The notes under the pieces: generated by a model
Seen by the model: the letters and a program-made list of their open reading frames with translations, nothing else
Told to the model about the DNA's origin: nothing
Databases searched by the model: none
Assembly: GCF_964204645.1 (NCBI RefSeq)
Contig: NC_134029.1
Coordinates: 15,184,950 to 15,248,949 of the forward strand
Source: Tubulanus polymorphus
Lineage: Eukaryota; Animalia; Nemertea
Length of the DNA: 64,000 nucleotides
Direction of reading: 5' to 3'
Translations under genes and position numbers: made by a program
Part shown: positions 1 through 64,000 of the stretch, piece after piece
Layout: every line of letters starts with the position of its first letter
Position numbering within the stretch: position 1 is the first letter of the stretch

Positions 1-1609
1 CCAATATCTAAAGGCCATTCGAAGCAATATATTTTGTCAATTCTTTTTGAATTTATTCATAATTAATAACCTATTCTTAATAGTAATGATTTTATTATTA
101 GGAATCTGATCTAATATATTTCTCGTTGTATAACGTAGCTGTCGGATTTACGAGCAATTATCTCATTAATGAGATGATCGCTCGTAGGTCGGATGGATGG
201 ACGTATTGGTGTGTACCGGTTTACAGTGTCTTTAATCAAAGATTCCATTTGATATCTGTCGTATTTCTATGAAAGAGTACAAACAGAAATATAAACCCCT
301 ATGCAGGGTACAAATCAGAAGTTAAAACTAGGAAAATGGCTAATTTGCAAACAAAAAAGGGAAAGATTTCTCTCAACAATCATGACCCACATAAGCCGCG
401 ATCACACGGAGACGATTTGGCCCGGGCCAAATAAGCACCGATCAGGCTCGGGCCAAATTTGGTAATTAGAGAGTGCGTTCACACGCAAACCATTCACTAG
501 ATACCAAACAATGCTCAAACAGAGCGAAGTGGATCATTTACGGTGCTAGATGCAATTCAAACGCAGTCATTTGTTTGGTACACGGTGTGATCGCGGCTAT
601 AGAGACGATTTGTCGGGGCTAAATTGGCTCGAATCAGGTCTGCCTTAAATTGTACGTATGGCTTACCAAAGAGCGCGCAGATTTTCATGTTCAAATTCAT
701 TTCACATTCAAATTCAAACCCATTCATTCGTTACTAAACAATGCTTAAACCATGGAATCTAAAACGAATCCATACTTAAACCAAGCGAAGTTACTGTCTT
801 CCAGAACCAGTTTAAATCAACACGCTTAATTTGACTCAGGTCTGGTCCGTCGTTTTTGGTCGGGCAATTAGGCACGGGTCCATTTTGCGCCCATTACTGT
901 TTTTTTCGCCGGATCTCTCCGTCCCTACACCTTTTAACTTGAATTTTATCATCACGTATTTAAATTTCGATTCTTGTGTTAATTTTATACTCATGCAAAG
1001 CACACTGATTACAATTTGCAGCAGTGCGCTATATAATGAAATAAGTAATATTGATTGTTAATATCAATATCAAGTGTGAATTTGCAGTTGTAAAATAATT
1101 GATTTGATTAACAGTATAATTTGATCTAGACCTCCCAGCGTCAATCAATGAAGAAAAAATTTAACTTGTCAAAGACTCAAGATCAAGTAAAGAAAAAGGA
1201 AGATGCATTCTAACAACTGATTGCGATGTGAAGACTATATTAGGCTTATTATTAGAACCTGCACTACAGCTATTCAACTTTCTATAAATCATTCGTCGCA
1301 GACCCTCAAATACCGTGTACATTATCACTCAAACTGCCTAAATATGTCTGGTGTCGTCGCTATAGTATACTACTTATTAAAACAAATATTACACCAATAT
1401 AATTAATATATATACCTATCATTCTAAAAGCTCAGGTTTTTAGCGTTTAGTGGTTTGGAAGAGCATTCATCCCAAAGTCTATATTTCGAATAACAGACCA
1501 GGTCCAGTTTCCTTCGTTTGACATTCGGAGGAACATTCCTCCTGAAGTCGATACTTTGAATATCAGACCTGAAGGTCAAATTCTCTTCGTTTGACCTTGG
1601 GAGGAATAT
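1..1609 (+). repeat. Copy of the composite repeat also found at ~16079-17781 and, in part, at ~23626-24200
   Basis: The window start ccaatatctaaaggccattc matches 16079. The near-identical spurious ORFs 831/16993, 1221/17394/23813 and 1424/17605/24014 confirm colinear copies. Confidence 0.9.
394..598. mobile_element. Harbinger-like MITE remnant nested in the composite repeat
   Basis: Inverted termini agccgcgatcacac ... gtgtgatcgcggct. A longer version lies at ~16458-16762. Confidence 0.55.
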
Positions 1610-1629
1610 TGTGGAAAAATAGTAAAAAT

Positions 1630-2065
1630 AGTAGAATACCTGTCTATTTGAACTATTGTAACAACAACAAGGCAGAGGCGTTTCAAGCAAGCCGTTGATG
1701 TCTATGGACTACCAAACAAAGTTCGATCCGACCATGGAGGTGAAAATGTAGCCATCGCTGGTTACATGATTATACATCCAGATCGCGGACCTGGAACATT
1801 TATATCTGGGAGAAGCGTTCATAATCAACGCATCGAGCGGCTGTGGAGGGATGTGTTCACACTTTGCCTATCATCATACTTTCACCTATTCTAAAAGCTT
1901 GAGGAGGAAAGTGAATTATCTCCAAAGGACGAAGTAGACAAGCACGTTCACCATTTGGTTTTCATCCCTCGTATTCAAAACAGCATAGATCGCTTCAGAC
2001 AAGCATGGATCTGTCACGAAATCCGGACGGTTGGCCAGACTCCACTTCTGCTGTGGATCACAGGT
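1630..2065 (+). pseudogene. rve-type DDE integrase/transposase core fragment (IS3/IS481-like eukaryotic DNA transposon, IS3EU-like)
   Basis: Manual translation gives [19 protein letters not shown]...[20 protein letters not shown]...HLVFIPRIQNSIDRFRQAWICHEIRT..TPLLLW, with SDxGxE and [10 protein letters not shown] motifs. It contains a stop codon and a frameshift. Confidence 0.8.
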
Positions 2066-3719
2066 GAAAATCAGGGTGGTGGTGCTAATTTGTTTAACTT
2101 GGTTAGTGGTATATTCCAGAATTGCACAGTAGTATCCAAGAAACTTTGTCCCGTTTATGATTTAATGAATTAAACACAATTTGCTGGTGTTTGGCTGATT
2201 AGGCCTGCTTTATCAAATGAACTAAATCAACAACTCTTCCTCGATTTTAGGGTTCTTAACATAATAATTAATCATGTACTGTATCTAGATGGACTGAATA
2301 GTCCACGTTTACATCTTTTATTCAGTAATGGTACCGCTGACACAATTCCCTATTGATGAAGCAGACTTGAAATATTTAAGGAATTGTCCAGTTCTTCAAT
2401 GGAACAAAAGAATGATCTTGGCAAAAACACTCTTATTGAAATAAGCCGAGCTTTTCGTCAGCTGTTAAATGTCATGATTGTCATAACACGAAATTTAACT
2501 TGTAAAATAAACAATTTAATGAAACTGAACTGATCCTTTAGGGCGACGGGTCCGGGAAAATACCCACTCGGTGAAATGCTTGACATGTACAAATGCAGAA
2601 ATTACTGACAGTACTGGTGTGAAAAGCCATTTAATTGTTGTTTCGAGTACATGTACTGAGCTGCCTAGTGGTGACAGGCAGTCGCCAGTGTCGTACCTGA
2701 TTGTGGAGCCGTGCATCGAAATGCGTTTGATCGACCAGCAAAGGCAGTGCTGATAGATATTCAATTTCAAGACTAAATGTTAAAACGTGTTGATATTTTC
2801 TTGAAAAAAAGCTCATTCGTATTATCTTTTGCATTTTTTTCAGTGCCGTATTCAGTCAAAGACACTGCTTTAGTGCAATTAAAACATTATAAGTACATTC
2901 ACAATCATTAGGTTATAAGTACATTTACAATCATTAGGTTATAAAAAGTAAATGGACGTACATTTTTCAACTAAAATACATACAGGTACATCTAAAATCT
3001 AACTAGATGAACATACATGATCTTTTTTTTTATCTGAAAACTGGCTCAATCAAACTGCAGGAGATGTTGTCGGACCAACTCAAGGACTGCTAAGGTTTTC
3101 ATCCCTTCAAAAGTATAGAAAAATGTACACTTCGTCATAACGGGCATCCAAATAAAAAAAAAGCTTCTGATGAGAAATGTTTGAGAACAATCAGTCCCTA
3201 ACATTAGCGTGGGTCAGTAAGCTTAAATCTCCTAGGACCCAGCTGCACAGTTCTGAGTTAAGATTTGTTTAAAACATTGGAAACGAATGAAGTAATTTTA
3301 ACTCTGAGTTTACTCTAATTCAGAACTAAGGAACAGTGTCCGATAAAGCTTAATACCTCCTAAATACTGTACTTTTGATATCTTTGAGCATGCGTATGCA
3401 TATGAAATCCAGTTTTAGCTCCATTGTTTACCTTCTAGAAATTGACTTTGTCATGATTTTGAGTGATCTAATAGATAATGGATGGACAGGTATTGAATAA
3501 TCTTGTCTTTGTCTTCGATAGTTAGGCTCTGAGAGGGTTTTGTGAACACCATATCAAAGCGGCATTCTAAGTTGGAGTCAACAAATGATACAATCTCTTC
3601 TAACTTGGATATGTTTTCAACTGAAAATGATAGTAAAACGATCATTGGATGTTTTAAGGCTGTTATTACATACATGCACTGGGTGTTTTTAGTACAAACA
3701 CCCCTTCCCCCGACTTCCT

Positions 3720-4544
3720 CCGGTTTCTTCCAAACGCAGAAATGCAGAAACGCAGAAATTGGTGTGTTGACTTAACGGACAATAAAGATAAATTGAATTT
3801 TACTTTATCTAGCTATACCGTGCTGTTGAAATTATGCAGACGATGTAGCCAAATTCTCGTTATGAGTCACGAATGATTTACAAATAAATCGATGAACTGA
3901 GATTTATGATTCTTCTTAAGAATTCATTCAAAACCCAAGGCTGAAGCACAAAAGAAAACGATAGTGCCGACCACGGTTTTGAAAAAATGTGTACTAGATA
4001 TTGCATACTCATAAAAAATCCAATCATATCATGATGATATGATTGGATTTTTTATGACATGAGGAAGTTGGAAGGGGGTCCAAGAGTTATGATTAACCTG
4101 CAAATGTAATACTCAGCGTCAGGAAATCATTTACAGGTAAAAAAGGAAACTCATCATATCGAAGATGTAACACTTGCTGGTTTTTGAAAGATTCGTTGAA
4201 ATGGAAAGATTGTTTCTCTCAATTAGACACTCAAATCAATTTGCGAGCGTTTCCAGCTACAGATTAACAGACAAACAATGAACGAAACTCATGGTGATAA
4301 ATAGCCCGCTGAGACAAAATTTTTTATTTTCTCAGCAGCCGTAACTAGCCTGAAAATTATAAACGAGCAAGCAGAGTGAGTGAGTTCGAATGTCAAATTC
4401 GTTTGTATGCAGCTGTAGTAATTACATGTTTGCATGCAGCTTCGGGTACTGACAACATGCAGCTCTAGTGAATCCTTACCATTGTCCGTAAAATTAACAC
4501 ACCAATTTCTGCTTTTCTGCATTTCTGCGTTTTGAAGAAACCGG
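3720..4544. mobile_element. Non-autonomous TIR element (MITE) with ~50 bp TIRs and a 7-8 bp TSD
   Basis: ccggtttcttccaaacgcagaaatgcag...ggtgtgtt and its reverse complement ending gaagaaaccgg. The direct repeat acttcct lies at 3713-3719 and 4545-4551. Confidence 0.85.
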
Positions 4545-5306
4545 ACTTCCTAAAGTGTGTAGATTGTATACATTAAGACACTTCCAACTAACTTGATTCT
4601 GAGATCGATATCGGGCACCTCTTTAATTTTGGCATCTATCATGTCACACTTCTCTTAGAGGGTGTGTTTGGTTATGGCTGAATTGAAGAAATGATCACCG
4701 GACCCTCCATGGATTGTTTAAGGCGACCGAGATGAAAAAAAATCTATAGTCTAGTGCCATCAAGTCGTAGTTAAATGACATCGCATTTTCTGGTCCAATC
4801 AGAAGTGATGAATTTCTGGCCGCATCAAACAACACCAACTCTAGGAACTCTCTATGGCTACACCAAATTCCCCTAAAAAGGTAACTTTCATGGGTTTTTG
4901 TAGTTTTGATGATTTGGTCCGCCTTAGTTTAACAACTGCATCTGCAAACTGGCATTTTCTTCTGCATGTTAAATGGAGGATTACGTTATCAGTGCTGTAA
5001 TCTATTACTTCCTTAGCATGGTCTTTGATCTGATTTTCTACCGTTACTTCCAGTGCTCTTTAAGATCAAAATTACAACAACATAATAAACATATTCAGAA
5101 ACAATAAACATTTGAATTGGTATGATTGTAGTAATTAGAAAATCAGGGGTTCAGATCAGAGGTCGAGAGGTCGACTTATCACCACTTTTAATTTTTTTCC
5201 TAATAAATTGGTGAGAGTGAACACCAAACAAAAAAAAATTGATGTTAATAAAAATCAATATTATTGTCCATATTGTAGAAAATACATTGATAAATAACAT
5301 ATATAA

Positions 5307-5504
5307 TGTAATTCATTAGGTCTTTATGTGAATATTGAATTGATTAAATCTAATCCAAATTGTTTTAATTTAAACCATGTAGAAAATGAATTAACAGAAA
5401 AAGTCAGAGATTTATTTCAAATATCCAAATCAACAGATTACGTTTATGATTTAACAACTGAAGATGGAACATTCAATTCTGGATTCCCATTAATCCTCGT
5501 AAAT
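5307..5504 (+). other. C-terminal portion of a putative intein (LAGLIDADG block H plus splicing blocks F/G)
   Basis: CNSLGLYVNIEL...CFNL (block H-like), then DYVYDLTTEDGTFNSGFPLILVN (block F VYDL, terminal Asn at 5502-5504), followed directly by Thr+1 of PolB motif C (TD). Confidence 0.75.
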
Positions 5505-5951
5505 ACTGATGCATACATATCAAAAATCAAAACAAATAACTTAACAAAAGGTTTAAAAACATTAAAACATCATTTCGATTTCAGTAATTATCCAAAAGAT
5601 CATGAATTATTTAGTAATGAAAATAAAAAGTGACCTGGTAAAAAAAGATGGATTAGGAGGTGGTAAAATGATTGAATTAGTTGGGAAAAGAAGTAAAATG
5701 TATAGTTATAGAACTAAAGATCGATAAAAAATTGAAAGGAATAACAAAGCATGTTGTTAACAAACATATAGAATTTCAAGATTGTATAAAATGTTTATAT
5801 AATTCAATTGCAATGAAACATAAAATGAATTGTTTAAGACCGGAAGACCGCGAAATGTATATTAATGAAGTTGAAAACTAGCTTAAATCCATTTGATGAA
5901 AAATGGTATATTTTGGATGATGGAATACAATCTTTACCTCATGGTTATTAA
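5505..5951 (+). pseudogene. Polinton/Maverick-type protein-primed DNA polymerase B, C-terminal fragment
   Basis: TD..I.KIKT...FDFSNYPKDHELFSNENKK*PGK...ELVGKRSKMYSY...KLKGITKHVV...FQDCIKCL...FDEKWYILDDGIQSLPHGY*, typical of pPolB C-termini. It is broken by frameshifts and stops. Confidence 0.85.
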
Positions 5952-5959
5952 TTATTCAT

Positions 5960-7420
5960 TTTTTTCATAGCTAAAGGTAATTGGTCGATAATCATGTTGA
6001 ATATAATAATCACGATTTTCTAAATTACTTAGTTCAAAACGTATTGTTCTCATTGTTTTCCTACGTGAATAATAATCATTTATGAGGTTTTATTTTTTTT
6101 AATCTAAATTTTCATCTTATTGTTTTTCTATAAAATCTTTAGGTTCTTCTATTTCATTTTTCATAATGTTTTATATTACTCCACATTTCTTCTCGTTCAA
6201 TTTGTTTCTTTTGGTTTGTTATTTCATCAAATTGAATTATAATATCGATATCTAAAAACTTTACAATCTTATTTAAAAAGCATGCATAATTAATTGAATC
6301 TTTTATATTATTATTCACACAATTATTTAATATTTTTGAGAAATTGTTTCTTTTATATTTGCCATATCTTCTCTTGTTAATTTAGGTTTTTCATAATAAT
6401 CGTTAAATGATAAATATAAATACATTTTCATTTCTTTTGTACTGGCATTTAATGGAATAATAGTTTTTACCACATCGCTTTTAGTCATTTTCCTTTTCTA
6501 TTACTTTCATTTATTTCAAGCCATTGCGTATATTCTGGTGTATAATCTTCTATAGAAAATATTTCAAAAATTCCATCTAGATATTTCAATTTTGGTTCTA
6601 AACGGAAAATTCTTGTTTTTTCATCACCCCATAATTTTTTTTTATAACCACATTCATTACAAAATATTATATAATCTTCTTGTATTAAATACTAATAAAT
6701 ACATAGTGGACATTTTTTTCTACCATATTTTGGTAATAGATGTACATTAATTTGATGGTATTTATTTACGTTATCTTTATGTTTTATTGATTTATTACGT
6801 AGATTTGAATTACTTGTTATAAAAATCAATGTACAATATTTACAATAATATTTTAAACTATTTAATATAATTTTTAAAACTAAATCAACATATTGTTTTT
6901 CTAAATTTTCAAGTTATTCTTTATTTTTTGATAGCGTTTTCACATATTTTATTTCTACTAATAGATTATTTTTTCTTTCATTAGATTCTGTTTCAAGTTT
7001 AGTAGAATTTTTGTTTAAATGTGCTTCATTCAATTGGTGATTCTCCCCATCATCTATATTTTCAGGATTAAATTTTATTTGACAATGTTTGTAGAAATGA
7101 TTTGTTATGGCATTGTTATTACAGAATAAAAAACGTATTTTCCAAATAATTTCTGGTTTAATTTCATCAAAATTACTACTATTTTCGCTACTTTCATCAT
7201 TAACCATTAATTCATTAATTTTACATTTTTCTGAATGTTTTTTAAAATAATTTTTTGAAAATCTTTCATTACAATTTGGGCAAGTTATTTTAGGGGTTTA
7301 TAATCTTCATCATGTCTTGCCGTATTACCTTTTCTTTGTAGTTCATTACAAATTTCACAACGTATCTTCTCATCCATTTATTTAGGAAAAGTTCTATCAA
7401 AATAATTTTGTGGGGTTAGA
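5960..7420 (-). pseudogene. Degenerate AT-rich virus/Polinton-like accessory ORFs with CxxC motifs
   Basis: The minus strand reads MDEKIRCEICNE...TCPNCNERFSKNYFKKHSEKC and KKCPLC. It lies next to the PolB fragment, has very high AT content and includes ORF 6914..7207. Confidence 0.45.
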
Positions 7421-9344
7421 TCTGGTTAATTATATATTGATCTGCATAGATAGATACAAGTAGTGAGATATTAAATGATTTAAACATTTTCAAGTCGAAT
7501 TATTATTCTTTTATATTGAAATATGGCAGTACTGAGATACGCAAAACTGTAGCACTGTGATACTGAGGTTAATTTATTCTTTGAATTTAATTAAAATTAT
7601 ATACGTTAATTAATTATCAACTTAATTAAAAATTTAATCGAAAAATTCGAAATAATTCATTACTTCAAAAAACGTTTTTCGAGGAAACACCGTTAATATT
7701 GATTTCGGTGTTTGAGCTAGTATATAAGGCAATTCATTTCACTTACTAGAGTGGCCTGCGGGCCTGGGCATTTTGAAAATGCATATTTGTTCACTCTCCG
7801 TGGTTCTCCTTCAGTTTCGACTTTCGGTCCTCCTTTCAAGGGTACGGGATTGGTAGGAAACACATTAGGCACGTCAAATATAATGTGTTTCTTTTCAATG
7901 ATTGAATGAGAATTGGTGAGAAATGCTCGGGGGTAAGTATCTCGTGGCGCCTTTCAATAATGGGATACTTATCCCACGAAAAATTCTGCCTCTTCGGGTT
8001 GGGTGGTTTTGCAAAAAATTATGAGAATATTTGGTAGAATATTTATAAAATAAATTTACCTCACAAACCGAAAACTCCAAATTATATATATCACGAAATG
8101 CGAGAGAGAAATATGTTGTTAATCGCTCAACAAGCACTGTATGGTAACATATGGCTCAATAATCAATAACACTCATAATACTCGATATTGCGCGTAGAGT
8201 GCGACGGATGTCTTTTTATCTCGGGCGAAGCCTGAGATGTCGTAATGAGCCCGAAAATCGCATTTTTGCCTTAAAATGCGGTTGTAACTTAGACACGCGG
8301 TCATGCTTGTTATAATATTTACGTGCAAAATGTAGCTTGACCATGCGGCTAAAATCTGTTGGAAATGGAAATTTGAATATCGCGTTCATTCCAGAGAAAT
8401 AGACGAATTCGTAGCGATTTTTAAAGAAATTTCCAGGAGCATTTTGTTTCATAAAACGGCTATAAAGGCCGTTGTACATCGTTAAATTATTGTAAAATAA
8501 TTGCTCCCCGCAGTTGGCTGATCACCCGTAGCCAATTACTGTGAGGGCATATTCGATTATACGACGCACACAAATTGGTCTTAATCCGCTAATGTGCCAT
8601 GTTGTTGCATCTAGTTTTTCATTTCCCAGTCATGGAGAGTCTTTTATGTTATTTCTGAAATTTGATAGCCACCATATCTTTTTTACTCCCCATATTATGC
8701 AAAAAAACGTACATTCAATTGATACGCTAAATCGCGGAAGATTACGCTCGCACAATCGAATAGGCCCGTTCCTCGTGTTTTGCCGCGCTGAGACGCTGTC
8801 GTTTTATTTTCGTTCGAAGAAGCTCGCGGTTTGCGTTTAGTATTCGAGGTAAGCAATAATTAATAATGTTGAGTATTGGAGATATAGTTTTTTTACGTAT
8901 GAAGAGGTAAGTGGGGCACTTTTGTTGACCGTAGAGTTTTCTTAGATTGTGCGTTGGATCGCGCGATGCCTCAATTCAATTTAATTTATTAAATCCTTTG
9001 CGGCGTGTCTAAACCACCGAACGCTTTTCAGTGGTCGATCCATTTTTACAAAATTTAAATCAACGAACATTGTTATGCCTGTTAGCCCATGTGATGCTCG
9101 TAATTACTGTAGTTTCATCGATTGATGAGGCATTCATTTCTTTTTATGGCATGAAAAGATTGGCGCATTGCCAAAATCCTTGCTTGCCAGGGTTTCACTG
9201 CTTCCCGTCGATAATACAAAGGCCTACGGAATTAAGGTATCAGTTAACCCTCATCTCAAATATCGAAAATTGATGGCGTTAGTAGTAGCTCAGCTGTCCC
9301 GGAAAAACTTGACTTTTTTCTATGGTGGTGATTTTCGGAAATAA

Positions 9345-9535
9345 GTAACGTCGTCGCAAGAACTTACGTTGTCACAAAAACTTATGTCGTCACAAGAACT
9401 TACGTTGCCGTAAAAACTTACGTCGTCGAAAAAAACTTACGTCGTCGCAAATGGATTAATGTATTACGTCGCTGTTGAAATATAGATTCTTATGTCGGGA
9501 CGCTATAATGTTGCAAAAAAACATACGTCGGTGCA
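9345..9535. repeat. Degenerate ~18 bp tandem repeat (cttacgtcgtcgcaagaa-like)
   Basis: Repeated aacttacgtygtcrcaa units are visible directly. Confidence 0.7.
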
Positions 9536-10144
9536 GCCCTCATATTTTTTTTTTTCATTTATCACGTTTCATACATGGTAGGCTAGGTACCTCTATGAAT
9601 ATATAATCTGGTAGAAAATTTTAGAATAATGGTGTAGTTTCAACTTTGAAATAATTTTATGAAAGATATAACTTGTGCAAACACTAGATATAGGCACATA
9701 CACTAGCCATGGGAGTTATGAACCAAATGCTGAAAGAATTATATCACTATATCAATTGGTTTATATTTTAAGTGCTTTTGTAAACCCCACTAATTGCGCA
9801 TAAAAATCCACCTGATAAGTATGAATTACCATCATTAAGAAAAATAAATTATTGAATGTATTAAATTTTCTATAGAGGTCACACTATCATACGTATAATA
9901 TCATTAACTTGCTATTTAAGTAATTTAGAGATTCTTCTATACCAATACCTTAAAGCACTGTGAAATCTATCATTATTATGTTATGATAAAAATTACTATT
10001 ATTACTATCATCGTTATCATTATCAATCATATCATTATTATTGAAGACATATGTGCGCGAATTCAATCGAAATCATAGGATCAATATAGCCGAAGGTTGA
10101 AATATAAAACACTGATAATACAGTCGTTTTTTTTTACTTCACAG

Positions 10145-10255
10145 CGGTCTGTACGGGTTCTTGTGGCGCAGGAACGTGTATGCGGCCTAATCTATGCTAC
10201 TGTCCGAACGGCCAGATAGCTCCAAGCTGCAGTTTTGGATCAAGTAATATAGCAG
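10145..10255 (+). CDS. FBN: Fibrillin exon: EGF-like domain 1 (111 nt, phase 1-1); not in the ORF track
   Basis: Acceptor ttttttttacttcacag and donor gtaag. Translation VCTGSCGAGTCMRPNLCYCPNGQIAPSCSFGSSNIA resembles fibrillin EGF1 (C..SCG.G.C.RPN.C.CP.GQIAPSC). Confidence 0.93.
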
Positions 10256-13200
10256 GTAAGATATTCATATCAGATCCCATTGTTAACGCAGTCTCAACTG
10301 TTTTGTGACTTTCTCAAAATGTATCAAAAATTTAACTAATTTTTAGTTCATAAGTCCTCAAATGTTCATAAATGAACAGTTAAAAATTGTTGAAACATGT
10401 CGACTCTGCCGTAAAATCAATCTATTTACAGTCCGGAATTTGGGATAATATTGGGCTTCAGAGAAAATAATGCCCCCGAGGTCTTAAAATTTACAGAAAA
10501 TATTACGTAAGTGATTCACGCGCAGCGCGCGATAGGCGCACAATAGAAATCTGAGCCGCGCGTTCTTTGAGTGTCACCAATTAAGAGGTGAAAATTGACC
10601 TTGGGAGGAATATTCCTCCCAAAGTCAATCGATGGAAACTTGACCAAGGGGTTCGATATTCAAAGAATTGACTTTAGGAGGAATATTCACACGAAGAGAA
10701 TTTGACCTTCAGGTCTGATATTCAAAGTATTGACTTCGGGAGGAATGTTCCTCCCTATGTCAAACGAAGGAAAATGGACCTGGTCTGATATTCGAAATAT
10801 TGTCATATGTCAACTGAAGGAAAATGAACCCGAGTCTTAGATTCAAAGTATATTGATTTAGCGAGGAATTTTTCCTCCCACCACTAAACGCTATAACCTG
10901 AATTTTTAGAAAGATAGGTATTGGTGTTTTGGGTGTAATTAGTTTTTTTAAAGCCATAAAGCCAGGTAGATTTATGAATTTCGAGTGAAACGATACACAG
11001 TGTTCGAGGTAATGAGACGGAATGAGACATACATACAATTTAAGAAAAATAAATAGATTTTGTATTTTCTTTGTCCAACAGTAAATTGCTGTAACTATGT
11101 TGACAATCAATTGTAATCGGATTGTAATCAGGCCCTTCTCGATAAACATGTAGAGGGGAAATCGTAATTAAAACACGTGCATAACATAGAAATTAAGTTT
11201 TGATTATACAGGGAATATATTAGGACTGCTTACAAATTTTCACAAGACTGCGATAAATCTAAATAGCTTAATACGGCACGAGTTTAGCTAATTTACGTTT
11301 AAAGGTTCATTTTCAGAGTCAATGGACGTAATTTGATAAACGCATTCTTTAAATGGAAATTCTATAGTAATCGATACAAATCATTTATATTAAATCATTT
11401 TAATTAAGAATGGTCATTCAAGGATTAGAGATCATTATGAAGCTGATACATTTCATTCGTGTGGATTCTTCTCTCATTACTAGTGTTAATAGGAGATTCG
11501 CGTGTCACGCATGATAAAAATAAAAATATTCGAGTCGTATTTCTTTCATTTACGGTCGCAAATTAGCCATTGTCCTAGTGAGCATTATTCTCATTTATAC
11601 GTAAAAGTGTATTCGGTATGAGGGTTTGTTTCTTTCTTCACTCCTTTATATAAAATTCAGAAATAGGAGTTAATAAGGAGGTTTTTACTCCTAACCGAAC
11701 TCAGTTCCCATTCAGTTCAGTTCAAGTTTATATGCATGGGGATCTATGATATATGGGAAAATACAATCCAGCCTACTAGCCACTGAACGTTAGCACTCAC
11801 AAAACGTCAGGAATTTGCAAAGAGAAAACATTATGTTACAAAAATATCGGATAAAATTCATTCTAAACATGCGTTACTAAGCCCAGAACTCCAGATATCG
11901 GGATGATATGTCTAAGGCAGATTTCTCCCTTTGTGACACAACCATTTAATTACTCATGTGACCATTATTATACCTCTCACAATCAAGCTTAAAAGATTAA
12001 GTGGCCTACGGTATGAATGCTTTAGTATTGATTCATATACGAAGCATTATTGTCTTAACATTGAAATTAGTTGATAGAATGCATCTTACTTTTTCTCGAC
12101 TTAAAAATTATTATTTGATTGACATACCACGGATTCGGAAATTAGTTGATTAAAAGCACAAACGCATATAGTCGCTATCCTGGTAATTAAATCGACTTAA
12201 AAATCGATTGATTGTTATTGAAATGAAGAAAGTTGAAAAAGACAATCAACGTTTGTATGAGATATATGTTTCGTAGTTCGTGATATTCAGCATACACCAA
12301 TGTCCAGTAAAATTTAACAATTTTTAAAATTTTACAATCCAACGTTTATCCAAAGATTGAAATACTTCAATAATACTAAACTAATACTAAAAGTTGTCGC
12401 ACTGGTAAAATAATATTTCAAATTTCAAATAGTATTTCAAAGATATTTCAAATAAAAAGTTTCAATAATTTATCGCATCGCACAGAAAAATCCGTGAAAT
12501 ACATTTTTGATTTACGGGTGCCTCATAGGCCTGTCATCGCTTGTACATTGTCATAATGAATTCTCTTTAATTGAGCAATATTTACTTAGGACTTAATCAC
12601 TGACTTTCTATAGATAATGAGCTATACAAAACCTAACCAGATAAAATTCAGTGGCTTGTTATTGTCAGCTTGCTTGTATACCAAGCTTCGCTAACATAAA
12701 CGATGATGTTGCCCTTTGTACTGAAATCTTGACGTATCAAACCATAGATAAATAAAACGGCAAAAATTGCTTCAATCGTTTTTACGCATGAGGAATCGAT
12801 CTTGATTTGAAAGGCACTTGTTGACGTGTGGGGAAAAATTGAAAATTTTTCACAGAAATCCTTTAAAACGATTCCAGTTATTCTGGACTTAATTTTGCAA
12901 TGCAAACGAAAACATACCGGCGGCAGCAAATCATAAGCTCTTTAATGGGTATTCTTATGGGATTTTTACCGGGGAATTTCGACCATTACCGCGTAGACGA
13001 GCCGGTAACAAAAACCTTTGGAAACAACAAATTATTCGCTTGTATGAATTAACGCCACTTTTGATAGGACTGCCTAATCAAATATTTCAATCATGAAGAT
13101 GGCGAGTTGACTGAGCCAGAGGCGCACAGTCAATAGTAGATATAAAGGAACTACGGACATAATGCGTTTTCCTTAAAAGTATTTCATCCATAGAGATTTA

Positions 13201-13580
13201 ATACAACTTGTCAACAGTTCAATTTCTATAATGCGATGACCTATGTATGAAAATATGTTTTCTGTTTGTTTTACGCGTGATACCGGGGGATAATACCTTC
13301 GCCCAAACGTTCTACACACACATGATACCATTTAATGAATCCGAAATATATCCAGGCCTAGAGTTCATGCTGAAGGATGAAGACTTGGAATATCCTAGCA
13401 ATATAATTTTTAGAAAGAGATTTTTGTCCACTGAAGTTTAGAATAGCACGCCGGACTCTTTGTTAGGATCGACCACAGTTCTATAGTGAATTGATTACAA
13501 GTAGTTAATTTAGCAAAACAAAGTAAATTGTTCATTACAGTGCATTGCTAAGGGTTAGCGGTAAAAAACCCCAGAATGTT

Positions 13581-13704
13581 GGAAAAATGGCCAAGGAAAA
13601 AATGGACAGGAAAGAATGGCCAAGGAAAAAATGGCCAAGGTAATTTGTCTAGGAAAAAAATGGCCAAGAAAAAAATGGCCACGGAAAAAAAGGCCAAGGA
13701 AAAT
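13581..13704 (+). repeat. Minisatellite (GGAAAAAATGGCCAA)n, foldback/MULE-type subterminal array; reverse copy at ~20068-20189
   Basis: About 7 visible units of ~15 bp. Confidence 0.85.
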
Positions 13705-14982
13705 TTATGAGAACTACTGCCAATGTTAATAAAACATTAAGCTTTCAATTAAATGACATCACATATTTTTCATGGGGCTTAAAACAATTAAAATCGGTAT
13801 TAGTGAGTTCAAAAATGTGATGAACTTACATTTCATTTCATTGCATATAATGAATAGGCCTATATCAAGAACTATAATAAAATAACTGAGTCAATAAAAA
13901 AATAACATAATAAAATAACTGAGTCAATAATTCAAAACATTTAAGTAAGCGAGTAAAAATCCCCTCGGTAAAAATCCCCAATTCTTCAAAGTAGGTAATC
14001 CCCTCCCTTTGAAGGGATTATAAGTAGATACAATCTTAAGGTCAATTAATTCGTATTATTGATACGTATATCAAAATTTATTCATATTTTACTGCCGAAC
14101 ACCATAAGGATATCAATATGCTCATACAAACTATGCTATTTAAATTAAAACCTACTACAAATTAACGTTTCATTGATACAAAATTAGTACATATACATGT
14201 AGTTATTGCACAGCTTAGTAAAGGGGTTCATCGCGCATTTCAAATATATTACACTAGCTTGAATCTAAAATATTTAATATCAAAAGTACGTTATTTCTAA
14301 TAATTCATGGCATCGCACAGCTGAAATATACCACAAGTTTACAAGAGTCCGCAGTTCAAAAATATACCAGTTCGAATCTTAAGATATTACGAATAAAAGT
14401 TTATTACTCTTATTAATTCTTACAATTTATTTTATCCGTAAGAATTTATCGCAACGAAAGATTTCATTTAAAAGTTTAAACATATTTCAGTCACATTGCA
14501 AATTCGAGAAACATCGTGCTTTGAAATGTTCTTGACAATCACCAAGTATGAATATTTGGGGGATTTTTACCCAGGGTATGTTTACCATGTTTACCTAGGG
14601 TTTAGATTTTTTAGATTTCTACATAGGAAATCTTTTCGAGGGAATCTTTTTTGAACGGATGAAGGTATTTTGAGGGAGGTATTCTGGATATGGGATTTTT
14701 AATTGTCATATCTTGCTACGGTAGATACTTTTCTCATTGATTATTCGCTACGATACTTATTACATATCACACAAATCCGCATATACGCTAGAATCCATAC
14801 TGTTAGCAAAAATCACTAAGAATCGCAATTTGCTCATTTTGTGATATTTTTGAAATCGTCCAATTTTATTGCAGAGATTCCCCGACATATCACGAGTAAT
14901 GAAACAGATATCAGTATAAACGTAGATTTTTCTTTTATTTTGAAATCCGTAGAGCAAACATTGTAACCTAATGTTATTGAAC

Positions 14983-15813
14983 GGTAACAGGTAAAAATCA
15001 CCCCGGTAAATATCCCCCCTAGGTAATAATCCCCCCGGTAAAAATCCCCCCTAGGTAAAAATCCCCCCTGGTAAAAATTCCCCCATAATTGATTTCACTA
15101 AAATTTTCAACAGCTATTATGTTTAAAAAAATATAGATTCGAAATTTTATTGCACTTTATTACTTTATTTAACTCTAGTATAGTAATTCCATCCATTAAA
15201 TACGGTTACCAAACGTTTAATAAAGAATAATAAGTGTAGAGACAAAATACTTATTCTAGGGGTACGAGTCAGTTGATTGAATTCGGTCATTTAAACTAGC
15301 CTACTTGCTAATTAAAGAGTGGCCACTGTTGAAAATGAATAATTATTACTTAAGAGTTATTTAGTCACGGAGCCAACCCATTTGATTTACAGTTATTAAC
15401 TTCTTTGATTTTTTGGGCACTGGAGTGATTACCCCTAAGATAATTTAAGAATAATTACTGTAGAGACAAAATACTTATTCTAAGGGTACGAGTCAGATGA
15501 TTGAAATTGGTCATTTAAACTAAATTGGCTAATAAGAAGTGGTCACTGTTGAAAATGAATAATTATTACTTAAGAATTATCTAGTTTACAGTTATTTAAA
15601 ATATCTAATGTACTTATGTATTCCTAAATAATGTTGTAAAAAGTTAATTTTTTCTACTCTGGTTTTATAGAAAAGTGGATATGGGGGGATTTTTACCAGG
15701 AGGGATTTTTACCTAGGGGGGATTTTTACCGGGGGAATTTTTACCTGGGGGGATTTTTACCGGGGGGATATTTACCGGGGGGATTTTTACCGGGGGGATT
15801 TTTGCCTACATTC
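14983..15813. mobile_element. Foldback/MULE-like MITE with modular TIRs and a 9-bp TSD
   Basis: TIRs are built of tandem ggtaaaaatccccc units. TSD is ttattgaac (14974-14982) / ttattgaat (15814-15822). The empty site is present in the right arm near 18830-18845. Confidence 0.9.
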
Positions 15814-18800
15814 TTATTGAATATAAAACTCCCGACCCTCCCTGCATTTATACATCGAGAAATCCAACTCGACTATAGTAGGCTTTTTATCATGGTGTAA
15901 TATAGCTTGTGCAACAGGACGTCACTGACTCATTACGTTAATTGTGAGGTGTTTATACATAATAGTTTCATGAGCAATTCATGTGGTGGGATCATAATCG
16001 GGAAAGATCTGCCTTAAACGATTTATCGCCTTAGGGAGTTTGAGCTTCTTCCCCCAAAATAATTCAAAATCGCCCTATCCAATATCTAAAGGCCATTCAA
16101 AGCAATATATGTTGTCAATTCTTTTTAAATTTATTCATAATCAATAACATATTCTTAATAGTAATGATTTTATTATTAGGAATCTGATCTAATATATTTC
16201 TAGTTGTAAAACGTGGCTGTCGTATTTAGTAATTATCTCATTAATGAGATAATTGCGGATGCTAGGTCGGATGGATTGACGTATTGGTGTGTACCGGTCT
16301 ACAGTGTCTTTAATCAAAGATCCCATTTGATATCTGTCGTATTTCTATGAAAGAGTACAAACAGAAATATAAACCCCTATACAGGGTACAAATCAGACAA
16401 CGGCTAATTTGTAAACATAAAGGGAAAGATTTCTCTCAACAATCATGACCCACATAAGCCAGACACGGAGACGATTTGGCCCGGGCCAAATTAGCACCGA
16501 TCAGGCTCGGGCCAAATTTGGTAATTAGAGAGTGCGTTCACACGCAAACCATTCACTCGATACTTAACAATGCTCAAACAAAGCGAAGTGGATCATTTAC
16601 GGTGCTAGTTGCAATTCAAACGCAGTCATTTGTCTAGTGCGCGGGCCTGGTCCGACGTTTTTGGTCGGGCCAAACAGGCTCGGGCCCATTTGGCACCTGT
16701 GTGAACAGTTGTTCCGGGCCAAATTTGGCCCTGGCCAGAAATACACGTGTGATCGCGGCTATAGAGACGATTTGTCGGGGCTAAATTGGCTCGAATCAGG
16801 TCCGACTTAAATTTTACGTATGGCTTACCAAAGAGCGCGCAGATTTTCATGTTCAAATTCATTTTACATTCAAATTCAAACCCATTCATTCGTTACTAAA
16901 CAATGCTTAAACCATGGAATCTAAAACGAGTCCATACTTAAACCAAGCGAAGTGACTGTCTTCCAGAACCAGTTTAAATCATCACGCTTAATTTGACTCA
17001 GGTCTGGTCCGTCGTTTTTGGTCGGGCAATTATGCACGGGTCCATTTTGCGCCCATTACTGTTTTTTTTTTCGCCAGATCTCTCCGTGTCTACACCTTTT
17101 AACTTGATTTTTATCATCCACGTATTTAAATTTCGATTCTTTCAGCTTGTGTTAATTTTGTACTCATGCAAAGCACACTGATTACAATTTGCAACAGTGC
17201 GCTATATAATGAAATATGTAATATTGATTGTTAATATCAATATCAAGTGTGAATTTGCAGTTGAAAAATAATTGATTTGATTAACAGTACAATTTGATCT
17301 AGACCTCCCAGCGCCAATCAATGAAGAAAAAATTTAACTAGTCAAAGACTCAAGATCAAGTAAAGAAAAAGGAAGATGCATTCTAACAAATGATTGCGAT
17401 GTGATGACTATATTAGGCTTATTATTAGAACCTGCACTACAGCTATTCAACTTTCTATAAATCATTCGTCGCAGACCCTCAAATACCGTGTACATTATCA
17501 CTCAAATTGCCTAAATATGTCTGGTGTCGTCGCTATAGTATACTACTTATTAAAACAATTATTACACCAATATAATTAATATATACACCTATCATTCTAA
17601 AAGCTCAGGTTTTAGCTTTTAGTGGTTTGGAAGAACATTCATCCCAAAGTCTATATTTCGAATAACAGACCAGGTCCAGTTTCCTTCGTTTGACATTCGG
17701 AGGAACATTCCTCCCGAAGTCGATACTTTGAATATCAGACCTGAAGGTCAAATTCTCTTCGTTTGACCTTGGGAGGAATATTCCTCCCAAAGTCAATTGT
17801 TAAAATATCGGACCCCATGGTCAATTTTCCATCGATTGACATTGGGAGGAATATTCCTCCCGCAGTCAATTTTCACAATAGCGGTCCTCTTAATTGGTGA
17901 CACTCAAAGAACGCGCGGCTCAGATTTCTATTGTGCGCCTATCGCGCGCTGCGCGTGAATCACTTACGTAATCTTTTCTGTAAATGTGAAGACCTCGGGG
18001 GCATTATGATCTCTAAAGCCCAATATTATCCCAAATTCCGGACTGTTTTTGGGCCGTACCAACTGTTCACACGGGTGCCAATGGGCCCGAGCCTGTTTGG
18101 CCCGGGCCAAATTTGGCCCGACCACAAACGTCGGACCAGGCCCGAGCACCAGACAAATGGCTGCGTTTGAATTGCAACTAGCACCGTAAATGATTGTTGA
18201 GAGAAATCTTTCCCTTTATGTTTGCAAATTAGCCATTGTCCTAGTTTTAACTTCTGATTTGTACCCTGTATAGGGTTTATATTTCTGTTTGTACTCTTTC
18301 ATAGAAATACGACAGATATCAAATGGAATCTTTGATTAAAGACACTGTAGACCGGTACACACTAATATGTCCATCCATCCGACCTACGAGCGATCATCTC
18401 ATTAATGTGATAATTGCTCGTAAATCCGACAGCTACGTTTTACAACTAGAAATATATTAGATCAGATTCCTAATGATAAAATCATTACTATTAAGAATAT
18501 GTTATTGATTATGAATAAATTCAAAAAGAGTTGACAAAATATATTGCTTTGAATGGCCTTTAGATATTGGATAGGGCGATTTTGAATTATTTTTGAGGGT
18601 TTTATCAAGAAGCTCAAACTCCCTAAGGCGACAAAGTTTTTAAGGCAGATCTTTCCCGATTATGATCCCACCACATGAATTGTTCACGAAACTATTATGT
18701 ATAAACACCTCACAATTAACGTAATGACTCAGTGACGTCCTGTTGCACAAGCTATATTACACCATGATAAAAAGCCTATTATAGTCGAGTTGGATTTCTC

Positions 18801-21037
18801 GATGTATAAATGCAGGGAGGGTTGGGAGCTTTATGTTCAATAACATTAGGTTCCAATGTTTGCTCTATGGATTTCAAAATAAAAGAAAAATCCACGTTTA
18901 AACGTGATATCTGTTTCATTACTCGTGATATATCGGGGAATCTCTGCAATGAAATTGGACGATTTCAAAAATATTACAAAATGAGCAAATTGCGATTCTT
19001 AGGGATTTTTGCTAAGAGTATTGATTCTAGCGTATACGCGGATTTGTGTGATATGTAATAAGTATCGTAGCGAATAATCAAAGTATCTACCGTAGCTAGA
19101 TATGACAATTGAAAATCCCCCAGAATATCTCCTTCAAAATACCTTCATCCGTTCAAAAAAGATCACCTGGTAAAGATTTCCTATGTAGAAATCTAAAAAA
19201 TCTAAACCCTAGGTAAACATACCCTGGGTAAAAATCCCCCAAATATTCATATTTTGTGATTGTCAAGAACATGTCAAAGCACGATGTTTCTCGAATTTGC
19301 AATGAGACTGAAATATGTTTGAACTTTTAAATGAAATCTTTCGTTGCGATAAATTCTTACGGATAAAATAAATTGTAAGAATTAATAAGAGTAATAAACT
19401 TTTATTTGTAATATCTTAAGATTCGAACTGGAATATTTTTTAATTTCAGCTGTGCGATGCCATGAATTATTAGAAATAACGTACTTTTGATATTAAATAT
19501 TTTAGATTCAAGCTAGTGTAATATATTTGAAATGTGCGATGAACCCCTTTACTGAGCTGTGCAATAACTACATGTATATGTACTAATTTAGTATCAATGA
19601 AACGTTAATTTGTAGTATGTTTTAATTTAAATAGCATAGTTTGTATGGGCATATTGACATCCTTACGGTGTTCGTCAGTAGAATATGAATAAATTGGATA
19701 TACGTATCAATAATACGAATTAATTGACTTATACTTATACTTATAATCCCTTCAAAGGGAGGGGATTACCTAATTTGAAGAATTGGGGATTTTTACCGAG
19801 GAGATTTTTACTCGCTTACTTAGATGTTTTGAATTATTGACTTAATTATTTTATTAAGTTTAAGTTAATCACTAGTAAGTTTATTCATTGACCACTTGCA
19901 TGATAGTTCTTGATATATTCATTATATGCAATGAAATGAAATGTAAGTTCATCACATTTCTGAACTCATTAATACCGATTTTAATTGATTTAAGCCCCAT
20001 AAGAAATATGTGATGTCATTATATTGAAAGCTTTATGTTTTATTAACATTGGCAGTAGTTCTCATAAATTTTCCTTGGCCATTTCTTCCGTGGCCATTTT
20101 TTCCTTGGCCATTTTTTCCTAGACAAATTACCTTGGCCATTTTTTCCTTGGCCATTCTTTCCTGGCCATTTTTCCTTGGCCATTTTTCCAACATTCTGGG
20201 GTTTTTTACAACTAACCCTTAGCAATGCACTGTAATGAACAATTTACTTTGTTTTGCTAAATTAACTACTTGTAATCAATTCACTATAGAACTGTGGTCG
20301 ATCCTAACAAAGAGTCCGGCGTGCTATTCTAAACTTCAGTGGACAAAAATCTCTTTCTAAAAATTATATTGCTAAGATATTCTTAGTCTTCATCCTTCAG
20401 CATGAACTCTAGGCCTGGATATATTTCGGATTCATTTAATGGTATCATGTGTGTGTAGAACGTTTGGGCGAAGGTATTATCCCCCTGGATCACGCGTAAA
20501 ACAAACAGAAAACATATTTTCATACATAGGTCATCGCATTATAGAAATTGAACTGTTGACAAGTTGTATTAAATCTCTATAGATGAAACACTTTTAAGGA
20601 AAATGCATTATGTTTGTTGTTTCTATATAACTACTATCGACTGTGCGCCTCGGGCTCAGTCAACTCGCCATCTTCATGATTGAAATATTTGATTAGGCAG
20701 TCCTATCAAAAGTGGCGTTAATTCATACAAGCGAATAATTTGTTGTTTCTAAAGGTTTTTGTTACCGGCTCGTCTACACGGTAATGGTCGAAATTCCCCG
20801 GTAAAAATCCCCTAAGAATACCAATTAACGAGCTTATGATTTGCTGCCGCTGGTATGTTATCGTTTGTATTGCAAAATTAAGTCCAAAATAACTGGAATC
20901 CTTTAAAAGGATTTCTGTGAAAATTTTCAATTTTTCCCCACACGTCAACAAGTGCCTTTCAAATCAAGATCGATTCCTCATGCGTAAAAACGATTGAAGC
21001 AATTTTTGCAGTTTAATTTATTTATGGTTTGATACGT

Positions 21038-21074
21038 CAGGGAGGTGGGAGTGAATTCACTCCCACCTCCCCTG
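21038..21074. mobile_element. 37-bp palindromic insertion with TSD (excision-footprint-like)
   Basis: gatacgt|cagggaggtgggagtgaattcactcccacctcccctg|gatacgt. It is absent at the homologous sites 12730 and 38497. Confidence 0.75.
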
Positions 21075-23107
21075 GATACGTCAAGATTTCAGTTAAAAGG
21101 GCAACATCATCGCTTATGTTAGCGAAGCTTGGTATACAAGCAAGCTGACAATAACAAGCCACTGAATTTTATCGGTTTAGGCTTTGTATAGCTCATTATC
21201 TATAGAAAGTCAGTGATTAAGTCCTAAGTAAATATTGCTCAATTAAAGAGAATTCATTATGACAATGTACAAGCGATGACAGGCCTATGAGGCACCCGAA
21301 AATCAAAAATGTATTTCACGGATTCTGCTGTGCGATGCGATAAATTATTGAAACTTTTTATTTGAAATATCTTTGAAATACTATTTGAAATTTGAAATAT
21401 TATTTTACCTGTGCGATAACTTTTAGTATTAGTGTAGTATTAATGAAGTATTTCAATCTTTGGATAAACGTTGGAAAAATGGCAGGGGGAAAATTGCCGC
21501 TAAATAAACATTAGAATTTGCAAGTTTTGTAGTAACTTTGAATTGTTAAATTTTACTGGACATTGGTGTATGCTGAATATCACGAACAACGAAACATATA
21601 TCTCATAAAAACGTTGATTGTCTTTTTCAACTTTCATCATTTCAATAACAATCAATCGATTTTTAAGTCGATTTAATTACCAGGATAGCGATTATATGCG
21701 TTTGTGCTTTTAATCAACTAGTTTCCGAATCCGTGGTATGTCGATCAAATAATAATTTTTAAGTCGAGAAAAAGTAAGATGCATTCTATCAACTAATTTC
21801 AATGTAAAGACTATAATGCTTCGTATATGAATCAATACTAAAGCATTCATACCACAGGCCACTTAATCTTAAGCTTGATTGTGAGAGGTGTTAAAACATG
21901 ATGGTCAAATGAGTAATTAAATGGTTGTGTCACAAAGGGAGAAATCTGCCTTAGACATAACATCCCGATATCTGGAGTTCTGGGCTTAGTAACGCATGTT
22001 TAGAATGAATTTTATCCGATATTTTTATAACATAATGTTTTCTCTCTGCAAATTCCTGACGTTTTCTGGGTGCTAACGTTCAGTGGCTAGTAGGCTGGAT
22101 TGTATTTTCCCTTATTTCATAGATATCCATGCATATAAACTTGAACTGAACTGAATGGGAACTGAGTTCGGTTAGGAGTAAAAACCTCCTTATCAACTCC
22201 TATTTCTGAATTGTATATAAAGGAGTGAAGAAAGAAACAAACCCTCATACCGAATACACTTTTACGTATAAATGAGAATAATGCTCACTAGGACAATGGC
22301 TAATTTGCAACCGTAAATGAAAGAAATACGACTCGAATAATTTTTTTTTTATCATGCGTGACACGCGAATCTCCTATTAACACTAGTAATGAGAGAAGAA
22401 TCCACACGAATGAAATGTATCAGCTTCATAATGATCTTTAATCCTCGAATGACCATTCTTAATTAACACAAAACACTTAATATAAATGATTTATATCGAT
22501 TACTATAGAATTTCCATTTAAAGAATGCATGTATCAAATTACGTCCATTGACTCTGAAAATGAACCTTTAAACCCGTAAATTAGCTAAACTCGTGCCGTT
22601 AAGCTATTTAGATTTATCGCAGTCTTGTGAAAATTTGTAACCAGTCCTAATATATTCCCTGTATAATCAAAACTTAATTTCTATGTTATGCACGTGTTTT
22701 AATTACGATTTTAACTACAAGTTTATCGGGAAGGGCCTGATTACAATCTGATTACAATTGATTGTCAACAAAGTTATAGCAATTTACTGTTAGACAAAGA
22801 AAATACAAAATCTATTTAGTTTTCTAAAATTGTATGTAGGCCTATGTCTCATACCGTCTCATTACCTCGAACACTGTGTATCGTATCACCCGAAATTCAT
22901 AAATCTACCGGCTTTAAGGCTTAAAAAAACTAATTACACCCAAAACACCTATCTTTCTAAAATTTCAGGTTATAGCGTTTAGTGGTGGGAGGAAAAATTC
23001 CTCCCTAAATCAATATACTTTGAATCTAAGACTCGGGTTCATTTTCCTTCAGTTGACAAATGACAATATTTCGAATATCAGACCAGGTCCATTTTCCTTC
23101 GTTTGAC

Positions 23108-23139
23108 CATGGACGTATAAACTAGATTATACGTCCATG
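23108..23139. mobile_element. 32-bp palindromic insertion with 7-bp TSD (excision-footprint-like)
   Basis: gtttgac|catggacgtataa-actaga-ttatacgtccatg|gtttgac. It is absent at the homologous site ~10759. Confidence 0.8.
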
Positions 23140-23625
23140 GTTTGACATAGGGAGGAACAATCCTCCCGACGTCGATACTTTGAATATCAGACCTGAAGGT
23201 CAAATTCTCTTCGTTTGACCTTGGAAGGAATATTCCTCCCAAAGTCAATTCTTTGAATATCGGACCCCATGGTCAAGTTTCCATCGATTGACATTGGGAG
23301 GAATATTCCTCCCGCAGTCAATTTCCACAATAGCGGTCCTCTTAATGGGTGGCTCAGATTTCTATTGTGCGCCTATCGCGCGCTGCCCGTGAATCACTTA
23401 CGTAATCTTTTCTGTAAATGTGAAGACCTCGGGGGCATTATGTTCTCTAAAGCCCAATATTATCCCAAATTCCGGACTGTTAATAGGTTGATTTTACGGC
23501 AGAGTCGACATGTTTCAACAATTTTTAACTGTTCATGTATGAATATTTGAGGACTTATGAACTAAAAATTAGTTAAATTTTTGATACATTTTGAGAAAGT
23601 CACAAAACATTTGAGACTGCGTTAA

Positions 23626-24607
23626 TAATGAAATAAGTAATATTGATTGTTAATATCAATATCAAGTGTGAATTTGCAGTTGTAAAATAATTGATTTGAT
23701 TAACAGTATAATTTGATCTAGACCTCCCAGCGTCAATCAATGAAGAAAAAATTTAACTAGTCAAAGACTCAAGATCAAGTAAAGAAAAAGGAAGATGCAT
23801 TCTAACAACTGATTGCGACGTGAAGACTATATTAGGCTTATTATTAGAACCTGCACTACAGCTATTCAACTTTCTACAAATCATTCGTCGCAGACCCTCA
23901 AATACCGTGTACATTTTCACTCAAATTGCCTAAATATGTCTGGTGTCGTCGCTGTAGTATACTACTTATTAAAACAATTATTACACCAATATAATTAATA
24001 TATATACATCATTCTAAAAGCTCAGGTTTTTAGCGTTTAGCGGTTTGGAAGAACATTCATCCCAAAGTCTATATTTCGAATAACAGACCAGGTCCAGTTT
24101 CCTTCGTTTGACATTCGGAGGAACATTCCTCCCGAAGACGATACTTTGAATATCAGACCTGAAGGTCAAATTCTCTTCGTTTGACCTTGGGAGGAATATT
24201 CCTCCCAAAGTCAATTGTTAAAATATCGGACCCCATGGTCAAGTTTTCATCGATTGACATTGGGAGGAATATTCCTCCCAAGGTCAATTTTCACAATAGC
24301 GGTCCTCTTAATTGGTGACACTCAAAGAACGCGCGGCTCAGATTTCTATTGTGCGCCTTTCGCGCGCTGCGCGTGAATCACTTACGTAATCTTTTCTGTA
24401 AATGTGAAGACCTCGGGGGCATTATGTTCTCTAAAGCCCAATATTATCCCAAATTCCGGACTGTTAACAGGTTGATTTTACGGCAGAGTCGACATGTTTC
24501 AACAATTTTTAACTGTTCATTTATGAATATTTGAGGACTTATGCAGTAAAAATTAGTTAAATTTTTGATACATTTTGAGAAAGTCATAAAACATTTGAGT
24601 ATGCGTT
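23626..24607 (+). repeat. Direct copy of ~17206-18045, extended by a second inverted copy of the 10283-10440 terminus
   Basis: ORFs 23813/24014/24349 duplicate 17394/17605/17931. The segment ends gtcataaaacatttgagtatgcgtt. Confidence 0.85.
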
Positions 24608-25065
24608 TGTTTTTGTATGTGTCTGTTTCTCAAATGAATTTGACATTACGAAACGCCTCGTGAAATAGTTTGGATGAATTTCCAAGCCGTTTGCGTTCGA
24701 CTCCATCAAGTGAAAGCGTTTTGATGGACAATGTAATTTATTACGGACATACATTGCTGCGTCTACTGACATCGACTCTCAACCTAGGCCTCACGGAAAG
24801 AAATACCAGTCCTATAGATTTCTACATTTAAAAGGATGAAAATTCAAATATTTCACAGAATACGCACAAATATTTCACACGGACTACACACTGATTGCCA
24901 GCCAAAGGTGACATTCGTCATGGTCTGCGTGTCCCTTGTTTTCGGTAGACCGCTATTAGGTGACGTCAAGACAGAGCTTTAACATCAAACTGTTTAATGA
25001 CAGAGCGGTAGCAAGAGCGATAAGGGGTTAAATACAGACAAGAGGTTCACGGGCCTTATACCATT

Positions 25066-25736
25066 ATTACTCGTTTGATGGCACTAGTCAGAACCGGAAA
25101 TTGGAACCTAAATCCGCCATGTTCTAGTTCATTTGCAATAAAAATCTCTCGCTTCAAGTTTTTAGTTAGCGATATTTTACTTACTATACAACGGCACGCA
25201 TAATCCTTTGAGTATGATATCCTGACAATGTGTTGAATTCAATAAATCCTCACTTCGAACGCTATAGATTACTAGAAATGTAAAAAAAAACTACCAAAAA
25301 TAACAAATTTAGCGATGACGCTCGAAGCAGATAATGGAAGTAATGACTGGTGCCGGGTGTCATCACTTTGTTGTTGAGTTCAAGACTCTAAGGTAAATAT
25401 ATTGCAGGCAGCACTGATAAATATGAAATAATATTATGAAATAAACTTGGTTTTAGAAGGACTAAACTCGTAGAATCATAATAAAAATATGAAAAGTACC
25501 AGGACTCGAACCAACAATCTTAATTGGGCCGTCAAGTGCTGCCACCATGTGAAACCTGGCAACCAGTCTTTAGATCGTAGGATAACATGTTTCAAGGATT
25601 ATGCGTGACGATATATAGTAAGTAAAATATCGCTCATTGAAAACTTGAAGCGAGAGATTTTCATTGCAAATAAACTAGAGCATGGCGGATTTAGGTTCCA
25701 ATTTCCGGTTCTGACTAGCGCCATCAAACGAGTAAT
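25066..25736. mobile_element. MITE with ~120 bp TIRs (probably TA target)
   Basis: attactcgtttgatggcactagtcagaaccggaaattggaacc... and the reverse complement ...ggttctgactagcgccatcaaacgagtaat. Confidence 0.88.
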
Positions 25737-25851
25737 TCAAGAACTTGAATTTGTCGATATCCCGTATTGAAAATGAATTTAGTTAGCCCCACGGTTAAAG
25801 TTAATACCAGTTTATAAAACCAGCCCAAGGAGTTTTAACTAGCTATCTAAG

Positions 25852-27140
25852 TTTTTATGGTCGAAGACCATATAGGGATCGTCGTTGGTAAAAATTCTGC
25901 CGTTCACCGAACAACACCCGTAGTATCTCTACTGCCATGGATATAGTCCCATAATGCTGCATCGATATAGAACTGATAATCCAATAAAAAGTTGTCTGTA
26001 ACGCGTCATTTCCTTATATGCATGATCCTAGCAGCTATGAACATCATAGCTTGTTGTACCTAAGGTACAAAAATCGTGATGAACTATGGAAAGTTTTGAG
26101 GCGCACGAAGGGCTCACCATATCAGTGAATTGTCTATATCGGTTTTACTCAGCAATGAAGTGTTAACCCCATCACTATCCTCACAGGTGCTCGCGTACTA
26201 ATACATTCGTAAGTAGTTCATAGATGCTGCGCAGTTCGTGGTTTACGCTGACAGGATGAGTATCGGTAAGGGGGTCTCCGCTGTGTTAGTCATTCACTAG
26301 CCCGGATTTTATTTCTTGAAAGCACTGCGAGTGAAGGATTTTCTTCATGCAATGAAAATTACCAGTAATGCCAGCCGGTATCACATAGGGTATCACGCCA
26401 TTCAATGCTGTATTCTCGGGAGTACCCCATGTGAGTTATAGTACATGTATTAATAGTAGATTTGAGACAGCAGTGCTGTATACACACAGCGAGGCAAGCG
26501 CCTCGAAACACAGGCCGACTCAGATTGACTGACCAAAGATAAACTGTTCGACGCGCGGTACTAGAAAAAAAGATGTAGTGAGATACGCAGGGCTTCCGTG
26601 ATCGTTAAAAAAATGTCCGTTCTCTTTATTTGGAAAAAATTGTACAAGCGTATCTATGCCAAGTCGAGCACATCAGGCGTCAAGCCCAAGGCAAAGGGGA
26701 AAGTTTGAGGATTGTTAGAGCCATTTTAAGTGCATTCCTATGTTACCATGTGGTATTTGGTTAATAAAAATGAACTTCATTCATTGAAGCATCCTACGCA
26801 CAGAGAACACAGTTTCATTGATTAACGCGTGGACTAGACCATTATGGGAAATAGGGGGTAGGATGTCTGGGACGATTACACTATGCTTTTAAGGGAATGT
26901 AGATCCACGCATATTATTATTGAAAAAGATCGTTATATTGTAAGAAACTAAAATAAGAACACTAATATCTTTAGAAAAAAAATAATCAGTTTATTTTCAC
27001 AATTCCTCAAAGAATTTTGTCTGGGGGAAAATGTCCATGATGGTTAAAAGAAACCCTGGAAACACGTGAATTGCTTTCACTAAAACTGATATCTCCCCAT
27101 GCACTGTCTTCGACCATATGGACCTCACGGTCCTCTTGTT
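25852..27140 (+). mobile_element. Helentron-associated non-autonomous element (HINE/DINE-1-like)
   Basis: Inserted in a T-run. Subterminal inverted repeat atggtcgaagac (25857) / gtcttcgaccat (27106), 3' hairpin ggacc-tcac-ggtcc, end cttgtt. Absent from copy B at ~39170. Confidence 0.8.
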
Positions 27141-27364
27141 AAATATGTATTAGGAGATAGTTCATTTAATTCATAACCACCGCACTGAAAATACTAATCA
27201 TAATGCATATAGATTACCTTTCAAATTTCATTGACCAAGATAGAAATTTTATTTTAATTTTACTTCATTTATTGAAAAAATCAAAAATCACTACTCATTC
27301 TATCCGGGTATGTGTCCGTTTTATAGCATATGTATGAATTAATTTCATGTTTATCCATAATAAG

Positions 27365-27990
27365 TTTTTATGGGGGGGGGGGGGCATACTTTATCCACTT
27401 TGTCGTCCGTCCCTCTATATGTCCGTCCGTCTGTCCGCAGTGGTTTCCGTGCCCTACCTAAACCCTTCGACAGATCTTCTTCAAATTCAACAGTTGTGTT
27501 GTACTATATCAGGTTAGTAACTGATTAGATTTTAGGTCCTGTAGGTCCAAGGTCAAGGTCGCAGGAAGCCATTTTGTGAATTTCATTTCTGGGCTCTAAC
27601 TCATTAACGGTTTAAGATAACTTACTGAAATTCTATGGATGGGTTATCCTAGGGACCGTGGGTAACTGATTAGATTTCAGGTCGCGTCGGTCAAAGGTCA
27701 TATATTTTGTTTAGATAAATAAATTCTTGTTTTTAAATTCTATTAATCTGTAGATGGTGGGTTTTTATCTTATTAACTTTGCGAAATTTAATGGATGGGT
27801 TACCCTAGAGACCGTGAGTGACTGATTAGATTTCGAGTCCTGTAGGTCAAAGGTCAAGGTCACTGGAAGCCATTTTGTATTTTTCATTTCCTACCTTCAG
27901 AAATAGATCAACATACGGGTTTATTTTACACTCAGGCGTTTCACCTAATGTTGGGGCATCAGTCGTCTTCAGTCAGCGACATTCTAGTTT
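27365..27990 (+). mobile_element. HINE/DINE-1-like element
   Basis: T-run insertion, gtcc microsatellite, tandem core repeats with aaggtcaaggtc, 3' ggggcat...ctagtt end. Absent from copy B at ~39415. Confidence 0.8.
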
Positions 27991-28330
27991 ATTGCCACTT
28001 GTGGCCCATATAGTCCTGATGCTCAGGATTCGGGAATCACTCTCGCACACACTTAATTACATATTCAAGTAAGATGTCTCGGCGATGCCACACACAATTT
28101 CTCTTGTTTGGTCTATTCCGGAGAAAATACATTTTCTTAGTCTTATTCTTTTATCCATAAATGCATCCCTATGAAACAACATAGTCCAAAACTTCTTGTA
28201 GACAGATTTTATCCGTCTGTGGTTCAACTCATGCGGTTGTCCAGGCTAATCCTCCCACCATAACTGCTTATTTGACATATCTGTTATGCACGGTTGACAG
28301 TAATGACAATTCACAGTAATGACAGTAATG
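27988..28330 (-). pseudogene. Degenerate P2X7-ballast-like (KolX-like) gene, copy A
   Basis: Nucleotide homology to 39421-39760 with indels. Confidence 0.75.
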
Positions 28331-28690
28331 ACAATTCACACTCTGGTCCTTCAGGATTTTGTCCAATCTGAAAGTGCCTTTTGCATTTGCATTTGTCTTC
28401 ATCATTATTGGACTACCAGGATCATGTTCATCTGCTGCTAATTCAGCCATCTTCAGAAACTCTATTGTGCATTTCTTCCCTTGCTGCTATATTCATAGAA
28501 ACCCGTTCTGGATATAATGGTATATTCAGCGTAACCTAAGTTCATGAATTAAAAAGTTAATTGACCATATACCTATTTTTACTGGACTAATATCGATTTA
28601 ATACAGTGTGTAAACATTTCCCAAAGATGATATGATGTAAAGACACCAGCTCATTCCATTTCTCTTACATCTGCGAAGATATTTACAACC

Positions 28691-30102
28691 GTGAGCACGG
28701 CACGTAAACGCTTATCTTTTAAAATTGAGATGCCTGGAGATGAGAGTATTAAAATGTCAATTCTACAGAAAATCCAGAAGTTTCGGGAATGATTGATGAA
28801 AAGTTCTACGACTTCAATTTACAATGCTGTAACAATGCGAGGAGTTGGTTGACGAAAAATTCTCCAGAAACTGACGAGATTAATCTTGCTAATTATATGT
28901 CCACCGATAAGAATAGCGTCTATCAGAAGATATTTGTGACGTGTGAATCCACACTGACGAAGTTGGTTGATATGGCAGGGAATAATGGTCGTTTCTGTGA
29001 AAGTAAGGTGTCCGTTAAGAAGGTCTATTACCATGGACATGTCGCACGTGTACATTTGAACTGTAATTCATGGAAGAGGAAAGCTCATTCATTTGTATGG
29101 ACATCGTCATCATACCTCCCAAATGGGGAATTTCTTGTAAAAGCCTGGATTGCTCATGGGTACTTCTCATCCGGCAATATAGCTACTAGTGCATACCAGA
29201 GCTTAGTTGACGGTAGTGGAATTTGGAAGCTCTCTCGCGAAAGGCTGGCTAAACTACAATCCCTCTACCGGCTTAGTGTCCAGGAAGAACAGGAGGACAA
29301 CAGTTTTAGTCAGGGGCTACTCGAAGAAATTGCATGTTATGAAGTGCCGGGTACTATAGACATCATCCCTGATGCAAGACATGGCTGGTGAAAATATGCT
29401 AAAGATGCAAGCGTTGTGGCAGTGGGTGGAAAATCACATAGTCATCAGATGTGAACATGTCACCAAGGCTGATGATGATGTAAGCCAACGACACGAACGC
29501 CTTGGGACAGAACGGATATATTCATATCTGAGATCAACTGAAGATAATGAGGACTTCGAAATTGGAATCCACTGTCATGACAATAGTGCCACGATCAACA
29601 AGTTTGTTAGAGATCAGGGATCCATCAACCAAAACGACACCTGGCACGAGATAACAAATAAAGTGAGGAAATTAGATAAAATCGGAAAAGGTGCTAAGAA
29701 AGATCACGAAAAACCTGGCATGAACAACTACACGATAAGGCTCAACCAATTAGGACGCACATTCAATGGGCAGTTCGGAATTGCAACCAAAATTAAAAAC
29801 CACTATTGGACTACTTGGACAATATTATATGTCATTATAAAAATCAACACGACTCCTGTCATCCACAGTCTCGTTGCAAAATCGACTCGAATTATGAACC
29901 ATCGAGAGTAGTGATAACCTCCCCTGTTGCCGAAAACCTTCTTAATAAGGGAAACAAGTCTACATATATGTATTTACACCCTGAATGTCTTGGGCAGAGA
30001 TACAAGGACTAGGCAAAGACAGAAAAAATTTTATAAACCATGTACTTTCAATAGCCGACTTATATTTGGCAAAGTTTTGTGAATCATATCTATTCGGAAT
30101 AA
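28691..30102 (+). pseudogene. DDE transposase pseudogene, copy A
   Basis: ORF fragments 28789, 29372 and 29806 match 40085-41667. It has stops, frameshifts and an internal deletion near 30000 that removes the VESFNN (catalytic E) region. Confidence 0.85.
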
Positions 30103-30461
30103 CATTAAAATCAAATCTTTCACGTTGATAATCAATTGTCTTGGTAAAGTTTTCTCTATATGATGCTTGAGTATTTTCCCTACAATCGTTGTTGAATTAA
30201 TCCTTGGTTGGGACATAAAGCTAATTGGCTATGGCTTATCTGGTTTGAAGCAATAACTTTAATAAACTACACAAAACAAACAGCTGAATAGTAAGGTGGT
30301 GGGATGTGGCTTATTCTCTACGCTACTGAAAATCTCAAGTGTTTGCCACCCGGTTAACTAGCCTCCGTACTCCTCGGCCTTTAATAAATATTTTACTCAA
30401 GTTTTCTTCACAGGGGTTTGGCGATGGGCTTGTTTGCCACCCGACTGGCCAATGACACTTG

Positions 30462-31975
30462 CAGGGAGTAATCAGGTATAATCGGACAAGTGAGGGATTA
30501 AACTTTTCTAATTTTACAATCTCCTAACCGGATAGATCACAGCGATTTTTTTTTTCGCAAAAGTGTTTCCACCGAGTGCGCATTCTCTGCTGTATTTGTA
30601 AACAAATGCACGTGGATTGGCTGAACACCGTCGAGAACTCTGTCACTGTAGTGTAGGCCTGCAGTGCCCGCGTCATAGAAGTGTATACACTACTGTTAAT
30701 ACAGATACATACGTGTGTACGGTCTACTACTTGTCGGATGGAAAACCAAAAGTCCAAGGTCATTTTTCTGAAAAGCCTAAAAACGATGAGAAAATGTGAG
30801 GGGGGTAGGGTTTATTTGAAAGTTTGTTGGTACCGGTGGCCGTAAAAGCGCCGCAGACCGGACAACATTTATTTCGTTTTACAGGTAGATTCTATTACTG
30901 ACGTTTAACAAGTGTATCATTTCCTTCTGTTACAATTATCGATCTTTCGGCGATAGCCGTGCACCTGAGTGACGTGACCTCATTTGTACGTGTAGGCTAC
31001 GTCTAGACAGCAGACATCGTTATTGTTCTAAGTTTTTTGAGTCTCTTAATTCTCTGCAGTAATTGAGTGTGGATAGGTCAAAATGAATTCCAAAATAGTA
31101 AGTCGTGCGAGTGACGATATAAAAACTATAGATCGTGATGTTAAAAATCCATGGCAATGGGCATGGTTGGGAGAAAAGGATTGTATTGGCGATGTTATGT
31201 CGATCTATTTAAAGAAAATAGATGCTCCTGGACTTGCATTTTGTTCTTTGTGTAACATGACTTTGAAATATGGAGACTCGGGGAAAAGTGATTTGAAAAA
31301 ACATGCTAAGCGTGGAGACCATAAACGGGCCATTGAGGCCATTCGATCAAACGAACAACTTCCTATAGCTTATCAAGGGGTAGTGCCCCCAGCACTGGAA
31401 AGTGATGAATCACCCGGGGCGTCTAGCTCAAATTCTACGGCGACTCAAAATCAACCGATTGTGTCGGTCCTCGATCGTTTGTCTAATGCGCAAGCATTAA
31501 CCGTTAGTTTTCTGGCGGAACACGTCGAGAGATGAGAACTAGATAATTGCTCGTATCTAACTAGATAATTGCTCGTAGGTCTATTTATAGCCACTAGAAG
31601 TAGTACGTATAGTGAGAAAACATAGCGTCGTGTCTCGAGCGTCTATCCTCAATACAGTCATTCGGGTAGCGCGGTGCGCAGCGCACAATGTTCACTTATT
31701 TAGGGGTTCGACCTCTACTGCTTCAGATGCTGATTGTTAGTGAAATGTGGATGTGTCGCATTGGAAATGGACATTAATTTTAAAATATAGGGTCATCGTT
31801 CATGGGCTCAAGATCGCTCTAAGTGCTCGGAAAACGCTTTTAATTTCAAAAATTTTCTTGGGGGAGGACCCCAAACCCCCAAGGGGTTGCTTCGCGCCTT
31901 CGGCGCTCGCGAGGTGGGGCAGATGTATAACTTTTAATTTTCCGGATTTTTCTTCTATGGTGACTTTCCTCCCTG
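30462..31975 (+). mobile_element. Internally deleted hAT-like element
   Basis: Termini cagggag...ctccctg (imperfect, no clear TSD) enclose a BED-finger-like ORF. Confidence 0.5.
31083..31535 (+). pseudogene. Truncated hAT-type transposase N-terminus (BED-like zinc finger)
   Basis: WQWAWL...AFCSLCNMTLKYGDSGKSDLKKHAKRGDH (CxxC...HxxxxxH). The ORF stops abruptly next to a short tandem duplication. Confidence 0.7.
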
Positions 31976-33195
31976 GTAGCGTTTTCTTACTCGATCAAAA
32001 TGTTTAAAACACTTACACAAACAAGACTTGTTGATGAGTCAAACGAAGTAGAAATTTACCCCACAGAGATCAATTTTTGAAGGATGCTATGCATAAAAAA
32101 ATCATGTTATTTCCAAACAACATTTTCCAATGCATTTCATTTATTTTCAATCACTCATCATCGTACGAGACTAATCTTCCAAAAAGCACGAGCGGGCCGA
32201 TCGCACTGCGATCATTTGATGGAAGGCTTCAACGTTCTTTAATTGAATCCTCCAAATGTTGAAATATGAATGACGGTGGAAAGATCAATATTTCAAAATG
32301 TTTCATCATGTTCAAAGATTCGTCGCCCGGTATGGTGATAAGCACGTTAATACACAATAGATACACGAATAAAAAGTGCGAAAAAGTTTTCAGAAATTGA
32401 TTCAATCATGAAGATGTAAAACTGTAGAAAAGGTGTCCGGGTTGGTGGGTATTTGACGATATTTTGTTTGTAGGTTGGATAGCCGCGAACGCTGATACAG
32501 CGAGTGTAGTGCACACGTCTGGATTGTGTTTACAAACAGAATGGGGAACATGCGCACTGCAAACAAGATGGCTAAAAAACTTGTGAAATGCTAAATTACA
32601 TCATCTGGCAGTAAGCATATATGAGATAAGTATAAGAAACAACAGTATGAGAATTTCACTCATCGACTGCAGGATTATCTCTGATATCGACGAGCTTGCA
32701 AACACACAAATATTTTGACAGATTTTCGTAAACATGTTATTGAGCACTGACGTCTGCCATGAAGATTACATCATTAATATACATATTTAGATAACGCCTA
32801 TGTACGTAGGCGATATTATTGCACCGACAGTGAATCCCACACTACGAATGAACAAAGAAAAGAATAACAGCGGTTCTGCGACGCACATTTCTCCATTACT
32901 AACAACGGACTCAAACCCAAAAACCGGACTGAACCCCGCATTAACTTGGTTGGAAACAAACATCTAAAATGTAATCATATCGTCTTGGCCTTTTAGCATT
33001 ATCGTTGATTCGATTATACGTTATGGTAAATGCAGCTGTCAATCTGCTGTCGTTGTCGATGCCTTGACGATCAATTTCCGTAAGGATGGCGGAAGCCTGT
33101 AGATAACATCAAAAGAGTGTATCGTTTGGATATTGAATGTCTAGCATTATGAACTAGGGCAGAATTGTAAATGTCCGTCGTATACATTGGTGTAG

Positions 33196-33596
33196 CTATA
33201 TCGTATCACTCACAACCACCTTTCAGTAACGCATACGCACGGAGGTGTACGACTTAGAAAATTCAAGTGGAAAGATCATTAAGAGGAAAAATAGAGTGCA
33301 TAGAGATGGTCTTTGACCAGGGTCAGAAGATTGCTAGCGTAACGTCTCCCCACTAGACCACCGAGCTCGACGAAATTCCATTGATTGTTTTAATTACATT
33401 TAACCTCACCTCACCTCACCCTATCCCTAACCCTCTGAAACCTTTTCTCACCCTCTTGAGGCGTTTTCTGACCCTAACATAGAACCTTTACCCTATATTA
33501 GTATCTTATTAGTTTTTTTTTATCAGAGGGCAGCAGAATCGATGGATAGGAACTAGACCTAGCCATCAAAAGGTTGTTGTGAGTGATACGATATAG
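33196..33596. mobile_element. MITE
   Basis: TIRs ctatatcgtatcactcacaac / gttgtgagtgatacgatatag. Confidence 0.75.
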
Positions 33597-33720
33597 TCAA
33601 AACCCGTATATATGTGTTTCAATTCCCATCATTTTGGATGGCATGGTGCAATTTTGCAATGTGTTTCAATTGGAAATATTGATACATTACCTCGTATAAT
33701 TATTATTCGTATAATTGCAG

Positions 33721-33819
33721 CTGCTGTTGACTGCCAGTCTCGATGTTACAATGGTGGATCATGCAATGGTACGAGTTGCAATTGTCAAGAAGGGTTTGGT
33801 GGTCAGCATTGTGGACAGC
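33721..33819 (+). CDS. FBN: Fibrillin exon: EGF-like domain 2 (99 nt, phase 1-1)
   Basis: Acceptor ataattgcag and donor gtaagt. Translation AVDCQSRCYNGGSCNGTSCNCQEGFGGQHCGQ. Confidence 0.93.
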
Positions 33820-33973
33820 GTAAGTATGCACATCCATAAATAATAGTTCATTCCAAATTTTTGAATGAAAAAATTCACCTTACGGACGAAATTACCCGAA
33901 CTTTTGTGTGACGCCAGTGTATACAAGCCAAGTTATGTGAAGAATCTCAACAGACTGGAATTTTAAAAATCAA

Positions 33974-34094
33974 GGGGCCAGTTGCTCAAAAGTTGGTTAA
34001 AGATAACCGGCGGATTACCATAGGAACAATGAAGTTTTAATTGTCACTATGTCAACTATCCACTGGTTAACTCAACTTTTGAGTAACTGGCCCC
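33974..34094. mobile_element. Short Harbinger/Tourist-like MITE; related terminus at ~54648
   Basis: ggggccagttgctcaaaagttg ... caactttttgagtaactggcccc. Confidence 0.75.
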
Positions 34095-34202
34095 AGGTCT
34101 TTACTCAAGAACATGATGGTTTAAGAGCTGGATGATGTTTCATGCATTGAGCTGGTGATCAGGAAATACGTTGACCATTAGCATTAATTTTGTTTACGTT
34201 TT

Positions 34203-34815
34203 TAAAGACAGTCAGGTCGCCCTTCCAACTAAGATTATAACTGGAAGCGACTGATTCTAGCAACTAGCAGCGATCGCCACGACCGATTTTTTTGCCAGTT
34301 GCCGCGACCTGAGCACGTCTACCACTGACACGAAGGTTCGGCGACGTTAAAACCGGCATTAGATACGAGTTGAGTAACATTCCAGAAACGCGTAACATTA
34401 TGTCTAGATTGTTAACACCAATAAACAGAACAGTCTTTACCTTGAAAACAATACCTAATAAGTGATTTTTAAATGAAAAGGATTAACTACTTTTATTATA
34501 GCAGATTGAATTGATTAATCCCGGCAATGAGTCATTAGAATCCACTTAATATTTGCCTAAATCAAGGAATGTTTGAACTAAATATTAAGTCGATAACAAT
34601 AATATGCACTGATAACATGGGCGGCGCCATTTTGAAAAGATCACATGATCAATTGAATCGCACGTTGCAGCGGCGGTCGTAGTTGACCTGAGCAGCGTTG
34701 AACGTTTAAATCCGTTGCTGGCATTCGCATCTTGTTTTTGTTGTAAGCAACCTGAGCGCGGTCTGCAACTAGTCTTAGGTGCGTCGCGTTGTAGGGCGAA
34801 CTGAGTGCTGCTTTA
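34203..34815. mobile_element. Degenerate Harbinger-like MITE
   Basis: Imperfect TIRs taaagacagtcaggtcgccct / agggcgaactgagtgctgcttta and GC-rich subtermini similar to 52701-53442. Confidence 0.45.
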
Positions 34816-35639
34816 AGTGTGAAGTAGCCACAGTGGAATTTAGAAAATTCCAATACAGCCATTCTTTTCGATGAACCCACATCAATGTGCCTGAGACAAC
34901 GACCACAATCGGCGTAAAACCACCGGAACAGTTACGTAGGCCACATATAATACCTTGTCAATGGCTCGTCGAGGGAGGAAGGTCTAGCTCGTTTTGTGCA
35001 GGTTGTGGCAGTCTGCCCCTACACTTTATCAGGAGAACCAAAAATGTTTAATTCCAGTCATAGATAAGATTATATGGTCCATGCCTAATTTTGTGTAGGT
35101 GCAATACCGGAAGAATAAAAGATTCCAATTGCCAGATTGAATCCTTCGCATGATTTTTGCCACTCAAATCTAAGAAATAAACAAACAAGTATGTGCGTTA
35201 ATGGTGGTGGTACGTTGTTGTTAAATTGTTGAATGAAGCCCCTATATACAACGATGCTAACGATGCTGCATAAATGTTATTGTTTTTGCTTGGCTATCGT
35301 GATTTGATGGAAAAGACCATCAAAATTGTTGAAATAATAAATGGTGTCAGGAAAACACAGTAATTGATTATCAATGTAATGATCCATTTCACAAAAGCAC
35401 AATTGTTAGTATTAACAGATGTTTAACGAAATACTTACCCGTAAAAATAAACATAGCCATGCACAGCCAAAGCAAGCACGGTTGGAATAAACGCCAGAAA
35501 TAACGACTTGGAGACCTCGTAGAATGGCGTCCTTGACAGGAAGTTCCCCAAGAGAAACTAAGCCCGGTTTGGAAGTTATTTTGTACCAAAGGAAGACAGT
35601 TTTATATGCGATAACAAAATGGCCTTCCCTGAAGCGAAA

Positions 35640-35980
35640 GTCTATAATAATCAATTGAATTAACATAGAATAAAAAATATTTAATAACAGATATTGAAAT
35701 AATATCAACTAGATATGGAAATAAATTTGCAGCACATTTAGAATATAAAGGTTTAAGAAATAATCATATATCTAGAACATATTTACCAGATAAATTTAAT
35801 AGATTATCAATTGACGATATTGATGATTTAAAATCAGGAATATTTTATTTAATTTATAAAGGTAAAGATGAAAAAAGTCACCATGATATAGATTTTAAAT
35901 GATTTTAAATAGAAAATAAATGGATACTAACAACAAGAAATATCAATGCCCAATATGTAAAATAAATATAGATAAATCAG
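35640..35980 (+). pseudogene. Polinton/virus-like small gene fragments; homologs at ~61240-61460 and ~63480-63640
   Basis: ITDIEIISTRYGNKFAAHLEYKG...TYLPDKFNRL...YLIYKGKD, followed by MDTNNKKYQCPICK. The three dispersed copies are visibly alignable. Confidence 0.5.
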
Positions 35981-36265
35981 CCGCGAAAACATTCAGCCGC
36001 AGTTTTCAAACAGTAACTTTAACAATTACCCATTTTCCTCATCAAATCGTATTACCGATACACAGGAAATTAACTGCTCTAGATTTTAAAGCACTGTCGA
36101 GCCGTAAACATCGACGAATCGACGTGTGTCTCTACATACTTCCGGGGATCAGCTGTGAGTTTCTCCGCATCATGAGAATCAAATCAAGTACAAATGAATT
36201 TATTACTACCAGTGTTTTGGCCTTAGGCTTCGATAAGTTAGTTTAAAAGTACCTATTTTTCTTTA

Positions 36266-38825
36266 GGCGATAGGCGCACAATAGAAATCTGAGCCGCGCG
36301 TTCTTTGAGTGTCACCAATTAAGAGGACTGCTATTGTGAAAATTGACTTTGGGAGGAATATTCCTCCCAAAGTCAATCGATGGAAACTTGATCAAGGGGT
36401 TCGATATTCAAACAATTGAATTTGGGAGGAATATTCCTCCCAAGGTCAAACGAAAGAAAATGGACCTGGTCTGATATTCGAAATATTGTCAAATGTCAAC
36501 TGAAGGAAAATGGACCTGAATCTTAGATTCAAAGTAAATTGATTTAAGGAGGAATATTCCTCCCACCACTAAACGCTATAACCTGAATTTTTAGAAAGAG
36601 AGGTATTGGTGTTTTGGGTATAATTTGATTTTTATTTTTTAAACTACCCAATAAAGCCAGGTAGATTCATGAATTTCGAGTGATACGACACACAGTGTTC
36701 GTGGTAATGAGACGGTATGAGACATACATTATATTTTAGAAAACTGAATAGATTTAGCATTTTCTTTGTCTAACAGCAAATTGCTGTAACTTTCTCGACA
36801 ATCAATTGTAATCAGATTGTAATCAGGCGCTTCTCGATAAACATGTAGAGGGGAAATCGTAATTAAAACACGTGCATAACATAGAAATTAAGTTTTGATT
36901 ATACAGGGAATATAAAAGGACTGCTTACAAATTCACAAGACAGCTGCGATAAATCTAAATAGCTAAATATGGCACGAGTTTAGCTAATTTACGGGTTTAA
37001 AGGTTCATTTTCTGAATCAATGGACGACGTAATTTGATAAATGTATCTTTAAATGGAAATTCTATAGTAATCGATGCAAATCATTTATATTAAGTGTTTT
37101 GTATTGATTAAAAATCGTCATTCAAGGATTAAAGATCATTATGAAGCAGATACATTTCATTCGTGTGGATTCTTCTCTCATTACTAGCGTTAATAGGAGA
37201 TTCGCGTGTCACGCATGATGAAAATAAAAATATTCGAGTCGTATTTCTTTCATTAAAAGGTCGCAAATTAGCCATTTTCCGAGTGTGCATTATTCTCATT
37301 TATACGTAAAAGCGTATTCGGTATGAGGGTTTGTTTCTTTCTTCACTCCTTTATAAACAATTCAGAAATAAGAGTTAATAAGGCGGTTTTTACTCCTAAC
37401 CGAACTCAGTTCCCATACAGTTCAGTTCAAGTTTATATGCATGGGGATCTATGAAATAAGGGGAAATACAATCCAGCCTACTAGCCACTGAACGTTAGCA
37501 CCCAGAAAACGTCAGGAATTTGCAGAGAGAAAACATTATGTTACAAAAATATCGGATAAAATTCATTCCATACGTGCGTTACTAAGCCCAGAACTCCAGA
37601 TATCGGGATGATATGTCTAAGGCAGATTCCTCCCTTTGTGACACAACCATTTAATTACTCATGTGACCATTATGTTTAAACACCTCTCACAATCAAGCTT
37701 AAGATTAAGTAGCCTGCGGTATGAAAGCTTTAGTATTGATTCATATACGAAGCATTATAGTCTTTACATTGAAATTAGTTGATAGAATGCATCTTACTTT
37801 TTCTCGACTCAAACATTATTTTTTGATTGACATACCACGGATTCGGAAACTAGTTGATTAACTAAGCACAAACGCATATAGTCGCTATACTAGTAATTAA
37901 ATCGACTTAAAAATCGATTGATTGTTATTGAAATCAAGAAAGATGAAAAAGACAATCAACGTTTGTATGAGATATATGTTTCGTGTTTCGCGATATTCAG
38001 CATACACCAATGTCCAGTAAAATTTAACAATTCAAAGTTATTACAAAACTTGCAAATTCTGATATTTATTTAGCTGCAATTTTCCCCTAGCCATTTTTCC
38101 GACGTTTATCCAAAGATTGAAATACTTCATTAATACTTAACTAATACTAAAAGTTATCGCATTGGTAAAATAATATTTCAAATTTCAAATAATATTTCAA
38201 AGATATTTCAAATTAAAAGTTCAAATAATTTATCGTATCGCACAGCGAAATCCGTGAAATACATTTTTGATTTACGGGTGCCTCATAGGCCCGTCATCGC
38301 TTGTACATTGTTCATCGACTAATAAATTCTCTTTAATTGAGCAACACTTACTTAGGATTTAATCACTGACTTTCTATAGATAATGAGCTATTCAAAGCCT
38401 AACCCGATAAAATTCAGTGGCTTGTTTTTGTCGGTTAGCTTGTATACCAAGCTTCGCTAACATAAACGATGATGCTGCCCTTTTTACTGAAGTCTTGACG
38501 TATCAAACCATAGATAAATAAAACTGAAAAATTGCTACAATCGGTTTTGCGCATGAGTAATCTATATTGATTTGAAAGGCACTAGTTGACGTGTGGGGAA
38601 ACATGAATATTTTCACAGAAATCCATTTAAAACGATTCCAGTTATTTTGGACTTAACTTTGCAATACAAACGAAAACATGCCAGCGGTAGCAAATCATAA
38701 GCTCTTTAGTGGGTATTCTTAGGGGATCTTTACCGGGGAATTTCGACCATTACCGTGTAGACGAGCCGGTAACAAAAAACCTTTGGAAACAACAAATTAT
38801 TCGCTTGTATGAATTTACGCCACTA
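36266..38825 (+). repeat. Third copy of the composite repeat (homologous to ~10530-13060)
   Basis: Starts gcgataggcgcacaatagaaatctgagcc and is colinear to ...tcgcttgtatgaatt. Confidence 0.9.
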
Positions 38826-38867
38826 GCTTGAACTAGCTTGAATCTAAAATATTTTATATCAAAAGTA

Positions 38868-39078
38868 GGTAACAGGTAAAGATCCCCCCGGTAAATATAT
38901 CCCCGGTAAAAATCCCCCCGGTAAAAATCCCCCCTAGGTAATAATCCCCCCGGTAAAAATCCTGAATAATTATTATAATAAAAATGAATAATTATTACTC
39001 TAGTTTTATAGAAAAGTGGATATGGGGGGATTTTTACCAGGGGGGATTTTTACCTAGGGGGATTTTTACCTAGGTAAA
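38868..39078. mobile_element. Internally deleted copy of the foldback MITE at 14983-15813
   Basis: Same start ggtaacaggtaaa and same ggggatttttacc arrays. Confidence 0.75.
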
Positions 39079-39420
39079 ATGCGTTATCAGCAACCACTTC
39101 AGTGTTGATAACCAAGGTATCAAATTTCACCATAAAGCTCGTGGAGTTTTAACTAGCTATCTAAGTTTTTGAATATATATTATGAGATAGTTCATTTAAT
39201 TCATAACCACAGCACGGAAAATGCTATTCATAATGCATATAGATTACCTTTCAAATTTCATAAAAATCGGTTGAAAATTGACGAAGATAGAAATTTTATT
39301 TTAATTTTACCTCATTTATTGAAAAAATTAAAAATCACTACTCATTCTATCCAGGTATGTTTCCGTTTTATAGCATATGTATGAATTAATTCCATATTTA
39401 TCCATAGTAAGTTAGTTTTT

Positions 39421-39846
39421 TTATTGCCATCTGTGGCCCATATAGTCCAGATGCTCAGGATTCGGGAACCACTCTCGCACACACTTAATTACACATTCAG
39501 GTAAGATGTCTCGGCGATGCCACACACAATTTTTCTTGTTCGGTCTATTCTGGAGAAAATACATTTTCTTAGTCTTATATCTATTATCCATAAATGTATC
39601 CCTATGAAACAACATAGTCCAAAACTTCTTGTAGACAGATTTTCTGTGTCTGTGGTTCAACTCATGCGGTTGTCCAGGCTCATCCTCCCACCATAACTGC
39701 TTATTTGACATATCTGTTATGCATGGTCGACAGTAACACAATTCACACTCTGGCGCTTCAGGATTTTGTCCAATCTGAAAGTGACTTTCATCATCATATC
39801 CAATTTCTTGTGTCACTTCTTCAATATTCCAGCCATTAAAACTCAT
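39421..39846 (-). CDS. P2X7 cytoplasmic-ballast-like Zn-binding protein (KolX-like transposon accessory gene)
   Basis: CELCYCRPCIT...RKSVYKKFW...RDILPECVIKCVREWFPNP...YMG matches the ballast pattern R..AY....LPSC....IR..FP....Y.G. The 5' end is uncertain. Confidence 0.75.
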   Translation of the reverse strand: MSFNGWNIEEVTQEIGYDDESHFQIGQNPEAPECELCYCRPCITDMSNKQLWWEDEPGQPHELNHRHRKSVYKKFWTMLFHRDTFMDNRYKTKKMYFLQNRPNKKNCVWHRRDILPECVIKCVREWFPNPEHLDYMGHRWQ

Positions 39847-40084
39847 AAAACCCTTGATGATTTCTTCTTGTTCATGGGTAACTCTGATAGATAAGGTATG
39901 TTTTTGTTCATTGCTATATTCATATTAACCCGTTCTGGATATTTAGGGTAACCTAGGCTAATGAGTTAAAAAGTTAATTGACCATATCCATTTAATATAG
40001 TGTGTAAACATTTCCCAAAGATGATATGATGTAGACACTAGCTCATTTCATTTCTCTCACATTATTGCGAACACACTTACAACC

Positions 40085-41667
40085 ATGAGCACGACACGTA
40101 AACGCTTATCCTTTAAAATTGAGATTCCTGGAGATGAAAGTATTAAAACGTCAATTCTACAGAAAATCAAAAAAGTTCGGGAATCATTGATGAAAAGTTC
40201 TATGACTTCAATTAACAATGCTGTGATAATGGAGAATCTTCTGGATTGTTGGTTGACGAAAAATTCTCCAGAAACTATCGAGATGAATGTTACTAATTAT
40301 GTGTCCACCGATAAGAGTAGCATCAATCAGAAGATATTTGTGACATGTGAATCCGCACTGACGAAGTTGGTTGAGATTGCCGGGAAACATGGTCATTTCT
40401 GTGAAAGTAAGGTGTCCGTTAAGAAGGTCTATTACCATGGACATGTCGCACGTGTACATTTGAACTGTAATTGGAAGAGGAAAGCTCATTCATTTGTATG
40501 GACATCGTCATCATACCTTCCAAATGGGGAATTTCTTGTGAATGCCCGAATTGCTCACGGGTACTTCTCATCCGGCATTATAGCTAGTGCATACCAGAGA
40601 TTAGTTGACGGTAGTGGAATTGGGAAGCTCTCTCGCGAAAGGCTGGCTAAATTACAATCCCTCTACCAGCTGAGTGTCCAGGAAGAACAGGACAACAGTA
40701 TAAGACAGGCGCTACTCGAAGAAATTGCATGTTATGAAGTGCCGGGCGCTATAGACATCATGACTGATGCAAGGCATGGCTGGCGAAAAAATGCTAAAGA
40801 TGCTAGCGTTGTGGCAGTGGGTGAAAAATCACATAAAGTTATCAGATGTGAACATGTGACCAAGGCTGATGATGATGTAAGCCAACGACACGAACGCCTT
40901 GGGACCGAACGGATATATTCATATCTGAGATCTACTGAAGATAACGAGGACTTAGAAATTAGAATCCACTGTCATGACAATAGTGCCACGATCAACAAGT
41001 TTGTTAGAGATCAGGGATCCATCAATCAAAACGATACCTGGCACGAGATAAAAAATATAGTGAGAAAATTAGATAAAATAGGAAAAGGTGCTAAAAACAT
41101 CATGGAAAAACCTGGCATGAACAACTACACGATAAGGCTCAACCAATTGGGACGCACATTCAATGGGCAGTTCGAAATTGCAACCAAAATGAAAAAACAC
41201 TATTGGACTACTTGGACAATATAATTTGTCATTATAAAAATCAACACGACTCCTGTCATCCACAATCTCGTTGCAAAATTGACGCAAATTATGAACCACC
41301 AAGAGTAGTGATAACCTCTCCTGTTGCCGAAAACCTTCTTAATAAGCTAATCAAGTCGACATACATCTATTTACACCCTGAATGTTTTGTCTTGGGCAGA
41401 GATTCTTTTTATGTGGAAAGCTTCAATAATGTGATGAACTTATTTCAAGATAAACGCATATCGTTCTCTGACCAACAATATCTAATGCGATCGAATTTAG
41501 CAGTCTGTCACTGGAATGAAAATGTTGACAGAGCCTACACCAGTGTGTATACGAAACCAGGAGGTACAAGGACTATGCAAAGACAGAAAAAAGTTTATAA
41601 ACCATGTACATTTCAATATCGGACTAATATTTGGCTATGTTTTGTGAATCATATCTATTCGGAATAA
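40085..41667 (+). pseudogene. DDE transposase (Kolobok/Mutator-like) with a single frameshift near 41095
   Basis: Motifs IMTDARH, HCHD, QNDTWH and VESFNN. ORFs 40085..41224 and 41203..41667 join into about 527 aa if one base is restored. Confidence 0.85.
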
Positions 41668-42479
41668 AATTAAAATCAAATCTTTCACATTGATAATCAA
41701 TGGTCTTGGTAAGTTTTCTCTATAGCCCTATTATGACTTTGCTAGAGTATTTTCCCTATAATCGTTGTTGAATTAATCCTTGGTTGGGACATAAAGCTAA
41801 TTGGCTATGACAGCTTATCTGGCTTGAAGCAATAACCTCAATAAACTACACAATAACAAACAGCTGAATAGTGAGGTGGTGGGAGTGGCTTATTCTCTAC
41901 ACTACTGAAAATCTCAAGTGTTTGCCACCCGGTTAACTAGCCTCCGTACTCCTCGGCCTTTAATAAATATTTTACTCAAGTTTTCTTCACAGGGGTTTGG
42001 CGATGGGCTTGGATTTTATTTCCGGGTTGTTGATAATCTCGCGAGAATGGCGCTAAATATGAACTGCGAATAAATTCAAAATATCACGGAAATACCTTGT
42101 GTTTATATTGTTTATTTATCCGCTATAAAGTTTCGATAAACAATTGGTCGTTAAGAATCATTATCAGACGGTCGTCACGCTTTACTATATAAAATCACAA
42201 GGGATGAAACGCCTTCAGACTAGTCCAACCCCTAAATCCACTTGCATTCAGTCTCATGAGAACTAACTTAACACGTTAAAACCTTCACCGGCCTCCTACT
42301 CAATTTTTTGAATAAATGTAAAACTTATGGCAGAATTTATGGTTGATTCCTCGAATTTTGAATCCCAAAGAATAATTTTTGAATTACGCAGTAAGATGAC
42401 ACTTGAATAGCCGGTATTCAAATTTTCCAATCAATGTGGGAGGTGTATGGGTCTACATGCGTTTCACAAACGAACGTCC

Positions 42480-44650
42480 TCTTTTAAAGTTTCTTTCTAG
42501 TTTTATTTAGTCAACAATTTCTAAATCATGATGACCGTCTTCATTTTTTCCATAATAGATTATTTTAAATCCTTTTAAATCTTTTAATTCCTCTTTATTC
42601 AATGAAACCCATCTACAGGTAAAAATACTTTAAATTCTCGTGTTGTACTAACATTTGCTGATATTTTATCTCCATATTTAGTTTTTATCTTTTCTAATTT
42701 TAATATTTTATCTTCAATTTCTTTTGTAACATCGACTAACTTTTTTATTTCAATTGTTGCTAAGACTGCTTTTCTTTTCTTTTCGCCCATTTATTAGGAA
42801 AAAAATATTAGTGGTGATGAGTGATGTGCCGACCTCTCGGCCTCTGATCTGAAAGCCCACTTTTCCAATTAATAAAATGAATGTAAATCCTTTTAGAGTG
42901 ACCGATGAGGGTAAGCACCTAGCAGCTATCCTCGATAACAACGGACCTCTTCAGGGTGGCAATTTTATGGGGGCATACAATATTCACTTGCCTAAACGCA
43001 GTGACGGGCAGAAACTGTGAAGTAGTAAGAAATTGGTAGCTCTATCCTTGAAATGAATCATGTTTTTTATGCGTATACGTTCATCAATCCAACCTTTGAC
43101 AGATTATCGTTGAATTCAACCAAAGGGGCTCGTATCGGTAAAACCGATAATCAGTTAATCCAGTCCCTGTGAATTCAACAACTGTTTTGTAAAAGATGAG
43201 GCAAGTAACTGAAAACTGTCAGGGTCACCGGAAGCCGTTTTGTATTTTTAGCGTTGGTTGGCGTCTATGACGTCACGCCAATGCTAGAAAAATGGATCGA
43301 AAGTCATAGTCGAAAAAAGCGCCCACAGTTCTCATTTACATAGTAACATCAAGCTGTAACTCCTTTCGTTGAAACAGCTGAAAATGACTCAAAATAATGC
43401 TTGAATTATTCCCTACAAAATAGCGTCACCGGATGTCTGATTAATTGGCTCAAAAAGTTATTCTATCGCATTTTTCTCGTTAGTTATGTGGTAGATGAGA
43501 GGGGGTTAAGCGATCGGTAGTGATATGTCCGCATTGACATTGGCAGTAAAGAATGGGGAATGGCCTCTTTTGAATAGGAAAATATAAATCTATGTAACCC
43601 CGGTATATAAATATCAAAGTCTTTACATATCACTGTTATTCCTCCTATCAGAAGCAATGAGATTAATTGGGATTAATTCTCTGCGGCAGAATACATATTT
43701 CTAGAGCAATCGAGTGGGCCTACTCATGACTGAAACCCGTATAGGAATGTTATGTGAAACTAAAGTTAAAACCATTTGATGCTGACACGGAATATCAAAT
43801 GGTAAACTAAGACCCAACCAAGATACGATATCACCAATAAAGATAGATTGTTATATTTAATTTTACCACAGTTGCATTGAATTCCAATATCTTTATATAT
43901 ATTATTATTAACTGATTCACATTGGATTCCAATATTTGATGAATTTTCATTGTAGATAATTTGTTTATTATCAAAATCAAAATGATATAATTGTCTTTTT
44001 TCAATTCTTAAGTTAATCAAATCATTGTAATCTTTAGAAAGTATCAAATCATCATTTCTTTCATTGAAAGGAGTTTGAAGAATATTCATTATGTTTTCAT
44101 CTAAAGTTCCTTTATAATTTAAAACTGTATTAAATATTTTTGGATTTAATTTTAGCACCATTATCAAGAGTATCTACTAGTTCAGTAATTAAATGTGTTT
44201 CATTTGATAATATTTGATTAATCATAGTAATATTATCGATTTTATATTGTCTCCCATACACTAAAGTTGATGCTGAGATATAATTTTTAATGTTAAACTG
44301 TGAAAATGATTTATTGGTTTCATTTATTTCGATTTTGAATTTAGGTTCTTCTTCTTCTTTCTTCATTTTTATAACAAATCTTTTATTAAAATAAATCTAA
44401 CTCATTCAAATATAAATATTCAATGTTAAAATATGAATTATTTCACTCACACTTTACTAACACTTTTCATGTTTAGAAATAAGAATCTAACGCATATAAA
44501 TATAAATATTCAATGTTTTAAATATGAATTATTTCACTCACACTTTACTCACACTTTTATGTTTAAAAATTGATTTTTTATTATTCGAAATCTATATTTG
44601 ATCTTATTTATCTAGATTATTATGCTAACACTTTACTCACACTTTTAAAA
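42480..44650 (-). other. Patchwork containing AT-rich virus/Polinton-like ORF fragments (42599, 43766, 44130) and a ~120 bp tandem duplication at 44400-44640
   Basis: Composition is similar to the PolB region, and 42790-42853 is homologous (inverted) to 5150-5206 next to the PolB fragment. Confidence 0.4.
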
Positions 44651-44664
44651 TATGAAATTATTAG

Positions 44665-44814
44665 AGTATATAGGAAAGTGTTTGTTTAAGTCAAAGGTTG
44701 AAGGGGCGAGTGAGTAAAAAATAAAAATAAATTCGAGCGTGCGAGAATTTATTTTTATTTTTTACGAGCTCGTCCCTTCGACCTTTGGCTTGAACAAACA
44801 CTTTCCTATATACT
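44665..44814. mobile_element. 150-bp hairpin MITE
   Basis: agtatataggaaagtgtttg...caaacactttcctatatact, almost fully self-complementary. Confidence 0.85.
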
Positions 44815-45097
44815 AGCGTAGGCTAAATCGTTCGGCAGAAAAATGAAATTCATTCAATTATTGAGTCCCTGTGGTCCTCCCAACATCAACATCGTCTTTG
44901 AACAATTTCCGGCAGATGTAAAGCTACCTTACCACACTACAATATACCAATGCTTCAAGGCTCATGGGCCTCTTGTTAATTTCGTGCCTTCATATACGGG
45001 TCGACATCCGAGTATATTTTACACGCGTTCTGCCTGATGTGGGGGCACCAGTCGTCTCCAGTGGCTTTCTAGTTCAATTGATTAAACTCTATTTCAG

Positions 45098-45193
45098 CTA
45101 TGTGTAGTGGTGGTTGTCTCAATAATGGGCGATGCGTTGGGCCGAATCGATGTTTATGCCACCAAGGATATACGGGAAGAAATTGTGAAGTTG
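45098..45193 (+). CDS. FBN: Fibrillin exon: EGF-like domain 3 (96 nt, phase 1-1); in a different frame from ORF 45107
   Basis: Acceptor ctctatttcag and donor gtaag. Translation (P)[31 protein letters not shown]. Confidence 0.93.
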
Positions 45194-45754
45194 GTAAGAT
45201 TTAGTGGCTTTATCATATTCTACAATCAATTTGCAATTCCCCCAATACAATACAAGAGAGTTCCCCTATACGATACACTCCCCGAGACAATAACCTCTTT
45301 CGCTAAATCACTCAGACAATTCTGTTCAATTCTGTTAAAAAGAAAACATTCTCTAATAATTATCCCATTTCATTTGATAAAAAAGGATGCATTCATTCGG
45401 CTAGTTTTCTAAACATACACGGTTTTAAAGATAGATTAGGGCCCAGTTTCAAGAAAAAGTTTAAGCTTGAAACGGTTAAATTTGAATTGCTGTCACCATT
45501 GAAAACACGAAGTAACACCGAAAATGTTAGTTAAAACTTTTGTGAAATTAATCCCAGATGAATCAATGGATATTCGGTGGTCATGGAATCGGTCTTTTAC
45601 TGACCAATGGCTCTGATACCTTAAGTATTCTGTTAGACCACATCCATGGAATCACGGCTCAATGGGAATTCTATAATGTTCATATTTATTATAATACTAT
45701 GCTATATATCTAAGGAATATATTCCATGAGTTGATAGAAATTGATGAAGTGGGT

Positions 45755-46315
45755 TATTAGGGTTTTCTGTTTCTTCACAGAAAACCCTATTGAAATTCGC
45801 GTGATTAATTCTTTTTTTCCCTTTTCCACACAGTTTTTGTTAAAAGTGTAAAGGCTTCCTTACCTTACCGCTGTCGCCGATACAATCCGTAAGATATCCT
45901 TCAGCTCACTTCAATCTCCAGATACTGCATGGGAATTTTGATAAATCCACGTTATAAAGGCACTGTCGAGCCGTAAACATCGGAAATTTGGCTCCGTTCA
46001 ATTAGTTGCCATGTTGTGTTTTATTTCCGAAATTTCTCTCTTCTTTATGAGGAAGAGCTATTGAATTATTCCCTCTCTTCTCCACAATCAATTTCAATGT
46101 CAATTTTATGAATTTATTGCTGAGCGGGTCCGAGTCCAATAGTTTACGAGTCCGGAGTTCGCGTGTCTGACAGGTTTACGGGCATTTGTCTGTTACCTCT
46201 TTAATATTTTTGATTTCTTGTTATTCCGGTTATTTCATTTAAGTACATTGCTGATCAGTTCATGTAACCAAAAGCGCCAATAAACAGATTTTGAATTTAT
46301 CAAGTTTAAATCAAG
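45755..46315 (+). mobile_element. 5' part of a Helentron/HINE-like repeat; continues after the Harbinger at 50472
   Basis: Start ttattagggttttctg..cagaaaaccctattg (hairpin). An inverted uninterrupted copy lies at ~57400-58222 and a third 5' end at ~61545. Confidence 0.65.
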
Positions 46316-47108
46316 AAGCGTTTTTACGAACAGTCGATTTACTAAATCGAAATCGAAATCACGTTCACGAGCAAAATTTAGTGAATCTGATTTAGTAAAT
46401 CTACGCGTTTACGACAGCGATTTATTGAATCAATTCAGTCGATCGACTAACTTGCTTCGCGAGGAAGTTAGTCGACTAAATCAAATATGGCGGCCTCCAG
46501 TCAGACCGGCGTTGTTGAATCGTAAGTTGAGTGTTTCGCAAATTAGAAAAACTTTAAGCTGTTTTTATCTAATAATGACGTGTAAATACGAGAAGTATAC
46601 GTCGATAATTTGATTAAGAAAAAAATGGCGTGAATTTATTATAAAAAAGACAACATTTCGTCGGTATTATTAATTGATTTCGTTTGTTTTTAGATTTGTG
46701 TTCACATTGAGGATTGATGATAGGATAGAAGATTTTCGACTTAACAGTGCAACCTATCACAAAGCAGTAGCTGGTGGTATGTTCCCTTTGTATTGCTATC
46801 ATTACTTCTTTGTTTATTCTATTGCTGGAATTTTGGAGAAGATTGTACTTAGACCTATGATTTGTCTACATTTTATTTTTAGATATTCAGACTCTAGTTT
46901 CTCTTCGAAATACGTATAAACAGATGAAAGCGAAACAAACCTGTGCAGTGAGTTCCGATGAAGGCAGTTTACAACTCGGAGAGGATTCTGCATCAACAGA
47001 CAATCCGAAAGGCACAAGTTCTAGTACTAGTACATCGGGTTAGTCAAATAAAAAAGCACTTTAGTCGAAATATCTAAGGCAAAGCTTTGCTTCATTAAAT
47101 ATTCATGG

Positions 47109-47710
47109 ATGTATTCTTTCTCTTTAGAAACAAGCTGTTTGATGCCAAAGGGGGCAGTAAAACTTTTAATTGAACTCCATAGACAAAACGAAGCAGCATT
47201 CAATGATAGAAAGACCAAGAAAAAGAGTATTTGGGAAAAAATCTCAAAGGAGATGGAAATCAAAGGATTTTATTATACTTACCTACAATTGAAAAATAAA
47301 TGGGGCAATCTCATCCAACAATACAGAAAGGCTAAGGACAACAACAATAAGACTGGAAGAGACCCGAAAAGTCCCCTTTTTATGATGAACTTGATGAGTA
47401 CTTGGGTCTTCGCCCTTGTTCGACGCCTTCTTGCATATCATCTTCTCTGTCAATAGAATCCATCAATCTACCTTCTGATGATGAGCCCTGTTCGTCTGAT
47501 TCAGAAGTTCCTACTGCTAATGTTGGCAAAAGAAATTCCCGCCTGTCAGAAAGACAAAATAAGCTCTTGAAAATGATGGAAGAAAATGAGAAATCAAGAA
47601 AAGAAGACACCGATAGGTTGTTCAATTTGATTGAGCGTCAAAATGCAATAATAGACGAAAGAGAAAAAGAGAAAATTAATGTACTGAAACAGATCATTGA
47701 TAAATTTTAA
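47109..47710 (+). pseudogene. Harbinger Myb/SANT-like DNA-binding gene (frameshift near 47375)
   Basis: AVKLLIELH...KKSIWEKISKEM...YLQLKNKWGNLIQQYRKAKDNNNKTGR, then an acidic/coiled-coil tail in ORF 47402. Confidence 0.85.
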
Positions 47711-48402
47711 GATGCATAAGTGTTGCCATGTTTAACAGTTTTGAGATTTTGTTTTGTTTTTTTAGCCCATTTAGGACGTCCGTCCGTTTGTCTGTAGACA
47801 ATCCAGTAATTTGTTCATTCTTAAATTTAGTGGACCAAGGCATGCTACTATATTGTTTTTGTCCTAGCTCCCTTGTTGAAATGTATTCAAATTTTATACA
47901 TTCCATAAGCAGAGTTAGTTGTAAGTATATGTGTAATGTAACATTTTTCTATACACATTTGATGTATGAAACCTGTTGTGTTGTAATAATCAAGCACCAT
48001 GGAATTTTTGCCTCGAGTTGTTGCTGCCAGGTGAAAATTTAATTTAATAGACAATCATTTTTTTCTATATTTTTATTTGTTTTCCAAACAGGAAAAATTG
48101 TTGTATAATAAACTCTGCACCAAAAATAAATATTTTTAATGATAAGTTTATTCATGAGTTTTCAAGTGATGATTTTGCTGAGGTTATCTACCCTAAAAGA
48201 AAATCCTTTGAACAAGTCATTTGCTGTCATACAAACTGCACTGTTCTTAGAATCCAGTAGACTGCTCAAGTCAGATCCAATAAACTGGGATTGCTGTATC
48301 ATTTTGATGTTTTTGTTGAGCAATGTACATTGTATTTACTCACCCCCCAAAAGGTCAGACTTGAGACGTCTGTATCTGGGGAAAAGTCACTGCATTACCT
48401 TG

Positions 48403-48705
48403 TAGGGTTCATACGTAGCTCCATGACCAGTCTCATTCCATGACTTTCAAGGACCTTTTTGACTCAAATTCCATGACCTGATTCAAATTGTACTAACTGA
48501 ATACTGTTCATCAAACTGGTCCCAGGACATGTCCTCGACTGGACTAAAACAACACCCCGTTCTCCACTGACTGTCATTCTTTCAGACTCGTGTACTACAT
48601 GTAGACCAAACAATACAATGACCAGCAAGGACCATGATTCAAGGATTATTATTCCATGACTTCCAAGGCCTTGAATTCATGACTCGAGGGCCACTATGAA
48701 CCCTG
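48403..48705. mobile_element. hAT-like MITE nested in the Harbinger
   Basis: TIRs tagggttcata / tatgaaccctg with ttccatgac subterminal repeats. Confidence 0.6.
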
Positions 48706-48918
48706 GCCTTGCCTTATACTGAGTAACGGTATTAATATTTAACCACATTGATTAGATGAGTCAAGGATCAAGAAAAGTTGTCTATAAATCACTAAGAAGT
48801 TTCACAGATTTTGAAAATTTATTGAACTGAATATTGTGCGTATAGTCATCATTGGGTGAATACAAACAATAATAGCCTACAGTTACATATTACAAAAACC
48901 AATTGATGCATGGTTGAA

Positions 48919-50346
48919 CTACACTGACAATAAAACTGAAATCGCTTGACGTTTAGCTACACCGGAGGGCAGTTGCCTTCCAATAGGGACTCCATCATTC
49001 ATCTCATTTTCTTGCAGCTGTGGAAGTCCTTCTCTCAAATATTCTTCTAATTGTCCAGGGTCACTTTCCAAGCATATGTTATGCACAACAAAACAACTGC
49101 TGATGAATGTAACCATTCTCGATAAATTATGCATATCCAATTTCTTCAATCTCATAAATCGACCTTTTAGAATACCAAACGCATTTTCAATTGGAACTCT
49201 GGTTGAACTGTGCTTGTAATTAAAGTCTTTTTGTAACCTAGACAATCTACCAAAGTCCTTGAATGGGACCATTGTGTATTCATTTAATTCATACGCTAAA
49301 TCACCTAAAATGTGTGTGTTTTCAGGAAACAGGCGTTCTCTTTCAGCTTCATCTGCTGGCAGAATCTGGCAGAATTTTTAAACACGCGCGAGTCATTGGC
49401 TGATCCAGGCCATCCTACAAGTACATATGTAAATTTGTACTCGTGGTCGCAGATAGCACACACATTAATCGAATGAAACTGTTTTCGGTTGATGTAATTC
49501 TCTGGAAACGCAACAGGTGTTTTAATTGGGATATGCGTCCCATCAACTTCTTTTCAAAACCTCTGATTACTTCTTGCAGTCTCTGTCCTGTTGGCCATGT
49601 CACTACCTTCTTCATAACATGTTTCTCTAATAATTCCGAAATCAACCCTGCAAATAAAAACAACAATAGTATGCTTAACGAACTGAAATTCAATTATAAC
49701 GCAAAATGATCTGAAATAAGTCTACTTTTAGCAGCGCACTACGACGCAGATAACGGACTATGTACAGCTAACCAGTGCAAGATCGCAGAGCGGTCACTCA
49801 CTTATATGACGATACTGATACTTAACAAATTTTAAAAATACGTTTAATAATTCTTATACATCAGATACCATTATAGGACCTACCTACGATATTGAAGACA
49901 GATGCCTCACATATCCCAAACAAGTCGGCGATCCTTATGATAGAATCTTGTGTGGCTGCATAGTGGAGATAAACAAGTAACTGCTTTTCATACGATATTG
50001 TCAGTTTTCGTTCAGAAAGTTCATTGTGTTGTGTAATCAACGGGCCCATGTGCCGCAACAGTACCTCGAATGATGGTCTACTGATTCTAAATCGTCCGCG
50101 AAAATCATCGAAATGATATTTCGATACTGTTGACTCAATGTAATGTTCGACACTTGCCTTCTTTTCTGATTTGGTGTATTTCACTGCTTCGGATTTAAGA
50201 TATAATTCACTCACTCGAGGTTCTAATGTATATGTTCCCGATAAAACGTTCTGATAGCCCAACATTGGTGCCGAATCCAAACTGACAGCGATTAAGACGG
50301 ATTTCAGAATCTCTTCTCTTCTGGGATTCGCCATCTTGAAATACAC
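48919..50346 (-). pseudogene. HARBI1-like DDE nuclease (two exons, intron ~49648-49883, frameshifted)
   Basis: FRGRFRISRPSFEVL, EKQLLVYLHY, IADLFGI, DGTHIPI, HILGDLAY, FNYKHSSTRVPIENAFGILKGRF, SCFVVHNIC. Confidence 0.9.
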
Positions 50347-50528
50347 TTGTTGACTGCGGATGTAACGTAGCGCATTTACGAGATTTGATTCGATTTAGTC
50401 CATATATGCAACTTCCGGTTCTGCGATCGATTTACTTAAATCGAAATCGATCGACTTTCGTAAAAACGCTTAAGGTCGTTGAGTCGCGGAGGGCTACTAG
50501 AATTACGGTGCAGAATTACGTTCGTCTC

Positions 50529-52631
50529 AGAGAAAAAACAAACGACAGAAAAGTATCAGGTGATTATCGATAGCCTATTACGGTACCGGTACACACAGTT
50601 GACAAACGGTGTTAGGCCTGTGCGTGCCGGTTGGTGCGTACTGGGAATAAATATACTGGTTAGTCAGTTGGTTCGGTTGTGAAGTGTGGAAGCTAAGAAA
50701 GCCTACCGGTATTTATTTGTCTATAGGCCTATTATATAGTAGCCAATACCATTTTTTAAGTACGAAGTTGTTACGCGTACGTGACTGTACGGTGATATCC
50801 ACAGGTTAACCGTACGTGAGTTCCCTAAAAACGCCGTACAAAGTCAACTATAGGCGAAAATATTGAATTTGCTAGCAAGAATGATGTCGCAACGATGCGT
50901 GCATCAACGAATCAAGTTTGAATGAGACTCGCAATTCAGTGCCTTGGGCTATAGCTGAAGAATCAACCGCCTGTAATGAAGAAGTGAACCTATCATCAGG
51001 AACTTTTACGGAAAAAAATTCAGATACTAATAATAAACAGTCTAGAACAGAACCGCAATCTGAGAAAGAAAAACGCTACAGGCCAAGCAGCTCTACCGAC
51101 ACTGAAACAGCAGGTGCCTGTCCTAAGGTCACAGAGGGTATGATGAAGCTATTTGACAAATTTAATGAAATGAATTCATTATATGCACATACCCTACAAA
51201 CCTTGTTCAGCGCACCGAGGAAAAATTGTTTCATCTAGAGACTATCAGCAAAGCGAGAGATCAGGCATTCTATGAGTTAAAAGCTAGTCACGTTAAAGAA
51301 ACGACCTATTTAAAAAGCAAAAAGACCCAGATACGGTGATACGGAGATACGCTTTACAAAGCCCGGAAAGCCGCTATTGATAATAACCAATACTCCAGGC
51401 GACAAATTATCAGACTATTTGGAATTCCCAATAAAGAAGATGAAAATTGTGCCGAGTTAGTGGTAAACACTATTAATGGAAAGCTTAGTGATTCATTATC
51501 CCTCCGTGGCGATGAAGTTGCCCACAGCGTTTGTCGACGGGAACCAGTACTTGATGATAGTGGTAAAAATACTTGATGGAGAGAAAAAACAAACGACAGA
51601 AAAGTATCAGGTGATTATCGATAGCCTATTACGGTACCGGTACACACAGTTGACAAACGGTGTTAGGCCTGTGCGTGCCGGTTGGTGCGTACTGGGAATA
51701 AATATACTGGTTAGTCAGTTGGTTCGGTTGTGAAGTGTGGAAGCTAAGAAAGCCTACCGGTATTTATTTGTCTATAGGCCTATTATATAGTAGCCAATAC
51801 CATTTTTTAAGTACGAAGTTGTTACGCGTACGTGACTGTACGGTGATATCCACAGGTTAACCGTACGTGAGTTCCCTAAAAACGCCGTACAAAGTCAACT
51901 ATAGGCGAAAATATTGAATTTGCTAGCAAGAATGATGTCGCAACGATGCGTGCATCAACGAATCAAGTTTGAATGAGACTCGCAATTCAGTGCCTTGGGC
52001 TATAGCTGAAGAATCAACCGCCTGTAATGAAGAAGTGAACCTATCATCAGGAACTTTTACGGAAAAAAATTCAGATACTAATAATAAACAGTCTAGAACA
52101 GAACCGCAATCTGAGAAAGAAAAACGCTACAGGCCAAGCAGCTCTACCGACACTGAAACAGCAGGTGCCTGTCCTAAGGTCACAGAGGGTATGATGAAGC
52201 TATTTGACAAATTTAATGAAATGAATTCATTATATGCACATACCCTACAAACCTTGTTCAGCGCACCGAGGAAAAATTGTTTCATCTAGAGACTATCAGC
52301 AAAGCGAGAGATCAGGCATTCTATGAGTTAAAAGCTAGTCACGTTAAAGAAACGACCTATTTAAAAAGCAAAAAGACCCAGATACGGTGATACGGAGATA
52401 CGCTTTACAAAGCCCGGAAAGCCGCTATTGATAATAACCAATACTCCAGGCGACAAATTATCAGACTATTTGGAATTCCCAATAAAGAAGATGAAAACTG
52501 TGCCGAGTTAGTGGTAAACACTATTAATGGAAAGCTTAGTGATTCTTTATCCCTCCGTGGCGATGAAGTTGCCCACAGCGTTTGTCGACGGGAACCAGTA
52601 CTTGATGATAGTGGTAAAAATACTTGATGGA
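50529..52631 (+). repeat. Near-perfect 1051-bp tandem duplication containing a LINE ORF1-like fragment
   Basis: Identical ORFs 50918 and 51969 (offset 1051), with only two substitutions noticed. NQYSRRQIIRLFGIPNKEDENC resembles the LINE ORF1 RRM start. Confidence 0.9.
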
Positions 52632-52700
52632 ATCGATGGAATCATGGTTCGTTCTCTAAATCGAAGTTGAGATCGCATCATTAAAAACCTTCCGCTCGTA

Positions 52701-53442
52701 GGGCTGGCATTGTCGGCAAGCAACGCGACGCCTACCGACGCAACTGGGTTTATCGCCGATTAGCGGCAACTAGCGGCCTACGAGAGGTTGCCAGTTGCTG
52801 CTCTATGGTTCGACATAAGCCGGCTTGCTACGCCTACCGACTCGTCGCAAGCCGTATCCGACTAGTTGCCCATGTTCTACTCCGACCTACGGTAGGCGGG
52901 CAGTTGCTTTCGATCGCAACCGACATAAGCTCATCTGCGACGCGACAGAACAGACCGAATATACATAGTACAAATTAGGCCAGCGTCATTTGTAATTAGT
53001 CATAAACTTTCAAATCCAAGTAGTTCAAAACGTAAACCAAACCTTCAGCACGGCAGATGACTGGACCGAAGATCTAGAAACGAAATTGGTAGAATTATGG
53101 TGTGGCGGCCATCTTTATATGGTGTCGCTAGCACATTGTATTCAAAACAGAATCAGAATGATGAAGATCTTAAAGAAATAGCTTTACTTACAGAAATATA
53201 TTTCCCACTAATTCAAAATACCTCAAATTATTATCAAGATGCTAATCACGTGACCGCGAGCCGTTGCAGTTGCCAGTAATCGTTACCAACATAAGCAGGG
53301 AAGGATCTAGTGTCCCGCTAGTCGGCCGCAGTTGCTGCGAATCGGTGCGCATTCGATAAAAGCTGGGCTGCGATCGCAATTGCTCTCAGTTGCGTCGGTT
53401 GGAGTCGGTAGGCGTCGCGTTGCTTGTCGACATAAGCCAGCC
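52701..53442. mobile_element. Non-autonomous Harbinger derivative with a MADF remnant
   Basis: TIRs ggctggc.ttgtcg.caagcaacgcgacgcctaccgac. The internal sequence reads WTEDLETKLVELW..RPSLY (~53060-53120). Confidence 0.75.
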
Positions 53443-53869
53443 TTTGAAGGCACCAATATCGTCATAAGAGTGGACTTTTGCCCAGAGATTGCGTCGCTTG
53501 TCAACCAATCAATCAATTAATCAATCAATCAATTTATTCCAAACTGTATGAAAAAGTCTGGACTTCCAATGGCAGCGTCATCGGGATAGACAAAAAGGAT
53601 GGCAAGAAGAAAGTGTTTCGATTATTCCAACCACTTCTAACATAAACTAAAACTGTACTAGTTATCGAGCTTCAAGAACTGTAACATGTATCTGAATCAT
53701 TGCGTAATTAAGCGTGTGTGTAACCTTTTTTAGTTACTCGACTGTTGCATTATCAATTGGTTACCTTCGTCTCGCTCACTTCATTAATACTTACAATACT
53801 TACTGATATTTACAATATGTCTTGTATGTCATTCCCTCAGTGTTATTCTCCTCATATTGATTATGGCAC

Positions 53870-54120
53870 GTCTCACCATTGATATGTACGGTAACTTATT
53901 TAATGCAGTATTTGCAAAGGAATCTTTTCCGGAAATCTGTAAATCAGGACTTGTCTCATGTATCTTTATAAATGAATCAGATCCGAATAATCATCGCCCA
54001 TAACTTTGCTAAATACACCATCAAAAAGATATGAACGTGTTATTTACGAGCAACTTTTCCAACACCTCGATCATGACCTATGTCGGTAATATTTGACCAC
54101 CATGGTTTTCGCGACAAGAC
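53870..54120 (+). pseudogene. LINE (CR1/L2-like) reverse transcriptase fragment
   Basis: DPNNHRP(I)TLLNTPSKRYERVIYEQL...HGFR. Confidence 0.65.
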
Positions 54121-54690
54121 TGGTAATAAGATAAAAACCCACTGTTTACAAATTAAAATAATTCTAAAATCGAGAATTTATTTATTGATACAATCTAAGA
54201 ACGCGACGTTCACAGTTTCGTTCTCTGGACGGGCTAGAGGTAAATATTTTACGTAATTATCAGGCAACTGTTGAAATTGAGGCGCTAGTGGTGCTGCAAA
54301 TTGCACAACCAATATCCATGGGTGATAGAACCCTACTTAGAAATTACAATACTTACATGACTTAGATTTGGCTCATCCAATCGATGAAAATGAAACTTTT
54401 TCGGTAGATATTAATTGGGTCTGATTTTTTTATTGTGCATTTGTTCTCGAAAACAAGATATAATAATTTCAACAATGGCCCTACCGCCATAGAATCAAAG
54501 GGCGGATATTTTGTCTGTAACCCTTTCGATAATTGTTGTCAAAACACTACTTCGTCCTCTTTCAGTATGTTGACGCCTGACGAAGACGTTGACGTTTCAA
54601 AATCATATGACTTCTGCACACTTTGAGTCGCTTGGTATTCAGCATCCAGGGGCCGGTTGCTCAAAAGTTGGTTATCTTTGAAGTTCCTAA

Positions 54691-55279
54691 GGCCAAAAAA
54701 AGATGTCTTGTTTCTCATGATTTTGAAATCCCACCCGCATCGGAAAAATCATCGGCAAATTAGCGATAAAAATAAAGTCCGCCCTCCCGCATCATAGCTC
54801 GAAAATAAATTTGTTTTTTATAAAAATTAAAATCCGCCCGCCCGCATTGATATAATACGCATATCTTCATCTTTTTATCATTTTATTTCTCTATGAACGT
54901 ATCGAGAAAAGTTGATCGTATAAATATCATCGGCACCACACTGGTGACTCGAATCCATATCAACGGAGTCGGTTAACGTAGGCCTAAATGTCAAATGCCA
55001 AGGTCGCTGTGGAGCTTGATTTCTGGCGTGCTTATTTCGAAGCGATTTCTCTTGGTAAAATAAAAAAACTACCTCCCGCATCTGAAGAGAATATGTCAGA
55101 GGGACATTTTTATTGATATAATAAAAATAAAAAGACACCTCCCGCATCTCCAAAAAAAATTCAAACAGTTCTTTTTATTTCTACTTTTTTTTAAAAAAGT
55201 ACATAAAAATAAAAACCGCCCGCCCTCGTCATGGTAAAAAACAAAAGTGTGATGAGAAACAAGGCATCTTTTTTTGGCC
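54691..55279. mobile_element. PIF/Tourist-like MITE with TAA TSD
   Basis: taa|ggccaaaaaaagatgtcttgtttctcat...atgagaaacaaggcatctttttttggcc|taa, with ccgccc subterminal repeats. Confidence 0.88.
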
Positions 55280-57399
55280 TAACGACTCGTTAGTTAACAT
55301 CCACGTTATAAAGTGTTGCTCAAACAACCGTTAGGAGAACCATTAGCTAACGAGTCGTTTAAGTTCCTTAAACAGTCGTTAGTCGACTACAAAATAGCTC
55401 CTGACTTGTCATCAGTTCACAAAAATGGCGTATACATCGAGATACTGTCGACTTGAGAATCTTGAAAGTATGACCGATGACCGACATAAATGCCCACTTG
55501 CTAGATAGCGCAGCGATATCAAGACAATTTCATGGGCGCTCAGTGCTCGATTTCTGTTGGTTTCTCTTCAATCAACGTTGAACGACATAGATACATCGCC
55601 CGTCTTACTTTAAAGTCTTATTTCTCAGTTATGGCTTTACTAAAATCAGAATTAGTAACACACTTATCATTTATACACATATCACATTAAGAAAATCCGT
55701 TTTACACAATATTCTATTTACAGGGCACATGACCTATAAGTAAAATTGCTTAATTGTGTTTGTAATGACAAATAATATGTTATAATCAGGACTCTATGTA
55801 ATGTTTATTTGTCATTGAGAGATTTTATATTGCAATTTTTTTGAAAATGATCTCAATAAAGTTTGAATAAGTTGGACAACCATTTTTTGCCTTCTCCGTG
55901 AAGTTTTGATGTGGCTGTTATTGATCTGTTTTTAAGAGGTATTCAGTGATGTGCAGTCTGAAACCGGAGTGGTTGGATAGAGCATCAAACATAAACCTCA
56001 AAAGGAAATATAGCTGCCAAGCAGCGATGACGGGTTTTCTGCAAAGGCATTCAGAATGATGGGAATTGTAGTAAATAAAAATGAAATATCGATACATAGA
56101 ATAAAATGCATTGACAGATTCGGACCTAATATGCAACCACTGTGTAAACGTCAAATATGATACAGCTTTGAAACCTAACATACGCGGACGTACAATCAAC
56201 TAATATTAATTTATTTGACCAGGCATTTATTTTGGCATTCAAACATCATGATACTGTATTATCACCATGCTTAAAAATGGATCTGTCCTATTAAGAACTC
56301 ACCTTAAGCACCTGCTGAGTCGATAGATTGAGTGAATTTACAGATAAGAACGTATTATGATTTAGAATAGATTTAAGAAGTTAATGTTTTTATTGAAATA
56401 TTTGAATAAATACATATTGTAGTGTAGATTCAATCAATAAATTATGAATTGATTTGGTCTGAGTTTCGGGCTGATGTTGATTTTGGCTTTTATAGATTAC
56501 AAATTCTATAGTTATAAACAATGGATACCTGCAACATGTGTGTAAATCAAACCTATTCCACTAGTTGTGTGTGTTTCCTAATAAACGGGAGAGTCACTCT
56601 TGATCTGAGTTATTAGAAAAATAATGTTCATTTAGTTATAGAAATTCATTGCCTTTTTGGAAATTCTGTAATAATATTTGTTCTGTCCTAATTTTTATTA
56701 CTGTATGAACCAATGATATGCTTTGTAAATATGATGTAATAAAATAAATATGAATTTGAATTAAATTTGAACATGAGAATCAAGCATAACTTGTGTTTTT
56801 TCAACTTGTCTTACTTGTCTTTTGTTAACAGTTCCAGAGTTTCAATAACAATCAAATCCAAATTGGCTAAGAAGTACATAGGACTAAATGAAATGAACCG
56901 TTAGTTACTGCAAACCAGTGTTATGTCGATCGTGTTGAATCACTTTCCTTGAGTTGAAAGAATCAGATCTTCTATGGTGCAACATCGGTCGAAGAGAGAT
57001 ATCTTCATTGGTGTTGACTGCCCTTGACCATCTAACTTCTTGCGTTTGACATTGGAATCAGCATCATTCCCATTTGAACTGCAAAATATTCATACAACAT
57101 GAAGACCTACAGTACATGTATACTGTAATCAAACTTTCACCGATGTTGGATATTTGAATGAACGTTGGGCTTATTTCAGTATTCTAAAGCAGGAAATAAT
57201 AAGCCCAATCAATATGCCTATTGATATAATAAGAACAGCTGTACCGTACACTTATCAGTCAAGATTGGAAAAACCGGAACAACTTCGTAATTCAAATGGT
57301 AGCCTATTGGCTACTAGGAACTCACGTACAGCGTTAGTAGGGAACTCACGTCAATTAAGCTATGGGGATCACTATACAGTCACATACGGGTTACAACTT

Positions 57400-58222
57400 C
57401 GTATTCAAAATGGTATTGCCTACTATAATAGGCCTATAGACAAAAAAATACCGGTAGGCTTTCTTAGCTTCCACACTTCACAACCGAACCAACTGACCAA
57501 CCAGTATATTTAGTCCCAGTGCACACCAACCGGCACAGGCCTAACACTGTTTGTCAACTGTGTGTACCGTAGTAGGCTATCGATAATCACCTGATACTTT
57601 TCTGCCGTTTGTTTTCTCTCTGAGACGAACGTAATTCTAGTAGCCCTACGCGACTTAACGACCTTGATCTAAACTTGATAAATTCAAAATCTGTTTATTG
57701 ACGCTTTTGGTTACATGAACTGATCAGCAATATACTTAAATGAAATAACCGGAATAACAAGAAATCAAAAATATTAAAGAGGTAACAAACAAATGCCCGT
57801 AAACCTGTCAGACACGCGAACGCCGGACTCGTAAACTCTTGGACTCGGACCCGCTGAGCAATAAATTCATAAAATTGACTTTGAAATTGATTGTGGAGAA
57901 GAGAAGTATTATTCGATAGCTCTTCCTCGAAAAGAAGAGAGAAATGTCAGAAAGAAAACACAACATGGCTACTAATTGAACGGAGCCAAATTTCCGATGT
58001 TTACGGCTCGACAGTGCCTTTATAACGTGGATTTATCAAAATTCCCATGCAGTATCTGGAGATTGAAGTGAGCTGAAGGATATCATACGGATTGTATCGG
58101 CGACAGCGGTAAGGTAAGGAAGCCTTTACACTTTTAACAAAAACTGTGTGGAAAAGGGAAAAAAAGAATTAATCACGCGAATTTCAATAGGGTTTTCTGT
58201 GAAGAAACAGAAAACCCTAATT
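57400..58222 (-). mobile_element. Inverted, Harbinger-free copy of the 45755-46315 + 50472-50770 repeat
   Basis: Direct reverse-complement match across the insertion site. Confidence 0.88.
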
Positions 58223-58738
58223 ACTAGCAAAAAGTTTCAGCTCATGTGGATCTTTGGAAAATAAGCCCAGAAAACAGGCATATTTTAAAATCACAACAAT
58301 ATCGAATTCTAAATTACATTTCAGCAAAAGTGGTGACATATATATTTCTTATACATGTAAATTTGCCTGCCCGGCAAGGCGGGACCTGTTCCTTTTCTCA
58401 AACTTGAACTTCCGATTATCTCGACGAAGTCTCAAGGTCCATAGACCTCTTGTTTGATTCCTTCAGTATAGTACAGCGATACTCTGCATCAAAGATTAAG
58501 TTGTTGATTGACGATATAATGAATTATCACATTCGGTCCAGTAGAATAGGACTGTTTTAATGAATTCGATGATCTGGTGTCTCGTAGGCCTATCTGGTAT
58601 CTGCTATTGAGCAGGTTTTAGGGTTTGCCCGTTTATCCCAGCTTTGTAACCATACGTTGAAAACAAATTGATGCACAGGAAACCAAAGATAAACATCTTG
58701 CAGATGAAACCGTTTTTTGCTAATTCGTACTCTTCTAG

Positions 58739-58936
58739 ATTTTCGAACTGGGCCGTGCTTCACACAAATCGAAAGAGGTAGATGTCAAGGACAAATGATT
58801 GGTATAACCTGTACACAATCTGTGTGTTGTGCAACAATCGGGAAGGCATGGGGAAATCCATGTCGCCGCTGTCAGCCGGAACCATCACCATGTAGAAGGG
58901 GTTTTTTACTAAACAAAAAGGAAAACATATGTATTG
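58739..58936 (+). CDS. FBN: Fibrillin exon: hybrid domain 1 (TB/EGF hybrid; 198 nt, phase 1-1)
   Basis: Acceptor ctcttctag and donor gtaaaa. Translation FRTGPCFTQIERGRCQGQMIGITCTQSVCCATIGKAWGNPCRRCQPEPSPCRRGFLLNKKENICI (9 Cys). Confidence 0.96.
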
Positions 58937-59143
58937 GTAAAAAATAACTTTTCTTAAGATATTTTTGATGTTAAACATTTATTTTCTTCATATCTTCCTT
59001 ACATTCATGAAGATGCTTATGCGGATAGAATTATAATTCAAGACTTGCATTCTAGGCACCGGGGCCTAGTAGATATATGTTCCATATATATTTTCTACAA
59101 AAGTATCGAATATATTCAAAACAATTTCGGAATAATTCGTGTA

Positions 59144-59854
59144 CAGTCTACCCTCGTTTATCCGCCAGCTTTAACAAGGTATTTTAGCGGATAATCGATT
59201 TTGACAAATATCTGAATTAGACCCGGCAGAAAAATAAATTAAAAAGTAGTCAAATAATGTATGTTTACAGATCAAGGAACCAAGGGAACGCACTGCCAGT
59301 GGCAATCATTCGTCTTTTGTTTGTATTTACACCGCTACTCGATCTATACACGCGCGCTACGTCCCACTCAAACAAAACAATAACAACTACAGCCTATATG
59401 TTTAGTTTTGTTTCGGTAAGTGAAAAATCGAACACAAATTACGGTAATCCCATACTCGTTTGCCACCCAAGCTTATGCCAACACAAACCCTGGCCACATA
59501 CCGTTCATTGGCCTATTACATGGCCGACGATTTTTTTGGACGAACAGGTACCCGCTCAGCGCCCACCAATTCGTATATCTAGCCGATCAGATGCGTTTTT
59601 ACCGGCACGACGTTTGCTCTATTAACATCACTGATCTGATTGGCTAGATAAATAAACTGGCCTGCGTTGGGTGGGAACCTATCCGCCGAAGAAATCGTAG
59701 GTGATGTAATAGACCAATGAAGCGCTTGCCTTGTGTGAGCGGGCGGCATTCAAACCCTGACAATGGAGGATGAGGAAAACGTACACAGGCGTTTTACGGT
59801 GGATAGCGAGGATGGCGGGTGGATAATTGAGGGTGGATAAATGAGGGTAGACTG
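59144..59854. mobile_element. Tc1/mariner (pogo/Tigger-like) MITE with TA TSD
   Basis: ta|cagtctaccctcgtttatcc...ggataaatgagggtagactg|ta. Confidence 0.88.
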
Positions 59855-60108
59855 TATACCAAAGGATGGCGGTTATAGCATGCTTCTTTGCTTTATTTAA
59901 ATTCATGCATCTTCAACTCCAAATTCAATTCACTTGAACTAGTAGCGAATTAAAATGAAGTGATCGGCTATTAGTACACGTTTGTATATTTTCCGTTTTG
60001 TATGATTTATCGGTTTTTGACGTAAAGAGAACTCGTTCCTTTTAGCAAACATCCTGGATCCTTATCGAAATCACAGGATTGGAATGATTGGATATATTTG
60101 CTTTTTAG

Positions 60109-60234
60109 ATATCGATGAATGTCTAGCTATTCCTCGCCTATGTATAGCGGGAAAGTGTATTAACACAGTTGGTTCATACAGATGTGTATGTGAGCAAGGA
60201 CAGGTTAAGGATCCTATAGCTGGGGGCTGCAGAG
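60109..60234 (+). CDS. FBN: Fibrillin exon: calcium-binding EGF 1 (126 nt, phase 1-1)
   Basis: Acceptor gctttttag and donor gtaata. Translation [42 protein letters not shown] has the cbEGF consensus. Confidence 0.95.
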
Positions 60235-62099
60235 GTAATATATCCATATACGCATTTTTTATTTATTTTCATCTATGTTCGTATCCGTCACATAACACAG
60301 AATTAACCTAGGAATTAAACCTAATGTAATTGTTGAATGAACTGATTTATTCTCTCTTTTAATATCACTATGATGTGTGGGATGATATTTTGTTAGTGGC
60401 AAATTGATAACGTTTGTGTTGTAAAGCCTTGAATTGCGGGTACCGTAATTTGAATAATTATGTTAAATATGATTTAGCCGATACTGGTTCTATTTTGTTG
60501 ATACTATTTAGAGCACATTTTCGGGGCTATAAGAATTAAATCCTTTTCATAATCGGTAGGAAATATTCATGTACTAAAATAAATTAGTGGTTATGTACGG
60601 TAATTGCTTTGTAAATTGAACCCATTTTATTCAGCTTTTTATGGCATAGATATTCTGTCAAAATGAAACATTAAATTTACCCGCCAATCTTTCATATTTT
60701 ACTCGTCAAACTTTCATTTTTTACCCGTCGAATATTAATGTTAATAAAATATGGAATTATTATAAATCAATGGGTATTATTCAATATGTAACAATTAATA
60801 TCTTGTTATATTTATATTTTATAACTTTTTTTATTGAAAATGGTATAAATTATAAATTAAAGAGAAGATTAAGAATTATTAAAAAATTAAAGAATTCTCT
60901 CTCCCTTCCCTCTCAACAACTTAGCAACTGTTATATCTTTTATTCTTTGATACAGTTTTTATTGTTTTGTGAATGTTTACTCCTCATTTATTATACATAT
61001 TTTTTATAAAAAATAAAATCATTATATTATATTTTTATATTCATTTTTTAAATCTTAATTGATTAGAAAACGTAGATAGTTTTATGATATTGAAATGATT
61101 ATGAAATGTGAAAACCATTTATATATATAAACATAAAAATAATGTAAAAATATAATATAATACTTAATCAGTTTATAAAGATTAAATTAAGCAGATTATA
61201 AAGATTAAAAATTAATTGAATTGGCATTGAATAAAAAATATTTAATAACAGATATCGAAATTATTGCAACAAAATATGGAAATAAATTTGTAGCACATTT
61301 AGAATATTAAGGTTTAAGAAATATCCATAAATTTAGAACATATTTACCAGATGGATTTAATAGATTATCAATTGAAGATAGAGATGATTCAAAATCAAGA
61401 ATATTTAATTCAATTTATAAAGAAAAAGATGAAAACGGACACCATGTTATGGATTTTGAATAAAAAATATTATAAAAATTTCTGAAATAAGAAAATATTA
61501 AAAAAATATTATTCAATATTACAATTCATATTATAGAATATTATTTTATTAGGGTTTTCACAGAAAACCCCATTGAGATTCGCGTGTTTCTTATTATCAT
61601 TATTATTTTATTGTCACACTATTTGCACTAAAAGAACATAGGCTTTGTTACCTTGCCACTTTCAAATATTCTTTGAGTTCATAACCACTCAATTTGCCTC
61701 TAGTTTCTTTAAGTCCTAATAATGTTTTTAAACTCGGGGTTGGTATTTTCGGCAATTCTTGAATCGTTGATTGTTTAGTTGTTATTATTTCGTCCACAAT
61801 TGTTACTAATTGTTGATAGTTGTCTAAAAGTTTCTTAAGCTTTTCGATAGTTTGGTCGTCTATCTCTTTTACGTTCTCTTGAGATGGTGTGTTAATATCC
61901 ATCGTTTCTGGTTCCTCTTCACTTTCTGGTGTTTGACTTGCAAATTGTAATTGACTTGCAATTGTATGCCATTTTATTAATCTAAAAGATATCTATCTAA
62001 CGTAAAATAGAATTAACTTATGAAGTGGTTGTTGCGAAATATAATCACTGCACTTAAATATATTCAAAGTAGCCCCTTTCCGATTTCTTAATAACTACA

Positions 62100-63300
62100 A
62101 AAACGGTACTTACATTTATAGCTGGAACCGAAAAGAATCTGTTGTGTTTGAAATTCTCAGTTTACAGGAAACCCACTTATTCTGGATCCTACTTGCATTA
62201 TTTTCCCTTTACCACTGATAGCATAAAAGTCGGTGTTGCTCAAGGATTATTTCTTCGTGCTTTAAGGCTTTGCGACCCCCTTTTTCTCGATGATGAACTC
62301 ACCCAGATCCCTTAATAAGTTAGCTTATCCTAACGACCTTTTGAATAAAGCTTTTTCGAGTACGTCACACCCATTTTTGTAATTATTGAGTTTTGCCCCT
62401 TCAGAAACAGCTCATCGTCGTACCTTTTGTTCCTTTTTTGGAAAAATCAAAACCCCCTTCATCTCCTTAACAAACAGTTCGTTTTCACTTACAATAATTA
62501 ACTTAGTCATAACTTAACTCACAATTCCAGCAAAACGGAACCTTTGAACATTATTGTATAGAAAATACATTGTAAAGTATGTAATAAAATATATATTGGT
62601 GAAACTGGGCGTGATTTGAACAAGCGCCTCAGAGAACATAAAATAACGTAAAAAATTTCAAACCTGAGAGAGGAGTAGCTAATCACGTTTATGAAACTAG
62701 TCACAATTTTGATTTTTATAATGCCGCTTTTATCTTTCCCTGTCCCGATAAAACCAAACGTCACATTATGGAATCTGCCCTTATTATTGAAAATATGGTT
62801 AAATGAGTTAATTCGAATAACGGTTTTTTCTTCACAATATTTTGATCTCTAAATTTCTCGCTTCACTTGTACCCCCACTAATATAATCCGTTAGCTTGTT
62901 TTTTTCCGTTTGACACTTCCACTCACTCACTACCTTACTCATTCCTTGATTATCCATTTGATGTTCTTGCCTTTTGTTTTTGTCTGATAACCCCTTAGTT
63001 TGTCTGCTTTTGAACCCTGTGGACTTTGTTTTTAGATTACTTTAATCTCGCACTACATCCCCTTAGTTTGTGGTTTGCCTTCTTTGTTTTCTTTCTTAGT
63101 GTTCCGGCTTTTGTTATTTAATTACTTTAATCTTAATCCTTTAATCTTTATCATTTGTCATATTCTTGTATAAATATCCTGTCATTTGATTTTGTTCTCA
63201 GTACCCCTGATGATGGCTAACAGTTGTAAGCCGAAACGTCGCTCCTCAAATACAATCATTCTGATATAGAATTTTTCAATCTTGGCTTCGTTATTGTGGG
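62100..63300 (+). mobile_element. Penelope-like element 3' remnant (RT C-terminus, GIY-YIG endonuclease, pLTR)
   Basis: VYRKPTYSGSYLHY at ~62160 and V*KIHCKVCNKIYIGETGRDLNKRLREHK at ~62555-62645. Confidence 0.85.
63204..63243 (+). ncRNA. Minimal type I hammerhead ribozyme core (degenerate stem I)
   Basis: CTGATGA-t-ggct[loop]agcc-GAAA-CGTC at the 3' end of the Penelope remnant. Confidence 0.7.
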
Positions 63301-63319
63301 ATTTCTCTCGTCACGGGTA

Positions 63320-63860
63320 TGGTATATTTAAGTGGTAATAAGATAATATAAAACTACCTAAGATTTTTTGTTTTTCAATTAGATATAAACAAAGATGATT
63401 TTATAAATTTGTTAGAAACAAAATTATAAAATTATAAAATATTATAAATATATCTGAAATTATAAATATTTAGAAAAATATTATCAAATGTTACAAAAGG
63501 TTTAAGTAATAATCACTAATTTAGAACATTTTTACCAGATAGATTTTGAATGATTTTTAATAAAAATTTTCTATGATAAGTGGATACTAACAACAAGAAA
63601 AATCATAGCCCATATGTAAAATTAATATAGATAAATCACAAAAATTTAGACATCTAAAACACATTTAGAAATAAATTGAAATTAGAATATAATAATGAAA
63701 AATGTAATCAATCATTTAGTGAAAAAATATACTATGATCAACATTTAAAATCTAAAATTCATATTAGAAATTTAAATAAGAATATTTTAGTTGAAGATTA
63801 TTTCGATGAAAATAATGATAAAAAACAAGAGACAATAAGGAAAATAAAAAATAAATTGAA
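63320..63860 (+). pseudogene. AT-rich virus/Polinton-like fragments including a C2H2-like remnant
   Basis: Homology to 35700-35980. ORF 63676 contains EKCNQSFSEKIYYDQHLKSKIH. Confidence 0.4.
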
Positions 63861-64000
63861 CAAGGTGCCCACGGGCACTGTTAGTTTTAGCGCAGAAGTT
63901 AGTGAATTGAAGTTGGAGTTAATCATATGCACCATAATAGACGATACATTGGTTTAGTAAGGTGCTCTATCAGCTTATACTTGACATAAAAGGAAATGCA

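What the first reader, a model, noticed from the sequence alone, without database searches (positions are those of the whole stretch)
5307..5951. Intein (with homing-endonuclease remnant) inserted in motif C of a Polinton-type PolB in an animal genome
Seen: immediately N-terminal of the polymerase TD there is no LYxD. Instead the sequence is DYVYDLTTEDGTFNSGFPLILVN|T, preceded by CNSLGLYVNI...FNL. Established: inteins end with block F (VYDL) and a terminal Asn followed by Ser/Thr/Cys, and the YxD|TD site of family-B polymerases is a known intein insertion site, used in archaea and in Mimivirus. From memory, this C-terminus resembles the Mimivirus PolB intein, including the absence of the penultimate His. 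The extein, however, is a protein-primed Polinton/Maverick-type PolB. Inteins are not known in metazoan cellular genes, and I know of no well-described intein in animal Polinton pPolB. Inference: an endogenous Polinton-like virus lineage carrying a mobile self-splicing intein, perhaps acquired from a giant virus. Only the C-terminal ~65 aa survive here.
Basis: partly seen in the sequence, partly recalled or inferred. Interest (0 to 1): 0.9.

Follow-up and report, generated by a model that had tools for sequence, protein, structure and literature searches.

The report
Giant-virus-type intein in Polinton polymerase
A broken virus-like transposon copy in what is likely an animal genome keeps the tail end of an intein, a protein segment predicted to cut itself out of the element's DNA polymerase; complete versions sit at the same spot in dozens of related polymerases, were likely picked up from giant viruses and likely spread by copying themselves into empty sites, which matters because inteins are usually said to be absent from animal genomes.

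Summary
Confirmed and extended. 5299-5504 is the C-terminal end of a LAGLIDADG intein (HMM of 110 giant-virus inteins, E 5e-11) fused in frame to the C-terminal part of a Polinton-type protein-primed polymerase. The copy is dead: a large deletion (bridged by contigs) joins the polymerase's N-terminal stub to the intein tail, and the extein has a stop and frameshifts. Relatives settle the identity: 35 protein clusters plus one locus carry a 333-354-residue intein at YxD|TD(S) with Ser1, terminal Asn, Thr+1 and two LAGLIDADG motifs, while close relatives have the empty site. In one cluster 7 of 15 listed copies are filled and 6 empty; all 10 fixed differences lie within -7..+44 of the site, as homing with co-conversion predicts. 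Polinton inteins form one clade (100/99) nested among giant-virus motif-C inteins. In the source organism the intein tail is highly repeated. Not shown: splicing, cutting, a complete intein in this genome, the relatives' hosts, Polinton capsid/integrase context. Nine literature searches found no report of it; six look-ups showed no earlier finding of it in this scan.

The parts
5125..5214 (+). Left end region of the mobile-element remnant (boundary approximate; no terminal inverted repeat partner found)
   Evidence: 77% identical over 97 nt to 42783-42878 on the other strand; contig depth rises from 34 to over 1500 in bin 5102-5202; no matching long inverted repeat in 4500-8500
5236..5295 (+). 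Stub of the polymerase N-terminus (CxxC zinc-finger start), no longer an open gene
   Evidence: 9 of 15 residues match P0005 residues 12-26 (E 0.03, weak alone); like stubs at 35932-35979 and 63609-63870, the latter matching P0005 18-114 at E 1e-9; 6 contigs of X1 leave the window sequence behind 5295
5295..5299 (.). Junction of a large internal deletion (most of the polymerase and about 280 residues of the intein missing; size inferred from relatives)
   Evidence: Loose ends behind 5295 and before 5299; 151-nt records in X2 and X3 cover 5257-5407 with 0 differences
5299..5369 (+). Tail of the second LAGLIDADG homing-endonuclease domain
   Evidence: Aligns without gaps to P0001 and P0002 inside their Pfam LAGLIDADG_3 matches
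5370..5504 (+). C-terminal splicing region of the intein: block F (VYDL, 5442-5453) and block G ending in Asn (5502-5504)
   Evidence: HMM E 5.4e-11, model positions 290-360 of 360; 56% and 53% identity to P0001 and P0002 over 66 residues
5505..5951 (+). C-extein: Thr+1 of motif C and the C-terminal ~150 codons of a Polinton-type protein-primed PolB, broken by one stop and frame changes
   Evidence: 90% and 83% identical over the first 42 residues to intein-less P0003 and P0005; four tblastn pieces to the C-terminus
5952..7530 (-). AT-rich (22% G+C) remainder of the element with decayed zinc-finger frames (longest 6914-7297); no integrase, ATPase, protease or capsid family found
   Evidence: repeat-level contig depth to about 7525

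Best explanation
This is the dead remnant of a likely Polinton (Maverick/adintovirus) element, integrated in what is likely an animal genome, whose protein-primed DNA polymerase carried a LAGLIDADG intein at catalytic motif C. Shown: the intein tail, its exact junction, the deletion, complete inteins at the same site in related polymerases, filled and empty alleles in one near-identical family. Inferred mechanism in intact relatives: the precursor is translated, Ser1, the block B His, the block F Asp, the terminal Asn and Thr+1 splice the intein out and restore YxD-TD, without which the polymerase has no active site; the freed endonuclease cuts empty motif-C sites of other copies, and repair from a filled copy copies the intein and its flanks. 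Inferred history: one transfer from a giant-virus (Nucleocytoviricota) PolB motif-C intein founded the clade, which then mostly travelled with three polymerase sub-lineages and jumped at least once into an unalignable polymerase class (P0011).
For: Complete carrier P0002: DNA_pol_B_2 + Intein_splicing + LAGLIDADG_3, intein 1184-1537, YGD|S...N|TDS; P0006 passes the Pfam and TIGR01445 cut-offs. Empty relatives P0003/P0005 read YFDTDS and are 83-90% identical to the window's extein. 35 clusters plus locus L002 are carriers. 20 of 20 complete carriers keep Ser1, VYD, terminal Asn, Thr+1 and two LAGLIDADG motifs. Model of the P0002 region (pLDDT 64) matches endonuclease-bearing inteins first (7qsu, E 1e-11). 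P0006 cluster: 7 of 15 listed filled, 6 empty, 2 fragments, N-exteins 95-99.5% identical; 10 fixed differences, all within -7..+44 of the site, among 1191 columns. Extein tree: filled/empty label changes 6 times, at least 3 forced by strong branches. Intein tree: 9 of 10 Polinton-type rows one clade, 100/99, inside giant-virus inteins; those formed one clade in 0 of 200 bootstrap trees; the window groups with P0001/P0002. P0002 and P0011 inteins are 46% identical while their exteins hardly align. Source organism: single contigs at depth 3644 and 3175 over the intein tail against 30-35 for flank contigs; two records match only from 5503/5502 onward, where empty-site copies would begin. Animal-like window: EGF_CA exon with AG/GT ends, Harbinger, rva_4.
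Against: No activity was measured. No complete intein was seen in this organism (no assembly held; only the part in the window could be laid). No listed contig bridges the intein-extein junction by 31 bases on both sides (tables were cut). No carrier was seen in Polinton gene context: L002 holds only the polymerase, and five viral-contig and two genome-contig scans gave no Polinton-type locus. Hosts of the carriers are unnamed except one bacterial-bin label. Copies in the P0006 cluster are not independent, so the flank tract could come from one event. Deep nodes of the intein tree are weak, the bootstrap had not settled (0.972), giant-virus rows were picked by likeness to the query, no archaeal rows were included, and the topology test for direction did not finish. 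Many carriers are fragments, and L002's intein is frameshifted.
Confidence: 0.72

Rival explanations
1. The intein is real and splices, but it is an old passenger: it entered once, is inherited with the polymerase and lost now and then; no homing goes on today, and filled/empty mixtures come from recombination between element variants.
For: Intein subgroups mirror the three extein subgroups; many carriers are fragments or frameshifted; one flank tract needs only one event.
Against: Both LAGLIDADG acidic motifs are kept in 20 of 20 complete carriers across inteins only 41-47% identical; no mini-intein turned up among the Polinton-type rows examined; filled and empty alleles coexist at 98-99% extein identity; P0011 needs a jump between polymerase classes.
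Confidence: 0.15
2. The intein and polymerase are as described, but the carrier is not a true Polinton of an animal: it is a polymerase-only or other protein-primed element, or the host is a non-animal eukaryote.
For: No integrase, capsid, ATPase, protease or terminal repeats found in the window remnants; organism coded; carriers come largely from unnamed ENA, JGI and Logan records.
Against: Calcium-binding EGF exon (E 4e-11) with splice ends, Harbinger and rva_4 elements in the same window; 747-nt and 1425-nt contigs join the remnant to its flanks; nearest Atlas clusters of P0006 are eukaryotic polymerases, commonest Arthropoda or Mollusca (score 0.83-0.84, lead only); P0297 is labelled as from a clam-symbiont bin.
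Confidence: 0.11
3. The junction is a chance chimera between a stray giant-virus fragment and a Polinton polymerase, or an assembly artefact.
For: No listed contig bridges the intein-extein junction; the copy is rearranged at 5295-5299.
Against: P0001 is 65% identical across the junction without gaps and P0002 54%; the tail groups with Polinton-type, not giant-virus, inteins; the junction falls exactly at the splice site.
Confidence: 0.02

Closest known systems
Mimivirus PolB intein and the pol-c intein allele (Ogata et al. 2005, PMC549080, passages; protein P0076)
   Same: Same site (YxD|TDS), Ser1, terminal Asn, Thr+1, about 350 residues, LAGLIDADG; 37-43% identity to the Polinton-type inteins.
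   Different: Host is an RNA-primed giant-virus PolB (PF00136) whose exteins do not align with these; the Polinton-type inteins form their own clade; host cells are protists, and the gene is not a multicopy nuclear insertion.
Inteins in giant-virus-like DNA polymerases on nuclear scaffolds of Klebsormidium, Tetrabaena and a labyrinthulomycete; Anaeramoeba inteins (PMC10710043, passages)
   Same: Virus-borne polymerase inteins reach eukaryotic nuclear DNA; virus-mediated spread is proposed.
   Different: Not animals and not Polintons (0 occurrences of 'animal', 'metazoa', 'polinton' in the main text); here the carrier is a high-copy protein-primed element with filled and empty alleles.
HNH and VSR nuclease inserts in Polinton pPolB (Jeong et al. 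2023, PMC10748475, passages; Krupovic et al. 2024, PMC11071308, passage)
   Same: Nuclease domains inserted in Polinton polymerases; Krupovic et al. suggest they 'result from intein invasions'. The carriers here also hold an Endonuclease_7 domain or, in P0011, a VSR-like motif (motif name recalled).
   Different: Those inserts are nuclease domains with no splicing domain described ('intein', 'hint', 'LAGLIDADG' 0 times in Jeong's main text). Here a complete Hint + LAGLIDADG intein splits the catalytic motif itself.
Polintons/Mavericks/adintoviruses with Alpha and Beta PolB (PMC8502044, PMC8097293, passages)
   Same: Protein-primed PolB (PF03175), AT-rich, multicopy, mostly decayed copies in nuclear DNA.
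   Different: 'Intein' occurs 0 times in either main text; integrase, capsid genes and termini were not seen here. My Alpha/Beta labels are inferred, not tested against their reference proteins.

Membership tests
Canonical (class 1) intein with LAGLIDADG endonuclease | In-frame insertion absent from close homologues, at a conserved motif | tested here: met
   P0002 vs P0003/P0005; 7 filled and 6 empty of 15 listed in the P0006 cluster
Canonical (class 1) intein with LAGLIDADG endonuclease | Block A nucleophile (Ser/Cys1) and block B His | tested here: met
   In relatives only; deleted in the window. Ser1 in 20 of 20 complete carriers; block B pattern matched 18 of 20, the other two read TEYH and a one-residue-shorter TDH
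Canonical (class 1) intein with LAGLIDADG endonuclease | Block F Asp, terminal Asn, +1 Ser/Thr/Cys | tested here: met
   Window VYDL...N|T; 20 of 20 complete carriers
Canonical (class 1) intein with LAGLIDADG endonuclease | Penultimate His (usual, not obligatory; recalled) | tested here: not met
   Window has Val; His in 17 of 20 relatives, Lys 2, Ser 1; Mimivirus P0076 has Lys
Canonical (class 1) intein with LAGLIDADG endonuclease | Two LAGLIDADG motifs and Hint + endonuclease fold | tested here: met
   Relatives: both motifs in 20 of 20; Foldseek top hits are endonuclease-bearing inteins, model pLDDT 64, TM-score only 0.40. Window keeps only the domain's tail
Canonical (class 1) intein with LAGLIDADG endonuclease | Protein splicing and DNA cleavage activity | not testable with these tools
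   Needs a bench assay; the window copy itself cannot work (N-terminal half deleted)
pol-c intein allele of family B polymerases | Insertion at YxD|TD(S) and closer kinship to other pol-c inteins than to inteins of other sites | tested here: met
   Junctions; tree with 5 inteins of another polymerase site as outgroup; archaeal pol-c rows not included
Polinton/Maverick (adintovirus) | Protein-primed family B polymerase | tested here: met
   PF03175 in P0002, P0006, P0011, P0134; not detected at the thresholds used in P0003, P0004, P0015, P0016, which align with them at 40-57%
Polinton/Maverick (adintovirus) | Integrase, packaging ATPase, protease, capsid genes | tested here: inconclusive
   No such Pfam family in 18 read-through frames of three remnants; remnants are short and decayed; no context for relatives
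Polinton/Maverick (adintovirus) | [quoted passage not shown] | tested here: inconclusive
   No convincing inverted pair in 4500-8500; the remnant may lack one end
Polinton/Maverick (adintovirus) | Multicopy insertion in a eukaryotic nuclear genome | tested here: met
   Contigs join remnant and flank; repeat-level depth; further stubs of the family in the window

The most novel reading that the evidence does not exclude
A giant-virus intein has colonised animal Polintons and still homes: it converts empty copies among the many insertions of one nuclear genome, making it an active protein-splicing homing element in animal chromosomes, and its capture records co-infection of the same cells by Polintons and giant viruses.
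Probability: 0.4. Interest if true: 0.88.

Novelty: new variant of a known kind. Interest (0 to 1): 0.74.

Why it matters
Reviews state that inteins are absent from metazoan genomes (PMC8529194, passages) and surveys list eukaryotic inteins only in fungi, some protists, plastids and giant viruses (PMC5784728, passages). A family of complete inteins in Polinton-type polymerases would qualify that statement (virus-like elements, not cellular genes), and would show an intein crossing from RNA-primed to protein-primed polymerases whose sequences share little but the motif-C site, a jump the Mimivirus paper thought implausible by ordinary homing between distant genes. Filled and empty alleles at 99% identity give a natural system for studying homing in a multicopy nuclear family, and the intein is a marker for contact between Polintons and giant viruses. 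Natural Ser-type inteins are also of interest as protein-splicing tools.

Tried and rejected
Family libraries on the bare fragment: no hit in NCBIfam or Pfam, one irrelevant PDB hit at E 0.11. No whole genome held. Context scans: viral contigs with P0001, P0002, P0006, P0015, P0003 found nothing, with A1 one giant-virus locus; metagenome scan with P0002 nothing, with A1 80 loci kept of 151, 1 Polinton-type, 49 giant-virus-type, 30 others and L-numbered rows without an extein call left unexamined (31 of all 81 loci had no call); genome contigs nothing twice; phage records nothing. The 50%-representative search gave 1 new Polinton-type carrier among 133 new proteins, probably because carriers hide in clusters with empty representatives, so it says little about range. 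No RNA holder listed. Contig depth is not a copy number; I use it only to say 'highly repeated'. A second, independent capture (P0307, outside the clade) is not claimed: the AU test did not reject one clade (p 0.93, against a poorly searched quick tree), and the AU test on direction did not finish. The special link to Mimivirus through the missing His was rejected. The Atlas query for the intein alone did not complete. Left out of trees: near-duplicate cluster members, giant-virus inteins over 50% alike or outside 320-400 residues (45 of 191 kept plus Mimivirus), P0339 (no start motif). P0102, P0118 and P0124 carry a PF03175 flag but also PF00136 and were treated as giant-virus type.

Full report
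1. The observation. It lies in an AT-rich island (22-25% G+C against 37-39% in the flanks). Residue 66, Asn, is at 5502-5504 and Thr-Asp follows. Library scans of the fragment alone were blank, but the 66 residues match an HMM of 110 giant-virus motif-C inteins at E 5.4e-11, positions 290-360 of 360, the only significant segment among 2076 six-frame segments; 1000 shuffles reached at most 8.2 bits against 40.6.

2. Complete relatives. A search for longer homologues gave 4 hits among 282 candidates: P0001 (242 aa, 65% identical over the whole fragment, LAGLIDADG_3), P0002 (1693 aa, DNA_pol_B_2 + Intein_splicing + LAGLIDADG_3) and two polymerases with an uninterrupted YFDTDS (P0003, P0004). In P0002 a 354-residue insert runs YGD|S...N|TDS. 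Searching with that insert gave 710 hits; 5 of the 120 listed have Polinton-type exteins and the rest giant-virus-type PolB, including Mimivirus. A profile search of 59-830-residue proteins gave 687 hits; of 113 new proteins among the 120 listed, 28 have a Polinton-type extein plus intein, 6 the empty site, 71 giant-virus exteins, 8 no extein call. With P0224 this makes 35 clusters at 90% identity, 30 showing the N-terminal junction, 15 the C-terminal, 13 both, plus locus L002. Some fragments may be pieces of one element; unlisted hits were not examined. All 20 complete sequences checked (13 clusters, 7 further members) keep Ser1, VYD, terminal Asn, Thr+1 and two LAGLIDADG motifs; the penultimate residue is His in 17, Lys in 2, Ser in 1. 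An AlphaFold2 model of the P0002 region (7 sequences, pLDDT 63.8) matched endonuclease-bearing inteins first (7qsu E 9.5e-12, PI-SceI, PI-PfuI).

3. The window copy. Upstream of the intein tail lies a stub like the polymerase's own N-terminus (5250-5294), also seen at 35932 and 63609. In the three listed runs (two samples, one study, contigs only; X1 may be the window's source) contigs leave the window sequence behind 5295 and before 5299, and 151-nt records in X2 and X3 span 5257-5407 without differences: the deletion is real and single-copy-like (depth 16.5 and 7.7). The extein runs to 5951 with one stop and frame changes. The copy is therefore dead. Contigs of 747 and 1425 nt join the remnant to its flanks. 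Over the intein tail, single contigs of X1 have depth 3644 (place 5338) and 3175 (place 5462) against 30-35 in the flank, so the tail is highly repeated in this sample; depth is no copy number and could include free virus. Two records match only from 5503 and 5502 onward with other letters before, the place where empty-site copies would start to match (inference). No listed record bridges the intein-extein junction; the tables were cut. Whether any copy here holds the N-terminal half could not be seen. The host is likely an animal: a calcium-binding EGF exon (60108-60233, E 4e-11) with AG and GT at its ends, Harbinger transposase and Myb genes, an rva_4 integrase core. No integrase, capsid, ATPase or protease family was found in the remnants and no terminal repeat pair, so 'Polinton' rests on the polymerase family.

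4. Mobility. The P0006 cluster has 136 members on ENA contigs of 57 kb to 1.0 Mb; of 15 listed, 7 are filled, 6 empty, 2 fragments, with N-exteins 95-99.5% identical. Ten of 1191 extein columns differ between all filled and all empty copies, all within -7 to +44 of the site, 6 within 10 residues (Fisher p 2e-9, copies not independent); filled copies are invariant within 10 residues of the site while empty copies vary at 6 places. This is the pattern expected of homing with co-conversion (established knowledge), though one recombination could give it. On a tree of N-exteins (25 filled, 13 empty; 12 residues next to the site removed) the label changes 6 times, 3 forced by strong branches.

5. 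Origin. In four trees the Polinton-type inteins form one group: 8 of 8 (FastTree 99), 9 of 9 (99), 20 of 21 (100), 9 of 10 (100/99, careful search). With inteins of another polymerase site as outgroup the group is nested among giant-virus motif-C inteins, which were one clade in 0 of 200 bootstrap trees; inner nodes are weak, sampling was by likeness to the query, and the AU test on direction did not finish. The exception, P0307, is unresolved. Intein subgroups largely follow extein subgroups, but P0011 has an intein 46% identical to P0002 in a polymerase that barely aligns with it, which needs a jump between polymerase classes. Giant-virus exteins do not align with Polinton-type exteins at all, while inteins are 37-43% identical. 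Hosts of carriers are mostly unnamed; P0297 is labelled as from a Candidatus Thiodiazotropha bin 'ex Ctena', which I read as likely clam DNA (inference); the Atlas places P0006 nearest eukaryotic polymerase clusters, commonest Arthropoda or Mollusca (0.83-0.84, lead only).

6. Mechanism. Shown: anatomy, conserved catalytic residues, alleles. Inferred from established intein chemistry: the insert splits Asp-Thr-Asp of motif C, so the polymerase works only after splicing, which keeps the splicing residues under selection; the endonuclease cuts empty sites of sister elements, in co-infected cells or among chromosomal copies, and repair spreads the intein. Confidence 0.72; rivals: passenger without current homing 0.15, not an animal Polinton 0.11, chimera 0.02.

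7. What is known. Nine searches of the held library (listings and abstract starts) showed no paper describing a splicing-domain intein in a Polinton polymerase. Passages read: PMC11071308 suggests nuclease inserts in Polinton polymerases stem from 'intein invasions'; its source PMC10748475 describes HNH and VSR inserts and never uses 'intein'; PMC8502044, PMC8097293 (passages) and PMC11131425 (term counts only) have 0 occurrences; PMC12220804 and PMC3671162 mention inteins only in general; PMC549080 defines the Mimivirus pol-c intein; PMC5784728 lists eukaryotic and viral inteins, including insect-infecting Iridoviridae, none in Polintons in the passages seen; PMC10710043 reports inteins in endogenous giant-virus-like polymerases of algae and a labyrinthulomycete; PMC8529194 states absence from metazoan genomes. 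No supplements were read, subscription papers, Repbase and InBase are not held, so an earlier annotation cannot be excluded. Six look-ups in this scan's notes showed no finding with both intein and Polinton.

8. Verdict. A real, correctly read feature: a new host class (protein-primed Polinton-type polymerase, likely in animals) for a known intein allele, with signs of mobility. New variant of a known kind; interest 0.74.

Noticed in passing
protein P0319, residues 267-620: An intein of the same family (354 residues, GGD|S...N|TDT) sits in an ADP-ribosylglycohydrolase, a non-polymerase site that mimics the motif-C sequence.
   Followed up: partly
protein P0307: Polinton-type extein with an intein that falls outside the main Polinton clade (giant-virus-like C-terminus); possible second capture, not established.
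   Followed up: partly
window 35550-36050, 42450-42900, 60550-61600, 63250-63870: Further decayed pieces of the same element family: a small ~85-codon gene of no known family lies just upstream of the polymerase start; pieces are 74-87% alike.
   Followed up: partly
window 61900-62900: Decayed Penelope-like retroelement tail (GIY-YIG-like motif, recalled; no Pfam hit) between two pieces of the element, inside an intron next to the EGF exon.
   Followed up: no
window 10278-14982, 18835-23630, 36341-38824: A ~4.8-kb repeat present as an inverted pair at 90% identity and a third partial copy, with short tandem arrays at its end.
   Followed up: no
window 60108-60233: Single calcium-binding EGF exon (fibrillin-like, inferred) with phase-1 type ends; no other such exon matched my pattern in the window.
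   Followed up: partly
proteins P0393, P0397, P0297: Polinton-type polymerases filed under bacterial names (Bartonella sp., Candidatus Thiodiazotropha), likely host DNA in bacterial assemblies.
   Followed up: no
proteins P0173, P0269: Related inteins in a non-PolB host at a DAD|...|DG motif (type II topoisomerase-like, recalled).
   Followed up: no
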